This document shows, piece by piece, positions 1 through 64,000 of a DNA stretch of 64,000 bases. Positions within the stretch are counted from its first letter, which is position 1. Every line of letters starts with the position of its first letter. The translations under genes were made by a program, and so were the position numbers. Below the pieces are notes generated by a model. The model saw only the letters and a list, made by a program, of their open reading frames with translations. It did not search any database and was not told where the DNA came from. Source of the DNA: a virus (Duplodnaviria; Caudoviricetes); the IMG/VR virus record IMGVR_UViG_2513237266_000002, positions 33,677 to 97,676 of that record. One strand, written 5' to 3'.

Positions 1-461
1 TCACCCGTTCAACGTTGTCGATGCTGACGCAGATCCTGATGAAGCAGGCCATGGCTGGCCTGGTCAGTTCTGCCACGTCAGCGCTGGGTTTTGCTGGCGG
101 TGGTTATACCGGATCCGGCGGCAAGTATGAGCCTGCAGGTGTGGTGCACCGTGGAGAGTTTGTCTTTACGCAGGAAGCCACCAACCGAATCGGTGTCGGC
201 AACCTTTATCGCATGATGCGCGGCTATGCGACTGGTGGTCTGGTCGGGGGGAGTGGCGGTGGCGTTGCTTCTCCTTTTGGTGTCAGCGTGTATGCGCCGG
301 TTTCGGTTACAACAGGCCAGGGGGATTCCGGTCAACAGAAAGGAAGCGGCGATGCGCTGGGGAAAGCCTATCAGCAGGTGATCAACAGCTCCATCAGGGA
401 AGGTATCACCAGAGAAGTCCGGCCGGGTGGCATCATCTGGAATGCAACAAAACAGAGGTAA
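1..461 (+). CDS. Tail tape measure protein, C-terminal part (5'-truncated by window)
   Basis: GFAGGGYTGSGGKYEPAGVVHRGEFV motif typical of lambda H C-terminus; precedes M. Confidence 0.85.
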   Translation, partial: TRSTLSMLTQILMKQAMAGLVSSATSALGFAGGGYTGSGGKYEPAGVVHRGEFVFTQEATNRIGVGNLYRMMRGYATGGLVGGSGGGVASPFGVSVYAPVSVTTGQGDSGQQKGSGDALGKAYQQVINSSIREGITREVRPGGIIWNATKQR

Positions 462-464
462 GCA

Positions 465-812
465 ATGGCGATCGAGCATTTTGCATGGCGGATTAAAGCA
501 TCCAGCCAGCCGACCCTGAAAAGTAAGGATACCATCCGTACGGCGCAGTTTGGTGATGGCTATAAGCAGGTGTCAGGTGCTGGGCTGAATGATGAAACGC
601 TCAGTTATGAGTTTTCATTTACCGGCGAACCGCAAACCGTCCGGGATATTTATGCTTTCCTGCGGCGCCATAAGACGAAATCATTTTCGTTTACCCCTCC
701 AGGCGGTGATCTTGCGCTGTGGCGCGTTGAGGCAGAGAGCCTGCAGCGCGTCACCAAAAGTAAAACAGTGGAAACCGTTTCGGCCACGTTTGAACAGGCA
801 TTTGCACCATGA
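465..812 (+). CDS. M: Minor tail protein M (distal tail)
   Basis: AQFGDGYKQ...GLN and F-x-FTPP motifs; synteny. Confidence 0.9.
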   Translation: MAIEHFAWRIKASSQPTLKSKDTIRTAQFGDGYKQVSGAGLNDETLSYEFSFTGEPQTVRDIYAFLRRHKTKSFSFTPPGGDLALWRVEAESLQRVTKSKTVETVSATFEQAFAP

Positions 813-1564
813 GCTTAAACAGTGATTATCAGAAACTTGAGCCGGGCAATGCTGTCCGGCTTTTTGATGTCGATGGCACCGCATTTGGTGTTTCCGACGT
901 TCTCCGCTTCCACGCCTACAACATTGCCCACACTCCCGATGAAATTGCCGCTGCTGGTGGAGATGACAATAAGCTACCGGCGAAATCGATCTGGTGGCAG
1001 GGGCAGGAATATAAAGCCTGGCCCTGCCAGATCGAGGGTATTGAGACGGCGACCGACGGGACCAGCGCGCAGCCGACGCTGTCGGTCGCTAACCTGGACA
1101 GTTCCATTACGGCGCTGTGTCTTGCTTATGATGACCTGCTGCAGGCAAAGGTCACGATTCATGACACGCTGGCGCAGTATCTGGATGCGAAAAACTATCC
1201 GGAGGGCAACCCGTCTGCGGATCCGCAGCAGGAAAAGCTGAAGGTGTTTTACATTGACGCCAAGAGCACTGAAACCAACGAGTTGGTGGCGTTTACGTTG
1301 TCCAGTCCAATGGACCTGCAGGGGCTGATGATCCCGACGCGCCAGCTACATTCGCTTTGTACCTGGTGTATCCGGAACAAATACCGCTCAGGTGATGGAT
1401 GTGACTACGCCGGAACCCGTTATTTCGACAAGCACAACAACCCGGTTAACGATCCGTCACTCGATGAATGTCCCGGTACGCTCACTGCGTGCAAGTTGAG
1501 GCATGGCGAGGGGAACGAGTTGCCGTTCGGTGGCTTCCCTGGCACATCGCTGATCAGGAGCTGA
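809..1564 (+). CDS. L: Minor tail protein L
   Basis: C-terminal Cys cluster (CTWC..CDY..C..C) and LPFGGFPG; synteny. Confidence 0.92.
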   Translation: MSLNSDYQKLEPGNAVRLFDVDGTAFGVSDVLRFHAYNIAHTPDEIAAAGGDDNKLPAKSIWWQGQEYKAWPCQIEGIETATDGTSAQPTLSVANLDSSITALCLAYDDLLQAKVTIHDTLAQYLDAKNYPEGNPSADPQQEKLKVFYIDAKSTETNELVAFTLSSPMDLQGLMIPTRQLHSLCTWCIRNKYRSGDGCDYAGTRYFDKHNNPVNDPSLDECPGTLTACKLRHGEGNELPFGGFPGTSLIRS

Positions 1565-1565
1565 T

Positions 1566-2276
1566 ATGCGTCAGAAAATTATCGACGCCATTATGGCGCA
1601 TGCTGCTGCTGAATATCCGTGTGAATGCTGCGGCGTAGTGGTGCAAAAAAGCAGGGTGCAGCGGTACATTCCCTGCCGTAATCTGGCAACCGATCCGACA
1701 GAGCATTTCCACCTGTCGCCGGAAGATTACGCCGCTGCCGAAGACTGGGGAACAGTGATTGCCATTGTCCACAGCCACCCGGATGCCACGACGCAGGCGA
1801 GCGAACTGGATAAGGCACAGTGTGACGCTACGTTACTTCCGTGGCACATCGTCAGCTGGCCGGAGGGGGATCTGCGTACCATTCAGCCGCGGGGCGAGCT
1901 GCCGCTACTGGAGCGCCCATTTGTGCTCGGTCACTTCGATTGCTGGGGGCTGGTGATGAGTTATTTCCGGCAAACGCACGGCATTGAGCTGACGGATTAC
2001 CGCGTGGATTATCCCTGGTGGGAAGACAGTTATCCCGAAAACTTCTACCACGATTGCTGGTATGAATGCGGATTCCGTGAATTCAGTGGCGTACCGCAGC
2101 CAGGTGATATGGTTATCATGCAGGTCCAGGCTAATAAGTGGAACCATGCAGGGATCCTGCTGGAAGGCAATATGCTACTCCACCATCTTTATGGCCATTT
2201 GAGTCAGCGTGTGCCTTATGGCGGCTACTGGCAGGAACGGACGATGAAGGTTCTACGGCATAAATCTCTGTGCTAA
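1566..2276 (+). CDS. K: Tail tip assembly protein K (JAB + NlpC/P60)
   Basis: VHSHP JAB motif, DCWGLV and NHAGI NlpC/P60 motifs. Confidence 0.92.
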   Translation: MRQKIIDAIMAHAAAEYPCECCGVVVQKSRVQRYIPCRNLATDPTEHFHLSPEDYAAAEDWGTVIAIVHSHPDATTQASELDKAQCDATLLPWHIVSWPEGDLRTIQPRGELPLLERPFVLGHFDCWGLVMSYFRQTHGIELTDYRVDYPWWEDSYPENFYHDCWYECGFREFSGVPQPGDMVIMQVQANKWNHAGILLEGNMLLHHLYGHLSQRVPYGGYWQERTMKVLRHKSLC

Positions 2277-2307
2277 CCTTTATGGACGTTTACTCAGGGA
2301 ATGGAAT

Positions 2308-2730
2308 ATGAACAAAATACTTTTAGTCTTGTCTATTGCGTTATTGTCTGGATGTTCAACTGAGGTGGTTCCTCCAAGTAAAGCAAAACTTGCTCCGGCA
2401 AATCAGCTCTATAAATTTCAAGAGACTAATCCGAATGATGGTGTACTTACTGTTGTGCGTGACAGCGGATTTATCTCTGCAGGCTGTGCAGCAAGTTTGT
2501 ATATCAACGGTGAGAAAGCCGCAATTTTAAACCAGAAGGAAAAGGCTATTTTTCATCTGCCTCCAGGTGAATGGGCGGTCGGAGCTACATTTGATGGGAA
2601 AGGTATGTGTAACTCCGGAATTGAAAGGCAAGAACGCTATATAAATATAAAAACTGATGATAGTAAGACTGTCAGAATATATATAGACAATGATGCCAAT
2701 GTAGATATAAAACCTACTACAGTGCAATGA
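2308..2730 (+). CDS. Lipoprotein moron between K and I
   Basis: Lipobox LSGC after hydrophobic signal; AT-rich; own terminator. Confidence 0.8.
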   Translation: MNKILLVLSIALLSGCSTEVVPPSKAKLAPANQLYKFQETNPNDGVLTVVRDSGFISAGCAASLYINGEKAAILNQKEKAIFHLPPGEWAVGATFDGKGMCNSGIERQERYINIKTDDSKTVRIYIDNDANVDIKPTTVQ

Positions 2731-2753
2731 AACCACCTCCTGGTGGTTTTTTT
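2731..2753 (+). terminator. Rho-independent terminator
   Basis: AACCACC-tcct-GGTGGTT followed by T run. Confidence 0.7.
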
Positions 2754-2764
2754 ATGGAGCGATT

Positions 2765-3355
2765 ATGTCTGAGGTTATGACGCAAATAGAATTAGGTGGT
2801 GTTCTTGGGAAGACATTTGGTAAACAACACTATCGATTAGTCGGAAGCGCATCCGAAGCAGTAAGAGCCCTATGCTGTACAATTAATGGATTCGAAAAGT
2901 TTCTGAATTCAAGTAAGCTGCGTGGTCTTACTTATGCGGTGTTCAAAGGTAAAAAAAATCTGAGTGAATCTGATCTTGGATATCCTGTTTCAGGTGAGGT
3001 TATTCGCATTATTCCTGTCGTTATAGGCAGTAAAAAAGCTGGCGTGTTACAAACCATATTGGGAGCAGCTTTAGTTGTAGTTGGTGCTGTAGCAACATAT
3101 TTTGGGGGCGGCGCTGTTGGCGTGCCTATGATGAAAATTGGTGCGGCAATGGCACTTGGCGGCGTTGTTCAGATGCTCTCACCTCAACCGTCAGGTCTTG
3201 CCAGTAAGCAAAGTGCAGATAACCACGCTTCATATGCTTTCGGTGGGGTGACAAATACTGCCGCACAAGGTTATCCGGTCCCGCTGCTTTATGGTCGCAG
3301 ACGCATTGGAGGGGCGATCATCTCTGCTGGTATATACGTCGAAGACCAGCAATAA
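2765..3355 (+). CDS. I: Tail assembly protein I
   Basis: NTAAQGYPVPLLYGRRRIGGAIISAG C-terminal motif. Confidence 0.92.
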   Translation: MSEVMTQIELGGVLGKTFGKQHYRLVGSASEAVRALCCTINGFEKFLNSSKLRGLTYAVFKGKKNLSESDLGYPVSGEVIRIIPVVIGSKKAGVLQTILGAALVVVGAVATYFGGGAVGVPMMKIGAAMALGGVVQMLSPQPSGLASKQSADNHASYAFGGVTNTAAQGYPVPLLYGRRRIGGAIISAGIYVEDQQ

Positions 3356-3409
3356 CAAAATAATCTTCCTTTCAGGCTACCTTATGGTGGCTTTTTTTAT
3401 GGGCGCAAT

Positions 3410-6400
3410 ATGGCTACAGCAACCCCGATTAAAGGCCGCAAGGGCGGCAGTTCCAGTTCACGAACCCCTACCGAACAGCCTGATGATCTGCAATCTGTAG
3501 CGAAGGCTAAAATCCTCGTTGCGCTTGGGGAAGGGGAATTTGCAGGGCAATTAACCGGAAAAAATATCTACCTGGACGGCACGGCGTTGGAAAACTCCGA
3601 TGGCACCAAAAACTTTAGCGGCGTGACGTGGGAATTTCGCGCGGGAACTCAGGCACAAAATTACATTCAGGGCATTCCCGGTACCGAAAACGAAATCAAC
3701 GTTGGAACTGAAGTATCAAGCGCAACAGCCTGGACGCGTACCTTCATCAACACCCAACTATCAGCCGTTCGCTTGCGACTGAAATGGCCTTCTCTGTTTA
3801 AGCAAGAGGACAACGGCGATCTGGTAGGGTATTCCATCAATTATGCAATAGACCTGCAAACTGATGGTGGGACCTGGCAAACCGTTCTTAATACCAGCGT
3901 AACCGGCAAAACGACGTCTGGTTATGAGCGCAGCCACCGTATTGATTTACCGCAGGCTGGCAGCACCTGGACAATCCGACTGCGTAAGATTACCGCTGAC
4001 GCAAACAGCGCCAAGATCAGCGACACGATGACGCTGCAAAGCTTCACGGAGGTGATTGATGCCAAGCTGCGCTATCCGAACACCGCGCTGCTGTACATCG
4101 AATTCGACTCAAGTCAGTTCAATGGTTCGATTCCACAGATATCCTGTGAACCACGTGGCCGGGTGATCCGAGTGCCTGATAACTATGACCCCGATACGCG
4201 GACTTATAGTGGTACATGGCAGGGCGCGTTTAAGTGGGCCTGGACCGATAACCCGGCGTGGATATTTTACGATCTGGTTATTACCGATCGCTTTGGTCTG
4301 GGTAATCGCCTGAGTGCAGCCAACATCGATAAATGGACGTTGTACCAGGTATCGCAATATTGCGATCAGCCGGTACCGGATGGAAAGGGTGGAAGCGGGA
4401 CAGAGCCACGCTATACCTGTAACGTCTATGTTCAGGACAGGAATGACGCTTACACTGTGCTGCGTGACTTTGCGGCTATATTCCGGGGTATGACGTACTG
4501 GGGCGGTGATCAGATTGTTGCGCTTGCCGATATGCCGAGAGATGTGGATTACGCTTACACCCGCGCTAACGTTATCGACGGACGCTTTACCTATTCCAGC
4601 AGCACGACAAAAACGCGGTATACCACCGCGCTGGTTTCCTGGTCTGATCCGGGTAACGCTTATGCGGATGCGATGGAGCCAGTATTTGAGCAGCCTCTGG
4701 TGGCCCGGTACGGATTTAATCAGCTGGAAATGACAGCCATCGGCTGTACCCGGCAATCAGAAGCGAACCGAAAGGGTCGCTGGGGTATTCTCACCAACAA
4801 TAAGGATCGCATTGTTTCGTTTGATGTTGGCCTGGACGGAAACATTCCGCAGCCGGGATACATCATCGCCGTGTCAGACGAGCTTCTGTCTGGCAAAGTT
4901 ATGGGCGGCCGCATCAGTGCTGTTAACGGTCGCGTGATTAAACTTGACCGCGTAGCTGATGCAGCAGCAGGCGATCGCCTTATTCTGAATCTTCCCTCCG
5001 GTGCGTCACAGAGCAGGACTATTCAGGCGGTTAACGGGGAATCAGTCACAGTCACCACGGCATACAGTGAGACACCACAGGCCGAAGCTGTATGGGTGGT
5101 TGAGTCAGACGAGCTCTACGCCCAGCAGTATCGTGTTGTCAGTGTCTCCGATAACAATGATGGTACCTTCTCGATTACCGGCGCATGGCACGACCCGGAT
5201 AAATATGCCCGTATCGATACCGGAGCCATCATTGACCAGCGGCCGGTGAGTGTGATCCCGCCGGGTAACCAGTCGCCGCCGGCGAACATTGTGATCAGCT
5301 CGTTTTCAGTGGTGCAGCAGAATATCAGCGTCGAAACCATGCGTGTGAGCTGGGACCAGGCGCAGAATGCTATCGCCTACGAGGCACAGTGGCGCCGCAA
5401 TGATGGTAACTGGGTAAATGTGCCGCGCAGCTCCACCACGTCATTCGATGTTCCGGGTATTTATGCCGGGCGCTACCTCGTGCGTGTGCGTGCCATTAAT
5501 GCCGCTGAAATTTCCTCTGGCTGGGGCTACTCCGAGGAGAAAACGCTGACGGGCAAGGTGGGAAATCCACCGAAACCTGTCGGCTTTGCGACAACGCCGA
5601 TCAACTGGGGGATTCGCCTGAACTGGGGATTCCCGGCTAATACCGGGGACACGCTGAAAACGGAAATTCAGTACACCGCGAACAGTGATTTCTCAAATCC
5701 CCTTTTGTTGTCGGATGTGCCTTATCCGTCTGCCGAATACACCCAACTGGGGCTGAAGGCGGGGCAGGAATTCTGGTACCGCGCGCAACTGGTAGACAGA
5801 ACGGGTAATGAATCAGGCTGGACCGACTGGGTTCGTGGCCAATCCAACGCGAATGCTGACGACTACCTGGGCGATATTGCTGATGACTTCCTGACGTCTG
5901 CAGACGGTGACCGCCTGACAAGCGACATTGATACCAACCTGGAAGCCGCGTTGCTGAATGCGCTGGCCAACCATGCAACCGTGGAACACCAGTGGGCGCA
6001 GTATGGTGAAGTACGCGCGGATATTCTGGTGGTTAAAACGACCATTGCGCAGGTCGATAAGGCCATGGCTGAAATGTCGACGCAGGTGCAGGCACAGTTC
6101 AATGATGTGACTGCCGCGCTGGAAGATAAGCTCACCGCCGTGGTTGATGCCACCGGAGCCTCTGCAATTTACACCCTCAAAACCGGAGTCCGGATTAACG
6201 GCGTGATGTATAACGCCGGAATGTCGATTGCGGTGCTGGCGGAAACGGGTAAGCCGGTAGTCACTCGTGTCGGATTTAACGCCAATCAGTTCGTCCTGAT
6301 GAGTGGCAGCGGTGATACGCAATATTCGCCGTTTGCGGTGGTCAATGGTCAGGTCTTTATCAGCGATGCGTTTATCCAGTATGGCCAAATCACGCTGGCA

Positions 6401-6595
6401 AAAATTGGCGAACTGCGCTCCGCTAATTATGTTCAGGGACAAACGGGCACCATCATGAAATCGGACGGAACGTTTGAAATGAATGGAGCAGTTGCCGGGG
6501 AGGGGGCAATGAAAATCACCAACACAACCCAGAGCGTTAAGGACGGGAATGGCGTCCTTCGCGTGCAGATTGGGAAATTAACAGGAGTGTTTTGA
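3410..6595 (+). CDS. J: Host specificity / central tail fibre protein J
   Basis: 1061 aa, WTDNPAW motif, FnIII region, DUF1983-like C-terminus. Confidence 0.95.
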   Translation: MATATPIKGRKGGSSSSRTPTEQPDDLQSVAKAKILVALGEGEFAGQLTGKNIYLDGTALENSDGTKNFSGVTWEFRAGTQAQNYIQGIPGTENEINVGTEVSSATAWTRTFINTQLSAVRLRLKWPSLFKQEDNGDLVGYSINYAIDLQTDGGTWQTVLNTSVTGKTTSGYERSHRIDLPQAGSTWTIRLRKITADANSAKISDTMTLQSFTEVIDAKLRYPNTALLYIEFDSSQFNGSIPQISCEPRGRVIRVPDNYDPDTRTYSGTWQGAFKWAWTDNPAWIFYDLVITDRFGLGNRLSAANIDKWTLYQVSQYCDQPVPDGKGGSGTEPRYTCNVYVQDRNDAYTVLRDFAAIFRGMTYWGGDQIVALADMPRDVDYAYTRANVIDGRFTYSSSTTKTRYTTALVSWSDPGNAYADAMEPVFEQPLVARYGFNQLEMTAIGCTRQSEANRKGRWGILTNNKDRIVSFDVGLDGNIPQPGYIIAVSDELLSGKVMGGRISAVNGRVIKLDRVADAAAGDRLILNLPSGASQSRTIQAVNGESVTVTTAYSETPQAEAVWVVESDELYAQQYRVVSVSDNNDGTFSITGAWHDPDKYARIDTGAIIDQRPVSVIPPGNQSPPANIVISSFSVVQQNISVETMRVSWDQAQNAIAYEAQWRRNDGNWVNVPRSSTTSFDVPGIYAGRYLVRVRAINAAEISSGWGYSEEKTLTGKVGNPPKPVGFATTPINWGIRLNWGFPANTGDTLKTEIQYTANSDFSNPLLLSDVPYPSAEYTQLGLKAGQEFWYRAQLVDRTGNESGWTDWVRGQSNANADDYLGDIADDFLTSADGDRLTSDIDTNLEAALLNALANHATVEHQWAQYGEVRADILVVKTTIAQVDKAMAEMSTQVQAQFNDVTAALEDKLTAVVDATGASAIYTLKTGVRINGVMYNAGMSIAVLAETGKPVVTRVGFNANQFVLMSGSGDTQYSPFAVVNGQVFISDAFIQYGQITLAKIGELRSANYVQGQTGTIMKSDGTFEMNGAVAGEGAMKITNTTQSVKDGNGVLRVQIGKLTGVF

Positions 6596-6909
6596 TGGAA
6601 TGGGGGATACAGACATGGGACGCTAATGGCGTCCCTAATAACTACGGAATCAAACCAATCAGCGTAGTTGGTATAATCGACCTGTTAGTGGATCAGAAAA
6701 CCGGCTCTTATTCTTTCAACCTGGAACCTGGCCTGAAAGTTGGCTTTACAGTAGGGACTGCGGAGGCTGCAAGTTTGATTGCGTACACAAACAAAAGAAA
6801 CATTCTTGCTTCCGGTAACACAATTACAATTCAGCCATCAACGGGCGACGGTGTTAACGACTATCCTGCAAATCAGGTTCAGCTGATTGTTTTTGCGGAG
6901 AAGGTGTAA
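6595..6909 (+). CDS. Small J-associated tail-tip protein (phi80/N15-type)
   Basis: Overlaps J stop; WGIQTWDANG N-terminus; position between J and cor. Confidence 0.7.
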   Translation: MEWGIQTWDANGVPNNYGIKPISVVGIIDLLVDQKTGSYSFNLEPGLKVGFTVGTAEAASLIAYTNKRNILASGNTITIQPSTGDGVNDYPANQVQLIVFAEKV

Positions 6910-7583
6910 TGGCAAAATATGGTGTTTTGCTAGCGTTACCCAATGGAAATCCTTTTGTTACTCCGGATTCCACACCATTGACACTTTATAAAAAAGTGTC
7001 GTTAAACTCACAGTATAATGGTGATTTTAACTCTGCGGTTATTGAGGAAAATATTGTTAATCAAAAAGCAGGGATTGTATTCGCAAGAACAAGTACTGCG
7101 GCAAAAATCTCAGCCGTAAAAGAAGGGAGCTTATTTAATGTTTCTGCTTCGAACTACAGAAGGGCTGCTTTTACTCTTGAAGCATATTTTTTCGCAATAA
7201 CTCCGCAAACCTTACCCAGTCACGGTATCGCTATATGGGACGAATCAGGCACACTGGTTCTTACAAACGAATCAAGGGTATTGACAGATCTGACAACTAT
7301 CGGGACACCTGGAGCGGCTACGGGTGGAATTAATATCGATGTCACAATGCCGGGGAAATGGGCCGTAAATCCGATGGGGCTGGGATCTGTCATCATCCAC
7401 GCTGGTTCTGCACCAGGTGGACAGCCAATATTTCAGTCCGTTGATGTGGGGACGGGTTGCCATGACGACACTGGTGGTACAAGAATTAGGGGGCAAAGTT
7501 CAACCACCGCCAGTGGTGCCACTATAGGGGCAACGAATAGCGGAATTGTGATAACGGCGATAAACACAGCCGCATATGATTAA
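6909..7583 (+). CDS. J-associated tail-tip protein (DUF6453-like)
   Basis: GIAIWDESGTLVLTNE motif; translationally coupled. Confidence 0.65.
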   Translation: MAKYGVLLALPNGNPFVTPDSTPLTLYKKVSLNSQYNGDFNSAVIEENIVNQKAGIVFARTSTAAKISAVKEGSLFNVSASNYRRAAFTLEAYFFAITPQTLPSHGIAIWDESGTLVLTNESRVLTDLTTIGTPGAATGGINIDVTMPGKWAVNPMGLGSVIIHAGSAPGGQPIFQSVDVGTGCHDDTGGTRIRGQSSTTASGATIGATNSGIVITAINTAAYD

Positions 7584-7690
7584 ACTGATCGATTTAAACG
7601 ATCAATTTTAGAATATTGATCTATTAAAACTATTTTTATTATTCAATGCTATTGGTTATTTTTGTTTAAATAATTAACCCTGGTGTCGAA

Positions 7691-7930
7691 ATGAAAAATA
7701 TAATTATTCCAGTTATTGTCTGTCTGATGATTTCAGCATGTTCTGGGCCTGTTCTGGAGAAACAGAAACCGGTTTGTCAGGCTGAGTTTGTGACTGGCGG
7801 GTTTACACAGTCGGTACACATTTACGGTGTTCGAAAAGTTGCTAATCAGACTGAGTACAGGGCCGGTTATCCCTTTAACTGGCGATGGGTGAATAAAAAT
7901 AACTTCACCAGTTCGAATTGTCCTCAATGA
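7691..7930 (+). CDS. cor: Cor superinfection-exclusion lipoprotein
   Basis: Lipobox ISAC; EKQKPVC...IYGVRK..YRAGYPFNWRWV resembles phi80/N15 Cor. Confidence 0.9.
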   Translation: MKNIIIPVIVCLMISACSGPVLEKQKPVCQAEFVTGGFTQSVHIYGVRKVANQTEYRAGYPFNWRWVNKNNFTSSNCPQ

Positions 7931-7942
7931 AATACCAAAAAT

Positions 7943-7964
7943 AACCCGCTCCGGCGGGTTTTTT
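7943..7964 (+). terminator. Rho-independent terminator after cor
   Basis: AACCCGC-tccg-GCGGGTT + T run. Confidence 0.75.
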
Positions 7965-7988
7965 ATTATCTGAATTCAGGAGATATCC

Positions 7989-9341
7989 ATGTCAGCAGGA
8001 ACCTTAACCCTGACGAATAATTCTGCTGCGGTCGCTGGCAGCGGGACCGCGTTTACTACCGAGGTGGCGGCAGGAGATTTTATTGTTGTCACAGTCGGAG
8101 GCGTTCCCTATACGCTCCCGGTTAAATCAGTGGAAAGCGGTACAGCGTTGACGCTGGTCAGTAATTTTACCGGGCCAACACAGTCTGGCGCTGCCTGGTC
8201 AGCTGTTCCTCGTATGGCGCTGAATATGGTCACCGCAGCGCTGGTGGCACAAAGTGCAGAAGCCTTGCGCGGACTGAACTATGACAAGCAGAACTGGCAG
8301 CAGGTATTCAGTGGTACGGGGAATATCACGGTAAAACTGCCAGATGGCAATTCTTACACAGGACCCGCCTGGAGGGACATTACCACAGCGCTTGAAAGAT
8401 GCGCCAAAAAAGGTAATAACTCCGACATTACTGAATTGTCAGGTTTAACCACTCCACTTAGCGTTTCTCATGGTGGCACTGGGGGAGAGGACGAGCAAAG
8501 TGCTCGTCGCGGTATATCAGCCTCAACAAATACCCCTCTTACTGATAAGTATGGTGATAATTGGTACGCTGCATTTAGTTCTAGAATTGATTTTGCAATG
8601 TTCAGCCATGGAGATACTGTAGATATAACGGAAGCATGGGATGCGCCCTCTAAATTTACGAGTGTAAATTATTTTCCTTCTACAAATGAAAATGTTGGAA
8701 CAGCGATAGCTGCGAGTCTTGGGTCGGACAATGACTATTTTCTGAATTCTAAAAATTCAGCCCTGTCAGGGTACCAGTCGTGGAAAGGTTGGGTAAAACT
8801 ATGGCATACAAAAAATACTGTAGTCGATTCAAGCGGATTTATTAAAAAATCATCACCCGTTATCAAAATATTCACTGATGGAAAACATGTAGTCAATGAA
8901 GAGTCTGATGGATGTACTGTGGTCAGACAAAGTAAAGGTGTCTATCTGATTGATGGGTGCATAGGGCTAAACGCTGATGCAGCATGGGGTGGAACTGATG
9001 GAGGTTTTGAAATTCCCGTTGACAGAAACAAGCAACCCCGTATCTGGCTGGACTATAAAGTCAATGCTGATGGTTCGGTGCTGGTCAGGACATATCACCG
9101 GGTTCATCCCTCGGCACCGGAGTTTGCTCAGAACAGAATAGGGAATACCGATATTAACGGTGTGTTTACTGAGACAGTTGCTGATGGCGAACTTGTCGAC
9201 ATTCCTGCAGATTCTTTTGTGTCCGTACGCGTGGAAATGCCGGAAGACAGCATCTGGAACCAGAGGCAGAAAGAAACACGGGAGGCTCTGGAAAAAGCTG
9301 AACGCGAGCGCCAGCAAAATCAGCAGGGTGCTCAGTCTTAA
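7989..9341 (+). CDS. Side tail fibre protein
   Basis: MSAGTLTLTNNS anchor domain, NSDITELSGLTTPLS repeat, AT-rich variable middle. Confidence 0.85.
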   Translation: MSAGTLTLTNNSAAVAGSGTAFTTEVAAGDFIVVTVGGVPYTLPVKSVESGTALTLVSNFTGPTQSGAAWSAVPRMALNMVTAALVAQSAEALRGLNYDKQNWQQVFSGTGNITVKLPDGNSYTGPAWRDITTALERCAKKGNNSDITELSGLTTPLSVSHGGTGGEDEQSARRGISASTNTPLTDKYGDNWYAAFSSRIDFAMFSHGDTVDITEAWDAPSKFTSVNYFPSTNENVGTAIAASLGSDNDYFLNSKNSALSGYQSWKGWVKLWHTKNTVVDSSGFIKKSSPVIKIFTDGKHVVNEESDGCTVVRQSKGVYLIDGCIGLNADAAWGGTDGGFEIPVDRNKQPRIWLDYKVNADGSVLVRTYHRVHPSAPEFAQNRIGNTDINGVFTETVADGELVDIPADSFVSVRVEMPEDSIWNQRQKETREALEKAERERQQNQQGAQS

Positions 9342-9455
9342 AAATGGCAGTTGCCGCAGTCACGTCGTATGCAACGTAACTGCGGCAGGCAACAGAGTGT
9401 TCATGCCCGCATTGCCTGCGATGAAGATAGCAAAGATGGTGATTGCCGTCTTTCA

Positions 9456-9689
9456 TTATCGCCAAAGTCGCTTACCCTGCCTGACTGCTTCCATAATTGC
9501 AGCGCCAGTATGCTCGTATTCAGGAAGAGCCAGAACACGCCAGTTTTTTTGCATGAACACCAGAAGACAACAGCGCTCATCCACTGTCCCTTTAATGGCA
9601 AAGTTACGCAGATTGTCAGGGGGAACTGGGAGCTTTTCACCGGGTTTTGGGAAGTAAATCCTGACGCCGGATATGATTAAGTTGTCCAT
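9456..9689 (-). CDS. Hypothetical protein downstream of dinI
   Basis: ATG 3 bp after the dinI stop. Confidence 0.6.
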   Translation of the reverse strand: MDNLIISGVRIYFPKPGEKLPVPPDNLRNFAIKGTVDERCCLLVFMQKNWRVLALPEYEHTGAAIMEAVRQGKRLWR

Positions 9690-9692
9690 AGT

Positions 9693-9935
9693 TCATTCGC
9701 TCACCAGCCACATATCAGCTTCTTCAAACATTTCCTGAACAGTACGGCTTATTTGTTCCTTCTCATGCTTACTGGCGTCAGTATTGATCGCCGGTAGTGT
9801 CATCATCGGTTTTACCCGAACATCAGCATCGGGGAAAATCCGGTGAACCCTCTTACTCAATTCGCCCAGAATGATATCCTTTGCACCGGCCAGACCATCA
9901 AAATTCCTTTTGTCATAAACGAGTTCCACGAACAT
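9693..9935 (-). CDS. dinI: DinI-family protein
   Basis: MFVELVYDKRN...QEMFEEADMW; paralogue at 63734-64000. Confidence 0.88.
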   Translation of the reverse strand: MFVELVYDKRNFDGLAGAKDIILGELSKRVHRIFPDADVRVKPMMTLPAINTDASKHEKEQISRTVQEMFEEADMWLVSE

Positions 9936-9950
9936 TGCTTATTGCCTCTT

Positions 9951-9994
9951 TACTGGATGTATATACAGTATTTATACTGTGTTTTTATCCGGTA
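9951..9994. promoter_or_regulatory. Two tandem LexA (SOS) boxes between divergent genes
   Basis: taCTGGATGTATATACAGta (9951-9970, CTG-N10-CAG) and taCTGTGTTTTTATCCGGta (9975-9994, one mismatch). Confidence 0.85.
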
Positions 9995-10010
9995 TTCAAG
10001 AGAGGGCGTG

Positions 10011-10253
10011 ATGATGCCACGACGCAGCGATATTGAAATAGCCTGGTATGCTTCGATACAGCAGGAACCGAATGGCCGGAAGACCGTCACCACACAGCGG
10101 TTTGTCCAGGAACTGAGTAAGGTTAACTGGAACTGGACGATGAAGCAGGCCAACGAATGGATCGAGTGGTATGTGACAACATTCCGCGATGTATCAACGC
10201 AGGAAGGCGAGAACCGTACCTTTCAGCTGTTCAATCCAAACGGAGGACTATAG
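10011..10253 (+). CDS. Small hypothetical protein co-transcribed with humD-like gene
   Basis: GAGGG RBS, ATG at 10011, stop 2 bp before next ATG. Confidence 0.7.
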   Translation: MMPRRSDIEIAWYASIQQEPNGRKTVTTQRFVQELSKVNWNWTMKQANEWIEWYVTTFRDVSTQEGENRTFQLFNPNGGL

Positions 10254-10255
10254 CC

Positions 10256-10645
10256 ATGGGCTTTCCTTCACCTGCGGCAGATTACGTTGAAACAAGGATC
10301 TCCCTCGATCAGCAGCTAATCAGTCAGCCCGCAGCGACTTATTTCATGCGGGCATCGCGTTCACATTTCAGGGAAGGGATAATCCAGGGGGCGCTACTTG
10401 TTGTTGATGCGTCACTTTCTCCCTGTGATGGCTCGCTGCTGATCTGCGCGATAGACGGAGAATTTAGGATCAAGCGATATCGGACACATCCTCAACCCCA
10501 CCTCGTTAATCTGGAGAACGGGAGAAAGGAGGCGCTGCCAGTAGATGATGGCGGTTACAGTTCTGCACCCGCTATATTTGGGGTGCTTACTTACATCATC
10601 AATGACGCCAGGAATGCAGAGTTTGATGATTGCCCGGTGATGTGA
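10256..10645 (+). CDS. UmuD'-like (HumD-type) S24-fold protein
   Basis: Begins MGFPSPAADY (UmuD' N-terminus); GDSM catalytic motif replaced by RSHF. Confidence 0.85.
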   Translation: MGFPSPAADYVETRISLDQQLISQPAATYFMRASRSHFREGIIQGALLVVDASLSPCDGSLLICAIDGEFRIKRYRTHPQPHLVNLENGRKEALPVDDGGYSSAPAIFGVLTYIINDARNAEFDDCPVM

Positions 10646-10692
10646 GCACATCACTGTTAAGTGAAGTATGAAGTGGGGTTACGTGGTTGAGG

Positions 10693-10809
10693 TTAATTAT
10701 CATTTCTGTCTGGATTGTTAGACAAACCAATCCCTACTTTTACCGCAGCGAACAACATGATGCACAGAGTGGTAATCACGGCAAATACCAATGAGAGACT
10801 AGTAATCAT
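10693..10809 (-). CDS. Putative 38-aa single-pass membrane peptide
   Basis: Read manually: MITSLSLVFAVITTLCIMLFAAVKVGIGLSNNPDRNDN; weak RBS. Confidence 0.4.
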   Translation of the reverse strand: MITSLSLVFAVITTLCIMLFAAVKVGIGLSNNPDRNDN

Positions 10810-11032
10810 AGGGCTTCTTAATGTCAGATGAATTCTATTGTCAGACAACTGTATAGAGAAAAGGTTCCTGGCAATTATCGTGCTTGCTACTCAAGAGGAT
10901 ATTACAATCCGATAGATCGTAGTTGGCTGGTGATCTGTCGATAGTTTCACCCCAATAATTCCCCGGAGTTTCCCCGTACAGAAAATAGACATAAAAAAAC
11001 CAGCCGTAACAGGCTGGTTCTTAGAGGATTTT

Positions 11033-11077
11033 TGGTCGGCACGAGAGGATTTGAACCTCCGACCCCCGACACCCCAT
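11033..11077 (-). repeat. att scar: 3' half of tRNA-Pro(GGG), anticodon loop to CCA
   Basis: Reverse complement ATGGGGTGTCGGGGGTCGGAGGTTCAAATCCTCTCGTGCCGACCA; 5' half absent; TTCCCCG repeats at about 10959-10976. Confidence 0.9.
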
Positions 11078-11089
11078 ATTTGCGATAAG

Positions 11090-12295
11090 TTAGGTCTGTA
11101 CTAACGCTTCAGTTTCTGTAAGTGAGGTTTGATAGTGTTTTACTGCCTCAGCAAAGGCTTGCGCGGCATCTGCATTTGATACCATATATTCTTCAGTTAC
11201 CCCTGTTTGAGAATGGAAAGTAATATTTCCATAAATGCAAATAGGGATTTGGTAGTTGTCTTTAAATCGACGGTCTGGCGAGCCATTCTTATTCGTTTTC
11301 GCCCAGGTATAACCATCTATGCTTGAGTCACTGGGAACGCCTTCTTCCTCATGGAATCTTCGATATTCTGAACTGATTTGTAATTCGCGTAAATCAATCA
11401 GAGCGAACGCCCCATCAGCTCGTGGTATGACTGCAACTCCAGGATAAAGCAAAATATCGTCGCCATTCACATTTTCAAACCGCATCGCGCGCCCTGTGAA
11501 TTGAATGAGATCCGTTGAACTGAAATCAAAGGTAACAGGGTGACGATTAACAGAACGGGTTGCTAATGTTCTTTCGGCAAACTGGTCTGTAGCTTTATCT
11601 GCAGTAATATCCCATTTTTTGACACTCGATTTTAACATATCAAATGCACGGACCATCGCTGCATATGCGCGCTGTGATGTATCACTGCTCTCGAATGTTA
11701 TGGCTATTTTGGTGTTGTCTTCCCAGGATACCAGGCGAGATATCTCAGCTTGGGTTAGGGGGAGTACTGTCTCAAGTTCTGCGATGCGTCGTTTGTAAAA
11801 CCAACGGAATAGACTTGATTTGCGTCGAACCAGCTCGCTCTTTTGTTTTGATTCTTCAGCAAGAGCCTCTTGTAGATCTGCTTTTATCTCTGCCCTTTGT
11901 TCTCGCGCTTTAGCAATCAAATCTCGTAAAGGTAAAAGGGAGGTACTTGTCAGGACTTCTACCGAAGCGCTGGATATTTCATTCATGCCAGCCATTGGCA
12001 TATATATTTTAGCGTTCGATGGTGTGTTACTTGGGGATGCCTCGGGCATTCCCAAATGAGGTTCTGTAGAGGCCGGATTTAATGGATTGGTAACTGAGCG
12101 CCCATCATCATAGGGCAGGGTAGGTGTAGTATAAGATAAGCCTGTGCCCGGTAGTCCGACGGTCGCTCTGACCCCTTTTTTTCCAACATTGACAGTTGCT
12201 CCAGGCACACCAATGCTTGCGCTTATTCCACGCTTGCCAATGTTGAGCCTAACGCCAGGAAACAGAGTAAAGGTTTGTCTGAAACGAAGAGACAT
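11090..12295 (-). CDS. DUF4236 domain-containing protein
   Basis: MSLRFRQTFTLFPGVRLNIGKRG...LPGTGLSY N-terminal domain; NKNGSPDRRFKDN C-terminal motif. Confidence 0.85.
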   Translation of the reverse strand: MSLRFRQTFTLFPGVRLNIGKRGISASIGVPGATVNVGKKGVRATVGLPGTGLSYTTPTLPYDDGRSVTNPLNPASTEPHLGMPEASPSNTPSNAKIYMPMAGMNEISSASVEVLTSTSLLPLRDLIAKAREQRAEIKADLQEALAEESKQKSELVRRKSSLFRWFYKRRIAELETVLPLTQAEISRLVSWEDNTKIAITFESSDTSQRAYAAMVRAFDMLKSSVKKWDITADKATDQFAERTLATRSVNRHPVTFDFSSTDLIQFTGRAMRFENVNGDDILLYPGVAVIPRADGAFALIDLRELQISSEYRRFHEEEGVPSDSSIDGYTWAKTNKNGSPDRRFKDNYQIPICIYGNITFHSQTGVTEEYMVSNADAAQAFAEAVKHYQTSLTETEALVQT

Positions 12296-12584
12296 AAAGT
12301 TATCCCTATGTAGTTTTGTTCACCAAAGTTCGAAATGTTTTTATATGAACATTGAGCTGATACAAAAGCTTATCCTTAGCTCATCTTCATACTGCCATGA
12401 TACAGCGGTTTGCTTGCTGGTGAAGAAAAACGAAAAAGCCCGCATAAGCGGGCTTTTATGTCACTCGGGAGCCGCGGCTCCTTTGCGTATCCTTTTTTGT
12501 CCCCTCACCGTCTGGTCGGTGTCCTGCTGAGACTGCTAACTTCCTGTTATTGCTAGCGATGTCCTATCACTGTCCAATCATGAT

Positions 12585-12616
12585 TGGTGGAGCTGGCGGG
12601 AGTTGAACTCGCGTCC
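12585..12616 (-). repeat. att scar: 3' end of tmRNA (ssrA); left boundary of prophage 2
   Basis: Reverse complement GGACGCGAGTTCAACTCCCGCCAGCTCCACCA matches the recalled enterobacterial ssrA 3' end with 1 mismatch; GTGCAT arm-like repeats at 12670-12688. Confidence 0.88.
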
Positions 12617-12827
12617 TGAATGTATTTAACTCATTGAAAATAAATATTTATTTCGCATTGACAGGCTTCAAGTGCATTTTACGTGCATATCGAGGTCTGT
12701 CTAACGTCCTGATTCTGTCCAACATTTTGCAATATTTACCATGTAGCAGGGCTGACTAGGATCGGAAAATTTGGGGTTGTTTTGTGCGGTTCATAGCTTT
12801 TCAGGACTATTCACTACTGTTCAATCG

Positions 12828-12856
12828 TTGAAGATTTACCCATTAGGTAATACTAT
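12828..12856 (+). promoter_or_regulatory. Sigma70 promoter of the att-int cargo operon
   Basis: TTGAAG-17 bp-TACTAT. Confidence 0.6.
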
Positions 12857-12966
12857 GTTATTTGATAACTGCGGTTATCACGATCAAGGGCTACTGGTGA
12901 CGCAGTTATCATCAGTGGCTTTTTGTGTCTTTACTACAACGTCAGTAAAGCGTTGAGGAGGCTAAC

Positions 12967-13305
12967 ATGAGAACAGTAGCGAGAAGATCGATACAGACGA
13001 TTGAGCGTCGGACTCAACTCGTCAGTTCTTTTGTGGACTCAAAAACAGAAAAAGAATTCTTCGTGAGAAGGTTGAGCGACCGTGTATCACCGGCGCGCCA
13101 GCTGTTTATCGTGACACTTAATAATGACGTTCGTGACGGCGATGTTATCCCTTTCGCTGAGATCGCCATGAACAACCAAAAGTTGCGATATGTGGTCAGG
13201 CCTGTGGATCAGTACCCTCAGTACGTGAATGGCAATCTGCTTGAGCGAATTGAAGCGGCGATTGCTCAGTACATGAAGAATCATAAGGAAATCAACTACC
13301 ATTAG
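12967..13305 (+). CDS. Hypothetical protein (first gene of cargo pair)
   Basis: Strong GAGGAGG RBS, 112 aa. Confidence 0.75.
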   Translation: MRTVARRSIQTIERRTQLVSSFVDSKTEKEFFVRRLSDRVSPARQLFIVTLNNDVRDGDVIPFAEIAMNNQKLRYVVRPVDQYPQYVNGNLLERIEAAIAQYMKNHKEINYH

Positions 13306-13316
13306 AAGGCTGCAGC

Positions 13317-14084
13317 ATGGCTCCTGCGCTAATACCGTCTTACAGCAAGGATCTGAGCATTACGCCGTTTGGCGAAAAGCTACTGATTGAATCATTCTAC
13401 TTTTTCACGCTTGAAGCTGGCCTTTTAAGGGCTGATGAATACATCGTCTCAGCCGGTGAGTATCAATATTATCTCGATGTGTATCAGTTGGGTTGCTCGA
13501 CTGATGATTTCTTTTTGGATCATGGCCTTGACCTGATTGATATGCACATTCCAATGCAAGATATTGTTAACACTCTTTTGGCGTTGGATATGGTAGACGA
13601 TAATAAAACAATTCGAATTGGTCGAATTCAATTCAATGATTTTAACTTCATTGAAGAAAACGGGCAGATGATGACTGGTAAACAGGTAAAAAGCGCTGTT
13701 ATCGCTCCAGACTTCCAGTCGGCGGGCCTTGCCCGAGAAGTATACAAAATGCTCGCCAGGAAACATGAGTTTCTGATCTGCGATAATATTCAGAGCATCG
13801 CTGGTGGTGCTCTTTGGGCAAGCAGTATCATTCGTATCGCAGAGGTGAGGATCTACAATTCGCGCACGAAGAAATTCATGGACATCCTTGGTCCCGGTGC
13901 GCGTGGTGTTTCAGGTACTTTGCCCTGGAGTGCGAATGATTTGTCTGTAGATGAGATTGTTCGCTGGGGTCGTGCGTATGATGATGAAAACTGTTGTCGT
14001 CATATTGTGCATGTTATCTGTAAAGACCGACTCATAGACGATCAATTTCATGATTATGTTTCGATAGGTGGCGCAACAGAATAA
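13317..14084 (+). CDS. GNAT-like acetyltransferase-fold protein
   Basis: VIAPDFQSAGLAREVY resembles acetyl-CoA motif A, followed by DNIQSIAGGALW. Confidence 0.6.
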   Translation: MAPALIPSYSKDLSITPFGEKLLIESFYFFTLEAGLLRADEYIVSAGEYQYYLDVYQLGCSTDDFFLDHGLDLIDMHIPMQDIVNTLLALDMVDDNKTIRIGRIQFNDFNFIEENGQMMTGKQVKSAVIAPDFQSAGLAREVYKMLARKHEFLICDNIQSIAGGALWASSIIRIAEVRIYNSRTKKFMDILGPGARGVSGTLPWSANDLSVDEIVRWGRAYDDENCCRHIVHVICKDRLIDDQFHDYVSIGGATE

Positions 14085-14095
14085 CCATCAAACAG

Positions 14096-14118
14096 ACCCG
14101 GCAAATGCCGGGTTTTTT
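14096..14118 (+). terminator. Terminator between cargo operon and int
   Basis: ACCCGGC-aaat-GCCGGGT + T run. Confidence 0.75.
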
Positions 14119-14125
14119 CTTCAAA

Positions 14126-15304
14126 TCACTTCTTCATTCCAGCTTCCATTGCGGTTTTACCGTCATATTCAGCTAGGTATTTACCGTAATTGCGGAATAA
14201 CATTTCCGGCCCTTTGTGGCCCATCTGTCCAGCAAGCCAGAAGAGGTTAACGCCCTGGCTAATATGCTTGGTGGCGAACGTGTGACGGGTCTGGTACGGG
14301 TTACGGTAACGCACGCCTGCTTTTTTCAGTGTCGGTACCCATGCTTTTTTGCGGATCGCGTCGGCGTTCGCCCAGGGCTCCCCCGTTTTCGGATCGCTGA
14401 ATATGAACTCACTTTTCATAAAGGTGTATTGTTTCTGCGCCTGCAGGGCTGCCAGCGCTTCACTGTTCAGCTCCACCTTACGGGTACCGGCTTTTGTCTT
14501 GGTACCTTTAAGTACCCCTACGACACTAGCTGCCTGTACGTGGGCGGTGTTCGCTATAGTATCGAGATCAGGCCAGCGCAGCGCGCACAGTTCGGAGCTC
14601 CGCAGACCGGTATTGAAGGCGAAGCGGAACAGGTTTTCCCATTCCGGGTATCTGCAGCTCTGGTAAATAGCGAGGGTTTCCGCTGGCGTGAACGGGTCAA
14701 CCACGTAATCGTCGGCGCTTGGACTGTTGTCGATCACATGGTACCGGCTGGCACTGACAAGGGTTACCGGGTTAATGGTCAGCAGACCATCCGTAACAGC
14801 TTCATCGATGGCGCTGCGTAGAAACGAAAGGTTATTTCTGGTCGTTTTCAGCTTTGTTTTCCGGCTTGCTATCCAGTTTTTAAGGACCGCCGGCGTCAGT
14901 TCTGACACGTGGAGTTTATGTAGGGCTGACAGCGCCGACAGGCATTTTTCATAACCGTTGATAGTCGACGGGGACAGGTTGCGGTTCTGGCAGATTTTCA
15001 GGTACTCGTCCAGGTAAGACTTTATATTTTTGGTCTTCTTCACTACCCCGAACAGCTCCAGCTTTTTGGAGTTGGGGAAATATTTCGCATATTCAAAGGT
15101 GCTACTGACGATCTGGTTTTGTATCTCCCCGAGCAGGCGCTCGGCGTACTTCACACCGCGCGCGTTTGCTTCCATTTTGGAGAGGGGCTCCCGGCACAGA
15201 ACCCCTTTGTATGTGAAAGTGATAACCAGAGTGTCGCCAGTTTTATGCTGGCGGATGGTTACTCCTCTTGGGAGAGATAATGATCCTTGTTCTTTCTTGC
15301 CCAC
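14126..15304 (-). CDS. int: Prophage 2 integrase (tyrosine recombinase with arm-binding domain)
   Basis: TGLRSSEL, YQTRHTFA, MGH...Y motifs; points toward the ssrA scar. Confidence 0.93.
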   Translation of the reverse strand: MGKKEQGSLSLPRGVTIRQHKTGDTLVITFTYKGVLCREPLSKMEANARGVKYAERLLGEIQNQIVSSTFEYAKYFPNSKKLELFGVVKKTKNIKSYLDEYLKICQNRNLSPSTINGYEKCLSALSALHKLHVSELTPAVLKNWIASRKTKLKTTRNNLSFLRSAIDEAVTDGLLTINPVTLVSASRYHVIDNSPSADDYVVDPFTPAETLAIYQSCRYPEWENLFRFAFNTGLRSSELCALRWPDLDTIANTAHVQAASVVGVLKGTKTKAGTRKVELNSEALAALQAQKQYTFMKSEFIFSDPKTGEPWANADAIRKKAWVPTLKKAGVRYRNPYQTRHTFATKHISQGVNLFWLAGQMGHKGPEMLFRNYGKYLAEYDGKTAMEAGMKK

Positions 15305-15468
15305 TTTGAAACCTCCGTTAAGTCAATCCAGCGTTCTTTAACGCCATCGACTTTTAATACATGTACTCCCTCCTTCCATAACCCCCTTTGTATCCGTTTG
15401 TTAACGGCTTCTACCGTTTCCCCCGCGTCCCTGCAGTACGTAGAAAGGGGTACACAGTCAAGACTCAT
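15259..15468 (-). CDS. xis: Excisionase
   Basis: 69-aa basic protein overlapping int start; WKEGVH motif; GGAGG RBS. Confidence 0.75.
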   Translation of the reverse strand: MSLDCVPLSTYCRDAGETVEAVNKRIQRGLWKEGVHVLKVDGVKERWIDLTEVSKWARKNKDHYLSQEE

Positions 15469-15766
15469 GGCTGACCTCCCGCCCGAAAGCCTGGGCATTT
15501 TCCAGTTCATTAGCTGCATAAATCAGCGCGTTGTGATGTGAGCGAAAACCACCATCGAGTTCGCGAGCAGCTCTGTCGCGCAAGATGTCGATCGCAGCCT
15601 GATAGTCATTCTGGCAATCGGCTGACTTTTCAGCCGAACAGGCTGGCAGCTTCCCCAGTACCATCAACATGTTTTCCGGGGCGATGGGAATGGTGGCGAG
15701 CCCCAGCTCTTTGGCCTCCACCGCTAAACGGGTCCAGCGGCTAATAATGTCTTGGTGTTTACTCAC
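15458..15766 (-). CDS. Hypothetical early protein
   Basis: GTG start with GGAGG RBS, coupled to neighbours. Confidence 0.65.
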   Translation of the reverse strand: MSKHQDIISRWTRLAVEAKELGLATIPIAPENMLMVLGKLPACSAEKSADCQNDYQAAIDILRDRAARELDGGFRSHHNALIYAANELENAQAFGREVSHES

Positions 15767-16197
15767 GGCAAATCCTCCCATTTGAGGTTTTTACCTGTTC
15801 GGCGATGGATTTCATTCCTTTTCAAATGCAGCAGATGTCTACAGTAATCACAGCAATCCATGTTGTTCTTCGGATTTTTAATCGCATTTGCTCTCCGATA
15901 TGTGTACGTACCGCAGGCGCAACGAACCACGTAGCGCATACTGTCTCCTTGTTTGATAGCGGCGATCCCAATTACGGTCATTCGCCCGAAAACCCTCCCT
16001 CGGAATAAATAAAATTGTTCCCGCTGCGTTCGATCCATTTGACATATTTCAAGAGTAGGGAGTGGTGTTTCGCTATCCCCCTGCTCGCGTTTTTTGTCTG
16101 GCTGCCAATCAATGCCCTTACCGATAACCCTGGCTGCAACACGATCCGCTGGAACTCTAGTCACATCGAATAAATCTTTTGCCATTCCGAACACCAT
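15763..16197 (-). CDS. Hypothetical Cys-rich early protein
   Basis: GRVFGRMTV..RCACG..CCDYC putative Zn-binding motif. Confidence 0.65.
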   Translation of the reverse strand: MVFGMAKDLFDVTRVPADRVAARVIGKGIDWQPDKKREQGDSETPLPTLEICQMDRTQREQFYLFRGRVFGRMTVIGIAAIKQGDSMRYVVRCACGTYTYRRANAIKNPKNNMDCCDYCRHLLHLKRNEIHRRTGKNLKWEDLP

Positions 16198-16288
16198 TAG
16201 AAGTTCATTAAAAATTTGTACTCAATCAGCGCGCCGAACACGACGGCCACCAATAACAGGCCAAACAACATTGACAGGAGGAAAGATT

Positions 16289-16513
16289 TCATCGTGTCGC
16301 CTCCCGCTGAACAGTTTTGTACGCACGCAGCATGTCGCGAGATTTACCTGATAAAGCCGTCTTCATGAAGAACATCCCAGTACGGGTTGCAATGATGTCT
16401 GGTGTGCAAAGCAGCGTGGCATCGACCACCCGGTTATGTTTACGGAACTCAAACACCGTACTGGTGATAACGATGTTCGCTACGGCGCCATAGTCCTGGT
16501 ATTGGATTTTCAT
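16289..16513 (-). CDS. Hypothetical early protein
   Basis: Coupled ORF in leftward operon. Confidence 0.65.
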   Translation of the reverse strand: MKIQYQDYGAVANIVITSTVFEFRKHNRVVDATLLCTPDIIATRTGMFFMKTALSGKSRDMLRAYKTVQREATR

Positions 16514-16731
16514 TTTCTGTCCTTCAGTTTGCTGTATCGTTCATGGCTCATCACTTCCCAGTTCTGGCCGCCGTCACGGGACAGTAACCGCCAGCGGCGA
16601 TTAACCCTCAGGCTCAAGTTTCCGGAGCCGTGCATACGGCAGGGATGAATTCGCCTGGCTCTGAACTGGCGGAGTATATTGACCGCCTGCAGGTGCACCC
16701 ACTCAGGAATTCGTATCGCTGTCAGGGCCAT
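16510..16731 (-). CDS. ParE/RelE-like small basic protein
   Basis: LSLRVNRRWRLL..WEVMSHERY pattern. Confidence 0.55.
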   Translation of the reverse strand: MALTAIRIPEWVHLQAVNILRQFRARRIHPCRMHGSGNLSLRVNRRWRLLSRDGGQNWEVMSHERYSKLKDRK

Positions 16732-16915
16732 TGTCCTTGCCTCCTGCTGGTGGGGTTACCGTGTAACCGGCTCGTTCTGCCATCCATAGAAATGTCTCAA
16801 GCGATGCTGTAACCTCGCCGTTCTGAACCGGACGCGCGTGGATAACCTTTCCGTTCTCGATCGTCAGCACGATATTTACTGGTTCGTGCGTGATAATTGG
16901 TGTCTGATCACTCAT
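16703..16915 (-). CDS. Hypothetical early protein
   Basis: MSDQTPIITH start overlapping the upstream gene. Confidence 0.6.
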   Translation of the reverse strand: MSDQTPIITHEPVNIVLTIENGKVIHARPVQNGEVTASLETFLWMAERAGYTVTPPAGGKDNGPDSDTNS

Positions 16916-17270
16916 GGCTTGTTTCCGCTGTGACTGATTTTTTCTTGGCAAACTCAACCAGCTCAGAAATGAGCTCGTCGATTAATGCCTTTCCGCTTTC
17001 TGTAAGGAACTCACCGCTGCCATTCACATCTACGGCGTTGCTGTAAATTCCTCGGATGGCTTTTACACCTTCAATATTTCCGTACTCACTGAGGATCATT
17101 TTTTCGAATCGCCTCAACAGGCCGTCAATTAGTATTTCTGTTAATTCGATAGTGTTAATTCCACCCTTAGGCATATTAATGATGATGCAGGTGCTTCCTG
17201 TTTTTCGCTGATGGCGTAATAGCGCAGATTTAAGAATTCTGTGGCGATACGTATTGATTAAATTATTCAC
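16908..17270 (-). CDS. Hypothetical early protein
   Basis: GTG start overlapping the upstream gene. Confidence 0.6.
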   Translation of the reverse strand: MNNLINTYRHRILKSALLRHQRKTGSTCIIINMPKGGINTIELTEILIDGLLRRFEKMILSEYGNIEGVKAIRGIYSNAVDVNGSGEFLTESGKALIDELISELVEFAKKKSVTAETSHE

Positions 17271-17454
17271 GTCGCTTTTCCTCTGCTTCACACCAGTACA
17301 ATAAATTCGCCGAAGCATTAAGAGCCATACCTAGCAAAGAATTTTTTTGATTTGTGTTTAACTCACTATTGCTTATTACTATTTCCAGAATGGTGTTTAG
17401 GTTCTCTGCCTCTAAAAGTATTTCATCTATCCCAGCCGTCTTTGGGTTCCACAT
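17263..17454 (-). CDS. Hypothetical early protein
   Basis: GGAG RBS, 63 aa. Confidence 0.55.
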   Translation of the reverse strand: MWNPKTAGIDEILLEAENLNTILEIVISNSELNTNQKNSLLGMALNASANLLYWCEAEEKRRE

Positions 17455-17561
17455 TTTCTATCTCCCATATGCTTTTTTTAGGTAAAGCCGCGCGATTACC
17501 TCGTAACCGCAGGACGCATAAAGGCATGCTGTTCTATATGCCGATTTATCTATAATGAGAG

Positions 17562-17948
17562 TCATATGAAGTGCCTCACAGCCAAAGAAGCGACAACCCT
17601 TCCGTGGATACGCATGTCTTTTTGCTCACCAGCATTAAGCGTGAAAGTTTGGTAATGGAGATTGTCAGAAATAATCTTTAATGCGCCGTTCGGCAATGGC
17701 TCTATTCGCTTAATGAACAGGCAGCTACGACCGAAAACATCGCCCGTAAAAACATATATACCGGGTGTAAGAACGCGGCCTCCACAATCAACAAAAGCCA
17801 CTACCTCACAGGGTTCGATAGTCGGCTGCATTGAATCACCTTCCATCCTGCAGCTCTTAACTCTGTTTCCAAAATCATTAATATTGTCAGAGCCAAATAA
17901 CATTTGAGGCGCTTTAATTGGCTTGTTAAAAGAAAGTGAAGTTTGCAT
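17562..17948 (-). CDS. Stand-alone S24 peptidase-domain protein (no HTH)
   Basis: GDSMQPTI, FIKRI, IISDN, IHGRVV motifs. Confidence 0.85.
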   Translation of the reverse strand: MQTSLSFNKPIKAPQMLFGSDNINDFGNRVKSCRMEGDSMQPTIEPCEVVAFVDCGGRVLTPGIYVFTGDVFGRSCLFIKRIEPLPNGALKIISDNLHYQTFTLNAGEQKDMRIHGRVVASLAVRHFI

Positions 17949-18009
17949 TTCATTTCCTCAAGGTGAGTTTGCACCCACTCAAATAAGTGTTTGTAAATTT
18001 ATTTTTTAT

Positions 18010-18228
18010 TTAAAGTTTATAAGTATCGAAGTCAGCAATGCTCTTGTTTAAATTATTCAATGTCTGGACTACCAAAGTAATTAGAGCGTGCTCTCGTTCT
18101 TCTTCAGCGCTCGTCATTTGTTCCAAGAGAAGCCATAACGAACATTCGCAGCACCGCACATCATGTGACCAGCTTAGAATTGTTCTGCTTGTTTCTTCCT
18201 TATTCAAAGTGACGGTTTTATCATTCAT
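18010..18228 (-). CDS. Hypothetical early protein
   Basis: GGAG RBS, coupled. Confidence 0.6.
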   Translation of the reverse strand: MNDKTVTLNKEETSRTILSWSHDVRCCECSLWLLLEQMTSAEEEREHALITLVVQTLNNLNKSIADFDTYKL

Positions 18229-18440
18229 TGTTTATTCTCCGGCCAATCTTGACCAATCTCATTGTTTAACGTGGAGAGATTTTTTTTAAGTTGATTTATG
18301 CAAATTTTAATAACTGATGCAGGCTTGTAAGCAGCCTCAGGATCGGATTCAGTATATTCAAGTGCGTTAATTACGCGGTCAATATCCATGGCTAATTGAT
18401 GGATCTTACCGTTTTTTGATATAAGCGTTTCTATACTCAT
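18225..18440 (-). CDS. Hypothetical protein, first gene of pL operon
   Basis: GGAG RBS, just downstream of OL sites. Confidence 0.65.
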   Translation of the reverse strand: MSIETLISKNGKIHQLAMDIDRVINALEYTESDPEAAYKPASVIKICINQLKKNLSTLNNEIGQDWPENKQ

Positions 18441-18473
18441 TTCGTGGCTCCGTTATTTGCCGTTAAATTAATA

Positions 18474-18510
18474 ATACTAGATGTTTTAATATCTGCAATA
18501 CTAAAAGTAT
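18474..18510. promoter_or_regulatory. OL: two CI operator sites
   Basis: ATACTAGATGTTT (18474) and palindromic ATACTAAAAGTAT (18498), 24 bp apart. Confidence 0.65.
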
Positions 18511-18555
18511 AGTTTTGTGGCGAGATAATGCTTACTTATTGAAATGTAAGGATAT

Positions 18556-18585
18556 AAAAAAAGCCTGTCAGGATAGACAGGCTTT
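18556..18585 (-). terminator. Terminator after cI
   Basis: AAGCCTGTC-aggata-GACAGGCTT with A run on the left. Confidence 0.75.
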
Positions 18586-18603
18586 GTACTGTTAGTAGCT
18601 AAA

Positions 18604-19305
18604 TTACAGCCACATCATAGCTTGAACGACGACCCCTATGATCCGGCAGTTGCCATTGATAGGAGTAAGAGGGTATTGAGGATTCAATGGCTTGAGGTAA
18701 GTCTTGCCTGCGTCGATTACCAACTTTTTAAAGGTTGCTTCGTTTGCGTCGGTAAGTTTGGCGACAACTAGGCTTCCATTTGTTGGCTCTTTGCCTGTAT
18801 CGACTAAGACATACATACCTTCAGGAATGCTCATTCCTACAGGAGAGGTCATTGAATCACCCTGTACTTTTAACCAGAATCCTTGTCCTTCAATGTGAGC
18901 GTCGGAATCGTACCACTCATCAATCTCTTTGAGAGTATATGGCTCAATAGCCTCACACCATGCTCCTGCGCTTACCCAACTAATTAGCGGATAGGTGCCT
19001 CTTGGTTTGGATGGGCCATGATAAGTAATGTTTGATACCTGAGATAAAAGCTCAGCCTCTTTTGCAAGCGCAGGGCTGAAACTCGAAATCGGCTCGTGAA
19101 GCAGTTTCGCAAACTTAGCTGCAACTGGAAGATTCAGTGGGTTTCTCCCGTTCAGGTAGTGACCGACTGCACCTTGAGAGATGTCCAGTTCGTCAGCTAT
19201 ATCAGCCTGCGTGATCCCCAACTCCTTTTTCTTCGAGTCATACAAAGCTTTTAAGCGTATTGCGTCTTGAAGCTGCTCTGTGGTCAATCTGCTTTTCTTT
19301 TCCAT
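18604..19305 (-). CDS. cI: Lambda-like CI repressor (HTH + S24)
   Basis: LTTEQL..KKKELGITQ..SQGAVGHYLNG; VSAG cleavage site; GDSM and TFKK catalytic motifs. Confidence 0.95.
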   Translation of the reverse strand: MEKKSRLTTEQLQDAIRLKALYDSKKKELGITQADIADELDISQGAVGHYLNGRNPLNLPVAAKFAKLLHEPISSFSPALAKEAELLSQVSNITYHGPSKPRGTYPLISWVSAGAWCEAIEPYTLKEIDEWYDSDAHIEGQGFWLKVQGDSMTSPVGMSIPEGMYVLVDTGKEPTNGSLVVAKLTDANEATFKKLVIDAGKTYLKPLNPQYPLTPINGNCRIIGVVVQAMMWL

Positions 19306-19316
19306 GGCCTGATTTA

Positions 19317-19377
19317 ATACCAAAAGTTTGATTATGTCTCCTACCTATAGTACCCTTCATTTTAATACTTTTAGTAG
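19317..19377. promoter_or_regulatory. OR: three CI/Cro operator sites
   Basis: ATACCAAAAGTTT (19317), CTACCTATAGTAC (19341), ATACTTTTAGTAG (19365); exact 24-bp spacing. Confidence 0.75.
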
Positions 19378-19397
19378 TATTTAATCGTAGAGGACGT

Positions 19398-19604
19398 ATG
19401 AACCAGATTACTCTTAAGGAATACGTGAAAGAGCACGGCCAGGTAAGAGCTGGCGCAGCGCTCGGAGTAACGCAAATTGCCATAAGCAAAGCATTAAGAG
19501 CCGGTCGGGAAATCTTTGTTGTGATTTCTGAAGAAGGGGCTGTTTCAGCTTTTGAAAATAAAGCATTCCCATCTAAGCGGCGAAGCGATGAAACCAGAGC
19601 CTGA
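19398..19604 (+). CDS. cro: Cro repressor
   Basis: ITLKEY..GQ..LGVTQIAISKA..GR..KAFPS resembles lambda Cro. Confidence 0.92.
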   Translation: MNQITLKEYVKEHGQVRAGAALGVTQIAISKALRAGREIFVVISEEGAVSAFENKAFPSKRRSDETRA

Positions 19605-19884
19605 GTTACTCAGCATCTTACCTTCCGATTTCAGCCAAGCGGATGCTGAGTGGATTAAGCAGCAGTTATTCAGCCTGACACCCACTGCACGACAAAAAGC
19701 GCTCCAGCGTTATGCAGCTGTGTATCAAGAGACGTTCGAGGCTGAACCCGTTTCCTACCGAAAGGAGAATCGGGCAAGGCATGAAGCAAACACAAGGCTT
19801 CGCCTGTTTGTGAGAGATCAGGGCAGAGCTTTACAGGGGTATACCGCCGAACCTCCCCTGGCTGGAACGCGACAGCGCTCCTGA
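19588..19884 (+). CDS. Hypothetical protein after cro
   Basis: ATG overlapping the cro end. Confidence 0.7.
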   Translation: MKPEPELLSILPSDFSQADAEWIKQQLFSLTPTARQKALQRYAAVYQETFEAEPVSYRKENRARHEANTRLRLFVRDQGRALQGYTAEPPLAGTRQRS

Positions 19885-20311
19885 TTGTTTCGGGTTTAAA
19901 GGTACCCGAACAGAAGCAGGCTTAAAGGTGCCTGTTCAGGTTGGCAACCAACTGACCCAACTCCTCATATGTACTAGGGAAGTAGTACGTTTTTATGGGG
20001 AAGAGGGAAAGGGGGGTAAGGGGGGATTGGGTGCAGGGGTAGGAATAGGGTCTTTTCCAACAGGAGAGATCCATTGGTTAAGTAGATCACTGTCTTAAGG
20101 GCGCAATTAAAAAAAAGCCTGTATCAGCAAGGTGGTACAAAGCGCTCAGGCGCTGAGAAACAAAAAGGGTTCTTCCTGGAAGAGTGATTTTTCAGAGGAG
20201 CTGAATCAGAAGGGAGGCTGGCAGCCTTTGGGGAGGCCACCAGCCATGTGAGGGGGAATCCATGAAAACCACATCACAAAATTATTATCTCATCAGCACG
20301 GGAGCTGCACA

Positions 20312-21928
20312 ATGGAGCTGACGATCACGCCGAATTTTGCACAGGAACGAGCGCTAAACATGTTGCGCCGTGACTGGAAGGCAAACGACACCTTCATGGT
20401 GTACTCGCCAACCGGAAGCGGTAAAACGGGTTTGGCCGCCTTCATTGTCGCCGGGTTTGTCAGCCGTGGGATGCGCGTCCTGTTCTGTGCACCGTACACC
20501 ATCCTGATCGGACAGACGGCTAATCGGTTCGTGGAGTATGGATTACCGGGGGATGAAATCGGTTATATCTGGGCGGATCACCCGAACTACGATCCGGACC
20601 GGAAAATTCAGATTGCCAGCGCCGACACGCTTATTCGTCGTGTTTTTCCTGAAAATATTGATCTGCTGATTATCGATGAAGCACACCTGCGTAAAAAGCG
20701 CATCCTGAAGGATATAGAACGTCTGCGCGGCAAAGGCGTAAAGGTGATTGGCCTGTCGGGTACTCCGTTTTCCCCGTTCCTGGGAAAATACTATGACCGA
20801 CTGATTAAACCGACCACCATCGGCGAGTTAATCCAGCGTGGCGATCTGAGTAAATACGAATTTTACGCGCCAACTAAGCCGGATCTGAAAGGAGTTAAAA
20901 CCAAAGCATCGCTTGAATACGGGAGCGATTACAACGAAACGCAGCTGGCTGAAATCATGTGCGGCTCTACGCTGGTGGGCGACATCGTACAGAACTGGCT
21001 GGAGAATGGCCGGGATCTGCCTACCATCGCTTTCTGCGTCAACGTAGCCCACGCCAATTACCTGACAATTCAGTTTAACCTGGCGGGTGTAAACGCTGAG
21101 GTCATGACCGCCGACACTCCAGTGGATGAACGCCAGACCATTATTCACCGCTTCGAAACCGGTGCAACGAAAATCATCGTTAGTGTGGGCGTGCTGGTGG
21201 CCGGCTTCGATAGTGACGTTCGTTGCATCATCTACGCTAGGCCAACAAAAAGCGAAATTCGCTGGCTGCAGGCGCTCGGGCGTGGCCTGCGCACCGCACC
21301 GGGTAAAGAGTCCTGCCTCATCTTCGATCACAGCGGTACCGTGCACCGTTTGGGTTATCCGGATTCAATCGAGTACGACGATCTTCCCGGTAAGTCTGAC
21401 GGCATGGAGGAAAGCGCGCGCCGCGCAGCTGAGGAACGGGCCGAAAAGCTGCCACATGAATGCTCACAATGCCACTACATGAAACCCGCTGGTGTGTACG
21501 TCTGCCCGAAATGTGGGCATAAGCCGCTGGGCGGTGAGGACGTCGATACCGACACCGGCCGCAAACTCAAAAAGCTGGGTAAAAACCAGCATCAGCCCAC
21601 TAAGGCAGAGAAACAGGCCTGGTGGAGTCAGATCAAATTCTATCAGCGCCAGCGCGTATCGCAGGGGAAAAAGCCCGTCAGCGATGGCTGGTGCGCAAAT
21701 ACCTTTCGCGAACGGTTTGACGAGTGGCCTAACGGGTTAAGCGATTTCCCGATGGAGATCACTCCGACCGTCTCTAATTTCATCCGGCACAAACAGATTG
21801 CGTATGCGAAAGGGCAGGAGAAGGCCAGGCGCCTGCAGGAGGCATCAGGCACGGCAGCCCCATCCTCAGTACAGCAAGCACAGAAAGCGATTAGCGATAT
21901 CAAACAGCAGTTAGGTAAACGAGCATGA
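20312..21928 (+). CDS. SF2 DEAD/DEAH-box helicase with Zn finger
   Basis: PTGSGKT, IDEAH, QALGRGLR, CxxC..CxxC. Confidence 0.93.
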   Translation: MELTITPNFAQERALNMLRRDWKANDTFMVYSPTGSGKTGLAAFIVAGFVSRGMRVLFCAPYTILIGQTANRFVEYGLPGDEIGYIWADHPNYDPDRKIQIASADTLIRRVFPENIDLLIIDEAHLRKKRILKDIERLRGKGVKVIGLSGTPFSPFLGKYYDRLIKPTTIGELIQRGDLSKYEFYAPTKPDLKGVKTKASLEYGSDYNETQLAEIMCGSTLVGDIVQNWLENGRDLPTIAFCVNVAHANYLTIQFNLAGVNAEVMTADTPVDERQTIIHRFETGATKIIVSVGVLVAGFDSDVRCIIYARPTKSEIRWLQALGRGLRTAPGKESCLIFDHSGTVHRLGYPDSIEYDDLPGKSDGMEESARRAAEERAEKLPHECSQCHYMKPAGVYVCPKCGHKPLGGEDVDTDTGRKLKKLGKNQHQPTKAEKQAWWSQIKFYQRQRVSQGKKPVSDGWCANTFRERFDEWPNGLSDFPMEITPTVSNFIRHKQIAYAKGQEKARRLQEASGTAAPSSVQQAQKAISDIKQQLGKRA

Positions 21929-22893
21929 AGACGGCAGAAGCAGCAAAAGGCCAATGGGCCATGATTTTCGAACATTATGGACTGCCGCCGATCACCGGTA
22001 AACACCATTTCAGAGGCAAATGTCCGCTTTGTGATTCGATTGGTAAATTCCGCATCGATGACCGCGACGGTGCGGGAACCTGGATTTGCACCTGCGGCTA
22101 CGGTACGGGATTGGACTTGGTTACCAAAACCCAGGGCAAACCATTTAACGAGGTGTGCCGCGAAATTGATGAGCTGATCGGCAATACGTTTAGGCGTGAC
22201 AAAGTGCCTGAAGCCAGTGACGCTTCTAAACTGCGGAAAAAGGTACTCAACAATTTTGCAAAAATGGCTCCTTTGCGCGGTACCCCCGGCGCCGATTACC
22301 TTAATTCTCGCGGTATTTTTAAGCTTCCAGCCGAGGCGGTACGGTTAAACCCAAAGCAACGGCATAACGGCCGTGTCTACCAGTCGATCTATTCACTGGC
22401 AACAGACGATAAAGGGGAGCTGTGTTACCTCCACCAGACGTTACTCGATGGCGCAAAAAAGGCTGATATCGGGGCCAGCGCAAAGCGACAGAAATCACTA
22501 CAGGAAGATAACTATCTCGATCATGCCCGGTCAGTTGCGATCCGTATGTTCCCGGTCGCCAGCACCCTAGGCATTGCCGAAGGCATCGAAACGGCCCTAT
22601 CTGCGCACCAGATTTATAACGTGAATACCTGGGCGACTATGACGGCAAATTTCATGAAGAAATTCCGCGTTCCTGCTGGTGTTAAGCACTTGATTATTTT
22701 TGCCGACCGCGACGAGAACAGCGCTACCGGGCTGGCGGCTGCGTATGAATGCGCTCATGCCAATCTGCTGGCAAAGAATGATCTGCAGCGTGTGAGCGTG
22801 TACTGGCCGGATCACGATGATTTCAACAATATGCTCATGAACGGTGATCAGGTTCGTGAGCTGGTTTTCCACAAGAAAAAGGCGGCTGCGTAA
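21925..22893 (+). CDS. Primase (Zn ribbon + TOPRIM)
   Basis: CPLC..WICTCG, AEGIETA, FADRD. Confidence 0.9.
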   Translation: MKTAEAAKGQWAMIFEHYGLPPITGKHHFRGKCPLCDSIGKFRIDDRDGAGTWICTCGYGTGLDLVTKTQGKPFNEVCREIDELIGNTFRRDKVPEASDASKLRKKVLNNFAKMAPLRGTPGADYLNSRGIFKLPAEAVRLNPKQRHNGRVYQSIYSLATDDKGELCYLHQTLLDGAKKADIGASAKRQKSLQEDNYLDHARSVAIRMFPVASTLGIAEGIETALSAHQIYNVNTWATMTANFMKKFRVPAGVKHLIIFADRDENSATGLAAAYECAHANLLAKNDLQRVSVYWPDHDDFNNMLMNGDQVRELVFHKKKAAA

Positions 22894-23753
22894 TGCGTAT
22901 TGATAACAACGAACATAAAGCACTATTCACCATCCCGACGGCAGCGCACAGCTCCGCCCTCGCAAACATCAAGCCTTTGCCCGAGCAACGGAGAATCACC
23001 GGGCATAAGCAGACTGACGCTTATCTTTGGGTGCTGGAGGTTATCCGCCTGAACGAACCCGCACATCTGGGCGCAGCCGAAGTCGCGCTGGAAAAAATTA
23101 AAATCTCCCCAAAAGAGGCCGAGGAACGTTACGCGCGTTATTTGCTGGCGAATGGTGGCGATCCTTTCCAGGTTGCCTTCGGTACCATCGGCATGGATAA
23201 CCCGGCCCTGGCAATCAAGAACGCCCGGGAGAACATCAAAAAAGCAGCATCAGTCAGGGCCACGTTCGGCAGCTATGAGGCAGTTCTCGAAGATGTGGAG
23301 GCCGAGCGAGTAATCAAGTCTTCCCCGAAATTTATCGACGATCACCTTTGGGGATGGACTCCGGCCGAGAAGAAAGCTGGCAGAATTAACGGCAGCCGTA
23401 TGAACAAAATTGATGAACAGCGTCGGGCTTTTGTTGAGGGATATCGCGATGTGATGCCTGAGCCTTATACGCTGTCTGACGTTGTTCGTGAGTTTGTTTA
23501 CTGGGATTGGCTCTACAGCGTTCGCCATAGTGCGGGAAAGGAACTCGGTTATGAATTTGGTTATTCCGAGCATCACGAATCTGTATATGACCGCGAGCGC
23601 TACCTTGAAAAATTGCTGGCAACCATCAAACCCGTAACGCGAGCTGAAGCTATCGAGGTATGCCGCTGGTTTATGGAAAGCGGAAAGGACGAATTCATGG
23701 AAGACAACGGCGCAGCGGTGATTCTTAACCTGGTAGGGGAGTGTGAAGAATGA
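22893..23753 (+). CDS. Hypothetical phage protein
   Basis: 286 aa, coupled on both sides. Confidence 0.8.
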   Translation: MRIDNNEHKALFTIPTAAHSSALANIKPLPEQRRITGHKQTDAYLWVLEVIRLNEPAHLGAAEVALEKIKISPKEAEERYARYLLANGGDPFQVAFGTIGMDNPALAIKNARENIKKAASVRATFGSYEAVLEDVEAERVIKSSPKFIDDHLWGWTPAEKKAGRINGSRMNKIDEQRRAFVEGYRDVMPEPYTLSDVVREFVYWDWLYSVRHSAGKELGYEFGYSEHHESVYDRERYLEKLLATIKPVTRAEAIEVCRWFMESGKDEFMEDNGAAVILNLVGECEE

Positions 23754-24586
23754 AACTGGAGGCATCACTAAAACACTTTAGCCCTCAGGGAATGCACATC
23801 AGCGATGACGTGAAAGGAACCTCTCCGGACCGCCTTACAGGAACAGATGTAATGGCGGCGATTGGTACCACCAGCAGCCGTGCGCGGTTTGGTCTGGCCG
23901 CCTTCTTTGGTAAGATCGGGATCAGCAAAAGCGACGAGCAGCTGGCTGTACAGGCTCTGGCACGTCATGCAATGGAATCAGCGCCCAGGAATGTACGTAA
24001 AGCAGCAGCAGGCGAGTTTGGCTGGTGCATGCTGGTGCTCGCACAATTCGCCTTTGCCGAATACTCCCGTTCAGCGGAAACCAGCGTGAAGTGTCACAGT
24101 TGCAGCGGTACCGGGCGAACTACCCGCGAGCAGATTACCCGCAAAGTTTCTTACCCATGGGGTAAAGCGCCATATTGGGCTAACCGCTCTCGTGCCGTTC
24201 GTCCGTCTGACTGGGAGCATTGGACTGAGGTAACAGAGGTTGTACCGGCTATCTGTGATATTTGCGAAGGCAAGGGAACAATCAGCGCCCGCTGTCGGTG
24301 TGGTGGTAAAGGAGAGGTGCTCGACCGTAAGGCCACAAGCGAGCGCGGCGTGCCGGTGTTTAAAACCTGCGAGCGCTGCAGCGGAAATGGATTTTCTGGG
24401 GTGCCGTCTACTGCAGCCTATAAAGCGATACTGAAGCGAGTCCCGGATCTGCATGTCAGAACGTGGACCCGTAACTGGAAACCGTTTCTGGAGGGGCTTG
24501 TCGACGTCTGCTATAGAGAAGAACAAAAAGCAGACTCGGCGTTTCAGGACGCAACGAGCTTTCGTGATGATGTGAACAAAATTTAG
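23750..24586 (+). CDS. Q: Late antiterminator Q (lambda-Q-like, extended Zn fingers)
   Basis: LKHFSP..LTGTDVMAAIG; CxxCxGxG repeats; position before lysis genes. Confidence 0.88.
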   Translation: MKLEASLKHFSPQGMHISDDVKGTSPDRLTGTDVMAAIGTTSSRARFGLAAFFGKIGISKSDEQLAVQALARHAMESAPRNVRKAAAGEFGWCMLVLAQFAFAEYSRSAETSVKCHSCSGTGRTTREQITRKVSYPWGKAPYWANRSRAVRPSDWEHWTEVTEVVPAICDICEGKGTISARCRCGGKGEVLDRKATSERGVPVFKTCERCSGNGFSGVPSTAAYKAILKRVPDLHVRTWTRNWKPFLEGLVDVCYREEQKADSAFQDATSFRDDVNKI

Positions 24587-24790
24587 CATATTAGACACAT
24601 TAAGCTTGATTTTGTCCGAACTTGTCGTGTAAGCTTCAAATCGTAGGTTATTGCGCCTGCATGAAATCAAACCCGCCTCCGAGCGGGTTTTTGTTGATTT
24701 TAATTAATCAATAAACACCATAGTCCACGTATTGTTAATGTGTGAGCCTTACTAAAGGCATAGAAGCAAAGACTTGAATGGTGATTAGGC

Positions 24791-25015
24791 ATGAGCGTTG
24801 TAATAATCTTAGAGGGTGGCTATAGGGATTCTCCGTCGCATCTATTGGGGGTGTTTTCTTCCGTAGAAAATGCGAAGCAAAGAGCAAGAGAGATTGTTGG
24901 CCTACCCCGTAACACTTGCTACCACGACTATTTTTCCATCTACAGGGTAATAGTGGATATTGGTGAGCCAATTCATATAGAAACCTTTGACACTGAAGAA
25001 ATTTTTAAGAAATGA
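24791..25015 (+). CDS. Small hypothetical moron protein
   Basis: AT-rich ORF between terminators; LGVFSSVENAK. Confidence 0.55.
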   Translation: MSVVIILEGGYRDSPSHLLGVFSSVENAKQRAREIVGLPRNTCYHDYFSIYRVIVDIGEPIHIETFDTEEIFKK

Positions 25016-25436
25016 TCATCAAGCCCTGCGGTTAACACCGTGGGGCTTTTGCGTTTCTGGAGGGTAAGAAAATGCACGGGTAGAACGGACAGACCGCAGT
25101 CGAAAGGCAATGCAGCAGTCATGATGCTGCCCCGAGTCGCGTAATGGCGAGCCTGTGTAGTGATGGGTAAGGGTTCATAGATCAAAATAAGCTCCGGTAA
25201 AGCAGCGTGAATGCCAGATGCGCACCGGTTATCAGCGGCGATGACGCGACAGCACCTCAAGGGCATGAGCGTGACCACTCCGGGAAGTGGTAAAGAATTT
25301 ATAGCCTCGCTTATGCGGGGCTTTTCTATTTCAGGCCCACGGGAATCATCCGCTACGTGCTTTGTTGATAAATCCAGCCCGTGAAGCCTGACCCTTTCAT
25401 CACACAGCGCCATCCGAAAAAATCGGGGGTGAGGCT

Positions 25437-25715
25437 ATGACCAGAATGAGCACCATTTACAGCAGACTTTCATATGGATCAGGAACCACGCTTGCCGGCT
25501 GCGGTGTATCAGCGAAGGCATATGCCGAAACAGCTAAAACAGCAAAAGAGGTGTCCTGGATGTTGGCCGACAGAATTGCAGGGTTAAGCCTGAGTGACTG
25601 GGCAATTATTGTCGGTATCGCATGCACTGTTATCACTTGTGCAGTGAACTGGTACTACAGGCAAAAGGAAAGGGAGGATCGGCTTAATGGCAATGTCACC
25701 AAAGCTGAAGAATAA
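25437..25715 (+). CDS. Holin
   Basis: TM segment WAIIVGIACTVITCAVNWYY and charged tail; GAGG RBS; before endolysin. Confidence 0.85.
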   Translation: MTRMSTIYSRLSYGSGTTLAGCGVSAKAYAETAKTAKEVSWMLADRIAGLSLSDWAIIVGIACTVITCAVNWYYRQKEREDRLNGNVTKAEE

Positions 25716-26235
25716 ACTGAGCGCAGCGGTCGTTGGTTTGATTCTTACGGGGGCTTCCGCGTCCGTGATTCTCGATCAGTTTCTGGATGAGAAAGAGGGT
25801 AACAGCACAACAGCGTACAAGGACGGCTCTGGTATATGGACTATTTGCCGTGGCGCTACGATGGTTGATGGCAAGCCAGTAGTTCAGGGCATGAAGCTGT
25901 CTGCTGAGAAATGCGCTCAGGTAAACGCCATTGAGCGTGATAAGGCACTGGCGTGGGTTGACCGAAATATCAAAGTACCACTGACCGAACCACAGAGAGC
26001 GGGTATTGCGTCATTTTGTCCTTACAACATCGGCCCCGGAAAATGTTTCCCTTCCACGTTCTATAAGCGCATTAACGCTGGTGACCGTAAAGGAGCCTGT
26101 GAAGCGATCCGCTGGTGGATAAAAGATGGTGGCCGCGACTGTCGTCTGACCAAAGGCCAGAAAAATGGGTGCTATGGGCAGGTAGAACGACGAGACCAGG
26201 AAAGCGCATTGGCGTGCTGGGGGATAGACCAGTGA
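25687..26235 (+). CDS. SAR endolysin (T4-lysozyme family)
   Basis: N-terminal SAR helix; E-8-D-5-T triad (EG..YKD..IWTIC). Confidence 0.92.
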   Translation: MAMSPKLKNKLSAAVVGLILTGASASVILDQFLDEKEGNSTTAYKDGSGIWTICRGATMVDGKPVVQGMKLSAEKCAQVNAIERDKALAWVDRNIKVPLTEPQRAGIASFCPYNIGPGKCFPSTFYKRINAGDRKGACEAIRWWIKDGGRDCRLTKGQKNGCYGQVERRDQESALACWGIDQ

Positions 26236-26756
26236 ACAGAAGCCTCATTGTTGTTGGGATGGCGGCCATCACCTTCATCGCTGTGCTCTTTGTGCTACTG
26301 GCGCGCAGCAATGCAGCGCTGACCACGTCCGAGAGTGATAACCGGGTGCTGCGCAGTGACAACGCACTACAGGCGACGGTAATAACCACTCAGGCTTTCA
26401 ACTTCAACCGGTTTAACCAGATAGCCGAAAACGCCAGCCGACTTAACTCACTTATTGATGTCAGCTCCGATAGCACGGTTATCGAATATAGGGAGATTCT
26501 CCATCGTGAAAAAACCTGTGATCTGCCTGTTCCTGCTGATATCTCTGGCGGGCTGCTCAGCTACGCGAACAGTTTACGTGCCAGCGCAATGCACACCGAT
26601 TCCGGGAACGCTGACACAGTCGGTGATGGCGCCATTACCACCAACGCGCTGACGTATTGCCAGGCTGTTCTCTGGATCAAGCCGCTGCTGGCCGCCATCG
26701 AAAAAGCGAATAACCAGCTGGCTGGAATTCGTGAAATTGAAAAGGGCAGGCAATGA
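26232..26756 (+). CDS. Rz: i-spanin (Rz-like)
   Basis: GTG start, N-terminal TM, helical periplasmic region. Confidence 0.8.
   Translation: MNRSLIVVGMAAITFIAVLFVLLARSNAALTTSESDNRVLRSDNALQATVITTQAFNFNRFNQIAENASRLNSLIDVSSDSTVIEYREILHREKTCDLPVPADISGGLLSYANSLRASAMHTDSGNADTVGDGAITTNALTYCQAVLWIKPLLAAIEKANNQLAGIREIEKGRQ
26506..26652 (+). CDS. Rz1: o-spanin (Rz1-like lipoprotein), embedded and short
   Basis: GGGAG RBS, GTG, lipobox LAGC, Pro-rich; +1 frame inside Rz. Confidence 0.7.
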   Translation: MKKPVICLFLLISLAGCSATRTVYVPAQCTPIPGTLTQSVMAPLPPTR

Positions 26757-26832
26757 CTATTGCCAGCATGACATTACAAAAGCCGTTCACCGAGTGGCTT
26801 TGATAATGTTTTTTGAGTGAGGATTGTTCAGT

Positions 26833-27837
26833 ATGGCTTCGATAAAAGAATCCACTGATGCCAATGGACAATCAAAATATTACGTCCACTGGAAGGATGA
26901 AAAATCCGGTCATGGACGCCGCCGCATTTTTAAGAATATTGATGATGCCGCACATCTTTTCTGGCAAAAACAGAATATCGAGCTGGATTGTCGAACCGCC
27001 AGCTGGGCCGGAATAGACCATTCCTGGACTTTCCGAAAGTTAATTCTGTTTTATCTTGGCTATCAGGCTGGCAAGATGGAAAAAAATATCATACGGCTGT
27101 CGTCATATACGAAATGCCGTCACGATCTTCTCGCTGTAGACGGGCCGATACTGGGAAAAAATATTCTCCATATCAGCCATCGCGATATCGTTGATTCGGT
27201 TCGCACCGGCTGCCATCGCTGGATTCGTTCGGCTTTCTTCCTGCTGGTGGAAAAACGGCTCATCACTTTTAACCCTGTTGACCGTCCCGCGCGCCGGAAG
27301 CGTCGACCCATCACCATACCGCCATCATCATCGGTCAGAGAGCTACTGAATAACGCGCCAGTTCGCGAGCGTATCGCGTGCTGGCTCGGGATTTGTGGCC
27401 TGCGCATCGGTGAGGCTCTGGCGGTTACTTATAACGACGTGTCAGCCGACTGGATCGACATTCGGGGGCATGTTGTTGATGGCGTTATACATGAGGGGCT
27501 GAAAAGAGGCGTGGAGCGCCGGGTACGGATGCCGCGTGAGCTTTTCGCATTGCTGGATAAAAGTAAACTCGGTACCTCTGAGCCTCTTATCTGCAACCAG
27601 TTTACCGGAGCATGCCTCGCTACCAGCTACGGCACTCAGGGGGTTCTCGTCAGAACCCTGAACGACTATGGCATTAAGCGATTCCATCATCTTCGCCACT
27701 TTGCTGTATCTCGCCTGGCAAACAAAGGCGTCGATATTCTGAAGGTTTCTCGCCTCATTGGGCATTCAAACATCAAAACTACGATGGACGTTTACGGCCA
27801 CCTGTTCGGGGAAGTGGTGGAGATGGATTTAGACTGA
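26833..27837 (+). CDS. Tyrosine recombinase between lysis and terminase genes
   Basis: GLRIGE, HHLRH, IGH..TTMDVY; homologue at 56405-57430. Confidence 0.9.
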   Translation: MASIKESTDANGQSKYYVHWKDEKSGHGRRRIFKNIDDAAHLFWQKQNIELDCRTASWAGIDHSWTFRKLILFYLGYQAGKMEKNIIRLSSYTKCRHDLLAVDGPILGKNILHISHRDIVDSVRTGCHRWIRSAFFLLVEKRLITFNPVDRPARRKRRPITIPPSSSVRELLNNAPVRERIACWLGICGLRIGEALAVTYNDVSADWIDIRGHVVDGVIHEGLKRGVERRVRMPRELFALLDKSKLGTSEPLICNQFTGACLATSYGTQGVLVRTLNDYGIKRFHHLRHFAVSRLANKGVDILKVSRLIGHSNIKTTMDVYGHLFGEVVEMDLD

Positions 27838-27838
27838 G

Positions 27839-28023
27839 TTATCCACATAGTGGAAATATTAGGGCGATCCACTATCTCCCCATTCTGCGCGGCCTCCGGG
27901 CATTAAATCGCAGTTTTCCCGAAAAAAAGGATATGCCGCATTTTTACCCCCTCTGATATGCCGCACTTGGCACCAGAGAGGACGCGGCCTGCAAGCCAGA
28001 ATTTGCCGCGTGATACGCCGCAC
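27839..28023. repeat. Repeat-rich site (GATAYGCCGCA x3) with a DnaA-box match; candidate recombination/packaging site
   Basis: GATATGCCGCA 27930, TGATATGCCGCACTT 27954, TGATACGCCGCAC 28011, GACGCGGCCTG 27981; TTATCCACA 27839. Confidence 0.65.
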
Positions 28024-28081
28024 CCGGATCGGTAAAATCGGATTTTGAACAAAAAATAATCACATTGACTTAGGCGGAAGT

Positions 28082-28684
28082 ATGGCTCCTAAAAAAAGCT
28101 TCAGAAAAGCCTACGTCGGTATCGTTATGGACATGGCATTAGCCCGTAGCAAAATCAGCAATCGGATGGTTGCTCAGCGCTTAGGTGTGGACGAGACGAC
28201 GATCCGTCGCTGGCGTAAAGAGAATATCGAGTTTGAGCGCGCTTTCACTGAGGCTCGCGAAGCTCTCAGAGAGAAAATAAACCGCGTCGCCGGTAAGAGC
28301 CTGGACGTTCGTAAACGGAAGGTTGTCACCACATCGCCGGATGGTGTGAAAACCACGATTGAAGATGTGCTGCCCACGCACAACGATATTGCTGTTTTCT
28401 CAAAGGTGCTCGGTCTTGGCACCAGCGTCTATAGCGAGGAAGAACGTCAGCGTGATGTGCTTCGCGAGGTGATGAAACACAAGGTGGCTGGGAAATACTC
28501 CGCGCTGGAGGCGGCGCAGCTGCTTGAGGCTGAGGGGGTAAAAGTTCCGACAACCCTGCTTATGGAGCTGGGAGCACCGAAAATTTTCGAACCGTTCAAC
28601 AATATGGATGAGGCAGCCAAAGCCGACGCGGCGAACCTGACCCCGCAGGAAGCAGCAGATATCTACAAAAAATACATGGGCTGA
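28082..28684 (+). CDS. Terminase small subunit (putative)
   Basis: N-terminal HTH (SNRMVAQRLGVDETTIRRW); LTPQEAADIYKKYMG tail; upstream of terL. Confidence 0.75.
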   Translation: MAPKKSFRKAYVGIVMDMALARSKISNRMVAQRLGVDETTIRRWRKENIEFERAFTEAREALREKINRVAGKSLDVRKRKVVTTSPDGVKTTIEDVLPTHNDIAVFSKVLGLGTSVYSEEERQRDVLREVMKHKVAGKYSALEAAQLLEAEGVKVPTTLLMELGAPKIFEPFNNMDEAAKADAANLTPQEAADIYKKYMG

Positions 28685-28830
28685 AAAATGCAAAAACAGG
28701 CGTTTCGAACTAAAAAAACGCTATGCACTTTTTGACCCGTTTTATGCACGTTTTATTCATCCCGATTTGACCACTTTTCTGTTCGAAACAGAGCCTTCAC
28801 GCCGTTTGCGTGATGGGGGCTGTTGCGCCA

Positions 28831-28857
28831 GTGCGGGTAACGACCATTATGTTAAAT
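28831..28857 (+). promoter_or_regulatory. Putative late-promoter motif, copy 1
   Basis: GTGCGGGTAA-N6-TTATGTTAAAT, repeated at 32711. Confidence 0.55.
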
Positions 28858-28882
28858 CGGGGCGTTTTTGAGGAATTTTTCT

Positions 28883-30499
28883 GTGCCGATCCCGTTCCCC
28901 TTTGATTTCCGCAAACCGGACTATACCGCCGTGTTTGAGTGGAGAATGGAGAGGCTGGAGCGGATCAGGAAAGCGCCTGAAATGCTTCCGGCGCTCCGTG
29001 AGTTTTACCGTACTAACCCGGCCCAGTTCATCATCGACTGGGGCATGACGACGGACCCGCGTAACCTCGATTTCGGGCTTCCCGTGTCCATACCATTCTT
29101 GCTGTTTCCGAAACAGGAAGAGTGGATAAATTGGATTATGGATCGCCGCAAGGGGCTAGAGAACGGACTGACGGAAAAGAGTCGAGAAATGGGGTTAAGC
29201 TGGACCTCTATTGGGCTGGCCTGTTCGCTTTGCCTGTTCAACAAAGAAATGGTGATCGGGTTCGGTTCCCGTAAAGAGGAATATGTCGACAGTACCGGTA
29301 GCCCGAAAGCGCTGTTCTGGAAAGCGCGTAAATTCGTTGAAATGCTACCTGTCGAATTCCGGGGAGGTTGGAACTATAAGAAACATGCACCTTACATGCG
29401 AGTGGAGTTTCCGGAGAGCGGCTCGGTAATTACTGGGGAAGCTGGCGACAATATCGGACGTGGTGACCGCACCACCCTTTATTTCGTGGATGAGGCGGCA
29501 TTCCTTAAGCGTCCTCAGCTTATCGAAGCATCTCTTTCGCAAACCACACGCTGTCGTATCGACCTCTCATCGGTCAACGGCATGGCTAATCCGTTCGCCC
29601 AGAAGCGGCACAGTGGGAAAATCCCTGTGTTTACTTTCCACTGGCGCAGCGATCCGCGCAAGGATGATGAGTGGTACCGCAAAGAATGCGACAAAATCGA
29701 TAACCCCGTTGTTGTGGCACAGGAGCTCGACCTGAACTACAACGCGTCTGCCGAAGGTGTGCTGATTCCAAATGAATGGGTGCAGGCTGCCGTCGACGCG
29801 CATATCAAACTGGGTATTCAGCCAACCGGCAAACGCCTGGGCGCAATGGACGTTGCCGACGAGGGCCGGGACAAAAACTCGTTTTCTACACGTCATGGTT
29901 TCCTGCTGGAGAATGTGCGCGAATGGTCCGGTGTGGGCAGCGATATTTACCAGTCTGTTGAGAAAGTTTTCGGCTACTGCGACAAAGACAACCTCGAAGA
30001 GTATCGCTTTGACGAAGACGGCCTCGGCGCAGGTGTTCGTGGTGATGCAAGAGCCATCAACGAGCTACGCAGCGCCGCAAGTCGGCCAATGATACTTGCC
30101 ACGCCTTTTCGTGGTAGTGGTGGCGTGTTCGACCCAGAAGACGAAGCCGTACGCGGTGACAACGGGCAAAATGCCCGACTTAATAAGGATTTCTTTGCTA
30201 ACGCTAAAGCACAAAGCTGGTGGCATCTACGCAAGCTTTTCAGGAATACCTACCGCGCAGTAGTTGAGGGTATGGACTATGACCCTGACGAAATCATTTC
30301 CATCAGCAGCACGATGAAAAGCAAAGACAAACTCATCATCGAACTTTCACAACCGACTTATTCCATTAATGGCGTAGGGAAAATATCAGTTAATAAACAA
30401 CCTGATGGCACTAAGTCGCCTAACCTGGCTGACTCTGTGATGATTAACTACGCGCCGATGGATTCCTCTCTCGATATCTGGTCCAAACTCGGAGCATAA
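28883..30499 (+). CDS. terL: Terminase large subunit
   Basis: KSREMGLS Walker A, YFVDEAA Walker [10 protein letters not shown] and SPNLAD nuclease motifs. Confidence 0.93.
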
Positions 30500-30504
30500 C
30501 CGCT

Positions 30505-31956
30505 ATGGCGAAAAAAACAGAAAGAGTCGCCACAGCAGACTCTTACGATAACTTTGTGGCGCGGGTTGGCCTGCAGCAGCCAAATCAGCATGCAGCATCA
30601 ACTTACCGCGCCAATTACACCAGCCGCAACCGTCTGCTGGTGGAGTGGGCCTATCGTTCATCGTGGATTATCGGTGCTGCTGTCGATGCCAAGCCTGACG
30701 ATATGACGAAAAAAGGGGCCAGAATCACCAGCGAAATCGATCCGAGGCGCCGGGGTATTCTGGAAGCCAGATTTGAAGAGCTGAAGTTATGGGAACGGCT
30801 GAATCTCGTTCTGAAATGGTCAAGGCTGTATGGCGGTGCCGTGGGGTTAATCCTCATCGAGGGTCAGGCACCATTGACGCCGCTGGTGCTGGATAAAGTA
30901 GGGAAAGGCAGCTTTAAAGGCCTCGCCGTGCTTGACCGCTGGATGATTAACCCGAACCTCGGGCGGCGTATCAAGACGCTTGGACCGGAGCTTGGTAAGC
31001 CTGAAACCTACGATATTGTGACCTCGGCGCAGGGTATTCCCCCGTGGACGGTGAACTATAGCCGACTGATTCGCATGGATGGCATAACCCTCCCGTATCA
31101 GCAGGCCCTCACGGAAAACGAGTGGGGGATGTCCGTTGTAGAGCGGATCTTCGACCGCCTGACATCGTATGACAGTACGAGTGTTGGTGCGGCACAACTC
31201 GCTTACAAAGCGCATCTACGCACGGCAAAAATCAAGGAACTGCGCAAAATTATTGCGATGGGCGGAAAGCCATACGAAGCGCTGCTCAAACAAATGGACA
31301 TGGTGCGCCAGTTCCAGACCAATGAGGGGATGTCTCTCTTTGATGCTGAAGATACCTTCGAAACTCATTCCTACTCGTTCGCCGGATTATCCGACCTGCT
31401 GAGCGAGTTCAAAGAAGATATTGCCGGTGCCGTTGGTATTCCACTGGTCCGCCTGTTTCGACAGTCGCCGAAGGGTTTTTCAACGGGCGATTCTGACCTG
31501 GCTAACTACTACGACGATATCGGTGCGCTACAGGAAAACACCCTGAGAGCACCGGTTCGGCTGCTTTATGACGTACTTCATCGTTCGGAGTTTGGCGAAC
31601 CGCTGCCTGACGATTTTACATTCGAATTTAACCCACTCTGGCAGATGTCAGATGTTGATCGTTCGACTGTGGCAACCAATACCACTACCGCACTGGCGAC
31701 CGCTGTGCGTGAACTGGGAATGCCTCCTGCCGCCGCACTAACCGACCTCAGGGAAACGGCGCGCGTGACAGGTATCGGCGCATCCATTACCGACGAGGAT
31801 ATTGACCATGCGAAGGCCCAGTGGTCGGAGGATGAATCTGAAACCAGCCCTCCGCCGACGTTCGGAAATACAGTACCGCAAAAGCCTGTTGGCGATAGCA
31901 AACCAGATCGGGGAAATCGTAGCAGGCTCTTACGATGGTTCACAGGCCAGCGCTGA
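30505..31956 (+). CDS. Portal protein (DUF1073 type)
   Basis: RLYGG, GIPLVRLF..SPKGFSTGDSDLANYYD, FNPLWQ; synteny. Confidence 0.88.
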   Translation: MAKKTERVATADSYDNFVARVGLQQPNQHAASTYRANYTSRNRLLVEWAYRSSWIIGAAVDAKPDDMTKKGARITSEIDPRRRGILEARFEELKLWERLNLVLKWSRLYGGAVGLILIEGQAPLTPLVLDKVGKGSFKGLAVLDRWMINPNLGRRIKTLGPELGKPETYDIVTSAQGIPPWTVNYSRLIRMDGITLPYQQALTENEWGMSVVERIFDRLTSYDSTSVGAAQLAYKAHLRTAKIKELRKIIAMGGKPYEALLKQMDMVRQFQTNEGMSLFDAEDTFETHSYSFAGLSDLLSEFKEDIAGAVGIPLVRLFRQSPKGFSTGDSDLANYYDDIGALQENTLRAPVRLLYDVLHRSEFGEPLPDDFTFEFNPLWQMSDVDRSTVATNTTTALATAVRELGMPPAAALTDLRETARVTGIGASITDEDIDHAKAQWSEDESETSPPPTFGNTVPQKPVGDSKPDRGNRSRLLRWFTGQR

Positions 31957-32560
31957 CAAAACCGCCAGCACCCTTGTGGACTATTCGGACGTCATCAGCG
32001 ACTGGGCGGAAATGGTAGGTCGCAAAATGTTTGCCCAGGTCGAGCGCGAAGAGTGGAACCAGTGGCGATCTGTCTCAGAAGAGATTGCAGCTGGTCTGCG
32101 TAATGTGGTGGGTAACACTCCTGTCGGGCAGGTGGCGCAGGATATCGTTTATCGTCAGATCCAACTGATGAAGTCCCTGCCTCTGGAGGCTGCTGATCGC
32201 GTGATGGACATACAGCAACGCGCAATGCAGGCGGTTATCACTGGCGAACGTCCGGATCAGCTCTACGAGATGATTATGGCTTCCGGTGACGTTGCCGTCA
32301 GCAGGGCGCAACTAATTGCCCGCACAGAGATTGGCCGAGCAACCGGCGCGCTGACACAGGCCCGAGCCCTTTCGGTTGGCTCAGAGGGTTACTGGTGGCG
32401 TATTCATGGCGCTGGCACTCGCCCGTCACACAGGAAAATGAAAGATAAATTTGTTCGCTGGGGTAACCCTCCAACTCTGGACGGTATGACCGGACACGCC
32501 GGATGTCTGCCGAACTGCGAATGCTGGCCTGAAGTACAGATTCCAGCACCGAGAAAATGA
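31832..32560 (+). CDS. Head morphogenesis protein (SPP1 gp7/MuF)
   Basis: RAQLIARTE, RPSH, HAGCLPNCEC. Confidence 0.88.
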   Translation: MNLKPALRRRSEIQYRKSLLAIANQIGEIVAGSYDGSQASADKTASTLVDYSDVISDWAEMVGRKMFAQVEREEWNQWRSVSEEIAAGLRNVVGNTPVGQVAQDIVYRQIQLMKSLPLEAADRVMDIQQRAMQAVITGERPDQLYEMIMASGDVAVSRAQLIARTEIGRATGALTQARALSVGSEGYWWRIHGAGTRPSHRKMKDKFVRWGNPPTLDGMTGHAGCLPNCECWPEVQIPAPRK

Positions 32561-32710
32561 AAAATACGGCTTTGAGCGTACATTTTATGCGAACTGCAAT
32601 ACCTGCGAAATGTTATGGAAATGTTGTGTTCGAAAAGTCCGCTTTTCAGCCTGGTTAATCGCTACTTTTACGGCTTTAAGGGGACATTTTAATCGAGTCC
32701 ATTTTCGTCG

Positions 32711-32737
32711 GTACGGGTAAGAACTCTTATGTTAAAT
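32711..32737 (+). promoter_or_regulatory. Putative late-promoter motif, copy 2
   Basis: GTACGGGTAA-N6-TTATGTTAAAT. Confidence 0.55.
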
Positions 32738-32821
32738 AGCCCGTTATTTTGAACATTTTTCCCATCTCACAAGGTCGCCACTGAGCGGCCTTTTTACTGC
32801 CCGCAATCCAGCAGGTAAACC

Positions 32822-34024
32822 ATGAAATATTTCTTTAAAACCCGCCTGGGGAACACCCGTTTCCAACTGGCAGATGGCTCGGTGCTTTTTAAGGACGTGC
32901 CGATAGGTCGCACCGGCGAGCAGGAATATGACGCCACCGAACGCCCGGAGCTGGTGCCGGATGCCCGAGGAAAGGTGATTGTCAGACGCACGCCGGAAGA
33001 GGTCTTTAGCGAGCGTGCGATGGCTTCCTTTGAAGGTATGGCGGTGACCATCGGCCACCCTCGCGACTTCAACGGGGAAATTATCTTTGTCACCCCGGAG
33101 AACTGGCGGCAGTTAGCCAACGGGCACATTCAGAACGTCAGGCGCGGGCAAGGTTCAGAATCCGACCTGTTGCTTGCTGATGTCATCGTTAAAACCCCCG
33201 AGGGGTTACAGGCCATCGACGATGGTGACGATGAAGTCAGTTGTGGGTATGACGCTGATTATGAACAAATCTCACCCGGACTCGCAAATCAGTCTGCGAT
33301 AACCGGTAACCATCTGGCTCTTGTCCCTAACGGGCGGGCCGGTTTCCGCTGCAAAATAGGGGATGCTATGCCTAGCACGACTAAAAACTGGTTTACCCGG
33401 CTTTTAAAGGCCCGTAAAACCAACGACGCCGCCGAAATGGCGAACCTTATCGATAACCCGCCGGACAATATGACTGGTGATACCGACGATGTGACGTCAT
33501 CCATGACGCCTGGCGGGGTGGTGATTAATCTCTCGCCTCAGGCCCCGATGCCTGCACCGACGCTGCCCGTAACTACTGATGCGGAAGAGGATATCCCGGA
33601 ATGGGGTAAGGCGCTGATTGCCGCAGTGGCAAAGCTCACCCCGACTGCGCCGACCACGGTCGATGAGGATGAGGACGAAAAAGGCGAGGTAGAGGGCGCT
33701 GTGACAGGTGATGCCGCTTACCGTGCCGACCTGATTCAGCCGGGTATTCAACTGCCGACGAAAGTTAAGCCCACGGCGTTTAAACGCCAGATCCTTGCCG
33801 CTGCCGATCAGACGCTGGTTCGTTCCATCGTTGGCGATGCGGATGTTACTGGCCTGAAAAAAGCCACCGTAGATATGGCGTTTAACGCCGTGTCTGAACT
33901 GGCTAAAAACCGCAATACCGCCGCGCAGACTGTCGACAGTTTCCGCACGATGACTACCAACACCACAAAATCTATCGCGGAAATCAATAAAGCCGCGAAA
34001 GAACTCTGGGCTAAACGAGGCTAA
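32822..34024 (+). CDS. DUF2213 prohead protease-scaffold
   Basis: VPIGRTG, TIGHP, EVSCGY, NHLALV..GRAG; acidic scaffold tail. Confidence 0.88.
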
Positions 34025-34027
34025 AAC

Positions 34028-34522
34028 ATGGCTAACACCATTCTTTACCGGATGCCTGCGGGCATTGCCGGGGGTATTTCACGCCCACAGGATTTAACCG
34101 TAGAGCCGCATATTCTCGATGCGACTAAACCTTTCCCGGCGTATGGGCTGGGCGGGAAGATTGTCGGGGGTAAGTTTGTTCCCATCGAGGCAGCCGACCC
34201 GGTGACAGTAATGGCGGGGATTTTTGTTCGCCCTTATCCAACGGCTTCGCAGCCCGACAAGATTCGCCAGGTTGGCACCGGCTACAACTTTGCCGGCGAC
34301 AATCTGAAACGCGGCTATGTCACGGTCAACATCGGCGGTGATGCCTCTTCTGTTGCGCTCTATGCCCCGGTATTTATGCGCGTCGGCACTCCGACCGCCG
34401 CAAGCCCGCTGGGCGCTTTCCTCGCGGCTGCCGACGATGCAAACACCGTTCAGATCACCAATGCCTATTTCAATGGCCCCGGCGACGCCGATGGCAATAT
34501 TGAACTGGCATATAACATTTAA
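34028..34522 (+). CDS. Capsid decoration/cement protein
   Basis: Between scaffold and capsid; RMPAGIAG start. Confidence 0.7.
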   Translation: MANTILYRMPAGIAGGISRPQDLTVEPHILDATKPFPAYGLGGKIVGGKFVPIEAADPVTVMAGIFVRPYPTASQPDKIRQVGTGYNFAGDNLKRGYVTVNIGGDASSVALYAPVFMRVGTPTAASPLGAFLAAADDANTVQITNAYFNGPGDADGNIELAYNI

Positions 34523-34535
34523 GGGAGCATGACAA

Positions 34536-35477
34536 ATGCCAATGACCTTCGATCAGGCAACAGTCGACAGTACTGGTGCTTTTTTGGTTCACGAACTGGA
34601 ACGACTTGACCAGTCCCTGAACCTGCCGCTGACATCCCAGACGTGGAGCCGCGATATCGAACTGCGTGAAGATGTTTCTATCGCGGATGAGATGAGCTCT
34701 TTCACCAACACCACGTTTGCGGCCGCTGGCTCCCCGAACGCAAATGGTAAAAACTGGATCAACCAGTTAGCCACTGCTATCTCCGGACTGAATGTCGATA
34801 TCACCAAAACAGGTTTTCCTCTGGAACTGTGGGGGATGGAGCTGGGTTGGACCGTGGTTGAACTCGCTGCCGCTGCTCAGGTTGGCCGCCCGATTGACAC
34901 CCAGAAGTACGACGGCATGCAGCTCAAATGGAACATGGACACGGACGAGCAGGTTTATATCGGGGATGCAGCAAAAGGTGCCAAAGGTCTGCTGAACCTG
35001 CCGCAGGTCACGCCGACAAACGCGGCGAAGACCTTCGCAACATCCACCCCTGATGAAATTCGGGCTGCCATCAACCAGGTGCTGAGCAATGCGTGGGTTC
35101 GCTCGGCATATTCGAAAGTACCGGAAGATTTGCTGATCCCACCGGAACAGTATTCTTTCCTTGCAAGCACAATTGTTTCTTCTGCGGGTAACCAGTCTCT
35201 GTTGACCTATCTGGAGACCAACACAATCGCTTTCCACCAGAACGGTAAGCCGTTGAACATCCGTCCGGTCAAATGGGCTATCGGACGCGGCGTTGCAAAC
35301 AAGGACCGTATGGTGGCGTACACGAACGATAAAAAGTTTGTCCGCTTCCCGATGGTCCCTTTGCAGAGCGTTCCGATCCAGTATCGCGGCATTTACCAGC
35401 TGGTGACCTATTACGGCAAGCTGGGCGCAGTTGAGCCGGTATACCCGGAAACCCTGAACTACATGGATGGCATTTAA
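34536..35477 (+). CDS. Major capsid protein (DUF2184)
   Basis: GAFLVHELERLD, DRMVAY, YMDGI; followed by terminator. Confidence 0.88.
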   Translation: MPMTFDQATVDSTGAFLVHELERLDQSLNLPLTSQTWSRDIELREDVSIADEMSSFTNTTFAAAGSPNANGKNWINQLATAISGLNVDITKTGFPLELWGMELGWTVVELAAAAQVGRPIDTQKYDGMQLKWNMDTDEQVYIGDAAKGAKGLLNLPQVTPTNAAKTFATSTPDEIRAAINQVLSNAWVRSAYSKVPEDLLIPPEQYSFLASTIVSSAGNQSLLTYLETNTIAFHQNGKPLNIRPVKWAIGRGVANKDRMVAYTNDKKFVRFPMVPLQSVPIQYRGIYQLVTYYGKLGAVEPVYPETLNYMDGI

Positions 35478-35486
35478 TCCAGATAC

Positions 35487-35509
35487 AGCCCCTTCACAGG
35501 GGCTTTTTT
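35487..35509 (+). terminator. Terminator after capsid gene
   Basis: AGCCCC-ttcaca-GGGGCT + T run. Confidence 0.75.
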
Positions 35510-35522
35510 CTAAGGAATTCCA

Positions 35523-35804
35523 ATGAAGAAAATCTATGTACTGACTGCGTTCAACTTCAACGACGGCACCAGCATCAAAACGTTTACTCCCGGCTTTCAT
35601 GATGTCGAAAGCGACGTAGCGGATCACTGGTTTGTGAAAGCGCACTGCTCACCGGATGGTGAGGCCCCTGCGCTGGAAGACGACCCGCGTATTGCTGAGC
35701 TTGAAGCGTTGGTGGCAGAGCAGGCGACCCGTATTGCTGAGCTTGAAGAGCAACTTGCAGAGGCTAAAGCCAATGGCAAAAAACAAAAGCCTGCCGACGC
35801 CTGA
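35523..35804 (+). CDS. Small head-associated protein with coiled-coil repeat
   Basis: [10 protein letters not shown]; RIAELE repeated twice. Confidence 0.7.
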
Positions 35805-36189
35805 GAAATTCCGCGCTGACTTCCCGCCGTTCGCTGATGAAACAAAATACCCCACGACGATGATTCAGGCCCGCCTCTCTCTGGCGGATGTGCTGATGAG
35901 TGAATCCCGGTTCGGTGAAGACATTTTCCCCTATGTCGTTGAGTTATTCGTCGCGCATTACATGGCGCTTTACGCGGCTGACATGCGCGGTGCGGCGGTC
36001 GGGAGTGCCGGTGGTACAAACAGCGGGGTACAGACATCGAAATCAGTGGACAAGGTTTCTGTGAGCTATGACGCCAGCATGACCATGAATCCTGATGCGG
36101 GTTTCTGGAACAACACCCGCTACGGCGCTGAATTCTGGGAATACCTGATGATTTTCGGTGCCGGGGCTATTCAACTGGGGACGCCGTAA
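35773..36189 (+). CDS. Head-tail adaptor (DUF4054)
   Basis: [24 protein letters not shown]. Confidence 0.8.
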
Positions 36190-36695
36190 TGAAAAGTGGC
36201 CTGGCGATACGTGCGGACAATGCCGAGTCTGTTCTGGAATCCCTCAGACAGTTATCCGGAATGGATGTGCTGGTGGGCATCCCTGAGGATAAGGCTGGGC
36301 GTGAGGATGGCTCACCGATTAATAACGCGGAACTGGGTTACCTCCATTCAACGGGCGCAACGGTGGAAATCGACGGTACGACAGTCACGCTTCCCCCGCG
36401 TCCTTTTCTGGAAATGGGGATCGAGGACTCAAAACCCCGAACAACTGCGCACCTCAAAGCAGCGGCAACTGCCGCGCTGGAGGGACAGACCGAAGCCGCA
36501 ATGCGTGAGCTGGAGAGCGCCGGACAGATTGCCCGTGATGCTGCAAAAGTTGTTATCGGTGCTGGCGACCGACTGCACCCTCTTTCTGAGAAAACCCTTG
36601 AGCGCAGACGTGCTGAGGGCATCCCCGGCGACAAGCCGCTGTATGCCCACGGTTACCTGTTGCGCTCAATTAACTACGTCGTGAGGAAAAAATAA
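36189..36695 (+). CDS. Neck / virion morphogenesis protein
   Basis: VLVGIP, LPPRPFL, KPL..G.L..SINY. Confidence 0.75.
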   Translation: MKSGLAIRADNAESVLESLRQLSGMDVLVGIPEDKAGREDGSPINNAELGYLHSTGATVEIDGTTVTLPPRPFLEMGIEDSKPRTTAHLKAAATAALEGQTEAAMRELESAGQIARDAAKVVIGAGDRLHPLSEKTLERRRAEGIPGDKPLYAHGYLLRSINYVVRKK

Positions 36696-37099
36696 TGCCT
36701 CTTCTCGATGTGAGCGATGTTCTTCTCGATCCCGACTTCATGGACACCAGTCTGGTGTGTCATCGGCAGGTTCAGACGGTGGATGAGGACAATTTCGCGA
36801 AAAACACAGTTCAGGATATCCCATTCTCTGGCGTGGTGACGGTTGACCGTTCTCTGGAAGCCAGGCGAATGGAGGCAGGCCAGAACATCAGCGGTGCGAT
36901 CCTCATCGTGACGCAGTTCAGATTAACTCAGGGCCAGCCCGGTACAGACAGCACCCCGCGACTTGATGCCGATATCGTGACCTATAACGGACGCGACTAT
37001 CGCGTGACGTTCGTCGACCCGTACACCAGTTACGGCACCGGATTCGTCCAGGCACATTGTGAGCTGGTGGATTTTAACGGAGGGACGCCTGTTGAGTAA
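36695..37099 (+). CDS. Head closure protein
   Basis: Synteny; DIVTYNGRDYRV. Confidence 0.7.
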   Translation: MPLLDVSDVLLDPDFMDTSLVCHRQVQTVDEDNFAKNTVQDIPFSGVVTVDRSLEARRMEAGQNISGAILIVTQFRLTQGQPGTDSTPRLDADIVTYNGRDYRVTFVDPYTSYGTGFVQAHCELVDFNGGTPVE

Positions 37100-37637
37100 C
37101 GACAGCACAGTGCGCGGGTATCTGACGCCTGTCGGGGATGGTCCCCAGTATGACGAGGCGTTGGAGCGTGAAATTAGCCGGTGGATTCGTGGTGTTTCTG
37201 GCCTGCCGGCCTCTCTGGTTTTCCCCCGATGGACAGACCCGCAGCCGCAGATCCCCAACAACGGGGTGACGTGGTGCGGTTTCGGTATCACTACCGTTCC
37301 GCAGCCGTTAAGCCAGTCCGATGTTCAGGTATCGGAAGAACAGTCCGAGCAATGGATATGGGAGCAGGTCACCGTGATTTGCTGCTTTTATGGGCCTCAG
37401 GGAGCCAGCACTGCATCAACTTTCCGCGCGGGGATATTCGTCGAGCAGAACAACGCCGAGCTGAACCGTTCGGGGCTTTCGCTGGTGGAGGCCGGGACTA
37501 TTTACAACCTGCCAGAGTTCATTAACAACCAGTGGGTAAGGCGCTACGACCTCACCATTACGCTGTCCCGCAAAAACATTCGTACCTACAACGTCCGGAC
37601 GCTGCAAGATGCGCCCGTCTCATTTTTCGGAGACTAA
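37092..37637 (+). CDS. Tail terminator / neck protein
   Basis: Precedes sheath; WVRRYDL. Confidence 0.7.
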   Translation: MSNDSTVRGYLTPVGDGPQYDEALEREISRWIRGVSGLPASLVFPRWTDPQPQIPNNGVTWCGFGITTVPQPLSQSDVQVSEEQSEQWIWEQVTVICCFYGPQGASTASTFRAGIFVEQNNAELNRSGLSLVEAGTIYNLPEFINNQWVRRYDLTITLSRKNIRTYNVRTLQDAPVSFFGD

Positions 37638-37640
37638 ATT

Positions 37641-38786
37641 ATGCCGCAGGGATTACCTGTATCTAACGTCGTTAATGTCGACGTGATCATTGGGCCGCGT
37701 GCGGCTACTGGTCGAAACTTTGGTTCGCTGCTCATTCTCGGGAGCTCAACGGTTATCCCGGTTTCTGAACGCATTCGCCTCTACTCATCCCCGGAAGATA
37801 TCGGCACAGATTTCGGCGTGGATAGTCCAGAATATGAAGCCGCTACCGTGTATTTCTCGCAGTCACCGAAACCTCAGCAGGTGTATGTCGGTCGCTGGGC
37901 TAAAACGCTGGTATCGGCTGAAAGCGGTTCGGCGGAAACGCTGCTGCAGGCGGTGAACGCCGTTCTGAATTACACGAACTGGTACGGTCTGGCCGTGGCT
38001 GACGATGAAGATATCGACGATGCCGACTGGCTGAGCGTGGCCGCTGCGATCGAGGCCTCCAGTCTCAGCCGAATTCTGGCGATTACCACTGCAGAGCCTG
38101 AGACGGTAAACGCGACCTCCACTACCGATCTGGCTTATAAGCTGAAGGCGGCAAAATACGCTCGCACGTTTGTGCAGTATTCCACCAGCAGCAAGTACGC
38201 CGCACTGTCTGCATTTGGTCGCGCGTTCACGGTGAATTTCAACGGCAGCAACACCACCATCACCCTGAAATTCAAGCAGGAGCCGGGGATCACCTATGAA
38301 ACCCTGACCACCAATCAGGCGGCGGCGCTGGATGCCAAAAACTGCAACGTATTTGTGTACTACCAGAACGATACGGCCATCCTGCAGCAGGGCGTCATGT
38401 CCAGCGGCGATTTCTTCGATGAGCGCCACGGGCTCGACTGGCTGCAGAACTACGTTCAGACCAACCTGTATAACCTGCTCTACACCAGCATAACCAAAGT
38501 CCCACAGACTGATGCTGGCGTTACGCGCCTGCTTTCTAATGTTGAACAGTCGATGGATCAGTCCGTCACGAACGGGCTGGTGGCTGCTGGCGTATGGAAC
38601 GGTGGCCCGATTGGGCAACTGGATTCCGGCGACACGCTGACAAAAGGCTATTACGTATACGCGCAGCCGATTTCCGAGCAGGCGCAGGCAGACCGTGAAG
38701 CACGTAAGGCACCGGTTATTCAGGTGGCCTGTAAGCTGGCGGGTGCGGTTCATTTCGCTGATGTGCAGATCAACGTCGTTCGCTAA
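37641..38786 (+). CDS. Tail sheath protein (DUF3383)
   Basis: [28 protein letters not shown]. Confidence 0.88.
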
Positions 38787-38797
38787 GGAGAACATGA

Positions 38798-39238
38798 ATG
38801 TCTACCTATTCTTTTATGGACGTCACGGCGTCACTCTCCGGCCCGACCGGCGAGATTGATCTGGGCTACGGTTCCGCCAGTTCAGAGGAGGGGATCACCG
38901 TTGCAATGGGTGGTCCTAAAAACACCATGACAATTGGTGCTGACGGCGAAGTGATGCATAGCCTGCACGCAGACAAAAGCGGCACGGTAACCGTCAACCT
39001 GTTGAAGACCTCGCCGACTAACAAAAAGCTGTCGCTGGCGTACAACGCGCAGAGTCAGTCTTCAGGCACCTGGGGGAACAACGTCATTGTGATCCGAAAC
39101 AAGGTGAGCGGAGACATCATCACGGCGCGCAGCGTGGCGTTCCAGAAACAGCCGGATAACGCCAACGCTAAAGCCGGTAATACGATGCCCTGGGTGTTTG
39201 ACTGCGGCAAAATCGACCAGGTTCTCGGGGAGTTTTAA
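38798..39238 (+). CDS. Tail tube protein (DUF3277)
   Basis: TYSFMDV, IGADG, LLKTSP; follows sheath. Confidence 0.85.
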   Translation: MSTYSFMDVTASLSGPTGEIDLGYGSASSEEGITVAMGGPKNTMTIGADGEVMHSLHADKSGTVTVNLLKTSPTNKKLSLAYNAQSQSSGTWGNNVIVIRNKVSGDIITARSVAFQKQPDNANAKAGNTMPWVFDCGKIDQVLGEF

Positions 39239-39241
39239 CAG

Positions 39242-39694
39242 ATGGAATGCACAATCAAAGACCATGATTACCGCGTGGCAAAACTCAGCGTGTTTGATCA
39301 GTTGAAAGTGACGCGCAAACTGCTGCCTGTGCTGGCGGGCATGATGTCAGATTTCGGGAGCATTCGCTCCCTTCTGCCTGCTGACGGTAAAATCGACAGC
39401 GCTAAGTTTGATGCGCTTAAGCCGGTGTTTGAAACCCTGCTACCGCGCATCGCTGATGTACTGTCTTCCCTGAGCGAAGAAGATACCAACGCGATTATTC
39501 ATCCGTGTCTGTCTGTGGTTTCACGTAAGCATATGGACGGATGGACGCCAGTATTTAACAGCGGGCAGTTGATGTTCGACGATATCGACCTGTTGACCAT
39601 GCTCCAGCTGGTGGCGCGGGTGGTCGCCGATTCGCTGGGAAATTTTTTGCCCGTGAGCCCTACCAGCGCGACGCCGGACCAGCCTCAGGGCTAA
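39242..39694 (+). CDS. Tail assembly chaperone (G-like)
   Basis: Between tube and tape measure; contains slippery site. Confidence 0.8.
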   Translation: MECTIKDHDYRVAKLSVFDQLKVTRKLLPVLAGMMSDFGSIRSLLPADGKIDSAKFDALKPVFETLLPRIADVLSSLSEEDTNAIIHPCLSVVSRKHMDGWTPVFNSGQLMFDDIDLLTMLQLVARVVADSLGNFLPVSPTSATPDQPQG

Positions 39695-39882
39695 CCCTCA
39701 ACAGCCTGCCTGACGGGCTGTCTTATCTCCTTGACCCGGTTGATGCCGGGTTAATCCCTTATTACGCGCTGAAGGATGGATCAGTCGATCTGTGCGATAT
39801 CGCGCTGATGAATGACCATCTGGCCGTTAAGGCTGACAACCAGCGCCGTATTGAGAAATGGAGAGAGGATAATGAACGCTGA
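39637..39882 (+). other. Programmed -1 frameshift site and GT-like extension
   Basis: G GGA AAT TTT TTG at 39637-39649; -1 frame open to TGA at 39882 (..LKDGSVDLCDIALMNDHL..). Confidence 0.8.
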
Positions 39883-41854
39883 GACTATTAAAGATTTCCT
39901 CGTCTCGCTCGGCTTCGATATCGACGAGGCAGGCGCGGCTAAATTTGATTCAGTCCTTGCTGGTACGACCGCAAACGCCATCAAAATGGGACTGGCCGTC
40001 GAGGGGGCCGCGCTTTCTGTGGTGGCCTACACGGCGAAAATTGCCTCCGGTCTGGATAACCTCTACTGGGCGTCACAACGTACTGGTGCGACCGTCCAGG
40101 GTATTCAGTCGATTGGTTACGCTGTTTCTCAGATGGGCGGCAGCGTGGACGCAGCACGCGGCTCACTGGAAAGCCTCTCCCGATTTGTACGTAACAATCC
40201 CGGTGCGGAAGGTTTTCTGAACCGTCTTGGCGTACAGACGAGAGATGCCAGCGGGAACATGCGCGATATGGCCGCCATTTTTACGGGTGTCGGCCAGAAG
40301 CTCAGCAGCATGCCGTATTACCGGGCTAACCAGTATGCGCAGATGCTGGGTATTGATGAAAATACTCTCATGGCGATGCGCCGTGGTGTGGGCGGTTTCT
40401 CCGGACAATACAGCGCGATGGCGAAGGCTATCGGTTTCAATGCTGATGAGGCGGCCAGAAGCTCCAACAAATTCATGACCTCCCTGCGCGAGTTCGGCGC
40501 GATGGCTGGCATGGCCCGCGACAAAATCGGCTCTAACCTTGCTGGTGGTCTGGCGGGTTCGCTGGATACCCTGCGCCGTCACATCCTGGATAACTTCCCG
40601 CGTATTGAGCAAACGCTGACGAAAGCCATAAAAGGCATTCTGGCGCTCGGGGATATTATCGGGCGGCTGTTCTTCCGGCTTATCGAAGGAACATCAGACC
40701 TTATCACCTGGTGGCAATCGCTGGACAAGCAGACGCGGGAGCTGATCTCGCTGTTCGGCGCACTGACGATAGCACTGCGCATTCTGAACAGTACGTTCTG
40801 GATGTCACCGATTGGCCTGATAACCGCGATGGCGGCGGGTATTGCTCTCCTGTGGGAGGATTACAAGACCTGGAAGGAAGGCGGCCAGAGCCTGATTGAC
40901 TGGGGGAAATGGAAACCGGAGGTCGACGCCGCGCTGAAGATGGTTCGTGACCTGAAAGCGACCGTTAACGACCTGGCGAAAGCACTGGCAAAGCTGCTCA
41001 ATATCGACCCGAAAGCATGGTCCCTGAAGTGGGATTTCAGCAACTTCATCGACCAGATGGGCGAGTTCAGCAAGATGTTGAACATGATCTCCGACCTGCT
41101 TAACGCCATCAAAGATGGTCGCTGGGCTGATGCCGCCAGTATCGGTAAACAGTTGCTTAATCAGGGAAGTTATAAGCCGTCAGCAATGCCAATGGTGACC
41201 GACAGCGCTAACGGTACCGCCGACTGGATTAAAGAGCACTGGGGGTTCGATCCTCGCAGCGTGGGACGAACGGTGCGCGGCTGGTTTGGAGATGATGAAC
41301 CAGAACAACATGCACAGGCCGTTAAACGTGGTGAACGGAATAATAATCCCGGAAATCTGAATTTTGCAGGTCAGGCGGGAGCTTCACTGGAAAGTCCTGG
41401 CGGACGGTTTGCCAGATTCGAAACCTCCTTTGACGGTTTACGGGCGCTTTCGCGTCAGTTGATGTTATATGCCGGACGAGGAATTAACAGTGTGGAGAAA
41501 ATTATCTCTACATGGGCTCCCGCATCAGATAACAACAATACCGCTGCTTATATTCAGGCTGTTTCTCAGCGGCTGGGGGTAGATCCTCGTGTTGCCCTGA
41601 ATATGAAAGATCCACAAACCATGTCTGCATTAATGAGCAGCATTATTCATCATGAGAACGGGAGAAATATCTATTCTCGTGAATTGATTGGAAAAGCTGC
41701 AGTAGCAGGTATTGGCGGTACTCAGGTTAGCCAGAAAAACACTTATCACATCTATGGTGGAGGTGATCCGCGTTCTGTCGGTACTGAGGTCGAGCGCCGG
41801 CAGCAGTCAGCGAATGCCCAAGTTATGCGCGGCAATCAAACGAAGGTGGGCTAA
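39872..41854 (+). CDS. Tape measure protein with C-terminal lysozyme-like domain
   Basis: Ala/Gly-rich helices, Trp periodicity, RNNNPGNL...HENG. Confidence 0.88.
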   Translation: MNAETIKDFLVSLGFDIDEAGAAKFDSVLAGTTANAIKMGLAVEGAALSVVAYTAKIASGLDNLYWASQRTGATVQGIQSIGYAVSQMGGSVDAARGSLESLSRFVRNNPGAEGFLNRLGVQTRDASGNMRDMAAIFTGVGQKLSSMPYYRANQYAQMLGIDENTLMAMRRGVGGFSGQYSAMAKAIGFNADEAARSSNKFMTSLREFGAMAGMARDKIGSNLAGGLAGSLDTLRRHILDNFPRIEQTLTKAIKGILALGDIIGRLFFRLIEGTSDLITWWQSLDKQTRELISLFGALTIALRILNSTFWMSPIGLITAMAAGIALLWEDYKTWKEGGQSLIDWGKWKPEVDAALKMVRDLKATVNDLAKALAKLLNIDPKAWSLKWDFSNFIDQMGEFSKMLNMISDLLNAIKDGRWADAASIGKQLLNQGSYKPSAMPMVTDSANGTADWIKEHWGFDPRSVGRTVRGWFGDDEPEQHAQAVKRGERNNNPGNLNFAGQAGASLESPGGRFARFETSFDGLRALSRQLMLYAGRGINSVEKIISTWAPASDNNNTAAYIQAVSQRLGVDPRVALNMKDPQTMSALMSSIIHHENGRNIYSRELIGKAAVAGIGGTQVSQKNTYHIYGGGDPRSVGTEVERRQQSANAQVMRGNQTKVG

Positions 41855-42429
41855 TGGATATTCTCTCTACGCTCTTTCAGCAGCAGAGCCGGAAAATAGG
41901 AGTGATTGTCCCCAGCGTGGTTGTTTCTGAGAAGCACAGCGACACGCTGGAGATAACAGAGCACCCGGTCGAGGTTGGGGCGGCCATCGCAGACCATGCC
42001 TATAAAAAGCCGTCTGAAGTGGTAATGGAGATCGGTTTCGCTGGTGGCGGTTCGTTGCTGGATTTTGCCAGTAACCTTACAGCAACCAGCTTACTCGGAC
42101 TCAGCCCGCAGCAAACGTATCAGGAGATACTCGACCTGCAGGCGAGCCGTATTCCTTTCGATGTGGTAACCGGAAAACGTCTGTACAGCAACATGCTGAT
42201 CCGCGCGCTGGAAGTGACAACCGACAAGACGACCGAAAATGTCCTGTCTGCCGTTCTCACTCTGAGGGAAGTCATTATCTCGCAGACTCAGCAAATCACC
42301 GTTGCGGATAAAACCAACATGAAAGACGGGGCCAGCACGTCGGCGGTGCTGAATACTGGCAACAAAACCACAAAGCCGCCAAATACCTCTTTATTGCAAA
42401 GTGGTGCGGCGTTACTGGGGCTTGGCTAA
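41854..42429 (+). CDS. Baseplate tube-initiator (Dit-like)
   Basis: ITEHPVE.G..IADH; YSNMLI. Confidence 0.75.
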   Translation: MDILSTLFQQQSRKIGVIVPSVVVSEKHSDTLEITEHPVEVGAAIADHAYKKPSEVVMEIGFAGGGSLLDFASNLTATSLLGLSPQQTYQEILDLQASRIPFDVVTGKRLYSNMLIRALEVTTDKTTENVLSAVLTLREVIISQTQQITVADKTNMKDGASTSAVLNTGNKTTKPPNTSLLQSGAALLGLG

Positions 42430-42731
42430 TGGCGATTCAGGAAATACCGCTGACAGCGGATAACCAGCAGTTCAGCATCGTCCTGGGCGGTACTACCTGG
42501 CGGATTAGCATTATATGGCGCGATCTGTACTGGATTATGGACCTAAAGAACGACAGAGGGGAGCCGGTAATCTCCGGTATTCCTCTCGTCACCGGCGCTG
42601 ACCTGCTGGCGCAGTACGCCTATATGGGGCTCGGCTTTAAGCTGGTGGTGGTCTGTGACGACAGTACACAGGATTATCCGACGAAAAACGACCTGGGCGG
42701 TCGCAGTCATTTACTGGTATCAACGGAGTAA
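42429..42731 (+). CDS. Small baseplate protein
   Basis: GIPLVTGADLLAQY; synteny. Confidence 0.7.
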   Translation: MAIQEIPLTADNQQFSIVLGGTTWRISIIWRDLYWIMDLKNDRGEPVISGIPLVTGADLLAQYAYMGLGFKLVVVCDDSTQDYPTKNDLGGRSHLLVSTE

Positions 42732-42733
42732 GT

Positions 42734-43801
42734 ATGTCACAGAACTGGATGAGACATTTCGAGCTGCAGCTCGTGGACGAGAACGGGCAGGGTATTGAGC
42801 TCAGCGATTTTAAAGTGACCTTTACGATCGACTGGTTCAACATCAGCAGCGCGTCACGCGTGGGAACGTTCAAAATCTATAATCTGTCAGCTGATACGGT
42901 GAACCGCATCACCGGGCAGGAGTTTTCGAAAGTGCGGCTGATTGCCGGTTACGACGGTATCGCGCCGGAGGTATCGGCCAGTGATGTCGGGACCGTGCGG
43001 GAAGTCGACGCGGCGGACGTGGGACAGAGTGATGGCCGTAACTATGGACTGATTTTCAGCGGTGAAATTCGCTACTCGGTCACCGGTAAAGACAGTCCTA
43101 TTGATTCCTACGTACTGATTCAGGCAGCTGATACGGATCTGGCTTTTGCCACCAGCATAACCTCGCAGACGCTGGCAGCCGGTTACACGGTCGCGGACGT
43201 GAACCGCGCTCTGATGAAAGACTTCGAGGCCAAAGGCGCGACCGAAGGACTGACGCCTGAAATGCCTGCTACCGTATTCCCCCGAGGCCGGGTGCTGTTC
43301 GGCATGACACGACATCTTATGGATAACGTGGCCGGACAATGTGGCGCAACATGGCAATTTGTGGACGGTCAGCGCCAGATGGTGGCGAATAACGAGTATG
43401 TTCACGACGCGATTGTGCTCAACAGCGCAACCGGGCTTATCGGCATGCCGCAGCAGACCATCGGCAACGGCGTAAACGTCCGCGCACTGATTAACCCGAA
43501 CATCCGGGTTAACGGGCTTATTCAACTGAATCAGGCTTCCGTGTACCGCACCGCGCTGTCGAACAACGATATCGCTATGGCTGGTGGGCAGATCACCGAC
43601 CAGAACACGGACGGAAATATCACGCTCAGCGGCACCACGGCGCAGCCTGCCAGCATTGCAACGGATGGCGTTTATATTGTGCGCGGGATTATGTACACTG
43701 GCGATACAAGGGGCCAGGCTTGGTACATGGATATGATGTGCGAAGCGCGTGGCGCGGCTGATCTCCGTTCGGCGTCGTCTTTACAGCGTGAGGTAGGATA
43801 G
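42734..43801 (+). CDS. Baseplate hub protein (helper copy)
   Basis: IYNLS, LIAGY, LIFSG, TGLIGMP, GDTRGQAWY; lies before spike. Confidence 0.8.
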   Translation: MSQNWMRHFELQLVDENGQGIELSDFKVTFTIDWFNISSASRVGTFKIYNLSADTVNRITGQEFSKVRLIAGYDGIAPEVSASDVGTVREVDAADVGQSDGRNYGLIFSGEIRYSVTGKDSPIDSYVLIQAADTDLAFATSITSQTLAAGYTVADVNRALMKDFEAKGATEGLTPEMPATVFPRGRVLFGMTRHLMDNVAGQCGATWQFVDGQRQMVANNEYVHDAIVLNSATGLIGMPQQTIGNGVNVRALINPNIRVNGLIQLNQASVYRTALSNNDIAMAGGQITDQNTDGNITLSGTTAQPASIATDGVYIVRGIMYTGDTRGQAWYMDMMCEARGAADLRSASSLQREVG

Positions 43802-44154
43802 TGAAAAAGTGGATTTTTATCGGACTCTGTTTCCTTCCGGGGTTAGCGTTTGCTGCGAATCCTGGCGGTATCACGCTACAGTGTGGTGGCTACAAATTAG
43901 AGTTGATTCCTGATTCACTGTTCAGGATTAATGGTGAGACAGTTACCTCCCAGAAAATTAAAACGCTCGGCAACGGAAATGGAATGAAGGCAGACATGGG
44001 CCTTATGCCAGCCAAAGACGGTAACAATTACGGTTTCGAGTTTATTCGCCGTCCGGGTACCGAAACACGTTTCCTGAACGTCCAACTGCTGCAGAACAGC
44101 ATGGACGCGCCAAAAGTTATCGGCTCTTTTCCGTGTAAGAAAGTGCCTGGATAA
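43801..44154 (+). CDS. Exported small protein with two Cys (helper copy)
   Basis: Sec signal MKKWIFIGLCFLPGLAFA; coupled to hub. Confidence 0.75.
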   Translation: MKKWIFIGLCFLPGLAFAANPGGITLQCGGYKLELIPDSLFRINGETVTSQKIKTLGNGNGMKADMGLMPAKDGNNYGFEFIRRPGTETRFLNVQLLQNSMDAPKVIGSFPCKKVPG

Positions 44155-44302
44155 ATACTAAAATTGTGCAGATACAAGCCAATCGCATAGCAGCTTGTTG
44201 CTATGCTAATGGGTGACCTCGATCTTCCGATGAGTCTTTTAAGGTTGACGAGATATCGTACAAAGCTCACAATCACAACCCCATCAGCAAGAGAAAGAAC
44301 AC

Positions 44303-45076
44303 ATGGCGGCAGGAATACCATTAGAAAAAGCGCAAGAGTATTTAGAGCAATTTAATGCGCTTCTATTGGAACAGGAAGTTTTGGATCCTTTCACTGAAAA
44401 GAGGGTTCGTGAGGAACTTTCGGCTTCACAAACGCCTGCTACTAACATCGCGCTGTCATATCTGGATGCCATAACAGGCAAGGTTGAAAGTGCGTTACGC
44501 TATCTCAGAGTTAGCCTTGAAGTAAACGATGTTAATCTGGCGATGCACTATCATCACATTCTTCTGAATACATTTAGCTATAATGAGCTAAGAGAAGCGT
44601 GTATTCCGCTGGCGAAGAAGTACCCCACAAAAATTTTTAGCCATAACGCATATAGTTGGGCGTATCGTTACGGTGAACGAGAGCAGCTAGAATTTTATAT
44701 GAAAGAGCACATAAAGCTTCTTTCTGAATCTGAAGGCAGGAGTAATGCTATGAAGCACAAAGAAGAACTCCTTGCAGAAATGGACAATTTCTATAGCACT
44801 ACACAGTGCTCAAAGGAACAGTTCCAGACTTTGGCCTCAATAATCTGGGCATTGTTGAGCGAGTATAAAGCCGCTACCGGTTTCATTCAGCTTAGTGGTA
44901 GTGGATGTTACATCGTTGATGTTAAGAATCTTGAACCTAAAGCTATTGCAAAAATGAACTTTGAACTTGCAGATAGAGTATGTGCTGAATCTAAGCTGGA
45001 TGACTGCTCACTATTAGCTAGATTTTCGTCTCCGCGCCTGTTGCATACGGGGGTAAGCTACCATGCCGGTAACTAG
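44303..45076 (+). CDS. Hypothetical helical protein (moron gene 1)
   Basis: 257 aa, AT-rich, overlaps HEPN gene. Confidence 0.75.
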   Translation: MAAGIPLEKAQEYLEQFNALLLEQEVLDPFTEKRVREELSASQTPATNIALSYLDAITGKVESALRYLRVSLEVNDVNLAMHYHHILLNTFSYNELREACIPLAKKYPTKIFSHNAYSWAYRYGEREQLEFYMKEHIKLLSESEGRSNAMKHKEELLAEMDNFYSTTQCSKEQFQTLASIIWALLSEYKAATGFIQLSGSGCYIVDVKNLEPKAIAKMNFELADRVCAESKLDDCSLLARFSSPRLLHTGVSYHAGN

Positions 45077-45458
45077 CAACCAGATTCTTGATACGGCTCG
45101 GTTATGTCTGTCTGAAAATATTGAAAGTGGATTTCGAAGCGCTATTTCAAGGGCATATTACAGCATGCTCCATGAGTCTATAGGCTCACTTACAGCTTTA
45201 CCGCATTTTACTCACGATCATCATAAAAACACTGTGGGTTATATGTGTTCGCCATCTGAGTGTAAAGCAGAGCCATATTCTCCCCAAACGTTAAAATCTT
45301 TAGGTTTTGTTCTTCGTCAATGGAGAGATGCCAGGAATGAAGCTGATTATGATCTCACCAACGTAACCGTTTCTAAAGAAATGGGGCAGGATGCGGTTGA
45401 GGCTGCTGAAATCTACTTTGAAAGATGGGACAAGCTTAAATCAGCGAAAGCCTCGTAG
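45063..45458 (+). CDS. HEPN-domain protein (moron gene 2)
   Basis: RSAISRAYYS and RNEADY motifs. Confidence 0.8.
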   Translation: MPVTSNQILDTARLCLSENIESGFRSAISRAYYSMLHESIGSLTALPHFTHDHHKNTVGYMCSPSECKAEPYSPQTLKSLGFVLRQWRDARNEADYDLTNVTVSKEMGQDAVEAAEIYFERWDKLKSAKAS

Positions 45459-45481
45459 CCTTTTACAACCATATACATCAG

Positions 45482-45505
45482 AACCCGCTATACGGCGGGT
45501 TTTTT
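45482..45505 (+). terminator. Terminator closing the HEPN moron
   Basis: AACCCGC-tatacg-GCGGGTT + T run. Confidence 0.75.
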
Positions 45506-45524
45506 GCTTTCTGGAGCCTATCAA

Positions 45525-46277
45525 ATGGCAGTATCTGACCAGACCCGCAGCGGCGACCTTGCCGAAACATTCAAATCTGAGCGGGAAACCACTAAAAACC
45601 AGATCCGTGTCGCTTTGCCTGGCATTATTCAGTCGTTCGACCCTGACGCGGTGACGGCGGTTGTGCAGCCTGCTATCCGTTACGTTGAAATTGATAACGA
45701 TGGTAACCGCATTACCAAAAATTACCCGCTGCTGGTGGATGTGCCGGTGGTATTTCCGCGCGGCGGGGGATGCACGCTAACGTTCCCGGTTAAATCCGGT
45801 GATGAATGCCTGGTGATTTTCGCCGATCGCTGCATCGATTTCTGGTGGCAGAACGGCGGGGTGCAGGAGCCTGTCGACGACCGGGTGCATGATTTATCGG
45901 ATGCGTTCTGTATCGTCGGTCCTCAGTCTCAGGCTCAGAAAATCAGCGGAATCAGCACGGGGGCCACACAACTGCGCAGCGACGACGGAAGCACGTTCTT
46001 TGAGCTCAACCCCACTACGCAGAAAATTAAAATTGTGGCGCCTGGCGGTCTGGAGGTGGTTACCCCGCTGGCTGACTTCTCGGAGAAAGTCACTATTCAC
46101 GGGCTCCTGTCATGGATGGGCGGCATGGTGGGCTCTGTTGTCTCAGGCGTCGCATCCAAAATTACTGGCGCGGTCGAGTTTATCGGTACCGTCAAAGCAA
46201 ACGGTAAATCTATCGACGATAAACACACTCACGGTGGTGTACAGCACGGCACCAGCAACACAGACGGGGTGAACTGA
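45525..46277 (+). CDS. Baseplate spike (gp138/gpV-like)
   Basis: PGII..D, VPVVFP, GDECL, HDLSD, terminal HTHGGV. Confidence 0.88.
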   Translation: MAVSDQTRSGDLAETFKSERETTKNQIRVALPGIIQSFDPDAVTAVVQPAIRYVEIDNDGNRITKNYPLLVDVPVVFPRGGGCTLTFPVKSGDECLVIFADRCIDFWWQNGGVQEPVDDRVHDLSDAFCIVGPQSQAQKISGISTGATQLRSDDGSTFFELNPTTQKIKIVAPGGLEVVTPLADFSEKVTIHGLLSWMGGMVGSVVSGVASKITGAVEFIGTVKANGKSIDDKHTHGGVQHGTSNTDGVN

Positions 46278-46630
46278 TGCGATACAGGCGTGAAGACGCC
46301 GACGGTGATTACACCTTTGGCAGCGGCGATGATACCTGGCTGATTAACTCTCCGGAGGCAGTGGCGCAGGCCGTGAAAACGCGATTCGAATTATGGTACG
46401 GACAATGGTTCCTCGACACCACAGAGGGAACACCGTGGATTCAGTCTGTGCTCGGTAAGCAGAAGCCGGAAACCTACAACCTGGCGATCCGTAAGCGCAT
46501 CCTCGAAACTCGGGGGGTTAAATCCATTCTCTCTTTCAATACAACAGTGAACACGACGACGCGCCGCGTCCAGTTCTTCGCTGAAATCGACACTCTCTAC
46601 GGAACAACGACAGTAACCAGCGAGGCATAA
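46277..46630 (+). CDS. Baseplate wedge (gp25/W-like)
   Basis: GDYTFG, GQWFLD..GTPW, DTLYG. Confidence 0.8.
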   Translation: MRYRREDADGDYTFGSGDDTWLINSPEAVAQAVKTRFELWYGQWFLDTTEGTPWIQSVLGKQKPETYNLAIRKRILETRGVKSILSFNTTVNTTTRRVQFFAEIDTLYGTTTVTSEA

Positions 46631-46701
46631 ATGGCCCTCAATTTGGACACACTCGGCTTATCGGCAACGGTAACCGCTGAGGGGATCAGTGCGCCTGATT
46701 A
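46631..46701 (+). pseudogene. Baseplate J-like gene, 5' fragment (interrupted by satellite)
   Basis: MALNLDTLGLSATVTAEGISAPDY continues in frame at 58577 after excision. Confidence 0.9.
46685..46701 (+). repeat. Satellite attL core
   Basis: ATCAGTGCGCCTGATTA, identical at 58560-58576; ATCA-N7-TGAT dyad. Confidence 0.95.
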
Positions 46702-46871
46702 TTTTAATATCTATGAATCAATACGTTAACGTTCAATAAAGCGCGGTGTGGCTGGGTTTAGTCCCTGCTTATGGTGTTTGAATCCATTCGATTACTTTCG
46801 TCTATCTGGGGTTCAATTCGCCATAAGTGGGACTACGAAAGAAACCACAGCGGAAGCAGTGATAGGAGCTG

Positions 46872-48104
46872 ATGATGCTTGTTAAACCACTCACCAATGC
46901 AGAAGTTAAGAACGCGAAGCCACAGCTTAAAGATTACAGTCTTCATGATGGGTTTGGACTTCTTCTGTACGTTACTAAGTCAGGCGGTAAATCGTGGCGA
47001 TTCCGCTATGCGCACCCCATAACCGGGAAAAGGCAGACATTCACTATTGGCCGATATCCAGAATTTAGTCTCGCAGAAGCGAGGGAGGCGAGAGAAGAAG
47101 CCAGAAGGAAAGTTGCCCGAGGGATAGATCCAAACGAGGTTAAAAAAGAAGAACTCAGCGACAGACGGAAAAAACATGCGCAGCAGTTTTCTGTTATCGC
47201 TGATAACTGGCTGAAAATAAAAATCACGGAGGGCATCCGCAGCAATACAATTCGAGGCTACGAGGGGGCTTTAAAAACGCTGAATAGTGTTCTTGGTGAC
47301 GAGCCGGTACATAAAATGAATGCCGCCTCAACAATTCAGGCAATGAGAGAGTTTGCCGATCGTCCCGCCTCTGTGGAAAAGATGATAGTTGTGCTCAATT
47401 CGGTAATGGATTATGCGGTAAACACCGGAGTCATTGACCATAATTGCCTGCTAAAAATCGGCAAGGCTTTCCCAGCCAAAAGAAGCGTACCAATGCCCGT
47501 GATGGATAAAGGCAGATTGCCTGTGTTCCTTTCTGAATGGCTGGGGCTGAGTATGTGGGAGCCGATAAGGCTGTGTGTCTACTTCCAGCTTTTAACGATG
47601 GTAAGGCCATCTGAGGCTCGCCTGGCTGTTTGGGACGAAATTGATTTAGACAGTGCTGTCTGGAAAATTCCGGCTGAAAGAATGAAAGGGAAAAGGCCAC
47701 ACGCTGTACCGCTGTCCGCGCAAGCAATAGCAGTTTTACGCAATGCTGAAAAATGGCGTCGCGGGGCGTTTATTTTTCCTTCCGGCAAAAAGGGAGATAA
47801 GCCGATTGGAAAATGTACCGGGCAGATCGCTATTCATAAAACATCGCTAAGCGGAGAGGTTGTTACTCACGGGCTTAGGTCGCTTGCATCAACTGTGCTG
47901 AATGAAGAAGGGTTTAACCCTGATGTTATTGAGGCGGCACTTGCTCACAGAAGCAGGAACGCAATCCGCAATATCTACAATCGTACTGATTACTTTGAAC
48001 AGCGGCGTATGCTCATGCAGTGGTGGGGGGATTATGTCGATAGCGCAGAGCGCGGAGAACTGCTTGAGACAAAGGGCGATAAAGGATTAAGGCTGATTGG
48101 TTAG
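46872..48104 (+). CDS. int: Satellite integrase (P4-type)
   Basis: DGFGLLL..GGKSW..IGRYP..SLAEAR arm domain; VRPSE, HGLR, LAH...Y. Confidence 0.95.
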   Translation: MMLVKPLTNAEVKNAKPQLKDYSLHDGFGLLLYVTKSGGKSWRFRYAHPITGKRQTFTIGRYPEFSLAEAREAREEARRKVARGIDPNEVKKEELSDRRKKHAQQFSVIADNWLKIKITEGIRSNTIRGYEGALKTLNSVLGDEPVHKMNAASTIQAMREFADRPASVEKMIVVLNSVMDYAVNTGVIDHNCLLKIGKAFPAKRSVPMPVMDKGRLPVFLSEWLGLSMWEPIRLCVYFQLLTMVRPSEARLAVWDEIDLDSAVWKIPAERMKGKRPHAVPLSAQAIAVLRNAEKWRRGAFIFPSGKKGDKPIGKCTGQIAIHKTSLSGEVVTHGLRSLASTVLNEEGFNPDVIEAALAHRSRNAIRNIYNRTDYFEQRRMLMQWWGDYVDSAERGELLETKGDKGLRLIG

Positions 48105-48225
48105 TCCTCAAAACTCGACGTTTATTGCTGGCTATATGCCAGATTTTTTATTCCATTCAAACGCCGAAATGTATCTTTTTTATTCATATTTGTTATAATT
48201 GATTCATATATATACGGAGGTTTTT

Positions 48226-48438
48226 ATGTCTGAATCGAATAGTGAAATACTACTTAAAGGCGAGGTTAAAGCGCGACTTCGCTACCGTTCTGATTCTGCG
48301 TTCTATGATTTCCTCAAAGATGAGGGAAACGGTTTTCCGATGCCTTTTAAAGTGGGAGGCCGTAACTGCTGGTATCGTGACGAGGTTGAAGCGTGGATCG
48401 GGAAACAAAGTGAAAAGCGCGGGATCTGTACCGCATGA
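48226..48438 (+). CDS. alpA: AlpA-family regulator/excisionase
   Basis: FPMPFKVGGRNCWYRDEVEAW; GGAGG RBS. Confidence 0.85.
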   Translation: MSESNSEILLKGEVKARLRYRSDSAFYDFLKDEGNGFPMPFKVGGRNCWYRDEVEAWIGKQSEKRGICTA

Positions 48439-48577
48439 AAGCGGAGCAAATAGACGGGGCTTGTTACCGAAAGGGGCAAGCCTTTTTTATTGTCTGTTGC
48501 CAGCAACGGTAACTTACACCAGCCAGAGAAAGGCATTTCATCGGGTAGCGGTGGAATGTTTGCAGAAAAATGCACAA

Positions 48578-48682
48578 AGGTATTCATAGTGTTCATGATT
48601 TGAATATAGGTATTAAAAATCAGATAGATAGGCTATGAACACCTTTATCTAAGGTATTCATAGGGTATTCATAGTGTTCATA
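48578..48682. repeat. Iteron cluster 1 (GTRTTCAT / ATGAAYAC)
   Basis: About 6 copies, e.g. GGTATTCATAGGGTATTCATAGTGTTCAT. Confidence 0.75.
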
Positions 48683-48876
48683 AAGCGTGGATCTTTCCCC
48701 GGAAAAATTCGCCGGATGTTATAAAGCGCTTGCGTCATCATGGCGGGCATGGTTATGATTATTTCGCACCTTATAAAACGGGTGCCGGGTTTGACAGCCT
48801 GAACGTTCAAGCGGGTAGCCGCTAATTTCCGTATAGCGGTATTTTTACGCCCGTATTTCACCTATACCCCGATTTA

Positions 48877-48952
48877 TGGCGGGGCGTGGTGGGGAGGCTT
48901 ACGCCTGCTGGTTTCTTGAACGCCAGTCTGTCAACCCTGCTACGTCTCGCCA
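48877..48952 (+). ncRNA. C4/CI-like antisense immunity RNA
   Basis: TGGCGGGGCGTGG...CTACGTCTCGCCA closing stem; internal CTTGAAC and CTGTCAA complementary to GTTCAAG/TTGACAG upstream (48791-48811) and downstream (48960-48997). Confidence 0.8.
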
Positions 48953-49008
48953 CCCATGTTTGACAGCATCTGGCGAGACTCCTGAAAAATGTTCAAGGAG
49001 CCGCTAAA

Positions 49009-49254
49009 ATGGCTAAACCAACCTGCCCCAAATATACCTGGCTGTTTCTGGCCACACCGAAAAAACACGACTGCACACCAATCGTATTGCGCACAATGGC
49101 TGATACCGAAGAAGAAGCCCGCGATACCTTCCCATGCTGGAACCTGACTTTTGCCGCAAAAATCCGCACTGAAAGCAGCCTGCGTGATTCTGGCTGTGGA
49201 ACTTATGGCCTGAACCTCCTGACTCCGGAAATGCTGGAGGTGCACAATGTTTAA
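49009..49254 (+). CDS. Icd-like cell-division inhibitor
   Basis: [21 protein letters not shown]; follows C4-like RNA. Confidence 0.8.
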
Positions 49255-50125
49255 CCTCCAGACATTGACAGCCAAAGCCCGAGAATTGCGCGGCAACGTG
49301 GTTAAAGCGGTTAGCACTAAGGGCAGTCGCACAATGACGCCAGTTTATGACCGTGACGAACAGCGCAAGCTACGCGAACGCATACAGCAGACGCAACCGG
49401 ATTGGTTGTTGCTCTGGTGGGACATTGCGACCGTAACCGGCTGGCGTACCAGTGACGTTTGCAACCTGCGCTATTCCTGCATCAATTGGGAAACGGGGCA
49501 GGCGACAATTATCGTTGCCAAACAGACCAAAGCTGCTGAAGCGCGGGCAACCCGCAAAGGCATTGAAATCGTGCGCCAGCAGCGCAAGGACGCGGCGAGG
49601 CTTGCCGCTGACCATATCGCCTACATGAAGTGGGACAGCATCAACTGTGACGCGCTGGCAGCGGATATGACCGACGAAGAACAGGCGATAGTATTCGGGC
49701 TGGTGGCTAAAGCTGACGTTAAGCACGACACCAAACAGTTACCGCCTGGCATCATCAAGCGGCTGCGCGAACGTCAGGATCGGAACTTGGTAGAGGACGA
49801 CCTGATATTTTCCCGCTCTCAAATCGAAAGTAACCGTTGTCAACGTCTGGAAGGTAGCGTGACCCGCCAGACCATATGGCGCAAACTCCATGATGTGATG
49901 GCGTGGTTTACCCGCGTTATCAACGCCAAACTGCGTCTGAGCGCTTATTCAAGCCGTAAGATTGCAGCCTTTAACCTCATGTCAGCAGGCGGCGAACAAG
50001 GTTTGTTGGTGGCCTCTGAAATGCTGGGGCATAGCAACCCGGCAATAACACGCACATATCTGCAGTTAGGAAGTAAAGCGGCCGCGATCCAGTCTCGTCT
50101 GGCTATGGAGGTGTGCAATGCGTAA
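49247..50125 (+). CDS. Second satellite tyrosine-recombinase-family protein
   Basis: TGWRTSD, YSSRK, LGHSN..TRTYL. Confidence 0.8.
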
Positions 50126-50300
50126 AACCTTCCAGATTGATGGCTACGCAGTTAACAAACGCGGTCTGACCGTTGGTATTCACTACACCATGACCAGCAC
50201 CGGCCCTGAAACGGCGAAAGATACGGCGCAGCTACTTGCTCAGAAAGGCGGGTATAAACACGTCCGTATTAACTTTGTCCGGGAGGCGAAAAATGCGTGA
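50118..50300 (+). CDS. Small hypothetical protein
   Basis: GGAGG RBS, coupled. Confidence 0.65.
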   Translation: MRKTFQIDGYAVNKRGLTVGIHYTMTSTGPETAKDTAQLLAQKGGYKHVRINFVREAKNA

Positions 50301-50487
50301 GCCAATCAGCTTAGACCAGGCTGAATATAAATCAGCACTGGCCGCTTCACTCTTTGAAACCATTCTGGAAAAAGCCTGTGCTGAATGTTCGGAAACCCTG
50401 CTGAACCATATCTCACTGGCATGTGACCTTAATCAGGAAATTCACCGGGCATTAATCGCTGAGCTGCGCATGGGAGAGACAAAATGA
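50293..50487 (+). CDS. Small hypothetical protein
   Basis: MREPISLDQ start, GGAGG RBS. Confidence 0.65.
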   Translation: MREPISLDQAEYKSALAASLFETILEKACAECSETLLNHISLACDLNQEIHRALIAELRMGETK

Positions 50488-50690
50488 GACAGGTTCCTTT
50501 TGAAGTCCTGATGCACGCCGAAAATGCGCTGGCATACAGCAAACAGGCTCTGGCTATTCTGGAAGTCTGGATGGACTCACTAGGCGAAGGTGACGAACAC
50601 GAATCTAACTGCGTAGCCGCCATTCACAGCCTGGTACATGAATCAAAAGAATACCTGCAAAAAGCCACGGGGGTACAAAGTGCAAAATGA
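50484..50690 (+). CDS. Small hypothetical protein
   Basis: ATGA overlap with upstream gene. Confidence 0.65.
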   Translation: MRQVPFEVLMHAENALAYSKQALAILEVWMDSLGEGDEHESNCVAAIHSLVHESKEYLQKATGVQSAK

Positions 50691-53022
50691 CTTTGTAAGC
50701 GATGTGCGCAGCAGAGCAAATGGCTATTGGCCGTCGATACTTGAACGCCTGGCGATTCCGACTAACCGCAGTGAGGGGCCGTGTCCTGCGTGTGGCGGTA
50801 ATACCCGTTACCGTTTCGACAATAAAGATAACCGGGGAACGTATTTCTGTTCGCACTGTGGCGCGGGTACCGGGCTGGATCTGGTGATGAAGGTCAACCA
50901 GTGCGGCCCGAGAGAAGCGGCTGAGCTGGTGGCCGAAGCTATGACGCTGCCTATGCCGGAACCGAAGCAAGCCAGAGATAAGCCTCAAACGGATATCGCC
51001 GGGAAAGTTGCGGCGCTGGCCGCGAAAGCCTCTCCGGGGCAGTCTGCTTACCTTACATCAAAGGGGCTTCAATGCCCCTTCCCGATGCTGTCCGACGGAT
51101 CGCTGCTGCTGGTGCTGAAAAACGGTGCTGGTGCGGCGACTGGCGCACAGGTGATTAAACCTGATGGCAGTAAGCGGCTGGTGGCCGGAACGGTGAAGAA
51201 AGGCTCTTTTTGCGTAGTTAATTCCGGCGCAACGTCGGAAACGGTGATTATCGCCGAAGGGCTGGCAACGGCGCTTTCGGTTCAGCAGTTCCGCCCTGAT
51301 GCGACAATTATCGCAGCTATTGACGCCGGGAACCTGCTGCCCGTTGCTCAGGTGATGCGCAAAAAATACCCGAACGCGCGGATCATCATTGCTGCAGATA
51401 ATGACCAGAGCGCCGAAAGTGACAGAAGCGGAGAAGTGAAAGTTAACACAGGTAAGGAGTGTGCAGAGAAAGCCGCTAAAGCCGTTGCTGGCTGGGTTTC
51501 TTTGCCCCCTGTGGACTACAAGGCGGACTGGAACGACTACCACCGACAAAACGGACTGGAAGCCGCTATAGCAGCATTTAACGATTCGATGTATCAGCCG
51601 GAGGGGGAAACTGTGGGCGCAAAACTTAAAGTAGTCGATGGCGGTAAAAAGCGCGGGCGCGGAGAAATCAACCTGATCCAGATGGCAGATAATGAAAAAG
51701 CGCTGATGCTGGCAGACCGTTACGAGGGAATAGCCATTCACGCAGAGAGCGAGGCTGTATATCTGTACCGTGAAGGCGTATGGGTAAAAGCAGCGCCATT
51801 AGAATTAAGCCGCGAAATGGTGGCTATCTACAACGAAAATCAGACTAATTTCAGCAAACGCTCAGTAAATAACGTAATTGAAGCATTGAAGATTGTCATT
51901 CCTGTTATGGGCCAGCCTCGCCGGAGCCTGATCCCGTTCAAAAATGGTGTGTACGACATGGAAACCGGGACTTTCTCGCAGCATTCATTAGATAACTGGC
52001 TTACTAACGATAACGGTGTGATCTATACGCCGCCGGAGCCTGGCGAAAATCTTCACGACCATGCGCCAAACTTCCATAAATGGCTAAGTTACACAGCAGG
52101 AAGAGACGCACTTAAAATGAAGCGGATCGCCGCTGGGCTTTTTATGGTGCTGGCGAACCGCTACGACTGGCAGCTTTTTCTTGAGATAACCGGGGAGGGA
52201 GGTAGCGGCAAAAGCGTTTTCACTCACATTGCTACTATGCTGGCTGGCGAACACAACACGGCCAGCGGAAATATGGCCGCACTGGATAGCGCCAGAGGTC
52301 GGGCGCAGTTCGTAGGCAAAAGTATGATAACCCTACCAGACCAGCCAAAATATTCAGGCGAGGGAACGGGTATAAAAGCGATTACGGGCGGCGATGCCGT
52401 AGAGATTGACCCGAAGCATGAACACCAGTACACCGCCGTTCTGAGGGCTGTTGTAGTCGCTACAAACAACACGCCGATGATTTTCACCGAACGGGCCGGA
52501 GGCGTTGCCCGCCGTAGGGTTATTTTTCAGTTTAATAACCGGGTTCGAGAGGAAGACAAAGACCCCGATTTGTCGGAAAAGATATCCGCAGAAATCCCGG
52601 TTATTGTCCGCCGGCTCCTGGCTAACTTTTCTGATCCAGAGAAAGCAAGGGCGCTTTTGTTGGAACAGAGGAACAGTGAAGAAGCGCTGGAGGTTAAACA
52701 GAAAACAGACCCGCTTTATGCTTTCTGCGCATACCTTGAAAAGCTGTCAGAGTGTACGGGAATGCTGGTAGGGAACCGCAATCCGCCTCTCTACCCACGC
52801 GTGTATCTCTATCATGCGTATCTGGCCTTTCTGGAGGCTAACGGATTCGATAAGCCTTTAACACTCAATAAATTTGCTGAGGGCATGGAAAGCGCAATGC
52901 GCGAATTTAACCACGAATACCGGAAAGAGAGAAAGACGCGAGGAGTTGTAACCAACGTGGAACTCTCAGGAAGTGCTGAAGACTGGCTTCCACAGCCTTA
53001 TCCCAATCCCGCCAAGAAGTAA
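50680..53022 (+). CDS. P4 alpha-like primase-helicase
   Basis: CPACGG..CSHCG Zn finger, EGLATA/AADND TOPRIM, GEGGSGKS SF3 helicase, C-terminal winged helix. Confidence 0.93.
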   Translation: MQNDFVSDVRSRANGYWPSILERLAIPTNRSEGPCPACGGNTRYRFDNKDNRGTYFCSHCGAGTGLDLVMKVNQCGPREAAELVAEAMTLPMPEPKQARDKPQTDIAGKVAALAAKASPGQSAYLTSKGLQCPFPMLSDGSLLLVLKNGAGAATGAQVIKPDGSKRLVAGTVKKGSFCVVNSGATSETVIIAEGLATALSVQQFRPDATIIAAIDAGNLLPVAQVMRKKYPNARIIIAADNDQSAESDRSGEVKVNTGKECAEKAAKAVAGWVSLPPVDYKADWNDYHRQNGLEAAIAAFNDSMYQPEGETVGAKLKVVDGGKKRGRGEINLIQMADNEKALMLADRYEGIAIHAESEAVYLYREGVWVKAAPLELSREMVAIYNENQTNFSKRSVNNVIEALKIVIPVMGQPRRSLIPFKNGVYDMETGTFSQHSLDNWLTNDNGVIYTPPEPGENLHDHAPNFHKWLSYTAGRDALKMKRIAAGLFMVLANRYDWQLFLEITGEGGSGKSVFTHIATMLAGEHNTASGNMAALDSARGRAQFVGKSMITLPDQPKYSGEGTGIKAITGGDAVEIDPKHEHQYTAVLRAVVVATNNTPMIFTERAGGVARRRVIFQFNNRVREEDKDPDLSEKISAEIPVIVRRLLANFSDPEKARALLLEQRNSEEALEVKQKTDPLYAFCAYLEKLSECTGMLVGNRNPPLYPRVYLYHAYLAFLEANGFDKPLTLNKFAEGMESAMREFNHEYRKERKTRGVVTNVELSGSAEDWLPQPYPNPAKK

Positions 53023-53028
53023 GCAAAT

Positions 53029-53058
53029 AAAAAGCCCGCGAAAGGAGGCGCGGGCTTT
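53029..53058. terminator. Terminator after primase
   Basis: AAAGCCCGCG...CGCGGGCTTT. Confidence 0.7.
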
Positions 53059-53239
53059 GCTTAGTATCACATTGTGCAATCGGAGAGGGTATGCCTGCCC
53101 TCACAAACTTAGGATAGCAGATATTTAACACTGAATACCACTTTTATAAATTGATTGTTGTGTTTATTACCTGTTTTTATGGTAATGAAGTATAATATCT
53201 GTACCGACAATCCCGTCGAGGTAACAGGACAATCTGACC

Positions 53240-53794
53240 ATGCCAAATCTCAAGCAGTTCAATGCTCAGCCCGTCGCTAACGGTGTCGTAATCACGGCGA
53301 ACTACGACGACGGCAGCACTATTTCCTTTCCTACTGATAAACAATCATCCGATTTTATGACATCTATTGTGCAGGCGCTGGCCTCAGCTAATGACCGTAT
53401 CATTGCTGCTGAAAATCGCGCGGCGGCGGCAAATCGCACGGCTGATCGCATGTACAAGCGGACCGTAGATTCATCCGAAGATGGACTGCCAACAAAAATA
53501 GACCCTCAGTTTATGCGACTGGTTCGTGCTGTATGCCCGCGTTATGACGAGGCCAGCCAAGGAGATGATCCACGGTTGGTCGCCCTTGATGTGCTGCGTT
53601 ATGCGCCAGTAACTGCGTTCAGTGCGGTATGCAATGAATCACTGGCTGATTTGCAACCTAATCGGGCGATAGAAATTCTTGAGCAGGTGGGTGATTACAT
53701 GAAAGCCAACGGCATTGATCCGAAGCCATATACGTCAGCCGATACGATTAGGGCTATCGGCGATTCTGCTAAAAAATTCTGGAGTAAAAAATAA
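53240..53794 (+). CDS. Satellite protein ending in scaffold-like C-terminal motif
   Basis: C-terminus IRAIGDSAKKFWSKK resembles helper [16 protein letters not shown]. Confidence 0.7.
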   Translation: MPNLKQFNAQPVANGVVITANYDDGSTISFPTDKQSSDFMTSIVQALASANDRIIAAENRAAAANRTADRMYKRTVDSSEDGLPTKIDPQFMRLVRAVCPRYDEASQGDDPRLVALDVLRYAPVTAFSAVCNESLADLQPNRAIEILEQVGDYMKANGIDPKPYTSADTIRAIGDSAKKFWSKK

Positions 53795-53795
53795 T

Positions 53796-53981
53796 ATGTC
53801 ACGATTCATTACCCGATCAGAACGAGAAGCAATGCGAGCGCGTAGAACGACTGATAGTGAACGAGCAAACATTCAGAATATCAATCAGGCCAATAAAGAT
53901 TTTTGGGAACAGAAAAAAACGGAAGAAAAAGATAGGTTGGCCGTGATTAACAGACACCTTTTTCCCTACGGTAAATTTTAA
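53796..53981 (+). CDS. 61-aa satellite protein with scaffold-like motif
   Basis: TTDS...IQNINQANKDFWEQKK; GGAG RBS; starts 1 bp after upstream stop. Confidence 0.65.
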   Translation: MSRFITRSEREAMRARRTTDSERANIQNINQANKDFWEQKKTEEKDRLAVINRHLFPYGKF

Positions 53982-54025
53982 CCCCACAGCCCGGAGATTA
54001 GTCCGGGTTTGCTTTTTTAAGGAGC

Positions 54026-55099
54026 ATGAATATGTCACAAAACTGGATGCGTCACTTTGAATTACAACTGGTGGACGACAACGGGCAAGGTATTGAACTC
54101 AGCGATTTCAAAGTGACCTTCACGATCGACTGGTTCAACATCAGCAGCGCGTCGCGGGTGGGTACGTTCAAAATCTACAACCTGTCGGCTGATACGGTGA
54201 ACCGAATCACCGGGCAGGAGTTTTCGAAAGTGCGTCTGATTGCGGGCTATGACGGCATCGCGCCGGAAGTGTCGGCCAGCAGCGTCGGAACGGCGCGAGA
54301 AGTCGATGCGGCGGACGTGGGCCAGAGTGATGGCCGGAACTACGGACTGATTTTCAGCGGAGAAATTCGCTACTCGGTCACAGGTAAAGACAGCCCCATT
54401 GATTCCTACGTCCTGATTCAGGCAGCCGATACGGATCTGGCTTTTGCTACCAGCATAACCTCGCAGACGCTGGCAGCCGGCTACACGACAGAAGACATGT
54501 TCAATCTTTTAATGAAAGACTTTGAGGCCAAAGGCGCAACTGTGGGTCGCACTCCAGTATTCCCCCCTACAGTGTTCCCTCGGGGCCGCGCACTGTTTGG
54601 CATGACCAGACACCTGATGGACAACGTGGCCGCACAATGCGGAGCGACCTGGCAGTTCGTGGACGGACAGCTAAATATGCTGCCAGAAGGTGAGTATATG
54701 CACGACGCGATTGTGCTCAACAGCGCCACCGGACTGATCGGGATGCCGCAGCAGACCATCGGCAACGGCGTGAACGTTCGCGCACTGATTAACCCGAATA
54801 TTCGAATTAACGGGCTCATTCAGCTGGATCAACGTTCCGTGTATCGCACCGCGTTGTCAAACAACGATATCGCGATGGCTGGCGGGCAGATCACCGACCA
54901 GAATACGGACGGCAATATCACGCTCAGCGGCACCACAGCGCAGCCTGCCAGCATCGCAACAGATGGCGTTTATGTTGTGAAAGGCATTATGTACACTGGC
55001 GACACAAGGGGCCAGGCGTGGTACATGGATATGATGTGCGAAGCGCGTGGCGCGGCGGATCTTAATTCAAAATCTTATTTCGATAAAACGAGTGGCTAA
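54026..55099 (+). CDS. Baseplate hub protein (satellite allele)
   Basis: Near-identical to 42734-43801 except a few patches and the C-terminus. Confidence 0.9.
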   Translation: MNMSQNWMRHFELQLVDDNGQGIELSDFKVTFTIDWFNISSASRVGTFKIYNLSADTVNRITGQEFSKVRLIAGYDGIAPEVSASSVGTAREVDAADVGQSDGRNYGLIFSGEIRYSVTGKDSPIDSYVLIQAADTDLAFATSITSQTLAAGYTTEDMFNLLMKDFEAKGATVGRTPVFPPTVFPRGRALFGMTRHLMDNVAAQCGATWQFVDGQLNMLPEGEYMHDAIVLNSATGLIGMPQQTIGNGVNVRALINPNIRINGLIQLDQRSVYRTALSNNDIAMAGGQITDQNTDGNITLSGTTAQPASIATDGVYVVKGIMYTGDTRGQAWYMDMMCEARGAADLNSKSYFDKTSG

Positions 55100-55446
55100 T
55101 GATAACTGCATTAAAAACATTCTGTGCATTTGCAATATTCTTATCTTTATCAGCTAATGCTGCTTTCTTATGTGGTAGCTGGAAACTAACGGGTAATGAT
55201 GATGGCTGGGTTAGGGTAAATGGTGAGAAGGTAACTTCCCAAAAAGTTAAAGAATTAGGCGCGAAAGGTGATGGTGCTAACACTGTTTGGAATATGGGCC
55301 TGATGCCAGCGCGTGACGGGAACAATTACGGCTTTGAGTTCGTGAAGCGCAAAGGAAAAGCTTTCCTGAACGTCCAACTGCTGCAGAACAGCATGGACGC
55401 GCCGAGAATCATCGGATCTTTCCCGTGTAAAAAAGTTCCTGATTAA
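55099..55446 (+). CDS. Exported small protein (satellite allele)
   Basis: Signal peptide; C-terminal half nearly identical to 43801-44154. Confidence 0.85.
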   Translation: MITALKTFCAFAIFLSLSANAAFLCGSWKLTGNDDGWVRVNGEKVTSQKVKELGAKGDGANTVWNMGLMPARDGNNYGFEFVKRKGKAFLNVQLLQNSMDAPRIIGSFPCKKVPD

Positions 55447-55512
55447 AGCAGAGACTTAGCGGCATATTAGTAACACCTTATGTTAATAAAATGTTTCTAT
55501 TGAGGCGACAGG

Positions 55513-55619
55513 CATGAACACCTATGTACACTTATGAAGGGTTGTGAATACTGGTGTTCATGCTTTATCTTTATGAATAATATGGTTAATATCGCGAATA
55601 TGAATACCATGAACACCTT
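55513..55619. repeat. Iteron cluster 2 (ATGAAYAC)
   Basis: ATGAACACC, TGAATACTGGTGTTCAT, ATGAATACCATGAACACC; same motif as cluster 1. Confidence 0.7.
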
Positions 55620-55811
55620 GAGAGCAAGTTCTCTAAAACGCGCCCTAAATGCAACACTTACAGTATAAAAACCATTTTTATAGTTCAAAAAAGAATATGC
55701 ATTAACAATTTATTATCATTTGGTTTGGCGGCATTTATAAGCTTTTACGCACAGAAAATAACCATCTTGTTAGCCGTATTAAATGTCAGACGTGAGGAAC
55801 GGTAACTTAAA

Positions 55812-56396
55812 ATGAAAAATAGCGTTACTAATGCAAACTCCTGCTCTGATACGCAGGAAATTGAAAGTTTACCTGCATACAGACAGGCGCTGGCCGATGA
55901 CGCTGTAAGTAATAAGGTGTCTGCTGTAGAACGTATCCGGGCAAGGTTGGCGCTTCTGGAGAGCTATATTCCTGATTCGCCTGTGCCACAAGACGAGGTA
56001 GCCGAATTTCGTGGCCGCATCACCGGATTACTCGGTGAACTGGAGGTGGGCGGTAAACGCGGCACTGTACTGATTCATGCACATCGAAAATTACGCGATT
56101 TAGAGGATCGGATTTACATTCCTGTACGCCGGATGGCCGCTGAACAGTTTGACCAACTGCGCCGGGAAAAACCGGACATGACGGGCGATGTATTACTGAA
56201 AACTCTGCTGGGCGATGAAATTGGCGAATATCAGACGAGAAACCCGGAGGCGTCAAAAATAGCCACTCTGGCCGCGCTTATGAGGTCATCACCCCGTGTG
56301 GATATTCTCATCAACATGATCCGCCAGCGAAATGATGAGCATACGGTAGCAGTGTTTAGCTGGTGTCCTCTGGAATTACCTTTGCAGGGTGTGTAG
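55812..56396 (+). CDS. Hypothetical satellite protein
   Basis: 194-aa ORF upstream of third recombinase. Confidence 0.7.
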   Translation: MKNSVTNANSCSDTQEIESLPAYRQALADDAVSNKVSAVERIRARLALLESYIPDSPVPQDEVAEFRGRITGLLGELEVGGKRGTVLIHAHRKLRDLEDRIYIPVRRMAAEQFDQLRREKPDMTGDVLLKTLLGDEIGEYQTRNPEASKIATLAALMRSSPRVDILINMIRQRNDEHTVAVFSWCPLELPLQGV

Positions 56397-56404
56397 GGGG
56401 AAAC

Positions 56405-57430
56405 ATGGCATCTATCCGTGAGATTGGCTCGGGAAAGCGCCTGCGTTATGTCGTTAACTGGCTGGATAAAGAAAACCGCACCGGGCGACGCAATACCTTT
56501 CACAGCATCGACGATGCGGCGGCGCTGCTGTATCAACTGGAAGTGGCAGCCCTTGACTGGCGAACGGCAGACAATGCGGAGGCGGTAAAACGCTGGACGC
56601 TGCAGAAACTGTCTTGGTTCTGGCTGGGATATCAGCGCGACAGGCTGAACCGGAACAGGATCAGGGCAACCAGTTACGACCGCTACCGCTATTGCCTGCT
56701 AAACCTTCCGTCTGACCTGCTGAATAAAAACCTGAATAAAATCACTTCACGCCAACTTAGCGAGCGGCTTAACCGACAGTCGCTTGTGTACATCGGCGCG
56801 GCTTTTGCTTATCTCATGCGTTCCGGGATGATTGCTCATAATCCGGTTCGCCAGAGCCGATCACCGGCAGACAGGCCGTGGCAAATCCCGGATGAAGATA
56901 CCGTGTTAGCCATGCTGGATCGCGCAGAGCGGCGCGAAAGGATTGCTATCTGGCTGGGCGCGGCTTGCGGCCTGCGTATCAGCGAAGTGCTGGCGTTAAC
57001 CTATCGGGATGTGAGCGCTGACGAAATACAGGTTCGCTGCCATCTGACTTCACGCGGGATTATCCGGGGCAGAAAGCGCGGCAGGGGCCGTTCCGTCGAT
57101 ATGCCGGTTGGCCTGTATGAGTGCCTCGATAAAACGCTGCTGGGAACGGATACACCGCTGATTGCCGGGAGCAACGGACAGAGGCTGAGCCTGAACTACA
57201 GCACATCCGGCGTGATGAAACGCCTGCTCTCTGAATTCGGGATAGAGCGCTTTCATGACCTGAGGCATTTTGCGGTGTCCAGCCTGGTAAAAAACGGCGT
57301 TGATATTCTGGACGTGTCGGACATGGTGGGCCACTCCCGGCCGTCGGTGACGTTGAATATTTACGGGCATCTTTTCCGCGAAAAACCGTCACTCAAGAAC
57401 GCTCTGAGAGGAGGGGTAAGGAGAATATAG
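56405..57430 (+). CDS. Third satellite tyrosine recombinase, homologue of helper 26833-27837
   Basis: Shared MASI, GRR..F..IDDAA, WT..KL..F.LGYQ, RERIA.WLG, RFH.LRHFAVS.L...GVDIL, YGHLF. Confidence 0.9.
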   Translation: MASIREIGSGKRLRYVVNWLDKENRTGRRNTFHSIDDAAALLYQLEVAALDWRTADNAEAVKRWTLQKLSWFWLGYQRDRLNRNRIRATSYDRYRYCLLNLPSDLLNKNLNKITSRQLSERLNRQSLVYIGAAFAYLMRSGMIAHNPVRQSRSPADRPWQIPDEDTVLAMLDRAERRERIAIWLGAACGLRISEVLALTYRDVSADEIQVRCHLTSRGIIRGRKRGRGRSVDMPVGLYECLDKTLLGTDTPLIAGSNGQRLSLNYSTSGVMKRLLSEFGIERFHDLRHFAVSSLVKNGVDILDVSDMVGHSRPSVTLNIYGHLFREKPSLKNALRGGVRRI

Positions 57431-57496
57431 TAAACTCCTTACTTTCCCGGTGTGATGCGGGTTCATCGACTGAAAGCGACGATCTAGCCATTTTTG

Positions 57497-57637
57497 GATA
57501 ATACCGCACTTTTTCACGCTTTCCGGACGGGTGAGCAACAAAATGCGGAGAAATGAGGAATGACGCGGCCTGTAGCCCGACAAAGTGCGGCATATCACAT
57601 GAGCGCAGGCCGCATTCTACCGTTATCGATACGCCGC
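57497..57637. repeat. Satellite counterpart of helper repeat site
   Basis: AAGTGCGGCATATCA (57583) is the exact reverse complement of helper 27954-27968; GACGCGGCCTG 57562; GATACGCCGC 57628. Confidence 0.75.
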
Positions 57638-57700
57638 GGACTTTTTGAGGGTTCGTGAGCACGTCCCGTTTTTTGCCGATGGTGGACAGAGTGAGGAAAA

Positions 57701-58225
57701 ATGAACGTTTTAGCAGCCGCTGAAAATGGCTTCCGGTTTAAGGGGATCTGGTGGACGGAGGAGACCTTTACTGACGTATTGCGCACGGTACTGAACCTGC
57801 ACCGTGCTATGAGTAATCACCGGGTGGCTTTTCACTTTGGAGTTTCTGAAAAAGCCGTCAGGAAATTGAGAGCACGCAGCGATACCGCCAATGGGGTGAT
57901 ACTGCGCCTGATGGAAGAAGCGAAACTCAGCAGTAGCAGGCCAGCACAGTATCGCGAACGCAACTGGTACAACAATTACCCGGAAGACATCGAGGCCAGA
58001 AAAATACTGATAGCCGCAGAGGAGGAAAGGGAAAGGCAGCGGGTAGTTCGACATGAGCAGCGAAAGCAGAGAACGCGCCGGGTTACTGATGGTGCTCTAC
58101 GTCTTGAGCGGATTAGAGCGCAGCGGCGTGAGGCGGTACAATGCTGTAAACGGTCAGGATTAACTCAGGTGCTGGCAGCAGAAAGCCTGTCATGTTCGCT
58201 AAGTACTGTCCGGCGGTACTGGTGA
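57701..58225 (+). CDS. Double-HTH protein; N-terminal HTH resembles helper TerS
   Basis: SNHRVAFHFGVSEKAVRKLR vs SNRMVAQRLGVDETTIRRWR; C-terminal TQVLAAESLSCSLSTVRRYW. Confidence 0.7.
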   Translation: MNVLAAAENGFRFKGIWWTEETFTDVLRTVLNLHRAMSNHRVAFHFGVSEKAVRKLRARSDTANGVILRLMEEAKLSSSRPAQYRERNWYNNYPEDIEARKILIAAEEERERQRVVRHEQRKQRTRRVTDGALRLERIRAQRREAVQCCKRSGLTQVLAAESLSCSLSTVRRYW

Positions 58226-58277
58226 ATGTTGAGCGACCGTAGCCGTTAAGTTTCACTTCTGGTAATGAGTAACTTAC

Positions 58278-58466
58278 ATGCTGAAATCTGATGTGATTGA
58301 GTCTGCAATAGCAGAGATGTTAACAAAGCAAGGGCGAGATTTAGACGCTACTGACATGCTGGAGATACGCCGTAGGGTAGCTGGATCGCTCGCCGCAAAG
58401 GAAAGGCACCGCCAGCGCATGACAGCCCCGGAATATCGCTGGAACAAGCCTGCACCCCGCAGATAG
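58278..58466 (+). CDS. Small basic hypothetical protein
   Basis: Last ORF before attR. Confidence 0.6.
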   Translation: MLKSDVIESAIAEMLTKQGRDLDATDMLEIRRRVAGSLAAKERHRQRMTAPEYRWNKPAPRR

Positions 58467-58559
58467 TAATTTGCACACCTAAGAGCAGTTAACGGACTAG
58501 ATTCCCACTACAAATAAAATAAAAGCCATATATATCAATAGCATTATCATTGTTATTGA

Positions 58560-58576
58560 ATCAGTGCGCCTGATTA
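58560..58576 (+). repeat. Satellite attR core
   Basis: ATCAGTGCGCCTGATTA. Confidence 0.95.
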
Positions 58577-59705
58577 CCAGACGATACTCGATACCCTGAC
58601 GAGCTATTTCCAGCAGATTTATGGTAGTGACGCTTATCTGGAGCCAGACAGCAAAGACGGTCAGATGGTGGCACTGGTGGCGCTGGCTATCCATGATGCC
58701 AATAACACGGCTATTTCCGTCTATAACTGCTTTTCTCCTGCCACAGGGTATGGCGCCGCGTTGACCAGCAACGTGAAAATTAACGGCATCGCGCGCAAAG
58801 GGGCGACGAACTCTACTGTGGATCTGGTGCTGGCTGGCACTGCAGGGACAACTATCACGAACGGTACCGTAAAAGACACCAATAACGTGATCTGGCGTCT
58901 TCCTGCCTCGGTGGTGATTGGTGTCGACGGTACGGTGACGGTAACGGCCACCTGTTCCAACAGCGGGGCAGTTGCCGCGCTGGCCGGGACTATCACCACT
59001 ATCAACACCCCGACCCGAGGCTGGACATCTGTGATCAATCCAGCGGCGGCCACCGTCGGAGCACCGGCAGAAACCGACGCAGAGCTGCGCATCCGGCAGG
59101 GGCAGAGTGTCGCGCTACCCTCTGTAACACCGTTTGAAGGTGTCGACGGTGCGATCGCTAACGTTGCTGGTGTGACACGTCACAAGCTCTACGAGAATGA
59201 CACTGGCGCTACCGACAGTAATGGGCTTCCGCCACATTCTATCTCTGCCATCGTTGACGGTGGCGACGTAACGGACATTGCTCAGACAATCCGGGGCAAC
59301 AAGGGGCAGGGAACGGCGACCTATGGGACGACCTCTGTCACGGTACCTGACACTTACGGCAATCCGCACGTGATCAGTTTTTCGCGCTCGACTGATGTCC
59401 CGATTTTCGGGCATATCACTCTGAAAGCCTTTACGGGCTACACGTCGCAAATTGGCGTACAGATTCAGCAGGCCGTCGCGGATTACATCAACGGGCTGAC
59501 GATCGGTGATTCAGTTCTGCTGAGTCGCATATACTCCCCGGCTAACCTGGGCGTGGTCAGTGGTGGCAGTGCTCGTTATTACGACATTCAGGAACTGCTA
59601 ATTGGCAAATCAGCCGGAACTGTAGCGGCGGCAAATATCAACATTGCATACAACGAGTCAGCATCCTGTAAGCCTGAAAATATTGTTCTAACGGTGACGT
59701 CATGA
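58560..59705 (+). pseudogene. Baseplate J-like gene, 3' part (399 aa when rejoined)
   Basis: ISAPDYQTILD..DSKDGQMV..; ETDAELRIR, PPHSI..VDGG baseplate-J motifs. Confidence 0.9.
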
Positions 59706-60382
59706 GCAAGTACACGGACTTAATCACCAACTATCACGCCACTAAGCCCAGGTTCTTTGATCACGTAGACCTGAGCACACGTCCATTGATTGATATCACT
59801 GCGGCCACCAGGGGGATGGTGAGCGCTTTTGATATCGATACAGCCGTCGGTGTACAGCTCGATATTCTCGGTCTGTGGATCGGGCGCAGTCGCATAGTCA
59901 GCCAGCCGATCAGTGGCGTTTATTTCAGCTGGGACACTGACGGGCTTGGATATGACCAGGGCATCTGGCAGGGGCCATATGATCCTGATTCTGGCTATAC
60001 GATGCTAAGTGATGAGACGTACCGCATCATTCTGAAAGCGAAAATCGCTATCAACAACTGGGACGGCCGGAACGATTCTCTGCCTCCCATCCTTGACGCT
60101 GCGACTGCAGGCTCAGGCCTGAAGATGCAGATCGTCGACAACCAGGATATGACGATATCGGTCTGGGTATTCCCCGAGACTGATATTTCTGATGTGTCAC
60201 TCGAACTGATAGCTGCTATCAAACAGGGCTATCTCACCGTTAAAGCTACTGGCGTATGGGCCGGTGATGTTGAAACGCCTTCGGTAGAAGCACCATCCGA
60301 GGGTTCTAAATTATTTGGGTTTGATATGGATAACGAATACATCGGCGGGTTCGATGTTGGAGCATGGGGGACAATACTCTAA
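59702..60382 (+). CDS. Baseplate protein (DUF2612)
   Basis: FDIDTAVGVQLDILGLWIG, LSDETYR, DNQDMT. Confidence 0.85.
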   Translation: MSKYTDLITNYHATKPRFFDHVDLSTRPLIDITAATRGMVSAFDIDTAVGVQLDILGLWIGRSRIVSQPISGVYFSWDTDGLGYDQGIWQGPYDPDSGYTMLSDETYRIILKAKIAINNWDGRNDSLPPILDAATAGSGLKMQIVDNQDMTISVWVFPETDISDVSLELIAAIKQGYLTVKATGVWAGDVETPSVEAPSEGSKLFGFDMDNEYIGGFDVGAWGTIL

Positions 60383-61680
60383 TGGCAATAAACAACTTTA
60401 AACCGTTCGCGACAGCAGCAAATGCTAACGTGACGGCCCAGGCTGACTGGGAAACGCTTCCTGCTCTACTCTCTGGCTTTATGGCAGGAAAGGCATCCAG
60501 TGCGCAGGTAAACAAAGCCATTCGACAGGCCAGCTTTATAGCGGCAGCGCTGGCGCAGTACACCGCTAACAAAAGCGGGCTGGACGTGCTTGATGATGGT
60601 GACCTGAACGGGTTTGTCTCCAAAATGGGGACCGCTTTTGGGAAGGATTTCCAGGCGCTTGATGCCACTCTGACGGCATTGGCTGGGCTCGCAACCGGTG
60701 CAAATAAACTCCCGTATTTCACAGGGACTGATACAGCAGCGCAGACTGATTTAACTTCTGTTGGTCGTGACATTATCGGGAAAAGCACTATTGCTGACAT
60801 TCTCACATACCTTGGTTTTCCAGAATTAGGCATCGCAGGTACCGGAAACATACTGCCATCACTTGACTGGCAGCAGTTTAATTTTGTCCCCGGAGCAAGA
60901 TATTTCATAAAATCGTCTGACATGAGTAATGTACCGGCACAGATTGTTATTACTCAGCCAACATTTAATGCTGTCATGGATGTTATTGGATATGACGGTA
61001 TAACCCGACATGTGGACATCTGGTTCTCATCGACACCGGATGAGTATTTTAGTCGTTATCAGGTCATGATTGCAGGGCATCAGGGCTCAAGAACATTCTC
61101 TGTGCGCAGAATCTGGACCTCATCTGAGCCTGTCCCTTTATCTGGAGGTGGAACCGGGGCATCTACACCTGCTGGAGCTCGATCCAATTTAGAGCTTGGC
61201 GGTCTTTCCGTTGAAGACATTGCCCCAATAAATAAGGGAGGTACCGGAGCAGACAACGTCAGTTCCGCTCTTAATAATTTTGGTATTGGCCCAATAGCAA
61301 ACGCCTCAGAAGTTACTGCGGGTACGTCGAAAAAGCTGATAGACGCCGCATTGCTGAAAGCATTTCTTCCGAAGCGGAGTTTTCAGGCTAATGATGTCAT
61401 AAGAATACCAGACCAACCTGGTGGGCTGATGGTTCAGTTTGGGACGCTGACAGGTGTCAGTGGCTCAGATGTTATTTCTTCAACTCTCACTTTCCCTGAA
61501 TTATTTCCCAACGCATGCCTTGCCGTCATCCCTGTTGCAGTTTCTTCGGATACGGGGGGAGGGATGGTCGGTGTTCAGGTAAAGACACTGACCCGCTCAA
61601 ATGCTGACATTTTTATTTACGAAAGAAACGGTGGAGCTATTACTACTCACAGCGTTCAGTATATAGCTATCGGATGGTGA
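60382..61680 (+). CDS. Tail fibre protein (constant N-terminus + invertible C-terminus)
   Basis: NNFKPFA anchor, GGTGA repeats, PGGLMVQFG..FPNAC..YIAIGW tip. Confidence 0.9.
   Translation: MAINNFKPFATAANANVTAQADWETLPALLSGFMAGKASSAQVNKAIRQASFIAAALAQYTANKSGLDVLDDGDLNGFVSKMGTAFGKDFQALDATLTALAGLATGANKLPYFTGTDTAAQTDLTSVGRDIIGKSTIADILTYLGFPELGIAGTGNILPSLDWQQFNFVPGARYFIKSSDMSNVPAQIVITQPTFNAVMDVIGYDGITRHVDIWFSSTPDEYFSRYQVMIAGHQGSRTFSVRRIWTSSEPVPLSGGGTGASTPAGARSNLELGGLSVEDIAPINKGGTGADNVSSALNNFGIGPIANASEVTAGTSKKLIDAALLKAFLPKRSFQANDVIRIPDQPGGLMVQFGTLTGVSGSDVISSTLTFPELFPNACLAVIPVAVSSDTGGGMVGVQVKTLTRSNADIFIYERNGGAITTHSVQYIAIGW
60800..60825 (+). repeat. Invertase crossover site (gix/hix-like), left
   Basis: TTCTCACATACC-TT-GGTTTTCCAGAA. 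Confidence 0.8.
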
Positions 61681-61684
61681 TAAT

Positions 61685-62116
61685 ATGAACTTTTACTATA
61701 CGGCCGAATTTAATTCATTTATCAGTGAAAAATATAAAACTGATGGTACATATACGGATAAGTCATGGCCCGCTGATGCTGTGCTCTGCACTGCTGAAGA
61801 AGTGAATATATTTCGGGGAACAACGCCGCCAGCAGGTATGAAACTTGGTTCTGTTGCGGGGAGGCCTGCATGGGTTGACGTTCCTCCATTAACGCGGGCT
61901 GAGATGATCGCTATTGCTGAAAATGAGCGGCAGCGATTAATTGTTAATGCTGACGCTATTATGCTCGACTGGCGCACAGAACTGATGCTCGGTGAAATCA
62001 GCGACGCCAACAGAGCGAAGTTGTCGGCGTGGTTGGCCTATAAAAATAAAGTGAAATCCATCCCAGCGGAAGAGGCTATTACCGCTGAATTTAGTTGGCC
62101 AGACCAACCAGCATAG
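61685..62116 (+). CDS. Tail fibre assembly protein
   Basis: GRPAWVDVPP...W..Y..WPDQP. Confidence 0.88.
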   Translation: MNFYYTAEFNSFISEKYKTDGTYTDKSWPADAVLCTAEEVNIFRGTTPPAGMKLGSVAGRPAWVDVPPLTRAEMIAIAENERQRLIVNADAIMLDWRTELMLGEISDANRAKLSAWLAYKNKVKSIPAEEAITAEFSWPDQPA

Positions 62117-62123
62117 GAATGTT

Positions 62124-62459
62124 TTAGCTACCGGGAGGTGTAGGCCATACGGGTTTTGCTGTATCAACGCGCATCAAATTCAACCTATAGTCCTGCCAGA
62201 TTATCAAGTCGGCGGCTTCTTCAGTCGTCGCTTTTCCCCTGTCAACGGCGTACTGTCGCCAGGCTATTTCACTATCAGCCTCTGAACGGAGTCGTGCTTT
62301 TTTAGCTTCAGCGGCAGCAATTTGCTCCTCAACTGTTGGAGCTAAAAGGGCCATCGCTTCCGGTTCCGATATTTTAATTAGTCCTTCCAGAATAAATTCC
62401 TCATCACAGTCATCTTCATATGCAAACACTGCATTACTTTTATTTTTGAAATATTGCAT
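62124..62459 (-). CDS. Alternative tail fibre assembly protein
   Basis: WQDYR..LMRVD...WPTPP. Confidence 0.85.
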   Translation of the reverse strand: MQYFKNKSNAVFAYEDDCDEEFILEGLIKISEPEAMALLAPTVEEQIAAAEAKKARLRSEADSEIAWRQYAVDRGKATTEEAADLIIWQDYRLNLMRVDTAKPVWPTPPGS

Positions 62460-63075
62460 TACCGTAACTCCGCCCATGAAGAAAATGCGCCCGAAAATAT
62501 GTATTGCGCACCAGGTGGCACAATGGCAAATAATGTTGAATCTGAATCTGCCCCTCGCGCAAACGCCGTTAATACACCTCCAACATAGAGTCCCCTGTCT
62601 CCGTCACCCGTCTCAGGAATAGATACGCAGATTGGTCTGGTTGTGCTGTTGGTGTAAGTCACCCCGGCAGTTCGTGAAGCGGTAACATTCACCCAAGTCT
62701 GTCCCGTTCCCAGTGCCTTAGATGCATCTAACTTACTGTCAAAAAGATATTCAAGCCCTGTCCCGTTCAGAGTTGTATCAGACGGGAGAGCTACTGAACC
62801 TGAAAATGTTTGCTTCTTAGTGAATGTATTTTGAACATCTGTTTTCGCGGCGTTGGTTAAGCCGAGATATGAAAGTAATCCTGCAACATCCTTTCCTGAT
62901 AACGCTGTTAATGTGTCGTCTTTGTCTTGTTTATAATCAAACCATGCCTGTAAACCAATCCCTTTGTAAGCTGTATTGGCTGGAAGAGATACGCCTCCCG
63001 TGAATTTCTGGTCGCCAGTAAATGTGTTGTTTCCGCTTGTTTTTGCTAAATCTTCCAAACCAACGTTTTTAATAA
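62459..63075 (-). CDS. Silent alternative tail fibre C-terminus
   Basis: Fuses in frame (YL/GLED) after inversion; LGTGQTW..YTNSTTRPI..WAELR tip. Confidence 0.85.
63050..63075 (-). repeat. Invertase crossover site, right
   Basis: Reverse complement TTATTAAAAACG-TT-GGTTTGGAAGAT, inverted relative to 60800. Confidence 0.8.
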
Positions 63076-63129
63076 TGATCATTTATCGCTCAGGTGGCAT
63101 GCTTACGGCCTTTTGCAGGAAGGAAACTC

Positions 63130-63684
63130 ATGCTTATTGGGTATGTGAGGGTGTCAACAAATGACCAGAACACGGCACTACAACGAAACGCGCTCAAGAG
63201 TGCAGGATGTGAGCTGATTTTCGAAGACAAGATCAGCGGTAAGGTGTCAGACAGACCAGGATTAAAAAAGGTGCTCCGGACGCTATCTGAAGGCGATACG
63301 CTGGTGGTGTGGAAACTGGATCGGCTCGGGCGAAGCATGCGACATCTTGTTGGGTTAGTGGAGGAACTGCGGGAGAAAGATGTTAACTTCCGGAGCCTGA
63401 CGGATAGCATCGATACGAGTACGCCTATGGGAAGATTCTTCTTTCATGTGATGGGTGCACTGGCTGAAATGGAAAGGGAGCTTATTGTCGAACGCACCCG
63501 GGCAGGTTTAGAAGCTGCGCGCGCGGAAGGTCGCATTGGTGGCCGTAGACCAAAACTAACGGATGAGCAGTGGGCGCAGGCAGGGAGATTAATTGCTGCA
63601 GGGGAAACGCGTCAGCGCGTGGCAATAATTTACGATGTAGGAGTGTCAACACTATACCGAAAATTCCCTGTAGGCAGGGCTTAG
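63130..63684 (+). CDS. Serine DNA invertase (Gin/Pin/Hin family)
   Basis: GYVRVSTNDQ, KLDRLGRS, GRIGGRRP, C-terminal HTH. Confidence 0.95.
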   Translation: MLIGYVRVSTNDQNTALQRNALKSAGCELIFEDKISGKVSDRPGLKKVLRTLSEGDTLVVWKLDRLGRSMRHLVGLVEELREKDVNFRSLTDSIDTSTPMGRFFFHVMGALAEMERELIVERTRAGLEAARAEGRIGGRRPKLTDEQWAQAGRLIAAGETRQRVAIIYDVGVSTLYRKFPVGRA

Positions 63685-63733
63685 ACATGATGCAGGCCGC
63701 CGGTAAAGATTAATGCTGGCAGCCAGCACAACT

Positions 63734-64000
63734 TTAGAGCCCAACCTGGCGAACTGTCGGGAACTCAGACACCAGCCACATATCGGCCTCTTCAAACATA
63801 TCCTCCAGCATGCGGTTCAGCTTTTCCCGATCGCTTTTGCTGGCATCGCTATTCAAGGCGTTCGCCTGCATCGGTTTCACCTTAACTTCGGCATCAGGGA
63901 AAATCTGGTGCACTCGCTTCGTCAACTCAGCCAGGATGATCTCTCTGGCCCCCGTCAACCCTTCAACATTACGCTTGTCATAAACCAGTTCAACGAACAT
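63734..64000 (-). CDS. dinI: DinI-family protein
   Basis: MFVELVYDKRN...MFEEADMW. Confidence 0.88.
   Translation of the reverse strand: MFVELVYDKRNVEGLTGAREIILAELTKRVHQIFPDAEVKVKPMQANALNSDASKSDREKLNRMLEDMFEEADMWLVSEFPTVRQVGL

Follow-up and report, generated by a model that had tools for sequence, protein, structure and literature searches.

A tyrosine recombinase gene paired with a small terminase gene and its predicted recognition repeats in a tailed phage and its embedded satellite

The window analyzed in this study (64,000 nucleotides with a Caudoviricetes prophage) contains a tyrosine recombinase gene, R1, located between Rz and TerS. The pairing of this recombinase with its TerS family is obligate: R1 was never found apart from it, be it in integrase-bearing integrated phages, extrachromosomal phage-plasmids or helper-embedded satellites. 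The R1-terS spacer (27838-28081) contains three repeats that are very probably recognition sites for the predicted helix-turn-helix (HTH) of TerS, i.e., the pac recognition element. The best explanation overall, to which we give somewhat less than an even chance, is an inherited packaging-recognition module with self-site recombination by R1. A literature search yielded no description of a recombinase-TerS pairing.

Organization of the recombinase-terminase module

The R1 open reading frame (plus strand) starts with an ATG at 26833, ends with its stop at 27837 and encodes 334 aa. The protein matches PF00589 (E 2.5e-15) and phrog_1 and has the catalytic residues and fold of the tyrosine recombinase superfamily. 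R191, K224, H285, R288, H311 and Y321 are invariant in an alignment of 16 family members and, judged from a dN/dS of 0.07-0.14, the gene is under strong purifying selection; both observations point to a catalytically intact enzyme. An intact second recombinase between the lysis genes and terS, as originally predicted, is thus confirmed. The prediction had also noted the lack of flanking direct repeats that would mark an island. We found none either, so that a nested island carrying att repeats of its own was rejected, and recombinase, spacer and TerS hold up as a single conserved and selected module.

The AF2 model of R1 (pLDDT 87) shows an N-terminal domain of three strands plus a helix, a core-binding domain and a catalytic domain. 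The N-terminal part (strands 3-8, 14-21 and 28-33, helix 36-52) is modeled with a pLDDT of about 90 and was reached by only one structural alignment in the whole-model search (5j0n_F, starting at residue 24). The best fold matches are the integrases of P2, HP1, Tn1549 and lambda (Z 15-16, which for P2 and HP1 refers to the catalytic domain), with Cre scoring lower (Z about 13.7). In this model R1 therefore looks integrase-like in fold and not Cre-like. The idea of a Cre-like recombinase was accordingly not borne out, as the fold is nearer to the integrases and no lox-type site was found.

R1 is preceded by a leader (26772-26832, plus strand) with a terminator-like hairpin (26779-26801), a GATAATG motif, a T-run and the R1 ribosome-binding site. 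This block is kept in 22 diverse loci irrespective of the upstream gene. The hairpin stem shows compensatory changes among these loci and was also found by a terminator scan.

Downstream of the spacer, TerS (28082-28684, plus strand) follows its own leader (TTTTGAACAAAA.ATAA) and ribosome-binding site (28040-28081), which are conserved in both types of repeat motif described below. Profile searches gave HTH matches and weak matches to TerS PHROGs, and the fold weakly matches 2ao9 and 3zqq. The protein nevertheless has the hallmarks of a small terminase: an N-terminal HTH (about residues 19-48), a conserved place upstream of terL and a TerL-specific C-terminal tail. This tail (..EAADIYKKYMG) is shared with the otherwise unrelated TerS of SEN34 and yong1, which belong with the same TerL family, and changes when TerL changes; on this sequence pattern, it probably binds TerL.

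The terS-terL gap (28685-28867, plus strand, 183 bp) is conserved and contains TATGCAC-T-run repeats and a conserved TerL leader. Since terS overlaps terL in L162 and pTP33, these two lack the gap, which was therefore rejected as a universal site for the recombinase. A 3.3-kb insert in the gap of L012 consists of transposase genes and was set aside as unrelated to the module. TerL (28868-30499, plus strand, phrog_2) is of a headful-associated type, with a nuclease domain matching Sf6 gp2 and 8dkr (E 1e-28 to 1e-32), and is 87% identical to the TerL of SEN34. Four TerL types are paired with the module, others being Terminase_6 and Terminase_3; by sequence family, the large terminases that partner R1 are headful types.

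The spacer repeats as predicted TerS recognition sites

The 244-bp spacer contains three direct GATAYGCCGCA repeats at 27930, 27955 and 28012, together with a degenerate copy, TTTGCCGCG, at 28002 (array 27929-28023, plus strand), confirming the repeats and the spacer length of about 240 bp initially described. Elsewhere in the 64 kb, the exact motif occurs only once (57586, minus strand), in the equivalent spacer of a satellite. None of 100 shuffles reached the observed count, and by our own estimate about 0.06 exact copies would be expected by chance.

Some phages with a 100% identical R1 carry a ATTCCGCA-type motif in place of these repeats. L005 and L006, for example, have identical R1 proteins, while their motifs and TerS HTH sequences differ. 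None of the 188 variable R1 columns separates the two motif types, compared with 7 of 26 variable columns in the N-terminal part of TerS and 0 of 110 elsewhere (Fisher p 4.5e-6). All seven motif-tracking residues fall in the HTH, and in all of the 71 loci that could be classified, the motif type agrees with the recognition helix of TerS. Because the repeats co-vary with the DNA-binding helix of TerS while R1 remains identical, we assign them to TerS. The original reading of the repeats as the site of the recombinase thus did not survive, and arm or core sites of R1 were rejected on the same ground.

The divergent segment spans from +85 to about +640 past the R1 stop. Its left edge is sharp, at a AAATCGCAGTTTT box, and its right edge is gradual. 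From these alignments, the repeats and the N-terminal half of TerS are a swappable specificity cassette with two alleles, the GATAYGCCGCA type (T1) and the ATTCCGCA type (T2), a result that is independent of the role of R1.

The R sites of lambda cosB and the pacL/pacR boxes of SPP1 are known examples of short repeats that precede terS or lie within its 5′ end. In pac and cos phages, repeats of the terS region are read by the N-terminal HTH of TerS, and specificity co-evolves with that domain. The present array resembles those of lambda and SPP1 in its short repeats at the 5′ side of terS, but differs in forming a two-allele cassette, in being copied by a satellite and in having a recombinase gene always attached.

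Block A and other elements of the spacer

Upstream of the repeats, the spacer starts with a conserved non-coding region, block A (27838-27925, plus strand), that contains the boxes TGGAAAT, GATCCACTATCTCCCCATT, GCGG and AAATCGCAGTTTT. These boxes are near-constant across 34 distinct sequences from 74 loci, while synonymous sites of R1 are saturated. This conservation makes block A a candidate for the R1 site, the pac cut region or a promoter. In the record of YP3, block A also adjoins TerS without R1, so that block A may not belong to R1 and could instead form a portion of pac or serve as a promoter; this record is probably chimeric. YP3 has duplicated segments and a deletion junction at the AAATCGCAGTTTT box, and its rearrangements were set aside as clues to a crossover site because of its chimeric appearance.

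A Cre/loxP-type site, i.e., two inverted elements of about 13 bp around a spacer of 6-8 bp, was not found next to R1, nor was any lox- or dif-like core. The sole inverted repeat in block A (ATAGTGGA/TCCACTAT, at 27847 and 27868) has arms of 8-10 bp and a 13-bp spacer. Its left arm varies among relatives, for which reason it was rejected as a palindromic recombination site. Among more distant members of the family, no inverted repeat recurred consistently in the spacer. The perfect 12-nt inverted repeat found at 27942 and 28532 is not conserved in T2 loci and was treated as chance.

A perfect TTATCCACA had also been pointed out in the spacer. It is indeed present (27839-27847, inside block A), but its significance did not hold: one or more copies turned up in 43 of 100 shuffles and the sequence varies among relatives. 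A DnaA box or origin was rejected on these two grounds.

Distribution of the recombinase-TerS pair

The order recombinase-spacer-TerS was found in all loci with sufficient flanks (about 70 viral and 12 genomic). Viewed from the TerS side, the pairing holds in 68 of 68 loci, and in about 150 loci anchored on either gene the two are always adjacent and collinear. The pair extends to L162 and the Yersinia pestis phage-plasmid pTP33 (both with a recombinase of 43% identity), to Arsenophonus plasmids (35% identity) and to satellites. With the Y. pestis protein as query, viral contigs gave no match. In pTP33, the recombinase is the only tyrosine recombinase among 40 of the 44 annotated features, and the element carries ParA, Rep and a toxin-antitoxin pair.

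A separate integrase accompanies R1 in the window prophage, where it forms a canonical integrase-excisionase pair, as well as in EKP1, YP3 and three of five proviruses; the records of the other two proviruses contain no other PF00589 gene.

Most R1-bearing phages lack genes for RecT, Erf or an exonuclease. No general recombination system was seen in the early region of the window and none is annotated in EKP1 and YP3. RecT, Erf and YqaJ are absent from all five proviruses, of which one has AAA_24; a Sak4-like gene occurs in one R1 provirus. Relatives that share the virion genes but lack R1 (SEN34, yong1, Mulock) carry exo/RecT/Bet, a comparison that is based on a small sample and confounded by shared ancestry. 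Phage-plasmid pTP33 has both the recombinase and RecT.

Possible roles of R1

The Cre recombinase of phage P1 is a tyrosine recombinase distinct from a chromosomal integration function, and P1 itself packages by the headful (pac) mechanism and is able to persist as a plasmid. The loxP site lies so near pac that it is included in the terminal redundancy, and Cre/loxP cyclizes injected DNA and resolves plasmid dimers with no need for RecA. This setting is matched here by the position of the gene, the TerL families and the circular phage-plasmid homologues. P1 Cre/lox, invoked in the original prediction, remains the nearest known analogy and is strengthened by the phage-plasmid relatives with headful-type terminases (pTP33, Arsenophonus plasmids). 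The most likely role of R1, though at somewhat less than even odds, would by analogy be to recombine the DNA of its own element at a site next to pac, for cyclization or multimer resolution. In favor of this role are the constant synteny with TerS, the intact and selected enzyme, the headful-type TerLs, the lack of a general recombination system in most R1 phages and the concatemeric packaging reported for PICI DNA (PMC10111431).

In such a scheme, the leader hairpin, R1, block A, the TerS-binding repeats, TerS and the terS-terL gap would be inherited as one module. Integration of the phage would not be the task of R1. Instead, the enzyme would recombine the copies of a module-borne site, for which block A is the best candidate, on any DNA molecule that holds this site twice. 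Possible substrates would be newly injected phage DNA from the first, terminally redundant headful, satellite DNA packaged by the headful as a concatemer, or the dimer of a plasmid, and the products would be monomer circles formed without RecA, as for P1.

Several observations count against this cyclization role or limit the likeness to P1. Given its position upstream of the TerS sites, block A would be outside the terminal redundancy if packaging proceeds toward terL, unless the cut is made further to the left. R1 is located in the late operon behind the terminator-like hairpin, so that the early expression needed for cyclization on entry is not evident. Its fold, nearer to heterobivalent integrases than to Cre or Xer, is a further argument against. 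Compared by description with P1 as generally known, R1 has no detectable sequence relationship to Cre, and it differs in its extra N-terminal domain, in the lack of a 13-8-13 lox-like site, and in the position of its gene directly upstream of terS, obligately tied to one TerS family.

Should R1 nonetheless cyclize or resolve DNA at pac, the Cre/lox solution would have been invented a second time, independently, in a system widespread in Enterobacterales prophages, phage-plasmids such as pTP33 and satellites. Such a role would account for the establishment of headful phages that have no Erf, RecT or Red functions, and R1 could offer a new tool for site-specific recombination. With still more reserve, the modules may represent an apparently undescribed class of packaging-coupled site-specific recombination, in which multimers are made or resolved at pac, as a step required for headful packaging or for establishment of the element, and which would replace the general recombination systems of relatives. 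The co-occurrence of the recombinase with RecT in pTP33 and the Sak4-like gene of one provirus are counter-examples to such a replacement.

A late role in making multimers is unlikely but the strongest of the alternatives. R1, expressed together with the terminase, would fuse monomer circles at a pac-adjacent site, since headful packaging needs more than one genome length and phages or phage-plasmids that replicate as circles without general recombination would have to supply it. The place of R1 directly before terS in the late operon, behind a hairpin that a Q-modified polymerase could read through, fits this role, as do the headful types of the partner TerLs and a replication by a helicase-primase pair with RecT, Erf and exonuclease absent. 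There is also a precedent in lambda, whose monomeric circles are not packaged and whose maturation can be rescued by Int-made dimers without Red and Rec. However, identical sites recombine reversibly, with resolution usually favored, R1 phages may also replicate by rolling circle, RecT is present in pTP33, and nothing in this role requires adjacency to pac.

It is improbable that R1 is a spare or legacy integrase, i.e., a true integrase with attP in the spacer that was kept from phage-plasmid ancestors and serves an alternative chromosomal site or switches between plasmid and integrated states. R1 resembles the integrases of lambda, P2/HP1 and Tn1549 in length, three-part architecture and the full set of catalytic residues. 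The additional N-terminal domain, the attP-like size of the spacer and the two proviruses without another PF00589 gene would also fit. Unlike the genes of these integrases, R1 is located away from the prophage end and coexists with a canonical integrase-excisionase pair in the window, separate integrases being found in most of the other phages inspected. If the phage integrated by a crossover in the spacer, R1 and terS would end up at opposite ends of the prophage, and their adjacency in all loci argues against this. Likewise, the would-be arm-site repeats track TerS and not R1, and neither arm-type repeats flanking a core nor integration into an attB, as expected for a heterobivalent attP, was found.

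Slightly less probable again is a selfish cassette, in which R1 mobilizes or exchanges the pac-TerS segment in an integron- or homing-like manner without direct benefit to the phage. In comparison with SEN34, the module replaces an unrelated TerS before a TerL of the same family, the module is paired with several TerL types, and the sharp T1/T2 left edge and the YP3 deletion junction fall in the same box. The gradual right edge, however, is what homologous exchange predicts. R1 itself has neither flanking repeats nor empty-site/filled-site pairs, and it shows strong purifying selection and a strict, vertical-looking synteny down to 35% identity.

An invertible promoter switch, in which R1 would flip a spacer segment to turn terS and the late genes on or off as in FimB/FimE systems, is very improbable and was rejected: the order of recombinase, short non-coding segment and operon resembles fimB-fimE-fimS-fimA and the 12-nt inverted repeat could delimit such a segment, but that repeat is not conserved in T2 loci, 79 loci gave zero minus-strand HSPs and hence no inverted segment (73 are collinear across the entire spacer), and R1, with 334 aa and an extra N-terminal domain, exceeds the roughly 200 aa of Fim recombinases.

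The module of the embedded satellite

The window prophage harbors a satellite of 11.9 kb (46686-58576, plus strand) that is bounded by the 17-bp repeat ATCAGTGCGCCTGATTA (46686 and 58560) and splits the baseplate J gene, of which L032 shows the empty site. It encodes a paralogue of R1, R2 (56405-57430, plus strand, 45% identical to R1), which is preceded by the conserved orf194 (55812-56396); the order orf194-R2-HTH gene is conserved in L092 and L160. The satellite spacer (57431-57700, plus strand) contains GGATAATACCGCAC at 57496, GATATGCCGCA at 57586 (minus strand) and GATACGCCGCG at 57628, motifs of the same family as the helper array. A GACGCGGCCTG.AGCC element is common to satellite (57562) and helper (27981). 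The related satellite L092 has the other motif type at the equivalent position.

The gene downstream of this spacer (57701-58225, plus strand) encodes a 174-aa protein with two HTHs, of which the N-terminal one is TerS-like and the C-terminal one sigma-region-4-like. BLASTP revealed no similarity to TerS, but hhalign aligned its residues 26-95 with TerS residues 15-87 (E 0.0012). It has no TerL-binding tail and aligns over the HTH region only, and thus does not qualify as a small terminase. The proposed satellite copy of the module is therefore correct for the recombinase but not for a full TerS.

The satellite belongs with the helper-embedded PICIs (Tommasini, Mageeney & Williams 2023, PMC10111431). 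For cos-type PICIs, that paper describes a packaging-site region at the right end, and it reports that PICI DNA is packaged in the form of phage-length concatemers. The present satellite likewise lies in, and is co-oriented with, a helper late gene and has its packaging-site region at the right end. It differs in its R1 paralogue, its pac-type repeats and its HTH protein; no second recombinase is mentioned for the PICIs of PMC10111431 (the word ‘recombinase’ occurs 0 times in the text). The copying of the pac/TerS cassette by embedded satellites resembles an arms race in which the specificity of packaging is contested.

Prophage layout and embedded satellite

The window opens with the end portion of one prophage (1 to ~10.6 kb), followed by a second prophage. 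The latter starts with an integrase (14126-15304, minus strand) and an excisionase, followed by CI (18604-19323, minus strand), a helicase, a primase, Q (23750-24586), a holin, an endolysin and Rz (26115-26756). Next come a second tyrosine recombinase (R1, 26833-27837), the small terminase TerS (28082-28684), the large terminase TerL (28868-30499), the portal, head genes, sheath, tape measure and baseplate. The baseplate J gene is interrupted by an 11.9-kb satellite (46686-58576), whose edges are formed by a 17-bp repeat, ATCAGTGCGCCTGATTA, at 46686 and 58560; the gene is unsplit in SEN34 and in the provirus L032, the latter showing the empty site. The satellite fits the helper-embedded PICI kind (PMC10111431). 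It encodes a P4-type integrase (46872), a primase (50638), its own hub and phrog_3443 copies (87-88% identical to those of the helper) and, between integrase and primase, a third, weak integrase-like ORF (49247-50125, 292 aa, phrog_216, E 4e-20).

The recombinase upstream of terS

As originally predicted, R1 (334 aa) is intact as a tyrosine recombinase: the ORF is whole and the catalytic residues are kept, with R191, K224, H285, R288, H311 and Y321 invariant in an alignment of 16 family members. Its AF2 model (pLDDT 87) consists of three parts: a three-stranded sheet with a helix (residues 3-52), a helical core-binding domain and a catalytic domain. The N-terminal domain, as modeled, has the topology of arm-binding domains, and the integrases of P2, HP1, Tn1549 and lambda as well as XerA rank above Cre as fold matches (Foldseek, VIA). 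Purifying selection on R1 is strong (dN/dS 0.07-0.14, dS >1), and over the same divergence invariant boxes are kept in block A, the first ~85 nt past the R1 stop (27838-27925).

Spacer repeats and TerS specificity

Aligning 22 diverse spacers showed block A to be conserved. In the window, the 244-bp spacer between R1 and terS contains the three predicted GATAYGCCGCA repeats as exact copies (27930, 27955 and 28012), and the sole further exact copy lies in the equivalent spacer of the satellite. The perfect TTATCCACA noted in the original prediction is indeed present at 27839, but at chance level (43 of 100 shuffles also contain a copy), and it is not conserved in relatives.

Across the 22 spacers, the repeat region occurs in two types, T1 (GATAYGCCGCA) and T2 (A(A/T)TCCGCA). 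The repeats had been proposed as a site linked to the recombinase, yet the loci L005 (T2) and L006 (T1) encode 100% identical R1 proteins, and T1 and T2 loci cannot be told apart by any of the 188 variable R1 columns. Seven TerS columns distinguish the two types, all within the N-terminal 61 alignment columns and including the recognition helix (TTIRRWRK versus ATIRNWRK); they represent 7/26 variable columns in the N-terminal part against 0/110 elsewhere (Fisher p 4.5e-6). Among 73 loci, the helix variant agrees with the motif type in all 71 classifiable cases. Since the motif type follows the TerS helix while R1 is identical, the repeats are assigned, with high confidence, to TerS rather than to the recombinase.

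Within otherwise 96-100% identical phages, sliding identity showed the divergence to be concentrated in a discrete cassette, +85 to ~+640 past the R1 stop (window 27918-28480), where identity is 46-80% (L005, L006, L013, L021, L024 and L036 compared). As judged from sequence, the putative pac sites and the N-terminal ~two-thirds of TerS form a discrete two-allele cassette. Physical linkage alone could be the source of part of the agreement between motif and TerS; even so, the divergent block coincides exactly with the sites plus the DNA-binding half of TerS. The satellite spacer has motifs of the same family as the helper's, and the related satellite L092 has a T2-like copy where the window's satellite has T1, as would be expected if satellites copy their helper's pac sites. 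Satellites appear to follow the helper's allele, and the cassette may reflect an arms race over packaging specificity.

TerS and the terS-terL gap

TerS (200 aa) has an N-terminal HTH and is a real small terminase, with only weak matches to TerS families. The AF2 model is mediocre (pLDDT 69) and its best fold matches are weak (phBC6A51 phage protein 2ao9, SPP1-like small terminase). Although the TerLs of the two phages are 87% identical, TerS shows no homology to its SEN34 counterpart. Its last ~16 residues (..NLTPQEAADIYKKYMG) are matched by the C-terminal tails of two unrelated small terminases, those of SEN34 and Hafnia phage yong1; where the downstream TerL belongs to another family, a different tail is found. 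The tail thus changes with the TerL family and behaves as expected of a TerL-docking tail.

The conserved 183-bp terS-terL gap (28685-28867) contains two or three TATGCAC-T-run repeats at 21-bp spacing. In diverged loci, conservation does not extend to an inverted repeat in the gap, GTTTCGAAC/GTTCGAAAC. One provirus carries a 3.3-kb insertion in this gap just upstream of TerL (L012 8003-11343), comprising transposase genes (DDE_Tnp_1 and an HTH transposase-like ORF) and a DUF6904 gene.

Pairing of recombinase and TerS across elements

A TerS homologue lies ~250 bp downstream of R1 in every locus with enough flank (~70 viral, 12 genomic); from the TerS side, an R1-family gene ends <400 bp upstream in 68/68 loci. 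On this sequence record, the pairing is obligate and old. The order lysis genes, recombinase, spacer with its own repeats, HTH TerS and TerL recurs in four further settings: viral contig L162 (recombinase identity 43%, Terminase_3 TerL), the circular 34-kb Y. pestis phage-plasmid pTP33 (with ParA, Rep and YefM/YoeB), Arsenophonus nasoniae plasmids (identity 35%) and the satellite lineage, arranged orf194-R2-spacer-HTH, where R2 (56405-57430) is the R1 paralogue. No second tyrosine recombinase was found beside that of pTP33 among 40 of 44 annotated features; a 2026 preprint termed pTP33 phage-plasmid-like and does not discuss the recombinase. At least four TerL types occur together with the module, all assigned to families usually associated with headful packaging. 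Our literature search found no paper describing the pairing. New here are the covariation-based attribution of the repeats to TerS, a specificity cassette with two alleles, the TerL-docking tail that is shared, the integrase-like fold and selection estimate of R1, and the absence of inversions.

Possible role of the recombinase

The best-supported reading, still short of an even chance, is that R1 acts on the DNA of its own element, recombining it at a site next to pac (cyclisation or resolution). Acting on any molecule with the site in two copies, it would yield monomer circles. Three observations support this reading. In extrachromosomal phage-plasmids, no tyrosine recombinase other than a member of the family was seen; R1 shows strict linkage to pac recognition in headful systems; and a paralogue resides in a satellite of the PICI kind, for which packaging as phage-length concatemers has been reported (PMC10111431). 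General recombination genes were not found in the window prophage nor annotated in phages EKP1 and YP3, and RecT, Erf and YqaJ were found in none of five R1 proviruses; exo/RecT/Bet are present in SEN34, yong1 and Mulock, which lack R1 and have the virion module in common. This hints at a complementary distribution in a small comparison that is confounded by relatedness and has exceptions (RecT in pTP33, an AAA_24 gene in one R1 provirus).

Several points weaken this reading. A canonical core site was not found in the family spacers. Block A, which is located upstream of the TerS sites, might belong to pac or serve as a promoter instead. The R1 gene is part of the late operon and follows a conserved terminator-like hairpin; this placement suits a late role, the making of multimers for headful packaging, no less than an early one. 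Given these weak points, cyclisation or resolution is rated as short of an even chance and the multimer-forming variant as unlikely. R1 probably does not integrate through the spacer, as R1 and terS were never separated in the loci examined, nor act as the phage's integrase (a separate integrase and excisionase are present), flip a switch (inverted segment in 0/79 loci) or mark an island, the predicted lack of flanking direct repeats being borne out by the absence of boundaries.

Irregular loci and records

A serine recombinase gene lies between terL and portal in pTP33 (L236 14497-15099) and paNv_CH8 (L237 8637-9242), besides the tyrosine recombinase upstream of terS. The provirus L032 lacks 16.3 kb (8502/8504), the deletion starting 466 bp inside terL and ending in a baseplate gene; it is a defective derivative retaining R1, the pac sites and TerS. 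The ‘complete genome’ record of Yersinia phage YP3 (PV092592.1) has duplicated, rearranged segments, with block A and the baseplate J regions each present twice, R1 fused directly to the TerL start and terS located elsewhere, which suggests chimeric assembly or a phage mixed with a deleted derivative. EKP1 (OM284015.1, ‘Elizabethkingia’) and a ‘Chryseobacterium sp.’ contig (L090) bear the R1-TerS module, which is typically enterobacterial, at 70-83% identity, and their host labels may reflect contamination or misassignment.

Follow-up and report, generated by a model that had tools for sequence, protein, structure and literature searches.

A P4/PICI-type satellite in the baseplate J gene of SEN34-like prophages and its proposed excision cycle

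In the 64,000-nucleotide stretch of viral DNA analyzed here (the window), a baseplate J gene is split by an 11.9-kb insert. We consider it likely that this insert represents a P4/PICI-type satellite that resides in J of SEN34-like prophages, excises upon induction and thereby restores J, and is packaged by its helper, the production of tails waiting on excision. The demonstrated part of this reading comprises the exact junctions, the restored gene, the satellite gene set, the repeated use of the site and an attP junction from a natural sample. Helper-embedded satellites as such are already known, as the initial annotation had noted: the helper-embedded strategy was described for PICIs (HE-PICIs) by Tommasini, Mageeney & Williams 2023 (PMC10111431). 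The proposal that the novelty lies in the cargo was broadly right; the baseplate-J target, the contractile helper type and the integrase sub-lineage are unreported as well.

Integration site and restored J gene

The initial annotation had described a 17-bp repeat that splits J at codons 19 to 24. Indeed, we found two exact copies of the direct repeat ATCAGTGCGCCTGATTA (17 bp), at 46685-46701 (left core) and 58560-58576 (right core, attR), with a start-to-start distance of 11,875 bp. When the 15.3-kb region was shuffled 200 times, any repeated 17-mer turned up in just one of the shuffled sequences. The att identity is confined to exactly 17 bp, as the bases next to this block are different on either side. 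The core harbors internal 5-bp inverted repeats (ATCAG/CTGAT) around TGCGC, and the Klebsiella-type attL core again shows an inverted repeat (ATAAG...CTTAT).

The repeat corresponds to nucleotides 55 to 71 of a baseplate-J gene starting at ATG 46631. On the left side (attL), the J fragment (46631-46729, plus strand), whose N terminus matches intact J, retains 23 full native codons and two bases of the 24th, followed by 8 foreign codons and a stop (46727-46729). On the right side, a TGA lies immediately 5' of the core, and the remainder of the gene (codons 25 to 399; 58577-59705, plus strand) encodes the Pfam Baseplate_J domain, with its first internal in-frame ATG at 58665. Joining 46631-46701 to 58577-59705 gives 1200 nt and a 399-aa ORF, which bears out the earlier prediction that excision regenerates an in-frame gene. 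Uninterrupted J genes match this ORF colinearly from end to end: when compared with SEN34 and 11 genomes, residues 1 to 399 aligned at 67-98% identity, the alignment covering 1-397 or 1-398 in four of them and ending in one at residue 354, which is the end of the locus. The identical 17-mer is found in SEN34 and one genome, and it is 1 or 2 bases off in most other uninterrupted J genes. Furthermore, the homology between the window and the empty sites stops precisely at 46701 (query position 142/143), and attB-like J sites were found in a further 36 IMG/VR contigs.

The satellite is co-oriented with both the J gene that it splits and the helper late operon, the genes upstream of the insertion being those of the sheath initiator, spike and hub and those downstream DUF2612 and the tail fibre. 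Since the satellite supplies no replacement coding sequence, J is broken as long as the satellite is resident. In baseplates of known structure, the J homologues are wedge proteins; with one of these, the alignment begins at residue 11.

Satellite genes and their ties to the helper

The satellite extends over 46702-58576 and consists of one core copy and 11,858 bp of unique DNA. Judged by its sequence, it is a P4/PICI-type phage satellite with an arm-type integrase, an AlpA homologue, C4/isrK RNAs and a D5-type primase, a gene set that supports the initial reading of the insert as a satellite-type element. Gram-negative PICIs combine int, alpA and a primase within about 10-15 kb and lack a complete virion gene set, and the same holds for this element with its 11,875 bp between the cores.

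The 410-aa integrase (46872-48104, plus strand) carries an arm-type DNA-binding domain of the P4/CP4-57 type (Pfam PF13356 and PF00589; NCBIfam PRK09692). No plus-strand terminator was predicted between 46631 and 46872, and int is followed by a strong terminator-like hairpin (48128-48142), so that alpA may need its own promoter. The AlpA position is taken by a small HTH protein of 70 aa (48226-48438, plus strand), a putative excisionase or regulator that matches Phage_AlpA with an E value of 0.0057, below the Pfam cut-off. It is 49% identical (E 1e-23) to the int-adjacent gene product of a lambdoid-embedded relative, and the gene at this position encodes 70 aa in the closest relatives and 80-88 aa in others. 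Two exact 18-bp repeats, ATGAACACTATGAATACC (48579-48681, minus strand), and a related copy at 55600-55617 are candidate regulator or promoter sites (3 matches versus 0.01 expected). A P4-type immunity RNA region (48766-48957, plus strand) combines an isrK/seqA-like RNA at 48766-48846 (Rfam score of 42.3 bits, below the gathering score of 50) with a C4/CI RNA at 48872-48957 (70 bits, gathering score 45). Next come an 81-aa repressor-like protein and a 292-aa protein with a tyrosine-recombinase fold (49009-50125, plus strand; phrog_1743 and PF00589). The latter is encoded by a backbone gene of this satellite lineage, a homologue of 291-295 aa being present at the same position in relatives. The replication module is a primase-helicase of 794 aa (50638-53022, plus strand) with Zn-ribbon, Toprim, D5_N, DUF5906 and Pox_D5 domains; its Pfam primase domains score above threshold, and its P4-family C-terminal domain scores 101 bits, just below the 108.7-bit cut-off.

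Downstream of the primase lies the gene of a conserved satellite protein of 184 aa (53240-53794, plus strand), which had no match in family searches and whose C terminus resembles, and co-varies with, that of the helper scaffold. It is followed by a hub copy (357 aa) and the next signal-peptide protein (115 aa; together 54026-55446, plus strand), copies of helper 42734-44154, and by the late-zone genes for a 194-aa ORF, a 355-aa tyrosine recombinase, a 174-aa HTH protein and a 62-aa ORF (55812-58466, plus strand). Pfam, PHROG and NCBIfam searches detected no capsid, terminase, portal or lysis genes in the island, nor did any of its ORFs match the sid, psu, delta or epsilon families. A Bro-N domain was likewise not detected in the island.

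The helper itself is assigned as a SEN34-like (Brunovirus-type) contractile-tailed prophage. The length of >39.5 kb given for it in the initial annotation stands as an approximate figure but not as an exact one, because the record ends at 64000 with no helper attR in the window.

Several features tie the two partners together. The hub and signal-peptide proteins of the satellite are 90% and 59% identical to those of the helper (79% nucleotide identity), and the hub comparison gave a dN/dS of 0.10 and a dS of 0.69. Because of the latter value, we rejected a recent duplication from the resident helper as the origin of the hub copy. Related J-site satellites likewise have inner-baseplate genes of their own (hub, small secreted protein, spike, and sometimes Dit and plug), which are under purifying selection (dN/dS 0.05-0.10). 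Additionally, the satellite shares the motif GATAYGCCGC and a 15-mer with the part of the helper located upstream of terS; there were 6 sites versus 0.33 expected, five of the six sites being located in the two intergenic regions; the intergenic GATAYGCCGC motifs of the satellite late zone are at 57587 and 57628. The shared motifs, the scaffold-like C terminus and the satellite's own baseplate hub genes suggest an adaptation to this helper. The 355-aa secondary recombinase is 44% identical to a second helper recombinase encoded beside terS (26824-27837); a relationship to the helper integrase was ruled out (22% identity). We did not call the 174-aa HTH protein a small terminase because neither BLASTP nor phmmer linked it to the helper TerS-like protein.

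These ties bear on the alternative that the insert is an integrative island using J as a landing site, mainly a prophage brake that prevents tail formation for its own or the host's benefit and is not mobilised in helper particles. In line with this alternative, no small terminase, capsid-size or capsid-redirecting gene and no cos/pac function could be assigned by homology in the satellite, the available J sites are rarely occupied, and many HE-PICI helpers look truncated (PMC10111431). However, the motifs shared with the region upstream of terS, the co-variation of the 184-aa protein with helper scaffolds, the selection on the inner-baseplate genes and a satellite size of about 30% of the helper all argue against it, as does PADLOC, which found no defence match among the eight cargo and late-zone proteins submitted. 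We thus regard such an island as unlikely.

Occupied J sites, the attP junction and integrase relatives

At least seven further assemblies or contigs have an occupied J site (G001, L004/L048, L036, L037, L038, L047 and L050), with integrases of both Enterobacter-named and Klebsiella/Raoultella-named types; one member of the integrase cluster bears the name Enterobacter chengduensis. Among the Enterobacteriaceae species genomes searched, the site was occupied in only 1 of 401. Scanning species genomes with a single integrase protein, a method that finds close relatives only, yielded just a distant Sphingomonas match, and a pattern scan for the Klebsiella-type attR returned only uninterrupted J genes. 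In G001, a 12.9-kb island occupies the J site with the same core. For the most part, the satellites of G001 and the window show 97-100% identity along their length, with the hub module swapped, and their helper flanks are about 95% identical over the aligned stretch. Moreover, L037 and L038 have one integrase protein in common, although their helpers differ in the neighbouring genes.

A metagenome contig, L049 (NODE-2605 of ERZ773209), contains exactly the predicted attP junction, in the order right end, core and left end. Positions 1-1614 of its reverse complement correspond to window 56962-58576 (98.3%), and positions 1598-5443 correspond to window 46685-50530 (96.9%). This indicates that the element recombines precisely in nature. 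As the k-mers commonly used by assemblers are longer than the 17-bp repeat, the junction was probably covered by individual reads; at a coverage of about 2.6x, the source could be two copies integrated in tandem instead of a free circle.

A dead relic, in which the prophage was inactivated by a long-past integration and is now cryptic, with no activity left in either partner, would fit the absence of a helper attR from the record. We nevertheless find it very unlikely, given that the satellite ORFs are all full length compared to relatives and that the two 17-bp cores have remained identical. The close identity of the window and G001 satellites in more divergent flanks, with an exchanged hub module, the attP junction and the sharing of one integrase between differing helpers also speak against a relic.

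The J-site integrases are monophyletic (support 85/100). Every relative examined at 47-63% identity lies in a prophage late region, the sites being major-capsid, cement and terminase genes, the gap after a Mu_F gene and a lambdoid tail-gene region. The satellite integrase is 47-49% identical to integrases that are embedded in lambdoid terminase-A and tail genes and have Bro-N neighbours. Overall, the sites found for this integrase group include the baseplate J, major-capsid and cement genes of phages with an E217/Pa193-type head module, suggesting that its late-gene tropism is wider than the 14 published sites.

Proposed excision cycle and comparison with known satellites

In the cycle that we propose for a packaged J-site satellite, the tyrosine integrase would recombine the 17-bp core with the identical sequence at J codons 19 to 24. 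Upon induction, helper late transcription coming from the upstream baseplate genes would read into the co-oriented int gene, and Int, probably together with the AlpA homologue, would cut the satellite out, leaving J restored. Excision would also shed 11.9 kb from a composite otherwise about 30% above the helper genome length. The excised circle would then replicate from its own primase, and helper proteins would package it. From the conserved J/gp6-like wedge role and the published 11capE model, we infer, as the initial annotation did, that tails may be absent before excision, that the two life cycles may be coupled and that packaging may occur in small capsids. As satellite excision is needed to restore J, tail completion, and hence infectious helper, would wait on this step.

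In the baseplates of contractile tails, as established for T4 gp6/gp7 and homologous proteins, the core bundle of the wedge is built by the N-terminal portion of the wedge protein. A neutral insertion, in which a truncated J from ATG 58665 or some satellite product would be enough for tails, is extremely unlikely: the 346-aa ORF retains most of the Pfam Baseplate_J domain (residues 32-289), and the final 4.5 kb of the satellite had no predicted plus-strand terminator, making read-through into 3' J possible, but the 53 lost residues hold the most conserved stretch of J (near-invariant among J proteins at 67-98% identity), belong to the part that builds the wedge core and are not replaced by any J copy in the satellite, there is no canonical Shine-Dalgarno sequence before 58665, and the composite would remain oversized.

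The excising satellite proposed here is similar to HE-PICIs, which are organized in four zones, i.e., integration (int, AlpA), regulatory (Bro/immunity RNA), replication (primase) and late (PMC10111431). Indeed, it shows the order int, AlpA, regulatory zone with C4/isrK RNAs, primase and late zone; genes of this late zone are homologous to late genes of the helper, and its secondary recombinase also has a relative among the helper genes. In both cases, integrase sub-clades track the site used and insertion occurs inside a helper late gene; the HE-PICI attP, too, lacks a replacement sequence, so that the target gene is disrupted (PMC10111431). However, our satellite targets the wedge gene in the baseplate region of a contractile-tailed phage, whereas the 14 HE-PICI sites in the survey are all in lambda cognates (PMC10111431), and the terms "baseplate," "Major_capside" and "cement" do not occur in the text or supplements of that article that were searched. 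Furthermore, the 292-aa recombinase-fold gene stands where the lambdoid-embedded relatives examined have a Bro-N gene, and the late zone carries an inner-baseplate module instead of capsid genes. The HE-PICI attP also contains a doubled TGTATTGC motif at about -81 and +132 from its centre (PMC10111431). Allowing up to 1 mismatch, we did not find this motif in the reconstructed attP. In an exact-match scan, it was also missing from the left arms of three relatives embedded in lambdoid prophages, which makes the power of the motif test uncertain.

The satellite resembles P4, the satellite of phage P2, in that its arm-type integrase falls into the same broad family and in that it has a C4/CI-type immunity RNA accompanied by an isrK/seqA-like RNA, a primase-helicase of the D5/alpha type, a contractile-tailed helper and a size (about 11.9 kb) of about a third of that helper. 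Unlike P4, it has no detected sid, psu, delta or epsilon, it carries baseplate genes, and it integrates in a helper gene rather than in a tRNA gene. The skin element of Bacillus subtilis is a regulated gene integrity element. Like such elements, the satellite splits a gene that precise excision would restore at a set time; here, however, the gene that is split is part of a second mobile element, the helper phage, so that the satellite, and not the cell, would benefit from the regulation. Regulated gene integrity elements and phage regulatory switches are also discussed in PMC10111431. Capsid-forming PICIs (cfPICIs; Alqurainy et al. 2023, cited in that article) make capsids and steal tails. Our satellite likewise encodes part of the virion and would take the rest from its helper, but its virion genes are those of tail-tip/baseplate-hub parts, with no capsid genes.

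Literature searches on satellites in baseplate genes returned nothing specific. Our data extend helper-embedded satellites from lambdoid siphoviruses to contractile-tailed phages, with a baseplate target gene whose loss should stop tail assembly outright. In genome annotation, such split J genes should be read as occupied att sites and not as pseudogenes. Satellites with their own selected hub and spike genes also raise the testable question of chimeric tails, as well as that of how a satellite reaches cells already holding the helper. A far more tentative, and in our view doubtful, extension is that J-site satellites constitute a class of their own that makes some of the tail itself by means of a divergent but selected inner-baseplate module, the released particles having satellite tail tips on helper wedges, sheath and tube. 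Since the satellite has its only attB within a resident helper prophage, particles with a different tail tip could then deliver satellite DNA to helper lysogens that shut out the tails of the helper itself, and the splitting of J would delay wedge assembly until the satellite hub genes had been amplified.

Interruption and restoration of the baseplate J gene

An exact 17-bp direct repeat (ATCAGTGCGCCTGATTA) was found at positions 46685-46701 and 58560-58576, with a spacing of 11,875 bp, while shuffling of the region gave any repeated 17-mer in just 1 of 200 trials. The left copy lies within an ORF starting at ATG 46631, directly 3' of the stop codon of a 117-aa sheath-initiator-like gene, and covers codons 19-24. 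At the left junction, the repeat is followed by 8 foreign codons and a stop, and at the right junction a TGA immediately precedes the repeat copy, after which the J frame is open to 59705. This confirmed the initial annotation, according to which the repeat splits J at these codons. Joining the two halves (46631-46701 and 58577-59705) at the repeat gave a 1200-nt ORF encoding 399 aa, the 3' part of which is Baseplate_J (Pfam). In the 17-bp core, 5-bp inverted repeats (ATCAG and CTGAT) flank TGCGC; inverted repeats around a central spacer are expected for core-type integrase sites.

Among 401 species genomes searched in the same family, many match the query only to position 142/143, corresponding to 46701 in the window, where the repeat ends. 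The joined J protein gave unbroken tblastn alignments from residue 1 to 397-399 with 67-98% identity at 12 loci (SEN34 and 11 genomes), one further alignment being ended by the limit of its locus. In the isolated phage SEN34 (Brunovirus), J is 1200 nt long and has, at codon 19, the identical 17-mer. The prediction that excision restores a 399-aa ORF was thus borne out by its colinearity with uninterrupted J genes. The att site lies within the most conserved part of the J protein, an N-terminal MALNLDTLGLSATVTAEGISAPDYQTIL stretch, and an uninterrupted J with the variant ATAAGTGCGCCTGATTA was present on 36 more IMG/VR contigs. The J site was occupied in only 1 of the 401 species genomes; the integrase region had no match in complete E. 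coli genomes at megablast sensitivity, and these do hold SEN34-like prophages with an intact J. Overall, the split of J is confirmed, and its reading as a satellite inserted in a baseplate gene is supported.

Recurrence of the occupied site and integrase relatives

In the chromosome CP074149.1 (G001), a 99% identical integrase occupies the same place in a related prophage, with the same core and an island of 12.9 kb. Further occupied J sites were found on an IMG/VR contig (L004/L048), a Logan contig (L036, integrase 80% identical), L037 and L038 (integrase P0135, from a cluster named Klebsiella/Raoultella), a 36-kb IMG/VR contig (L047) and a 103-kb human-gut contig (L050). The two J-site integrase clusters have 80 and 19 members, which bear Enterobacter, Klebsiella or Raoultella names. 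Since L037 and L038 share an identical integrase yet differ in their neighbouring helper genes, we argue that they represent separate integration events.

The strongest evidence for recombination at this site comes from a natural sample. On the metagenome contig ERZ773209 NODE-2605 (L049), the right end of the satellite is followed by the 17-bp core and then by the left end: in reverse complement, 1-1614 matches window 56962-58576 (98.3%) and 1598-5443 matches window 46685-50530 (96.9%). This junction is the predicted attP of the satellite. The contig, of low coverage, may derive from a free circle, from a replicative concatemer or from a tandem pair, all of which need site-specific recombination at the core. 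The 17-bp repeat is too short for the assembler alone to be a probable source of the junction.

The J-site integrases group as a single clade (support 85/100), divided into a sub-clade with Enterobacter names and another with Klebsiella names. Every integrase relative whose context was read is located in a prophage late region: at the 5' end of a cement/decoration gene in E. coli prophages, with one chromosomal off-target copy (P0003, 63% identity), in the major capsid gene (P0005, 55%), 3' of a Terminase_2 gene (P0012, 54%), in the gap after a Mu_F gene (P0014, 53%), at terminase A (P0044, 49%, and P0036, 48%) and in a lambdoid tail-gene region (P0048, 47%). At locus L010 (9600-10000), a cement-gene-site satellite adjoins a LysR gene of the chromosome and is not in a prophage, which looks like the off-target integration described for helper-embedded PICIs (HE-PICIs).

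That helper-embedded satellites were already known is right, the HE-PICI strategy having been described (PMC10111431). The satellite shares this strategy, but its target is baseplate J and not a lambda-cognate site. The survey gives lambda-cognate sites only (A, B, C, E, V, T, L, lambda-J and others); its text and the supplements searched contain none of the words "baseplate", "Major_capside" or "cement", and a search of its att files for our junction sequences gave no match, a weak test as these are line-wrapped (PMC10111431). The doubled TGTATTGC attP motif, reported as HE-PICI specific (PMC10111431), is absent from the reconstructed attP with up to 1 mismatch allowed, and three lambdoid-embedded relatives likewise had no exact match to TGTATTGC in their left arms. 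In the literature searched, we did not find this target gene, helper type, integrase sub-lineage or inner-baseplate late zone, which appear to be new.

Satellite backbone and late zone

The satellite encodes an arm-type tyrosine integrase (410 aa), a 70-aa HTH protein whose Phage_AlpA score is below threshold but which shares 49% identity with the int-adjacent gene of a lambdoid-embedded relative, a C4/CI RNA (70 bits; gathering score, 45) together with an isrK/seqA-like element, an 81-aa repressor-like protein followed by a 292-aa recombinase-fold protein, and small ORFs followed by a D5-type primase-helicase of 794 aa. Family searches of the island ORFs detected no capsid, portal, terminase or lysis genes, and homology searches gave no candidate for a packaging or capsid-size function. 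The order integration, regulatory, replication and late is shared with Gram-negative PICIs and HE-PICIs (PMC10111431). Like P4, the satellite has P4-type immunity RNAs, but sid, psu and delta were not found in it. The 292-aa tyrosine-recombinase-fold gene (49247-50125) belongs to the invariable backbone of this satellite lineage, with a length of 291-295 aa in all relatives, and occupies the position at which Bro-N is called in those lambdoid-embedded relatives that were examined. Read by eye, the H-x-x-R motif of its product is Y-S-S-R. Two exact copies of the 18-bp motif ATGAACACTATGAATACC lie within 48579-48681, upstream of the immunity RNA region, and a rearranged copy at 55600-55617, 5' of a 194-aa gene; they may be common regulator sites for two promoters.

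Homologues of three satellite genes occur in the helper. The baseplate hub is 90% identical at the aa and 79% at the nt level (dN/dS 0.10, dS 0.69), the signal-peptide protein that follows it is 59% identical, and a tyrosine recombinase of 355 aa shows 44% identity to a further recombinase of the helper, of 337 aa, located between the lysis genes and a TerS-like gene. Three GATAYGCCGC repeats follow this helper recombinase (gene and repeats, 26824-28081), and the intergenic region 3' of the satellite recombinase and the region 5' of helper terS have this motif, a 15-mer and an 11-mer in common. GATAYGCCGC occurs 6 times in the window versus 0.33 expected, 5 of the 6 in these two regions. Yersinia phage YP3 and Sodalis phage phiSG1 have homologues of the 337-aa recombinase at the corresponding position.

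The G001 and L037 satellites carry a hub, an approximately 114-aa protein and a 220-aa spike, and the Klebsiella-type L038 satellite (18038-21226) five consecutive genes for a Dit-like protein, plug, hub, 113-aa protein and spike, of which the Dit-like protein, plug, hub and spike are 51-71% identical to the copies of its own helper. Hubs of these other J-site satellites are only 51-61% identical to own-helper hubs, and between satellites dN/dS is 0.05-0.10 with dS near 1. Most of the window satellite is 97-100% identical to that of G001, but identity falls to 50-76% across the inner-baseplate module, with an indel of about 790 nt, and the window satellite thus carries a swapped, helper-like allele without spike. 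By these comparisons, the module is a maintained, exchangeable part of the lineage rather than debris. Additionally, the C terminus of a conserved 184/187-aa satellite protein (53240-53794; also L007, L008, L009, L037 and L038) resembles that of the helper scaffold (Pa193_gp24) and changes with it, AKKFW standing beside AKELW in the window, while in the E. coli composites TTGDA...NASFW is paired with TTGDA...NADFW. These parallels suggest that the protein mimics the scaffold for capsid redirection.

Proposed helper dependence and flanking regions

The sequence data show exact junctions, a gene that can be restored, an attP in nature, repeated use of the target and the genes of a satellite. Beyond this, we propose the following sequence of events. 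No plus-strand terminator was predicted between the 5' part of J and int, so helper late transcription can enter int, and it would read into it as proposed for 11capE (PMC10111431). Excision would then restore J and shorten the composite, which exceeds related phages (36,990-40,740 bp) in length by about 30%; the excised satellite would replicate from its own primase and be packaged by the helper. In solved baseplates, the homologues of J are wedge proteins, one of which aligns from residue 11 onwards. A restart at ATG 58665 would give a 346-aa product and lacks a clear ribosome-binding site; since the N-terminal part of the J/wedge protein builds the wedge core in contractile baseplates, this product is unlikely to suffice for tails.

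The right end of the helper lies beyond the record, and no helper attR occurs in the window. The final position of the record coincides with the start codon of an ORF on the minus strand (63713-64000) that looks DinI-like by eye. A serine invertase (Resolvase and HTH_7; 63094-63684) adjoins opposed tail-fibre/assembly ORFs (61685-63082), an arrangement similar to Gin/Cin-type host-range switches; a search for inverted repeats in this region gave a single weak pair. Positions 1-12295, 5' of the helper, hold what may be the tail end of another prophage, including a 1061-aa ORF (3410-6595), and the minus-strand 401-aa ORF at 11090-12295, upstream of the helper, may be an integrase. The record may represent an array of adjacent prophages.

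Follow-up and report, generated by a model that had tools for sequence, protein, structure and literature searches.

The DNA analysed here, hereafter the window, is a stretch of 64,000 nucleotides that forms the right part of a 97.7-kb IMG/VR provirus record, and a myovirus prophage of the SEN34/YP3/Mulock-like type lies inside it. This prophage, the helper, has a genome of roughly 40 kb and carries tail and baseplate genes in addition to the head genes. The helper features used below are as follows.

28868, helper terminase
30505, helper portal
31802, helper MuF-like protein
32822..34024, + strand, helper DUF2213 head protease-scaffold, 400 aa (PF09979 match, 1.5e-35)
33929..34021, + strand, tail of the helper scaffold (TVDS, spacer, terminal motif), the part copied by the satellite
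34028, helper cement protein
34536..35477, + strand, helper major capsid protein (DUF2184/PF09950), with TVDS at residues 9-12; presumed binding target
42734-43801, helper baseplate hub, ~90% aa identity with the second hub on the island

In the SEN34 reference, the baseplate W gene is followed directly by an intact J gene of 399 aa. The helper baseplate J gene in the window begins at 46631, is cut after codon 24 and resumes at 58577. It is split by an island that measures 11,875 bp between two exact copies of a direct repeat, and the island's features are listed here in order.

46685..46701, strand not given, attL, 17-bp exact direct repeat, in codons 19-24 of the baseplate J gene
46872..48104, + strand, island integrase, P4-type (domain matches to Arm-DNA-bind_3 and Phage_integrase)
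50638..53022, + strand, island primase-helicase, P4-alpha-like (Zn-ribbon, Toprim, D5_N, DUF5906, Pox_D5)
53031-53058, hairpin after the primase
53125..53152, + strand, promoter-like site, by consensus match only, in the AT-rich spacer that separates primase and ORF184
53240..53794, + strand, ORF184, 184 aa, satellite protein of an unnamed family (ORF call, homologues, AF2)
53462..53473, + strand, internal TVDS of ORF184, residues 75-78, in a predicted disordered linker; candidate maturation-protease site
53744..53791, + strand, scaffold-tail motif of ORF184, TIRAIGDSAKKFWSKK, residues 169-184, at the extreme C-terminus
53796..53981, + strand, ORF61, 61 aa, ATG at 53796 and stop at 53981 (motif comparisons)
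53847..53918, + strand, T-x-D plus amphipathic-helix motif of ORF61, residues 18-41
53988..54009, + strand, terminator-like hairpin with a T-run, directly 3' of ORF61
54026..55446, + strand, captured helper late genes: a second baseplate hub and a phrog_3443 protein (small partner)
58560..58576, strand not given, attR, second 17-bp copy of the exact direct repeat

The island further encodes a 292-aa integrase-like gene, an additional recombinase and an HTH protein. Its hub shares 90% amino acid identity with the helper hub and its phrog_3443 protein 59% with the helper counterpart. No AlpA gene was identified on the window's island, and one is present in relatives; BLASTP found no similarity between the island's 174-aa HTH protein and the helper TerS-like protein. 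With J split by a 17-bp repeat and with an integrase, a primase and a late zone holding captured helper genes, the island is a helper-embedded PICI as Tommasini et al. 2023 (PMC10111431) use the term, but its helper is a myovirus. The att repeat, the P4-type integrase and the primase also establish that ORF184 and ORF61 are both satellite-borne, as the initial annotation had held. ORF184 homologues were absent from 50,697 GenBank phage records, and we therefore regard ORF184 as a satellite gene and not a phage gene.

In all islands compared, ORF184 lies directly downstream of the primase-helicase gene. Its family comprises at least 42 clusters from the Enterobacterales, found in Klebsiella, Raoultella, Citrobacter, Salmonella, E. 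coli, Enterobacter, Serratia, Rahnella and Lelliottia. The protein ends in DTIRAIGDSAKKFWSKK. An AF2 model built from the family alignment (pLDDT 72) predicts an N-terminal three-stranded sheet followed by a long coiled-coil-like helix of ~40 residues (34-75), a disordered linker that contains the TVDS (71-88), a four-helix domain (89-157), and, after a further linker, a terminal amphipathic helix (166-183). According to this model, ORF184 may self-associate through the N-terminal sheet and the long helix. Searches for relatives of known family or fold returned little: neither ORF184 nor ORF61 matched a Pfam, PHROG or NCBIfam family (Pfam and NCBIfam at E<=0.01 / 0.1), the ORF184 family profile hit nothing among all PDB chains at E<=1, and fold searches with the model (Foldseek on PDB and BFVD, VIA-align wide, ESM Atlas) assigned no fold relative, giving generic long-helix or coiled-coil matches and a weak COMM-domain-like match. 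The family and fold searches likewise revealed no recognisable enzymatic or DNA-binding domain in ORF184. The name 'XRE family transcriptional regulator', which many homologues bear in their source annotation, finds no support: there is no HTH_3/XRE domain, no Pfam or NCBIfam model and no fold match behind it.

ORF61 starts 1 nt past the ORF184 stop, with a GGAG 11 nt upstream of its ATG, and contains TTDSERANIQNINQANKDFWEQKK. In essence it is the scaffold tail copied as a protein of its own (TTDS, then NIQNINQANKDFWEQKK), with a charged C-terminal extension. The hairpins at 53031-53058 and 53988-54009 bracket ORF184 and ORF61 and delimit a two-gene cassette. In the loci examined, an ORF61-type gene of 55-66 codons adjoins the ORF184 homologue on its 3' side, the exceptions being one locus in which no such gene was detected and the islands in which the genes are fused. 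Such a fusion, a single protein of 224-225 aa, occurs in some islands of Citrobacter and Lelliottia, including some that otherwise resemble the window's island and are likewise embedded in J. ORF61-type genes are frequently overlooked by gene callers. A word-index search with ORF61 found only 5 close relatives, and the wider family was collected from the loci themselves. Judged from their sequences, ORF184 and ORF61 form one functional unit, because an ORF61-type gene adjoins the ORF184 homologues and the two are fused in some islands.

The C-terminal tail that the two satellite proteins have in common with the helper scaffold consists of T-x-D, an amphipathic helix of ~13 residues with the pattern I-x-x-I-N-x-x-N-x-x-F-W, and a short basic hook. 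The sequences that the initial annotation had quoted from the end of the helper DUF2213 protein, from ORF184 and from ORF61 were all located where it had placed them. In the six-frame translation of the 64-kb window, the pattern I..I.{4,5}K.[FL..]W occurs exactly 3 times, in the scaffold, ORF184 and ORF61. This first pattern had been defined post hoc, and the motif was therefore tested on data that contained no satellite proteins. With the helper scaffold as query, 1.8 billion cluster representatives yielded 4988 matches at E<=0.001, and the C-termini of the best 150 DUF2213 proteins (35-50% identical overall) have the consensus T-x-D(F/S), a short spacer, and S-I-A-D-I-N-K-R-N-x-E-F-W-A-K-R. 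In an alignment of 40 diverse DUF2213 proteins the tail asparagine N389 is invariant and W396 is conserved in at least 90%; the T-x-D is partly conserved, in 91 of 140 tails. The AF2 model of the helper scaffold (pLDDT 81) has a beta-rich part (1-180), a helical part (296-370), a disordered segment with TVDS (371-384) and a terminal helix (385-399), so that the models of ORF184 and the scaffold share a C-terminal layout of helical domain, flexible linker and terminal helix.

An HMM built from the 140 DUF2213 tails only was run against 3192 stop-to-stop ORFs of the window and the first loci. True scaffolds ranked first, followed by ORF61 (E 3e-4) and its Klebsiella homologues (5e-4 to 2.5e-3). 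The E. coli homologue of ORF184 scored 2.8e-3 and that of ORF61 0.27, and the window's own ORF184 reached only E 1.9. A spurious 45-codon antisense frame, in two Klebsiella loci, was the sole other match in the same E range. In the reverse direction, an HMM made solely from 25-residue motif windows of ORF61-type proteins was run against 10,030 ORFs and retrieved more ORF61 homologues and then, at E 2e-3 to 6e-3, scaffolds of the DUF2213 family; no unrelated ORF scored below E 1. With hhalign, the ORF61 family aligned with DUF2213 over the last 22 columns at a probability of 76% (E 2.3e-5) and with the C-terminus of the ORF184 family at 96%; the ORF184 family aligned with DUF2213 C-terminus to C-terminus at E 1.9e-3 and a probability of only 14%. 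BLASTP matched ORF61 with the last 30 residues of a distant DUF2213 protein at 17/30 identities (57%; E 3e-7), a stretch that includes TTDS and INQANKDFW, and gave no significant match between the window's ORF184 and its own helper scaffold. The last 50 residues of the helper protein, searched as a single sequence against the PDB, matched designed helical proteins only and not the C-terminus of Pa193 gp24.

HMM, reverse HMM, hhalign and BLASTP (for ORF184 at family level) bear out the earlier statement that both satellite ORFs carry the terminal motif of the helper scaffold. These sequence comparisons confirm the copy, strongly in ORF61 and more weakly in ORF184, for which it rests on family-level evidence and on the link to ORF61. 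The satellite tails are most likely homologous to the last 25-30 residues of the helper DUF2213 protease-scaffold. An extended greedy hhalign placed residues 4-184 of ORF184 co-linear with residues 214-400 of the scaffold, pairing R-T-x-D-S of ORF184 with T-x-D-S-A of the scaffold, but the score was not raised and confidence was near zero over the added region; homology over the full length of ORF184 is only a lead. The DUF2213 domain itself (PF09979) has no match in ORF184 or ORF61, and neither is a member of that family in the Pfam sense. Conservation of the motif among homologues, by which the initial annotation had proposed to judge its reading, was found: the ORF184 family keeps T-x-D and I-x-x-I-[NG]-x-x-[AN]-x-x-[FA]-W-G-K-K, with Trp181 conserved in at least 90% (42 homologues). 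The ~165 residues outside the tail are conserved among homologues as well.

The tetrapeptide T[VT]DS is found in four real proteins of the window, namely the capsid protein, the scaffold linker, the ORF184 linker and ORF61, and otherwise in three non-coding frames. It would suit a candidate maturation-protease site from which the tails could be released.

About 30 ORF184-bearing loci were retrieved and searched for matches to the window's proteins. Some 20 of these ~30 lie inside SEN34-like prophages and interrupt the capsid, cement or baseplate J gene, in a sample in which the bias of IMG/VR favours prophage-embedded copies. Nine loci are inserted in the DUF2184 capsid gene at about codon 132, as confirmed by translation, and about eight in the cement gene at about codon 6, directly after DUF2213, which is visible on the fetched stretch in five. 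The baseplate J gene is the site in the window and in four further loci (L011, L012, L035, L036). Several others are chromosomal or on short contigs and carry hub, spike, Dit or tape-measure genes of SEN34-like type (L004, L018, L027-L029, L033, L038). A 13-bp repeat considered as the att site of the islands at the DUF2213/cement site proved to be a chance match, the real junction being a 7-bp CTGTACC core at about codon 6 of the cement gene.

Related islands of Klebsiella, Citrobacter, Salmonella, E. coli and Serratia keep the gene pair behind the primase, and the islands measure about 11-15 kb across loci against ~40 kb for the helper; the window's island is ~0.3 of its helper. One allele in K. 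pneumoniae occupies a chromosomal site in most of its copies. No DUF2213 gene or phage was present in two Citrobacter genomes whose islands are chromosomal, which is compatible with satellites awaiting an incoming helper. Overall, the association of the gene pair with helpers of the DUF2213/DUF2184 SEN34-like type is strong, and the proposed link to such phages stands, as related islands are embedded in that phage type or carry its late genes. The tails of helper and satellite compare as follows.

Window pair: helper KAAKELW, satellite DSAKKFW
Klebsiella pair: helper QAAQEFW, satellite DAAKKAW
Window and Klebsiella group, overall: helper tail A-A-(K/Q)-E-x-W, satellite ORF184 tail (S/A)-A-K-K-x-W
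Group 2 pair: helper TTGDA...KQNADFW, satellite TTGDA-IRSINTDNASFW
Group 2, overall: helper tail TTGDA ... Q-N-A-D-F-W, satellite ORF184 tail TTGDA-I-R-S-I-N-T-D-N-A-S-F-W

At matching positions the satellite tail appears to resemble the tail of its own helper, a pattern that is suggestive and that comes from only two or three independent groups.

Scaffold mimicry has precedents among the satellites of Gram-positive bacteria. The 80alpha scaffold and CpmB both end in a helix-and-hook, with which they bind one and the same site of the capsid protein, and CpmB alters the capsomer angle so that small heads form, for a genome about one third the size of the helper's (PMC5644958). CpmB of SaPI1 from Staphylococcus aureus is, like the proteins described here, a small helical satellite protein whose C-terminal amphipathic helix and basic hook copy the helper scaffold. 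The tail here is also a helix of ~13 residues with a basic hook of 3-5 residues, the island is also ~0.3 of the helper in size, and the separate N-terminal part of ORF184 is, from its model, a candidate for self-association. In contrast to this likeness in layout, there is no relation in sequence or fold (the ORF184 family had nothing at E<=1 in the PDB, 6B23 included), and the motif is I..IN..N..FW here and RIIK in CpmB. The helper scaffold here is fused to a protease domain (DUF2213) and the helper is a Gram-negative myovirus. The tail occurs in two proteins here and in a single one there; ORF184 is 2.5 times larger than CpmB, and the function of the pair is a predicted one. A second precedent is Rcm of SaPIpT1028, which resembles the scaffold of its helper phi7206, binds the major capsid protein and redirects capsid size (PMC12409344). 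Rcm too is an independently evolved satellite protein that resembles the scaffold of its own helper, and its case shows that satellites have come to mimic scaffolds more than once, each time in a form tuned to the helper. It is unrelated in sequence and its helper is a Gram-positive siphovirus, and its interaction and phenotype are experimental whereas the pair here has been read from its sequence.

The copied tail has its source in the DUF2213 (PF09979) family, to which Pa193 gp24 belongs, and ORF61 aligns with the last 22-30 residues of that family; ORF184 and ORF61 differ from its members in lacking the N-terminal beta-rich DUF2213 domain. P4 Sid and Psu and the PICI factor Ccm share with the proposed module that they are satellite factors making small heads from the helper capsid protein. 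However, Sid is an external scaffold and Ccm a capsid-protein homologue, neither showed similarity to ORF184 or ORF61 in the searches, and the tail copy implies an internal site. The helper-embedded PICIs described by Tommasini, Mageeney and Williams in 2023 (PMC10111431) have an integrase, a primase and a late zone with captured helper late genes, as here, and related islands use several late-gene sites in both cases. In the published set the helpers are lambdoid and the 14 sites take their names from lambda genes, whereas the helpers here are SEN34-like myoviruses and the sites are the baseplate J gene, the DUF2184 capsid gene and the cement gene. The main text of PMC10111431 makes no mention of scaffolds (0 occurrences of 'scaffold') or of the ORF184/ORF61 pair. 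The initial annotation had called the system undescribed and without evident resemblance to earlier factors. We likewise detected no relation to CpmB, Sid or any Pfam, PHROG, NCBIfam or PDB family, and we found no published description of the protein family, its motif, the two-gene arrangement or the helper type; the term holds for the protein family and not for the strategy (CpmB, Rcm) or the helper-embedded PICI configuration, which are published (PMC5644958, PMC12409344, PMC10111431).

What is seen directly is that the motif is copied and conserved, that the two genes are paired and that they are linked to one helper type. DUF2213 proteins combine a beta-rich N-terminal domain, labelled head maturation protease in PHROGs, with a C-terminal scaffold-like part. 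By analogy, the likeliest role of their C-terminal tail is that of a capsid-docking element, and the scaffolds of P22, phi29 and herpesvirus provide the basis for this comparison. The C-terminal element of the 80alpha scaffold provides a further one (PMC5644958). Pa193 gp24, a DUF2213 homologue, is an experimentally located internal scaffold-like protein of the capsid (PMC11456595), and it is deposited and annotated as a scaffolding protein in PDB 9B40. Against a docking role of the tail, the resolved piece of gp24 bound to the Pa193 capsid is an internal helix-turn-helix (residues 286-326) and not the C-terminus; this mid-protein element remains bound beneath the five-fold vertices, and unassigned helices of ~16 residues lie beneath the hexons (PMC11456595).

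We tentatively propose, as a reading that is quite possible if somewhat short of probable, that ORF184 and ORF61 form a capsid-hijack module, a competing scaffold of the CpmB or Rcm kind that would give small heads for the 12-kb genome. The course of events that we infer comprises capsid binding, self-association, competition and a change of capsid size. The scaffold would use this tail to dock on the inner face of the DUF2184 major capsid protein, and satellite proteins with the same tail would occupy the same sites in assembling helper procapsids. The N-terminal sheet and the coiled-coil-like helix would let ORF184 self-associate and act as a competing internal scaffold, like CpmB of SaPI1 or Rcm of SaPIpT1028, that biases assembly towards a smaller shell fitting the island, and ORF61, a tail with little else, would be a competitor that displaces the helper scaffold. 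The genome-size ratios of P4 to P2 and of SaPI1 to 80alpha are similar to that of the island to its helper. A small genome does not by itself mean a small capsid, as the E. coli model PICI is packaged as phage-length concatemers according to earlier work cited in PMC10111431.

A more elaborate form of the capsid-hijack proposal, which we consider rather doubtful, is a system of two components that remodels the capsids of DUF2213/DUF2184 myoviruses and is coupled to the protease. ORF184 would stem from the C-terminal half of the helper protease-scaffold and serve as an alternative scaffold that self-associates, the tail-only ORF61 would evict the helper scaffold, and the helper protease would release both at the retained T-x-D sites. 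Together with the embedding in late genes (J, capsid, cement) and the captured baseplate genes, this would give the satellite control over head size and tail assembly of the helper.

The copied tail might instead serve interference only, as a decoy that blocks docking of the protease-scaffold on the capsid protein or, through T-x-D, as a pseudo-substrate or inhibitor of the DUF2213 protease. Helper yield would then fall at unchanged capsid size, and the satellite would travel as concatemers in normal heads; full-size heads can package Gram-negative PICIs, as the text of PMC10111431 has it. ORF61, hardly more than a tail, would fit such a decoy, tail assembly of the helper is already delayed by the island through the split in gene J, and T[VT]DS is absent from all real window proteins other than the capsid protein, the scaffold, ORF184 and ORF61. 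We nevertheless regard interference alone as unlikely. A pure block would harm the satellite too, which needs working helper heads, the ~165 conserved residues of ORF184 beyond the tail would be superfluous for a decoy, and T-x-D, the putative protease site, is only partly conserved (91/140 tails).

That ORF184 is a regulator or a replication accessory protein acting by the primase and origin, with a convergent or chance amphipathic helix that has no role in head assembly, is distinctly unlikely. Its position directly behind the primase and an AT-rich spacer is in keeping with such a function, many homologues are named 'XRE family transcriptional regulator' by NCBI, and the window's ORF184 is only weakly similar to the helper scaffold (HMM E 1.9; BLASTP not significant). 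However, it has no HTH, Pfam or NCBIfam match and its AF2 model no fold match, the motif match of ORF61 is reciprocal and significant, ORF61 and the ORF184 tail are clearly related and their genes fused in some islands, and the gene pair follows one helper phage type. Still less probable is a role of the tail as a loading peptide, comparable to the encapsulin cargo-loading peptide or the capsid-targeting sequence of T4, by which ORF184, ORF61 or both would enter the heads and reach the next cell together with the satellite DNA, for example for establishment or counter-defence. The tail does lie at the extreme C-terminus of ORF184 behind a linker predicted to be flexible, a putative protease-type site upstream of it could free the cargo, and scaffold fragments of the DUF2213 family persist in mature Pa193 heads (PMC11456595). 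Yet no part of ORF184 is recognisable as an enzymatic or DNA-binding domain, competition would be the better match for two separate products that bear the tail and of which one is tail-only, and cargo of this kind has no satellite precedent.

Few capsid-size redirection factors are, to our knowledge, known, namely Sid, CpmAB, Ccm, TcaP and Rcm, and we know of no scaffold-mimicking factor described for Gram-negative PICIs. The ORF184/ORF61 pair occurs widely in Klebsiella, Citrobacter, Salmonella, E. coli, Serratia and Enterobacter, on islands by which defence and other cargo is moved, and it provides a short mutable motif with a single invariant tryptophan in an enterobacterial system that is tractable. 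If the capsid-hijack proposal is true, scaffold-tail mimicry would be a general and repeatedly evolved route of capsid piracy, and the capsid-docking element would be identified for the large DUF2213 protease-scaffold family (~5000 matches at E<=0.001 among cluster representatives). It would also add a layer of head assembly to the helper-embedded lifestyle of these satellites.

The motif T[VT]DS recurs in coding sequence of both the helper and its satellite island.

T[VT]DS motifs in coding frames of the window
34560, N-terminus of the helper major capsid protein (DUF2184), residues 9-12
33929, linker of the DUF2213 protease-scaffold of the helper
53462, linker of ORF184, the first protein of the island pair
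53847, ORF61, the second protein of the pair

The remaining three occurrences in the window all lie in non-coding frames, and in the capsid protein alignment T9, D11 and G14 of the N-terminus are invariant. T[VT]DS could be a cleavage site for the head protease. The capsid map of phage Pa193, whose gp24 is a DUF2213 homologue, contains unassigned helices of ~16 residues beneath the hexons (PMC11456595), and the conserved C-terminal helix of DUF2213 is a candidate for this density because it is of about equal length. Among the cluster representatives related to the helper scaffold (32822-34024), P0051 and P0164 are free-standing C-terminal halves of 217-218 aa that keep the tail and are devoid of the protease domain; such proteins may be split phage genes or additional satellite copies of the scaffold.

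In some Citrobacter and Lelliottia islands (L035:10001-10678, L036, L037, L020; proteins P0018 and P0020) ORF184 and ORF61 form a single protein of 224-225 aa that carries only one, more degenerate tail, NIQLQRQLDQHWEQQK. The 240-aa protein P0015 has the appearance of the two Klebsiella proteins joined through a frameshift.

The island also carries relatives of helper genes for the tail and for recombination. Its baseplate hub shares 90% amino acid identity with that of the helper, and the phrog_3443 partner 59% with its counterpart (window 54026-55446 versus 42734-44154), while spike, Dit-like or even tape-measure genes are present in further islands (L004, L019, L033, L038). In this group, the satellites may modify not only the heads but also the tails of their helper. 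The second tyrosine recombinase of the island (56363-57430) is 44% identical to the helper recombinase (26824-27837) that lies directly upstream of the TerS-like gene. BLASTP found no similarity between the helper TerS-like protein and the 174-aa HTH protein encoded downstream of the island recombinase.

Related islands of the same integrase type occupy at least three distinct late-gene sites in SEN34-like prophages.

Insertion sites and the loci in which each is occupied
DUF2184 capsid gene, ~codon 132, junction ...QLKW: L005, L006, L013-L017, L019, L032
Cement gene, ~codon 6, 7-bp core CTGTACC: L009, L021, L023, L025, L026
Baseplate J gene, codons 19-24: window 46631-58576, L011, L012, L035, L036

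At the cement site the gene loses its first codons at the right junction (L021:630-700 and 13060-13110). An in-frame Met (MPVGIAG...) follows this junction, so the island-helper composite might still yield a slightly truncated cement protein. Together, the three sites extend the published picture of helper-embedded PICIs, drawn from lambdoid helpers, to myovirus helpers.

Follow-up and report, generated by a model that had tools for sequence, protein, structure and literature searches.

A PICI-like satellite embedded in a myovirus prophage carries a likely copy of its helper's packaging site

Introduction

In phage P1, the Cre/loxP recombination system is placed near pac. The SaPIs, which are pac-type PICIs of Gram-positives, encode their own TerS. 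For the locus described here, further precedents are the R elements of lambda cosB and the Rpp proteins (PMC6739421), as well as the helper-embedded PICI 11capE, which has a 258-bp cos region in common with its helper (PMC10111431). The published description of phage SEN34 does not assign its packaging to a pac or a cos mode (PMC5261728).

Here we analyze a 64,000-nucleotide stretch of DNA (the window; positions 33,677 to 97,676 of IMG/VR virus record IMGVR_UViG_2513237266_000002), in which a satellite lies inside a SEN34-like helper prophage. All coordinates below are those of the window. The locus resembles lambda cosB and its reader gpNu1 in that terS is immediately preceded by a series of short, repeated boxes, which are predicted to be read by the N-terminal helix-turn-helix (HTH) of TerS. 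It also resembles satellites that mimic a cos or pac site (P4 cos, EcCICFT073 cos and 11capE), as an apparently helper-compatible copy of the site is found near the attR end. In contrast to lambda-type systems and 11capE, however, the TerS is of a different family, the helpers are SEN34-like myoviruses, and the site comes with a tyrosine recombinase (with the exception of one island, L091). Moreover, what the satellite has in common with its helper is a set of brief, exactly matching words within a long-form arrangement that is reshuffled, rather than a 90%-identical block; and whereas EcCICFT073 has a different cosB, the satellite site here keeps boxes of the helper type.

Results

The satellite spans positions 46685..58576 (plus strand) and is flanked by 17-bp direct repeats, ATCAGTGCGCCTGATTA, at 46685-46701 and 58560-58576. 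It is 11.9 kb long, encodes a P4-type integrase and primase-helicase domains, and is inserted in the baseplate-J gene of the helper prophage, as identified by comparison with SEN34, in the same orientation as this late gene. In other genomes, satellites are inserted at the same baseplate-J position, and complete genomes with the satellite include AP024281.1 and CP101051.1; a scan of GTDB for the satellite returned one short contig only. Canonical terS and terL genes are absent from the element, and the putative packaging-site copy lies near its attR end. Helper-embedded PICIs are recognized by an integrase/primase island, insertion in a late gene and a packaging site of the helper type (PMC10111431), and these features are found here as well: the element is a PICI-like satellite embedded in its helper.

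In the helper, a gene for a 334-aa tyrosine recombinase (26833..27837, plus strand) lies between the lysis genes and terS, and recombinases of this type are encoded at the corresponding place in 70 or more IMG/VR loci and in YP3, EKP1 and Sodalis phiSG1. The 200-aa product of the next gene (28082..28684, plus strand) is predicted to be the small terminase, based upon its position, its N-terminal HTH (recognition helix VDETTIRRWRKE) and weak matches to known proteins. The gene directly precedes terL (28868-30499; phrog_2), a position that is constant in more than 70 phages, and a conserved C-terminal motif of the protein (residues 125-165) is inherited together with the beginning of terL. Matches to PHROG TerS families cover the HTH only, and Foldseek gave weak matches to the small terminases 2ao9 and 3zqq. 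No structure in the PDB was matched by Foldseek at E<=0.001, profile searches of PDB sequences returned nothing useful, and no Pfam or NCBIfam family scored above its cut-off. Three boxes on the plus strand, h1 (27929-27941), h2 (27954-27968) and h3 (28011-28023), lie within 27929..28023, 59-153 bp upstream of terS, together with an 11-mer (27981-27991) and a half box (27998-28009) on the same strand.

The first-pass annotation of this DNA had proposed that the satellite mirrors the helper module in gene order, in full-length but diverged homologous recombinases, and in exact motifs shared by the two intergenic sites, and our analysis bears out all of these points. In both elements, a recombinase gene is followed by a spacer of 244-270 bp and then by a gene for an HTH protein. 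The 341-aa satellite recombinase (56405..57430, plus strand; Pfam Phage_integrase, PF00589, E=1e-18) is 45% identical to that of the helper over 328 aa (E=3e-87). Both enzymes keep the catalytic R, K, H-x-x-R, H and Y, and residues R191, K224, H284, R287, H310 and Y320 are invariant (alignment A1). Copies of the satellite recombinase gene in Enterobacter and Citrobacter have 98% nucleotide identity to it. The two spacers share a 15-mer, TGATATGCCGCACTT (27954-27968 on the plus strand and 57583-57597 on the minus strand; two matches against 0.00 expected), and an 11-mer, GACGCGGCCTG (27981-27991 and 57562-57572; 0.02 expected). For the degenerate word GATAYGCCGC, 0.33 occurrences would be expected in the window and six were counted, with three in the intergenic region of the helper and two in that of the satellite. 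All three words (15-mer, 11-mer and GATACGCCGC) recur without mismatch in both elements, far more than chance would allow. In a self-blastn comparison, the flanks of these words did not align between helper and satellite, and because the 15-mer is moreover inverted, the words are not a recent block copy. A simple segmental inversion does not explain the orientation of the 15-mer, as the 11-mer keeps its orientation and phage L022 shows that an inverted box belongs to a normal long-form arrangement.

A perfect inverted repeat with 8-bp arms, GTAAGGAG-n11-CTCCTTAC (57416..57442, no strand assigned), spans the stop codon of the satellite recombinase gene. It is present in a single copy, and none of 300 shuffled sequences reached it. 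The helper has a repeat of the same geometry at the corresponding position, ATAGTGGA-n13-TCCACTAT (27847..27875, no strand assigned), a candidate core site that is likewise found once in the 97.7-kb record (reached by 5 of 300 shuffles), although the arms differ in sequence between the two elements. Altogether, four lineages have a lineage-specific repeat at the 3' end of the recombinase gene, each with perfect 7-8 bp arms of different sequence and a spacer of 11-13 nt, and for each of them 0-6 shuffled sequences out of 300 did as well; in five further recombinase lineages (L012, L064, L070, L081 and phiSG1), the repeat is imperfect or was not found. The satellite repeat is a candidate core site for its recombinase, similar to lox, and the presence of a separate repeat for each of these lineages suggests a Cre/lox-like role in cyclization or monomerization. 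Two other functions were considered for the repeats. An invertible switch does not fit, as the repeat occurs just once per element, and a terminator is unlikely given the loops of 11-13 nt, the AT-rich stems and the absence of a T run from the helper copy. As in P1, an extra tyrosine recombinase is present besides the integrase, and a single candidate site of ~30 bp, built as an inverted repeat, lies by the presumed packaging start. Unlike P1, the module also occurs in a satellite, and comparison of the recombinase with profile models gave no sign of a specific kinship with Cre, the closest models being of Xer and integron-integrase types, far below the cut-off. Our literature searches turned up no account in which a tyrosine recombinase is coupled to terS.

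The satellite spacer (57431-57700, 270 bp) lies between the recombinase gene and a gene for a 174-aa protein that takes the place of TerS, and contains four boxes upstream of this gene. Box A (GGATAATACCGCACTTTTT, 57496..57514, plus strand) is the first box of the TerS type and is colinear with box A of phages L010 and L022. Box B (57540..57555, minus strand; AAAATGCGGAGAAATG as read on the plus strand) is of the TCCGCA class, and phage L010, a member of the other specificity class, has exactly the same 13-nt core, TGCGGAGAAATGA. Box C (57583..57597, minus strand) repeats helper box h2 letter for letter in inverted orientation, and phage L022 has the identical box, likewise inverted. Box D (GATACGCCGC, 57628..57637, plus strand) is the same as the core of helper box h3. 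The site as a whole is colinear with the long-form sites of phages L010 and L022, with boxes C and D matching both L022 and the helper, and boxes A and B falling outside the helper class. The 11-mer (57562..57572, plus strand) is a conserved element between the boxes that pairs with 57606-57613 as an 8-bp inverted repeat and has an equivalent relative place in phage sites; it is possibly a cut site or a site for a host factor. Between boxes C and D, CAGGCCGCATTCTACCGTT (57606..57624, plus strand) is the most conserved stretch of the long-form sites: when the satellites were aligned with two other islands and phage L010 (alignment A4), its columns hardly varied. In satellite L094, whose recombinase is 91% identical to the one in the window, box C is swapped for a box of the other class, ATAACTCCGCATTTT, and from island L091 the recombinase is missing, with both site and HTH protein still in place. 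Across genera, the site is 88.6-99.3% identical, which in L087 and L089 is below the value for the recombinase gene (~98%). The gene for the 174-aa protein is less conserved than the site, at 80-97% identity (80-85% in L087 and L089).

In ~75 related phage loci, we compared box class with the HTH of TerS, and no locus departed from their correspondence. An HTH with the sequence GVDETTIRRWR ("IRRW") occurs with GCCGCA boxes at 36 of 36 loci, which represent 28 distinct spacers, and an HTH of the form [E/G/Q][I/V]DEATIRNWR ("IRNW") occurs with TCCGCA boxes at 28 of 28 loci. Thus, the pairing is consistent at all 64 loci of the two main classes, and three further concerted changes were observed. 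In L069, the helix reads DEIT and all three boxes are GTCGCA; L081 combines SNN..VNE with four TCCGAA boxes, and L082 combines SNH..VDE with TCCGCA boxes. Some of this covariation may reflect linkage, because the boxes adjoin the N-terminus of TerS. The recombinase, in contrast, does not follow the boxes: recombinases 97-99% identical to that of the helper are found with both box classes. Relative to L014 and L034, the helper has a mosaic block structure, with identities of 90-100% across the recombinase gene and inverted repeat, 47-67% over the boxes, 67-85% over approximately TerS codons 1-120, and 87-98% again from 28450 into terL. Conversely, L012 and L065 have TTCCGAG boxes in common and related small HTH ORFs, which weakly match the Sf6 small-terminase family, yet the identity to the helper recombinase is 42% for the enzyme of L012 and 73% for that of L065. 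As near-identical recombinases occur in both classes, the words common to helper and satellite most likely represent boxes recognized by TerS within a pac/cos-type site, rather than recombinase sites.

The protein in the TerS position of the satellite (174 aa; 57701..58225, plus strand) is a short form of a family that is derived from TerS by sequence homology. The evidence comes from long members of the family, which match TerS residues 125-168 with 38-56% identity (E 1e-6 to 4e-9; hhalign E=7.8e-6). BLASTP of the 174-aa protein against the helper TerS found no similarity, and the two are linked only via the long members, as the form in the window lacks the 125-168 segment. The earlier description of this protein as a TerS-like HTH followed by a second HTH is better grounded than this BLASTP result implies: the protein gave two weak HTH signals (residues 28-55, PHROG; residues 135-173, Sigma70_r4), and the long forms retain the segment homologous to TerS. 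In an AF2 model (pLDDT 80), a beta-hairpin and HTH (10-59) are followed by a long helix (97-151) and a second HTH (156-173). The 174-aa family is tiny (1.84 billion proteins yielded ~10 representative clusters), and the open frame of the short form is conserved in at least 15 clusters, all with an RYW end. No match was obtained with tblastn against 50,697 phage records, with Foldseek against the PDB at E<=0.001, or, apart from unrelated HTH proteins, against PDB sequences at E<=10.

Loss of the C-terminal TerS segment from the short form, and its retention in the long forms, make an Rpp-like adaptor role possible. Like the Rpp proteins of E. coli PICIs (PMC6739421), the 174-aa protein is small, appears to combine a TerS-like DNA-binding domain with a long helix, and is encoded beside the putative packaging site, in a satellite that, as in the Rpp case, has neither a canonical terS nor a canonical terL. 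It differs from Rpp in its second, C-terminal HTH and in belonging to a visibly TerS-descended family, and comparisons of sequence and of fold linked it neither to RppC nor to the Rpp family (RppA/B/C) more widely. The SaPI TerS offers a second parallel, in that a TerS paralogue is encoded by the satellite within its packaging module. The long forms (as in island L092), which keep the C-terminal motif, could act in this way; the 174-aa form, in contrast, has no such motif, and its central region is a coiled coil plus HTH.

Three other explanations of the module have to be weighed against a role in packaging. The boxes could be operators, with the HTH proteins in the TerS position (28082 and 57701) controlling transcription of late genes or of the genes that encode them, in which case the shared words would serve regulatory cross-talk between helper and satellite instead of packaging. 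The boxes do lie in a promoter-proximal spacer right upstream of the HTH genes, autoregulatory operators would be expected to covary with the HTH in the same manner, the second HTH of the 174-aa protein resembles sigma70 region 4, and L091 retains site and HTH gene together without the recombinase. We nonetheless consider this unlikely: the 200-aa protein is encoded directly ahead of terL in the phages noted above and shares the inheritance of its C-terminal motif with the start of terL, it matches TerS PHROGs and, weakly, small-terminase structures, the small HTH ORFs of L012 and L065 weakly match the Sf6 small-terminase family, and we found no convincing sigma-70 promoter over the boxes beyond chance.

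The GATATGCCGCA boxes might instead be arm-type or accessory sites through which the helper recombinase is brought to the satellite or diverted by it. Such sites are typically short repeats beside int, and a homologous recombinase gene does lie immediately upstream in both elements. Yet the box class switches while the recombinase remains 97-99% identical, and switches again among satellites with 91% identical recombinases, as in L094; L012 and L065 share boxes despite widely differing recombinases; L091 keeps its boxes with no recombinase at all; and four recombinase lineages each have a separate inverted repeat of their own. This reading is accordingly very improbable, and the same observations speak against the recombinase as reader of the motifs or as the route of hijacking, as the first-pass annotation had it. 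Its broader claim, that the shared motifs let the satellite use its helper, survives for the terminase, for which the covariation of box and HTH across the ~75 loci suggests use via protein-binding sites, and not for the recombinase. Finally, the module could be an inert relic of an ancestral or captured piece of phage with no role in transfer, as the entire block is homologous to a phage block and the TerS C-terminal motif is missing from the 174-aa form. We regard this as quite unlikely, since the catalytic residues of the recombinase are intact, copies in Enterobacter, Citrobacter and metagenomes remain similar in the recombinase gene (~98%) and the site (88.6-99.3%) while the adjoining 174-aa gene has diverged to 80-85% in L087 and L089, the 174-aa open frame is kept with its RYW end in at least 15 clusters, and box C of L094 has switched class instead of decaying.

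Discussion

The explanation that we favor, and consider reasonably probable, is that 57431-57700 is a satellite copy of the packaging site of SEN34/YP3-like temperate myoviruses, to be read by TerS and accompanied by two further parts, the recombinase and the TerS-derived protein. The 270-bp spacer would serve as the recognition site of the satellite, of pac or cosB type, with the repeated boxes (core GATAYGCCGCA) bound by the N-terminal HTH of the helper small terminase. Because the satellite has boxes of the class of its resident helper, a match seen in the single helper-satellite pair compared, that of this record, the helper terminase could start packaging on satellite DNA, and the satellite can probably be packed into helper capsids. 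We infer that the recombinase joins directly repeated copies of its own inverted-repeat site. For the phage, the outcome would be circles formed from terminally redundant DNA. For the satellite, headful concatemers of its 11.9-kb genome would be resolved to monomers, in the manner of Cre/loxP in P1. The 174-aa protein, which has a TerS-like HTH but not the C-terminal motif, may bias the choice of site towards the satellite, perhaps by pairing with the helper TerS as Rpp does.

A bolder version of this scheme is tentative, and we think it rather doubtful as a whole. Here, a portable packaging-start cassette, consisting of a Cre-like recombinase, a lox-like site, boxes and terS, would exist in a family of temperate myoviruses of enterobacteria and would have been captured by satellites embedded in their baseplate gene. 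TerS would then have been reshaped into a tail-less adaptor with two HTHs that retargets the terminase by pairing with helper TerS, convergent with Rpp but of separate origin; the recombinase would turn headful concatemers to monomer circles, and the hybrid set of GCCGCA and TCCGCA boxes would exploit helpers of both classes.

The comparison of boxes and helices suggests a readable code for terminase boxes, in which a single position of the box tracks one or two residues of the helix. Such codes are rare for packaging sites, and this one appears to have been swapped naturally in both phages and satellites. Helper-embedded satellites are also extended from lambdoid siphoviruses to myoviruses, where the layout of a packaging module can now be seen. 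The association of a second tyrosine recombinase with a packaging start is undescribed and widespread, with more than 260 relatives in IMG/VR as well as in the phage-plasmid phiSG1 and in satellites. A Cre-like activity of the recombinase, if present, would account for the recircularization of headful phages, and of satellites packaged from concatemers, without host recombination. The TerS-derived 174-aa protein, in turn, is a candidate for a new route by which a satellite may redirect the terminase of its helper.

A satellite element within the baseplate-J gene of its helper

The window spans positions 33677-97676 of an IMG/VR provirus record 97.7 kb long. From ~11 kb on, its sequence is that of a temperate myovirus, with Salmonella phage SEN34 and Yersinia phage YP3 as relatives. 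Comparison with SEN34 revealed that 46277-46701 and 58560-60816 are contiguous in that phage. The intervening 11.9 kb is an insertion among the codons of the baseplate-J gene, which it truncates. The insert is bordered by a 17-bp direct repeat, ATCAGTGCGCCTGATTA (46685-46701 and 58560-58576), and encodes a P4-type integrase and a further recombinase-like protein, a Toprim/D5 primase-helicase, and a copy of the baseplate hub pair that has diverged to 79% nucleotide identity with the helper's. It also carries a block of recombinase, spacer and helix-turn-helix (HTH) protein. Its position, borders and gene content make the labels "satellite" and "helper" fair. The same element is found at the same insertion place in Enterobacter asburiae, Citrobacter and further assemblies (L087, L088, L089/L090, L175-L177), with two copies in tandem in Citrobacter CP101051.1. 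It is of the same kind as the helper-embedded PICIs described previously (PMC10111431), but the helpers in that paper, from which the word "baseplate" is absent, are lambdoid, whereas here the host gene is a myovirus baseplate gene.

The late region of the satellite (window 53240-56396; L087 4247-7743; L088 4813-7787; L177 13994-17026) is a variable set of tail parts. The baseplate-hub copy and a 115-aa partner occur in all members. What accompanies them differs between members: a spike-like protein (xxxxx_N/Apex), a protein for tail-fibre assembly, or one of 274 aa. The region has the appearance of cargo for tail or host-range remodelling. In the early region, upstream of the primase, 49247-50125 encodes a protein of 292 aa that weakly matches Phage_integrase. 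This third recombinase-like gene of the 12-kb satellite is kept in every family member seen (the exact L087 version is on 24 contigs). In the helper, two genes (257 aa and 131 aa; 44303-45458) are inserted relative to SEN34, with the baseplate hub pair on one side and the spike on the other; both genes are present in some relatives (L175, L176) and missing from others.

A probable packaging-start module shared by satellite and helper

The first-pass annotation had proposed that the satellite mirrors a recombinase-site-small terminase (TerS) module of the helper, and the likeness proved to be real. The gene order is the same in the helper (recombinase, 26833-27837; boxes, 27929-28023; TerS, 28082-28684; then the large terminase gene, terL) and in the satellite (recombinase, 56405-57430; site, 57431-57700; 174-aa protein, 57701-58225). 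The two recombinases share 45% identity from end to end and conserve every catalytic residue, and the three words shared by the intergenic sites (a 15-mer, an 11-mer and a GATAYGCCGC-type box) are all exact and non-random. Because the flanks of these words do not align, their identity does not stem from a recently copied block. The two HTHs claimed for the satellite's downstream protein were recovered as well, both as weak signals.

The order lysis genes, tyrosine recombinase, ~245-bp spacer, 200-aa HTH protein, terL is widespread, occurring in YP3 and in the phage deposited as "Elizabethkingia" EKP1, and a diverged form (24% identity) is present in the Sodalis phage-plasmid phiSG1. A relative is encoded in 266 IMG/VR stretches; the analysis covered the 79 best of these loci. 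The spacer consists of an inverted repeat, ATAGTGGA-n13-TCCACTAT, 10 bp past the recombinase stop codon; a conserved stretch, ..TGCGGCCT..AAATCGCAGTTTT.., between this repeat and the boxes; and the repeated boxes themselves, which depending on the lineage read GATATGCCGCA, GATATGTCGCA, AAYTCCGCA, TTCCGAG or TTCCGAA. No curated family matched the 200-aa protein above cut-off. We call it TerS because of its constant position directly before terL, the co-inheritance of its C-terminal third with the start of terL, the TerS PHROGs that match its HTH, the weak matches of its relatives to the Sf6 small-terminase family, and the weak resemblance of its model to small terminases 2ao9 and 3zqq.

Two of these records are unusual. 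The EKP1 block (OM284015.1) ranges from 77% identical (protein) to near-identical (spacer) to enterobacterial prophages, so the stated Flavobacteriia host looks doubtful. In the YP3 record (PV092592.1), the terS region, at ~34.4-35.4 kb, is widely separated from the recombinase and terL, at 18-20.7 kb, and tail segments are repeated, which suggests that this linear record is misassembled or rearranged.

Box class follows the downstream HTH

Either the recombinase or the HTH protein downstream of the boxes (the "TerS-slot" protein) could read the boxes. Recombinases 97-99% identical to the helper's are found at some loci with GCCGCA boxes and at others with TCCGCA boxes. The HTH signature GVDETTIRRWR, on the other hand, goes with GCCGCA boxes at 36/36 loci, and [E/G/Q][I/V]DEATIRNWR with TCCGCA boxes at 28/28. 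Three other changes agree with this: in L069, with DEIT in the helix, the boxes are changed to GTCGCA in 3/3; between L081 and L082, two HTH positions and 4/4 boxes (CCGAA vs CCGCA) differ; and L012 and L065, with recombinases 42% and 73% identical to the helper's, have in common a related small HTH ORF and boxes that read TTCCGAG. Since box class tracks the HTH and not the recombinase, the boxes are predicted to be read by the TerS-slot protein rather than the recombinase. Against L014 and L034, a sliding comparison of the helper gave 90-100% identity across the recombinase gene and inverted repeat, 47-67% in the boxes, 67-85% over approximately TerS codons 1-120, and 87-98% from 28450 into terL. 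Judged from these alignments, the boxes and the N-terminal part of TerS are a putative specificity cassette, a DNA-binding domain together with its sites.

The main rival reading is that the boxes are operators of the TerS-slot protein, as operator function would give the same covariation between box and HTH; linkage also contributes to the pattern. As for the proposed packaging hijack, the comparative evidence supports terminase recruitment through the shared sites, box class following the TerS HTH, but does not support a recombinase-based route, box class switching while the recombinase stays nearly constant.

In L012 (7278-9684) and L065 (7203-9694), the TerS-type HTH is a separate ORF of 109-125 aa, followed by a second HTH protein of 190-204 aa and then by another kind of large terminase, which in L012 is Terminase_6N/6C. 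The DNA-recognition domain seems to move as an independent module.

The satellite site resembles a probable phage packaging site

The satellite site is colinear with the long-form phage sites (292-294 bp) of L010, L011 and L022: box A forward, box B reverse, the GCGGYCTGTAGCC element, box C reverse, CAGSCCGCATTCYACCGTT, and box D forward. L022, which has the helper's TerS class, has boxes C and D almost the same as the satellite's. The satellite thus carries an L022-like long form and the helper a short form, which accounts for the inversion of the 15-mer between them. Box B, unlike C and D, belongs to the TCCGCA class, like its counterpart in L010, making the site a hybrid of the two classes. 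In the satellite relative L094 (recombinase 91% identical), box C is replaced by ATAACTCCGCATTTT, the first box of TCCGCA-class phages; the class of box C therefore switches among satellite relatives with the recombinase nearly unchanged. Across genera, identity is ~98% for the recombinase gene, 88.6-99.3% for the site and 80-97% for the 174-aa gene, and in L087 and L089 the site is likewise intermediate between the two genes.

The simplest reading is that the satellite has a predicted working site for packaging recognition, which has stayed compatible with the helper's TerS. Such a helper-compatible site would liken the satellite to P4, cos-type PICIs and the helper-embedded PICI 11capE, for which this strategy is known (PMC6739421, PMC10111431). 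Just upstream of the 57701 start, a hairpin, GGGTTCGTGAGCACGTCCC, is followed by TTTTTT (57640-57690), an outline conserved among satellites that may control expression of the TerS-slot gene as an attenuator or terminator.

The 174-aa protein and TerS

The 174-aa protein (57701-58225) is modelled as a beta-hairpin and HTH, then a helix of 55 residues, then another HTH, and had no fold or sequence match in the PDB, RppC included. Its very small family comprises 18 clusters at 90% identity, with ~10 representatives among 1.84 billion proteins, most of them longer (205-244 aa). In at least seven long representatives the final segment is 38-56% identical to TerS residues 125-168 (E 1e-6 to 4e-9; hhalign E=7.8e-6). 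One also matches the TerS HTH, and the HTHs can be aligned in register. Thus, the family descends from this TerS family. The window's form ends right after the second HTH, without the TerS C-terminal motif, which is likely TerL-facing, as it is inherited together with the beginning of terL. By sequence and fold the protein is not a member of the redirecting phage packaging (Rpp) family; by analogy, a role as an Rpp-like adaptor or competitor is plausible.

A possible role for the recombinase

The recombinase keeps its position beside the putative packaging start in phages whose large terminases are of at least two types. The pairing of site and HTH gene does not require the recombinase, since island L091 keeps both with a SprT-like gene in the recombinase's place. 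This different island (Enterobacter ludwigii CP006580.1, 8788-10516; DUF927 primase, ProQ, SSB) has a packaging-type site, a 171-aa homologue of 57701, and the helper-type inverted repeat reduced to a half remnant, CATAGTGGAAAT.

In four lineages the recombinase gene has a perfect inverted repeat at its 3' end, of common geometry (7-8 bp arms, 11-13 nt spacer) and different arm sequences: ATAGTGGA in the helper, GTAAGGAG in the satellite, where it spans the stop codon, ATTAAGGT in L073 and TAAAGGA in L092. Each was reached by 0-6/300 shuffles; in five other lineages the repeat was imperfect or not found. There is one copy per element, which speaks against a switch by inversion; recombination between copies, on a concatemer or in terminal redundancy, would fit.

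We found no description of a recombinase-terS pairing in the literature. New in this analysis are the copy in the satellite, the occurrence of both box classes at box C in its relatives, the distinction between long- and short-form site layouts, and the descent of the 174-aa protein from TerS. By analogy with Cre/loxP, and presupposing headful packaging, the recombinase may serve in cyclisation or monomerisation, which would be of particular value to an 11.9-kb satellite packed in ~40-kb heads.
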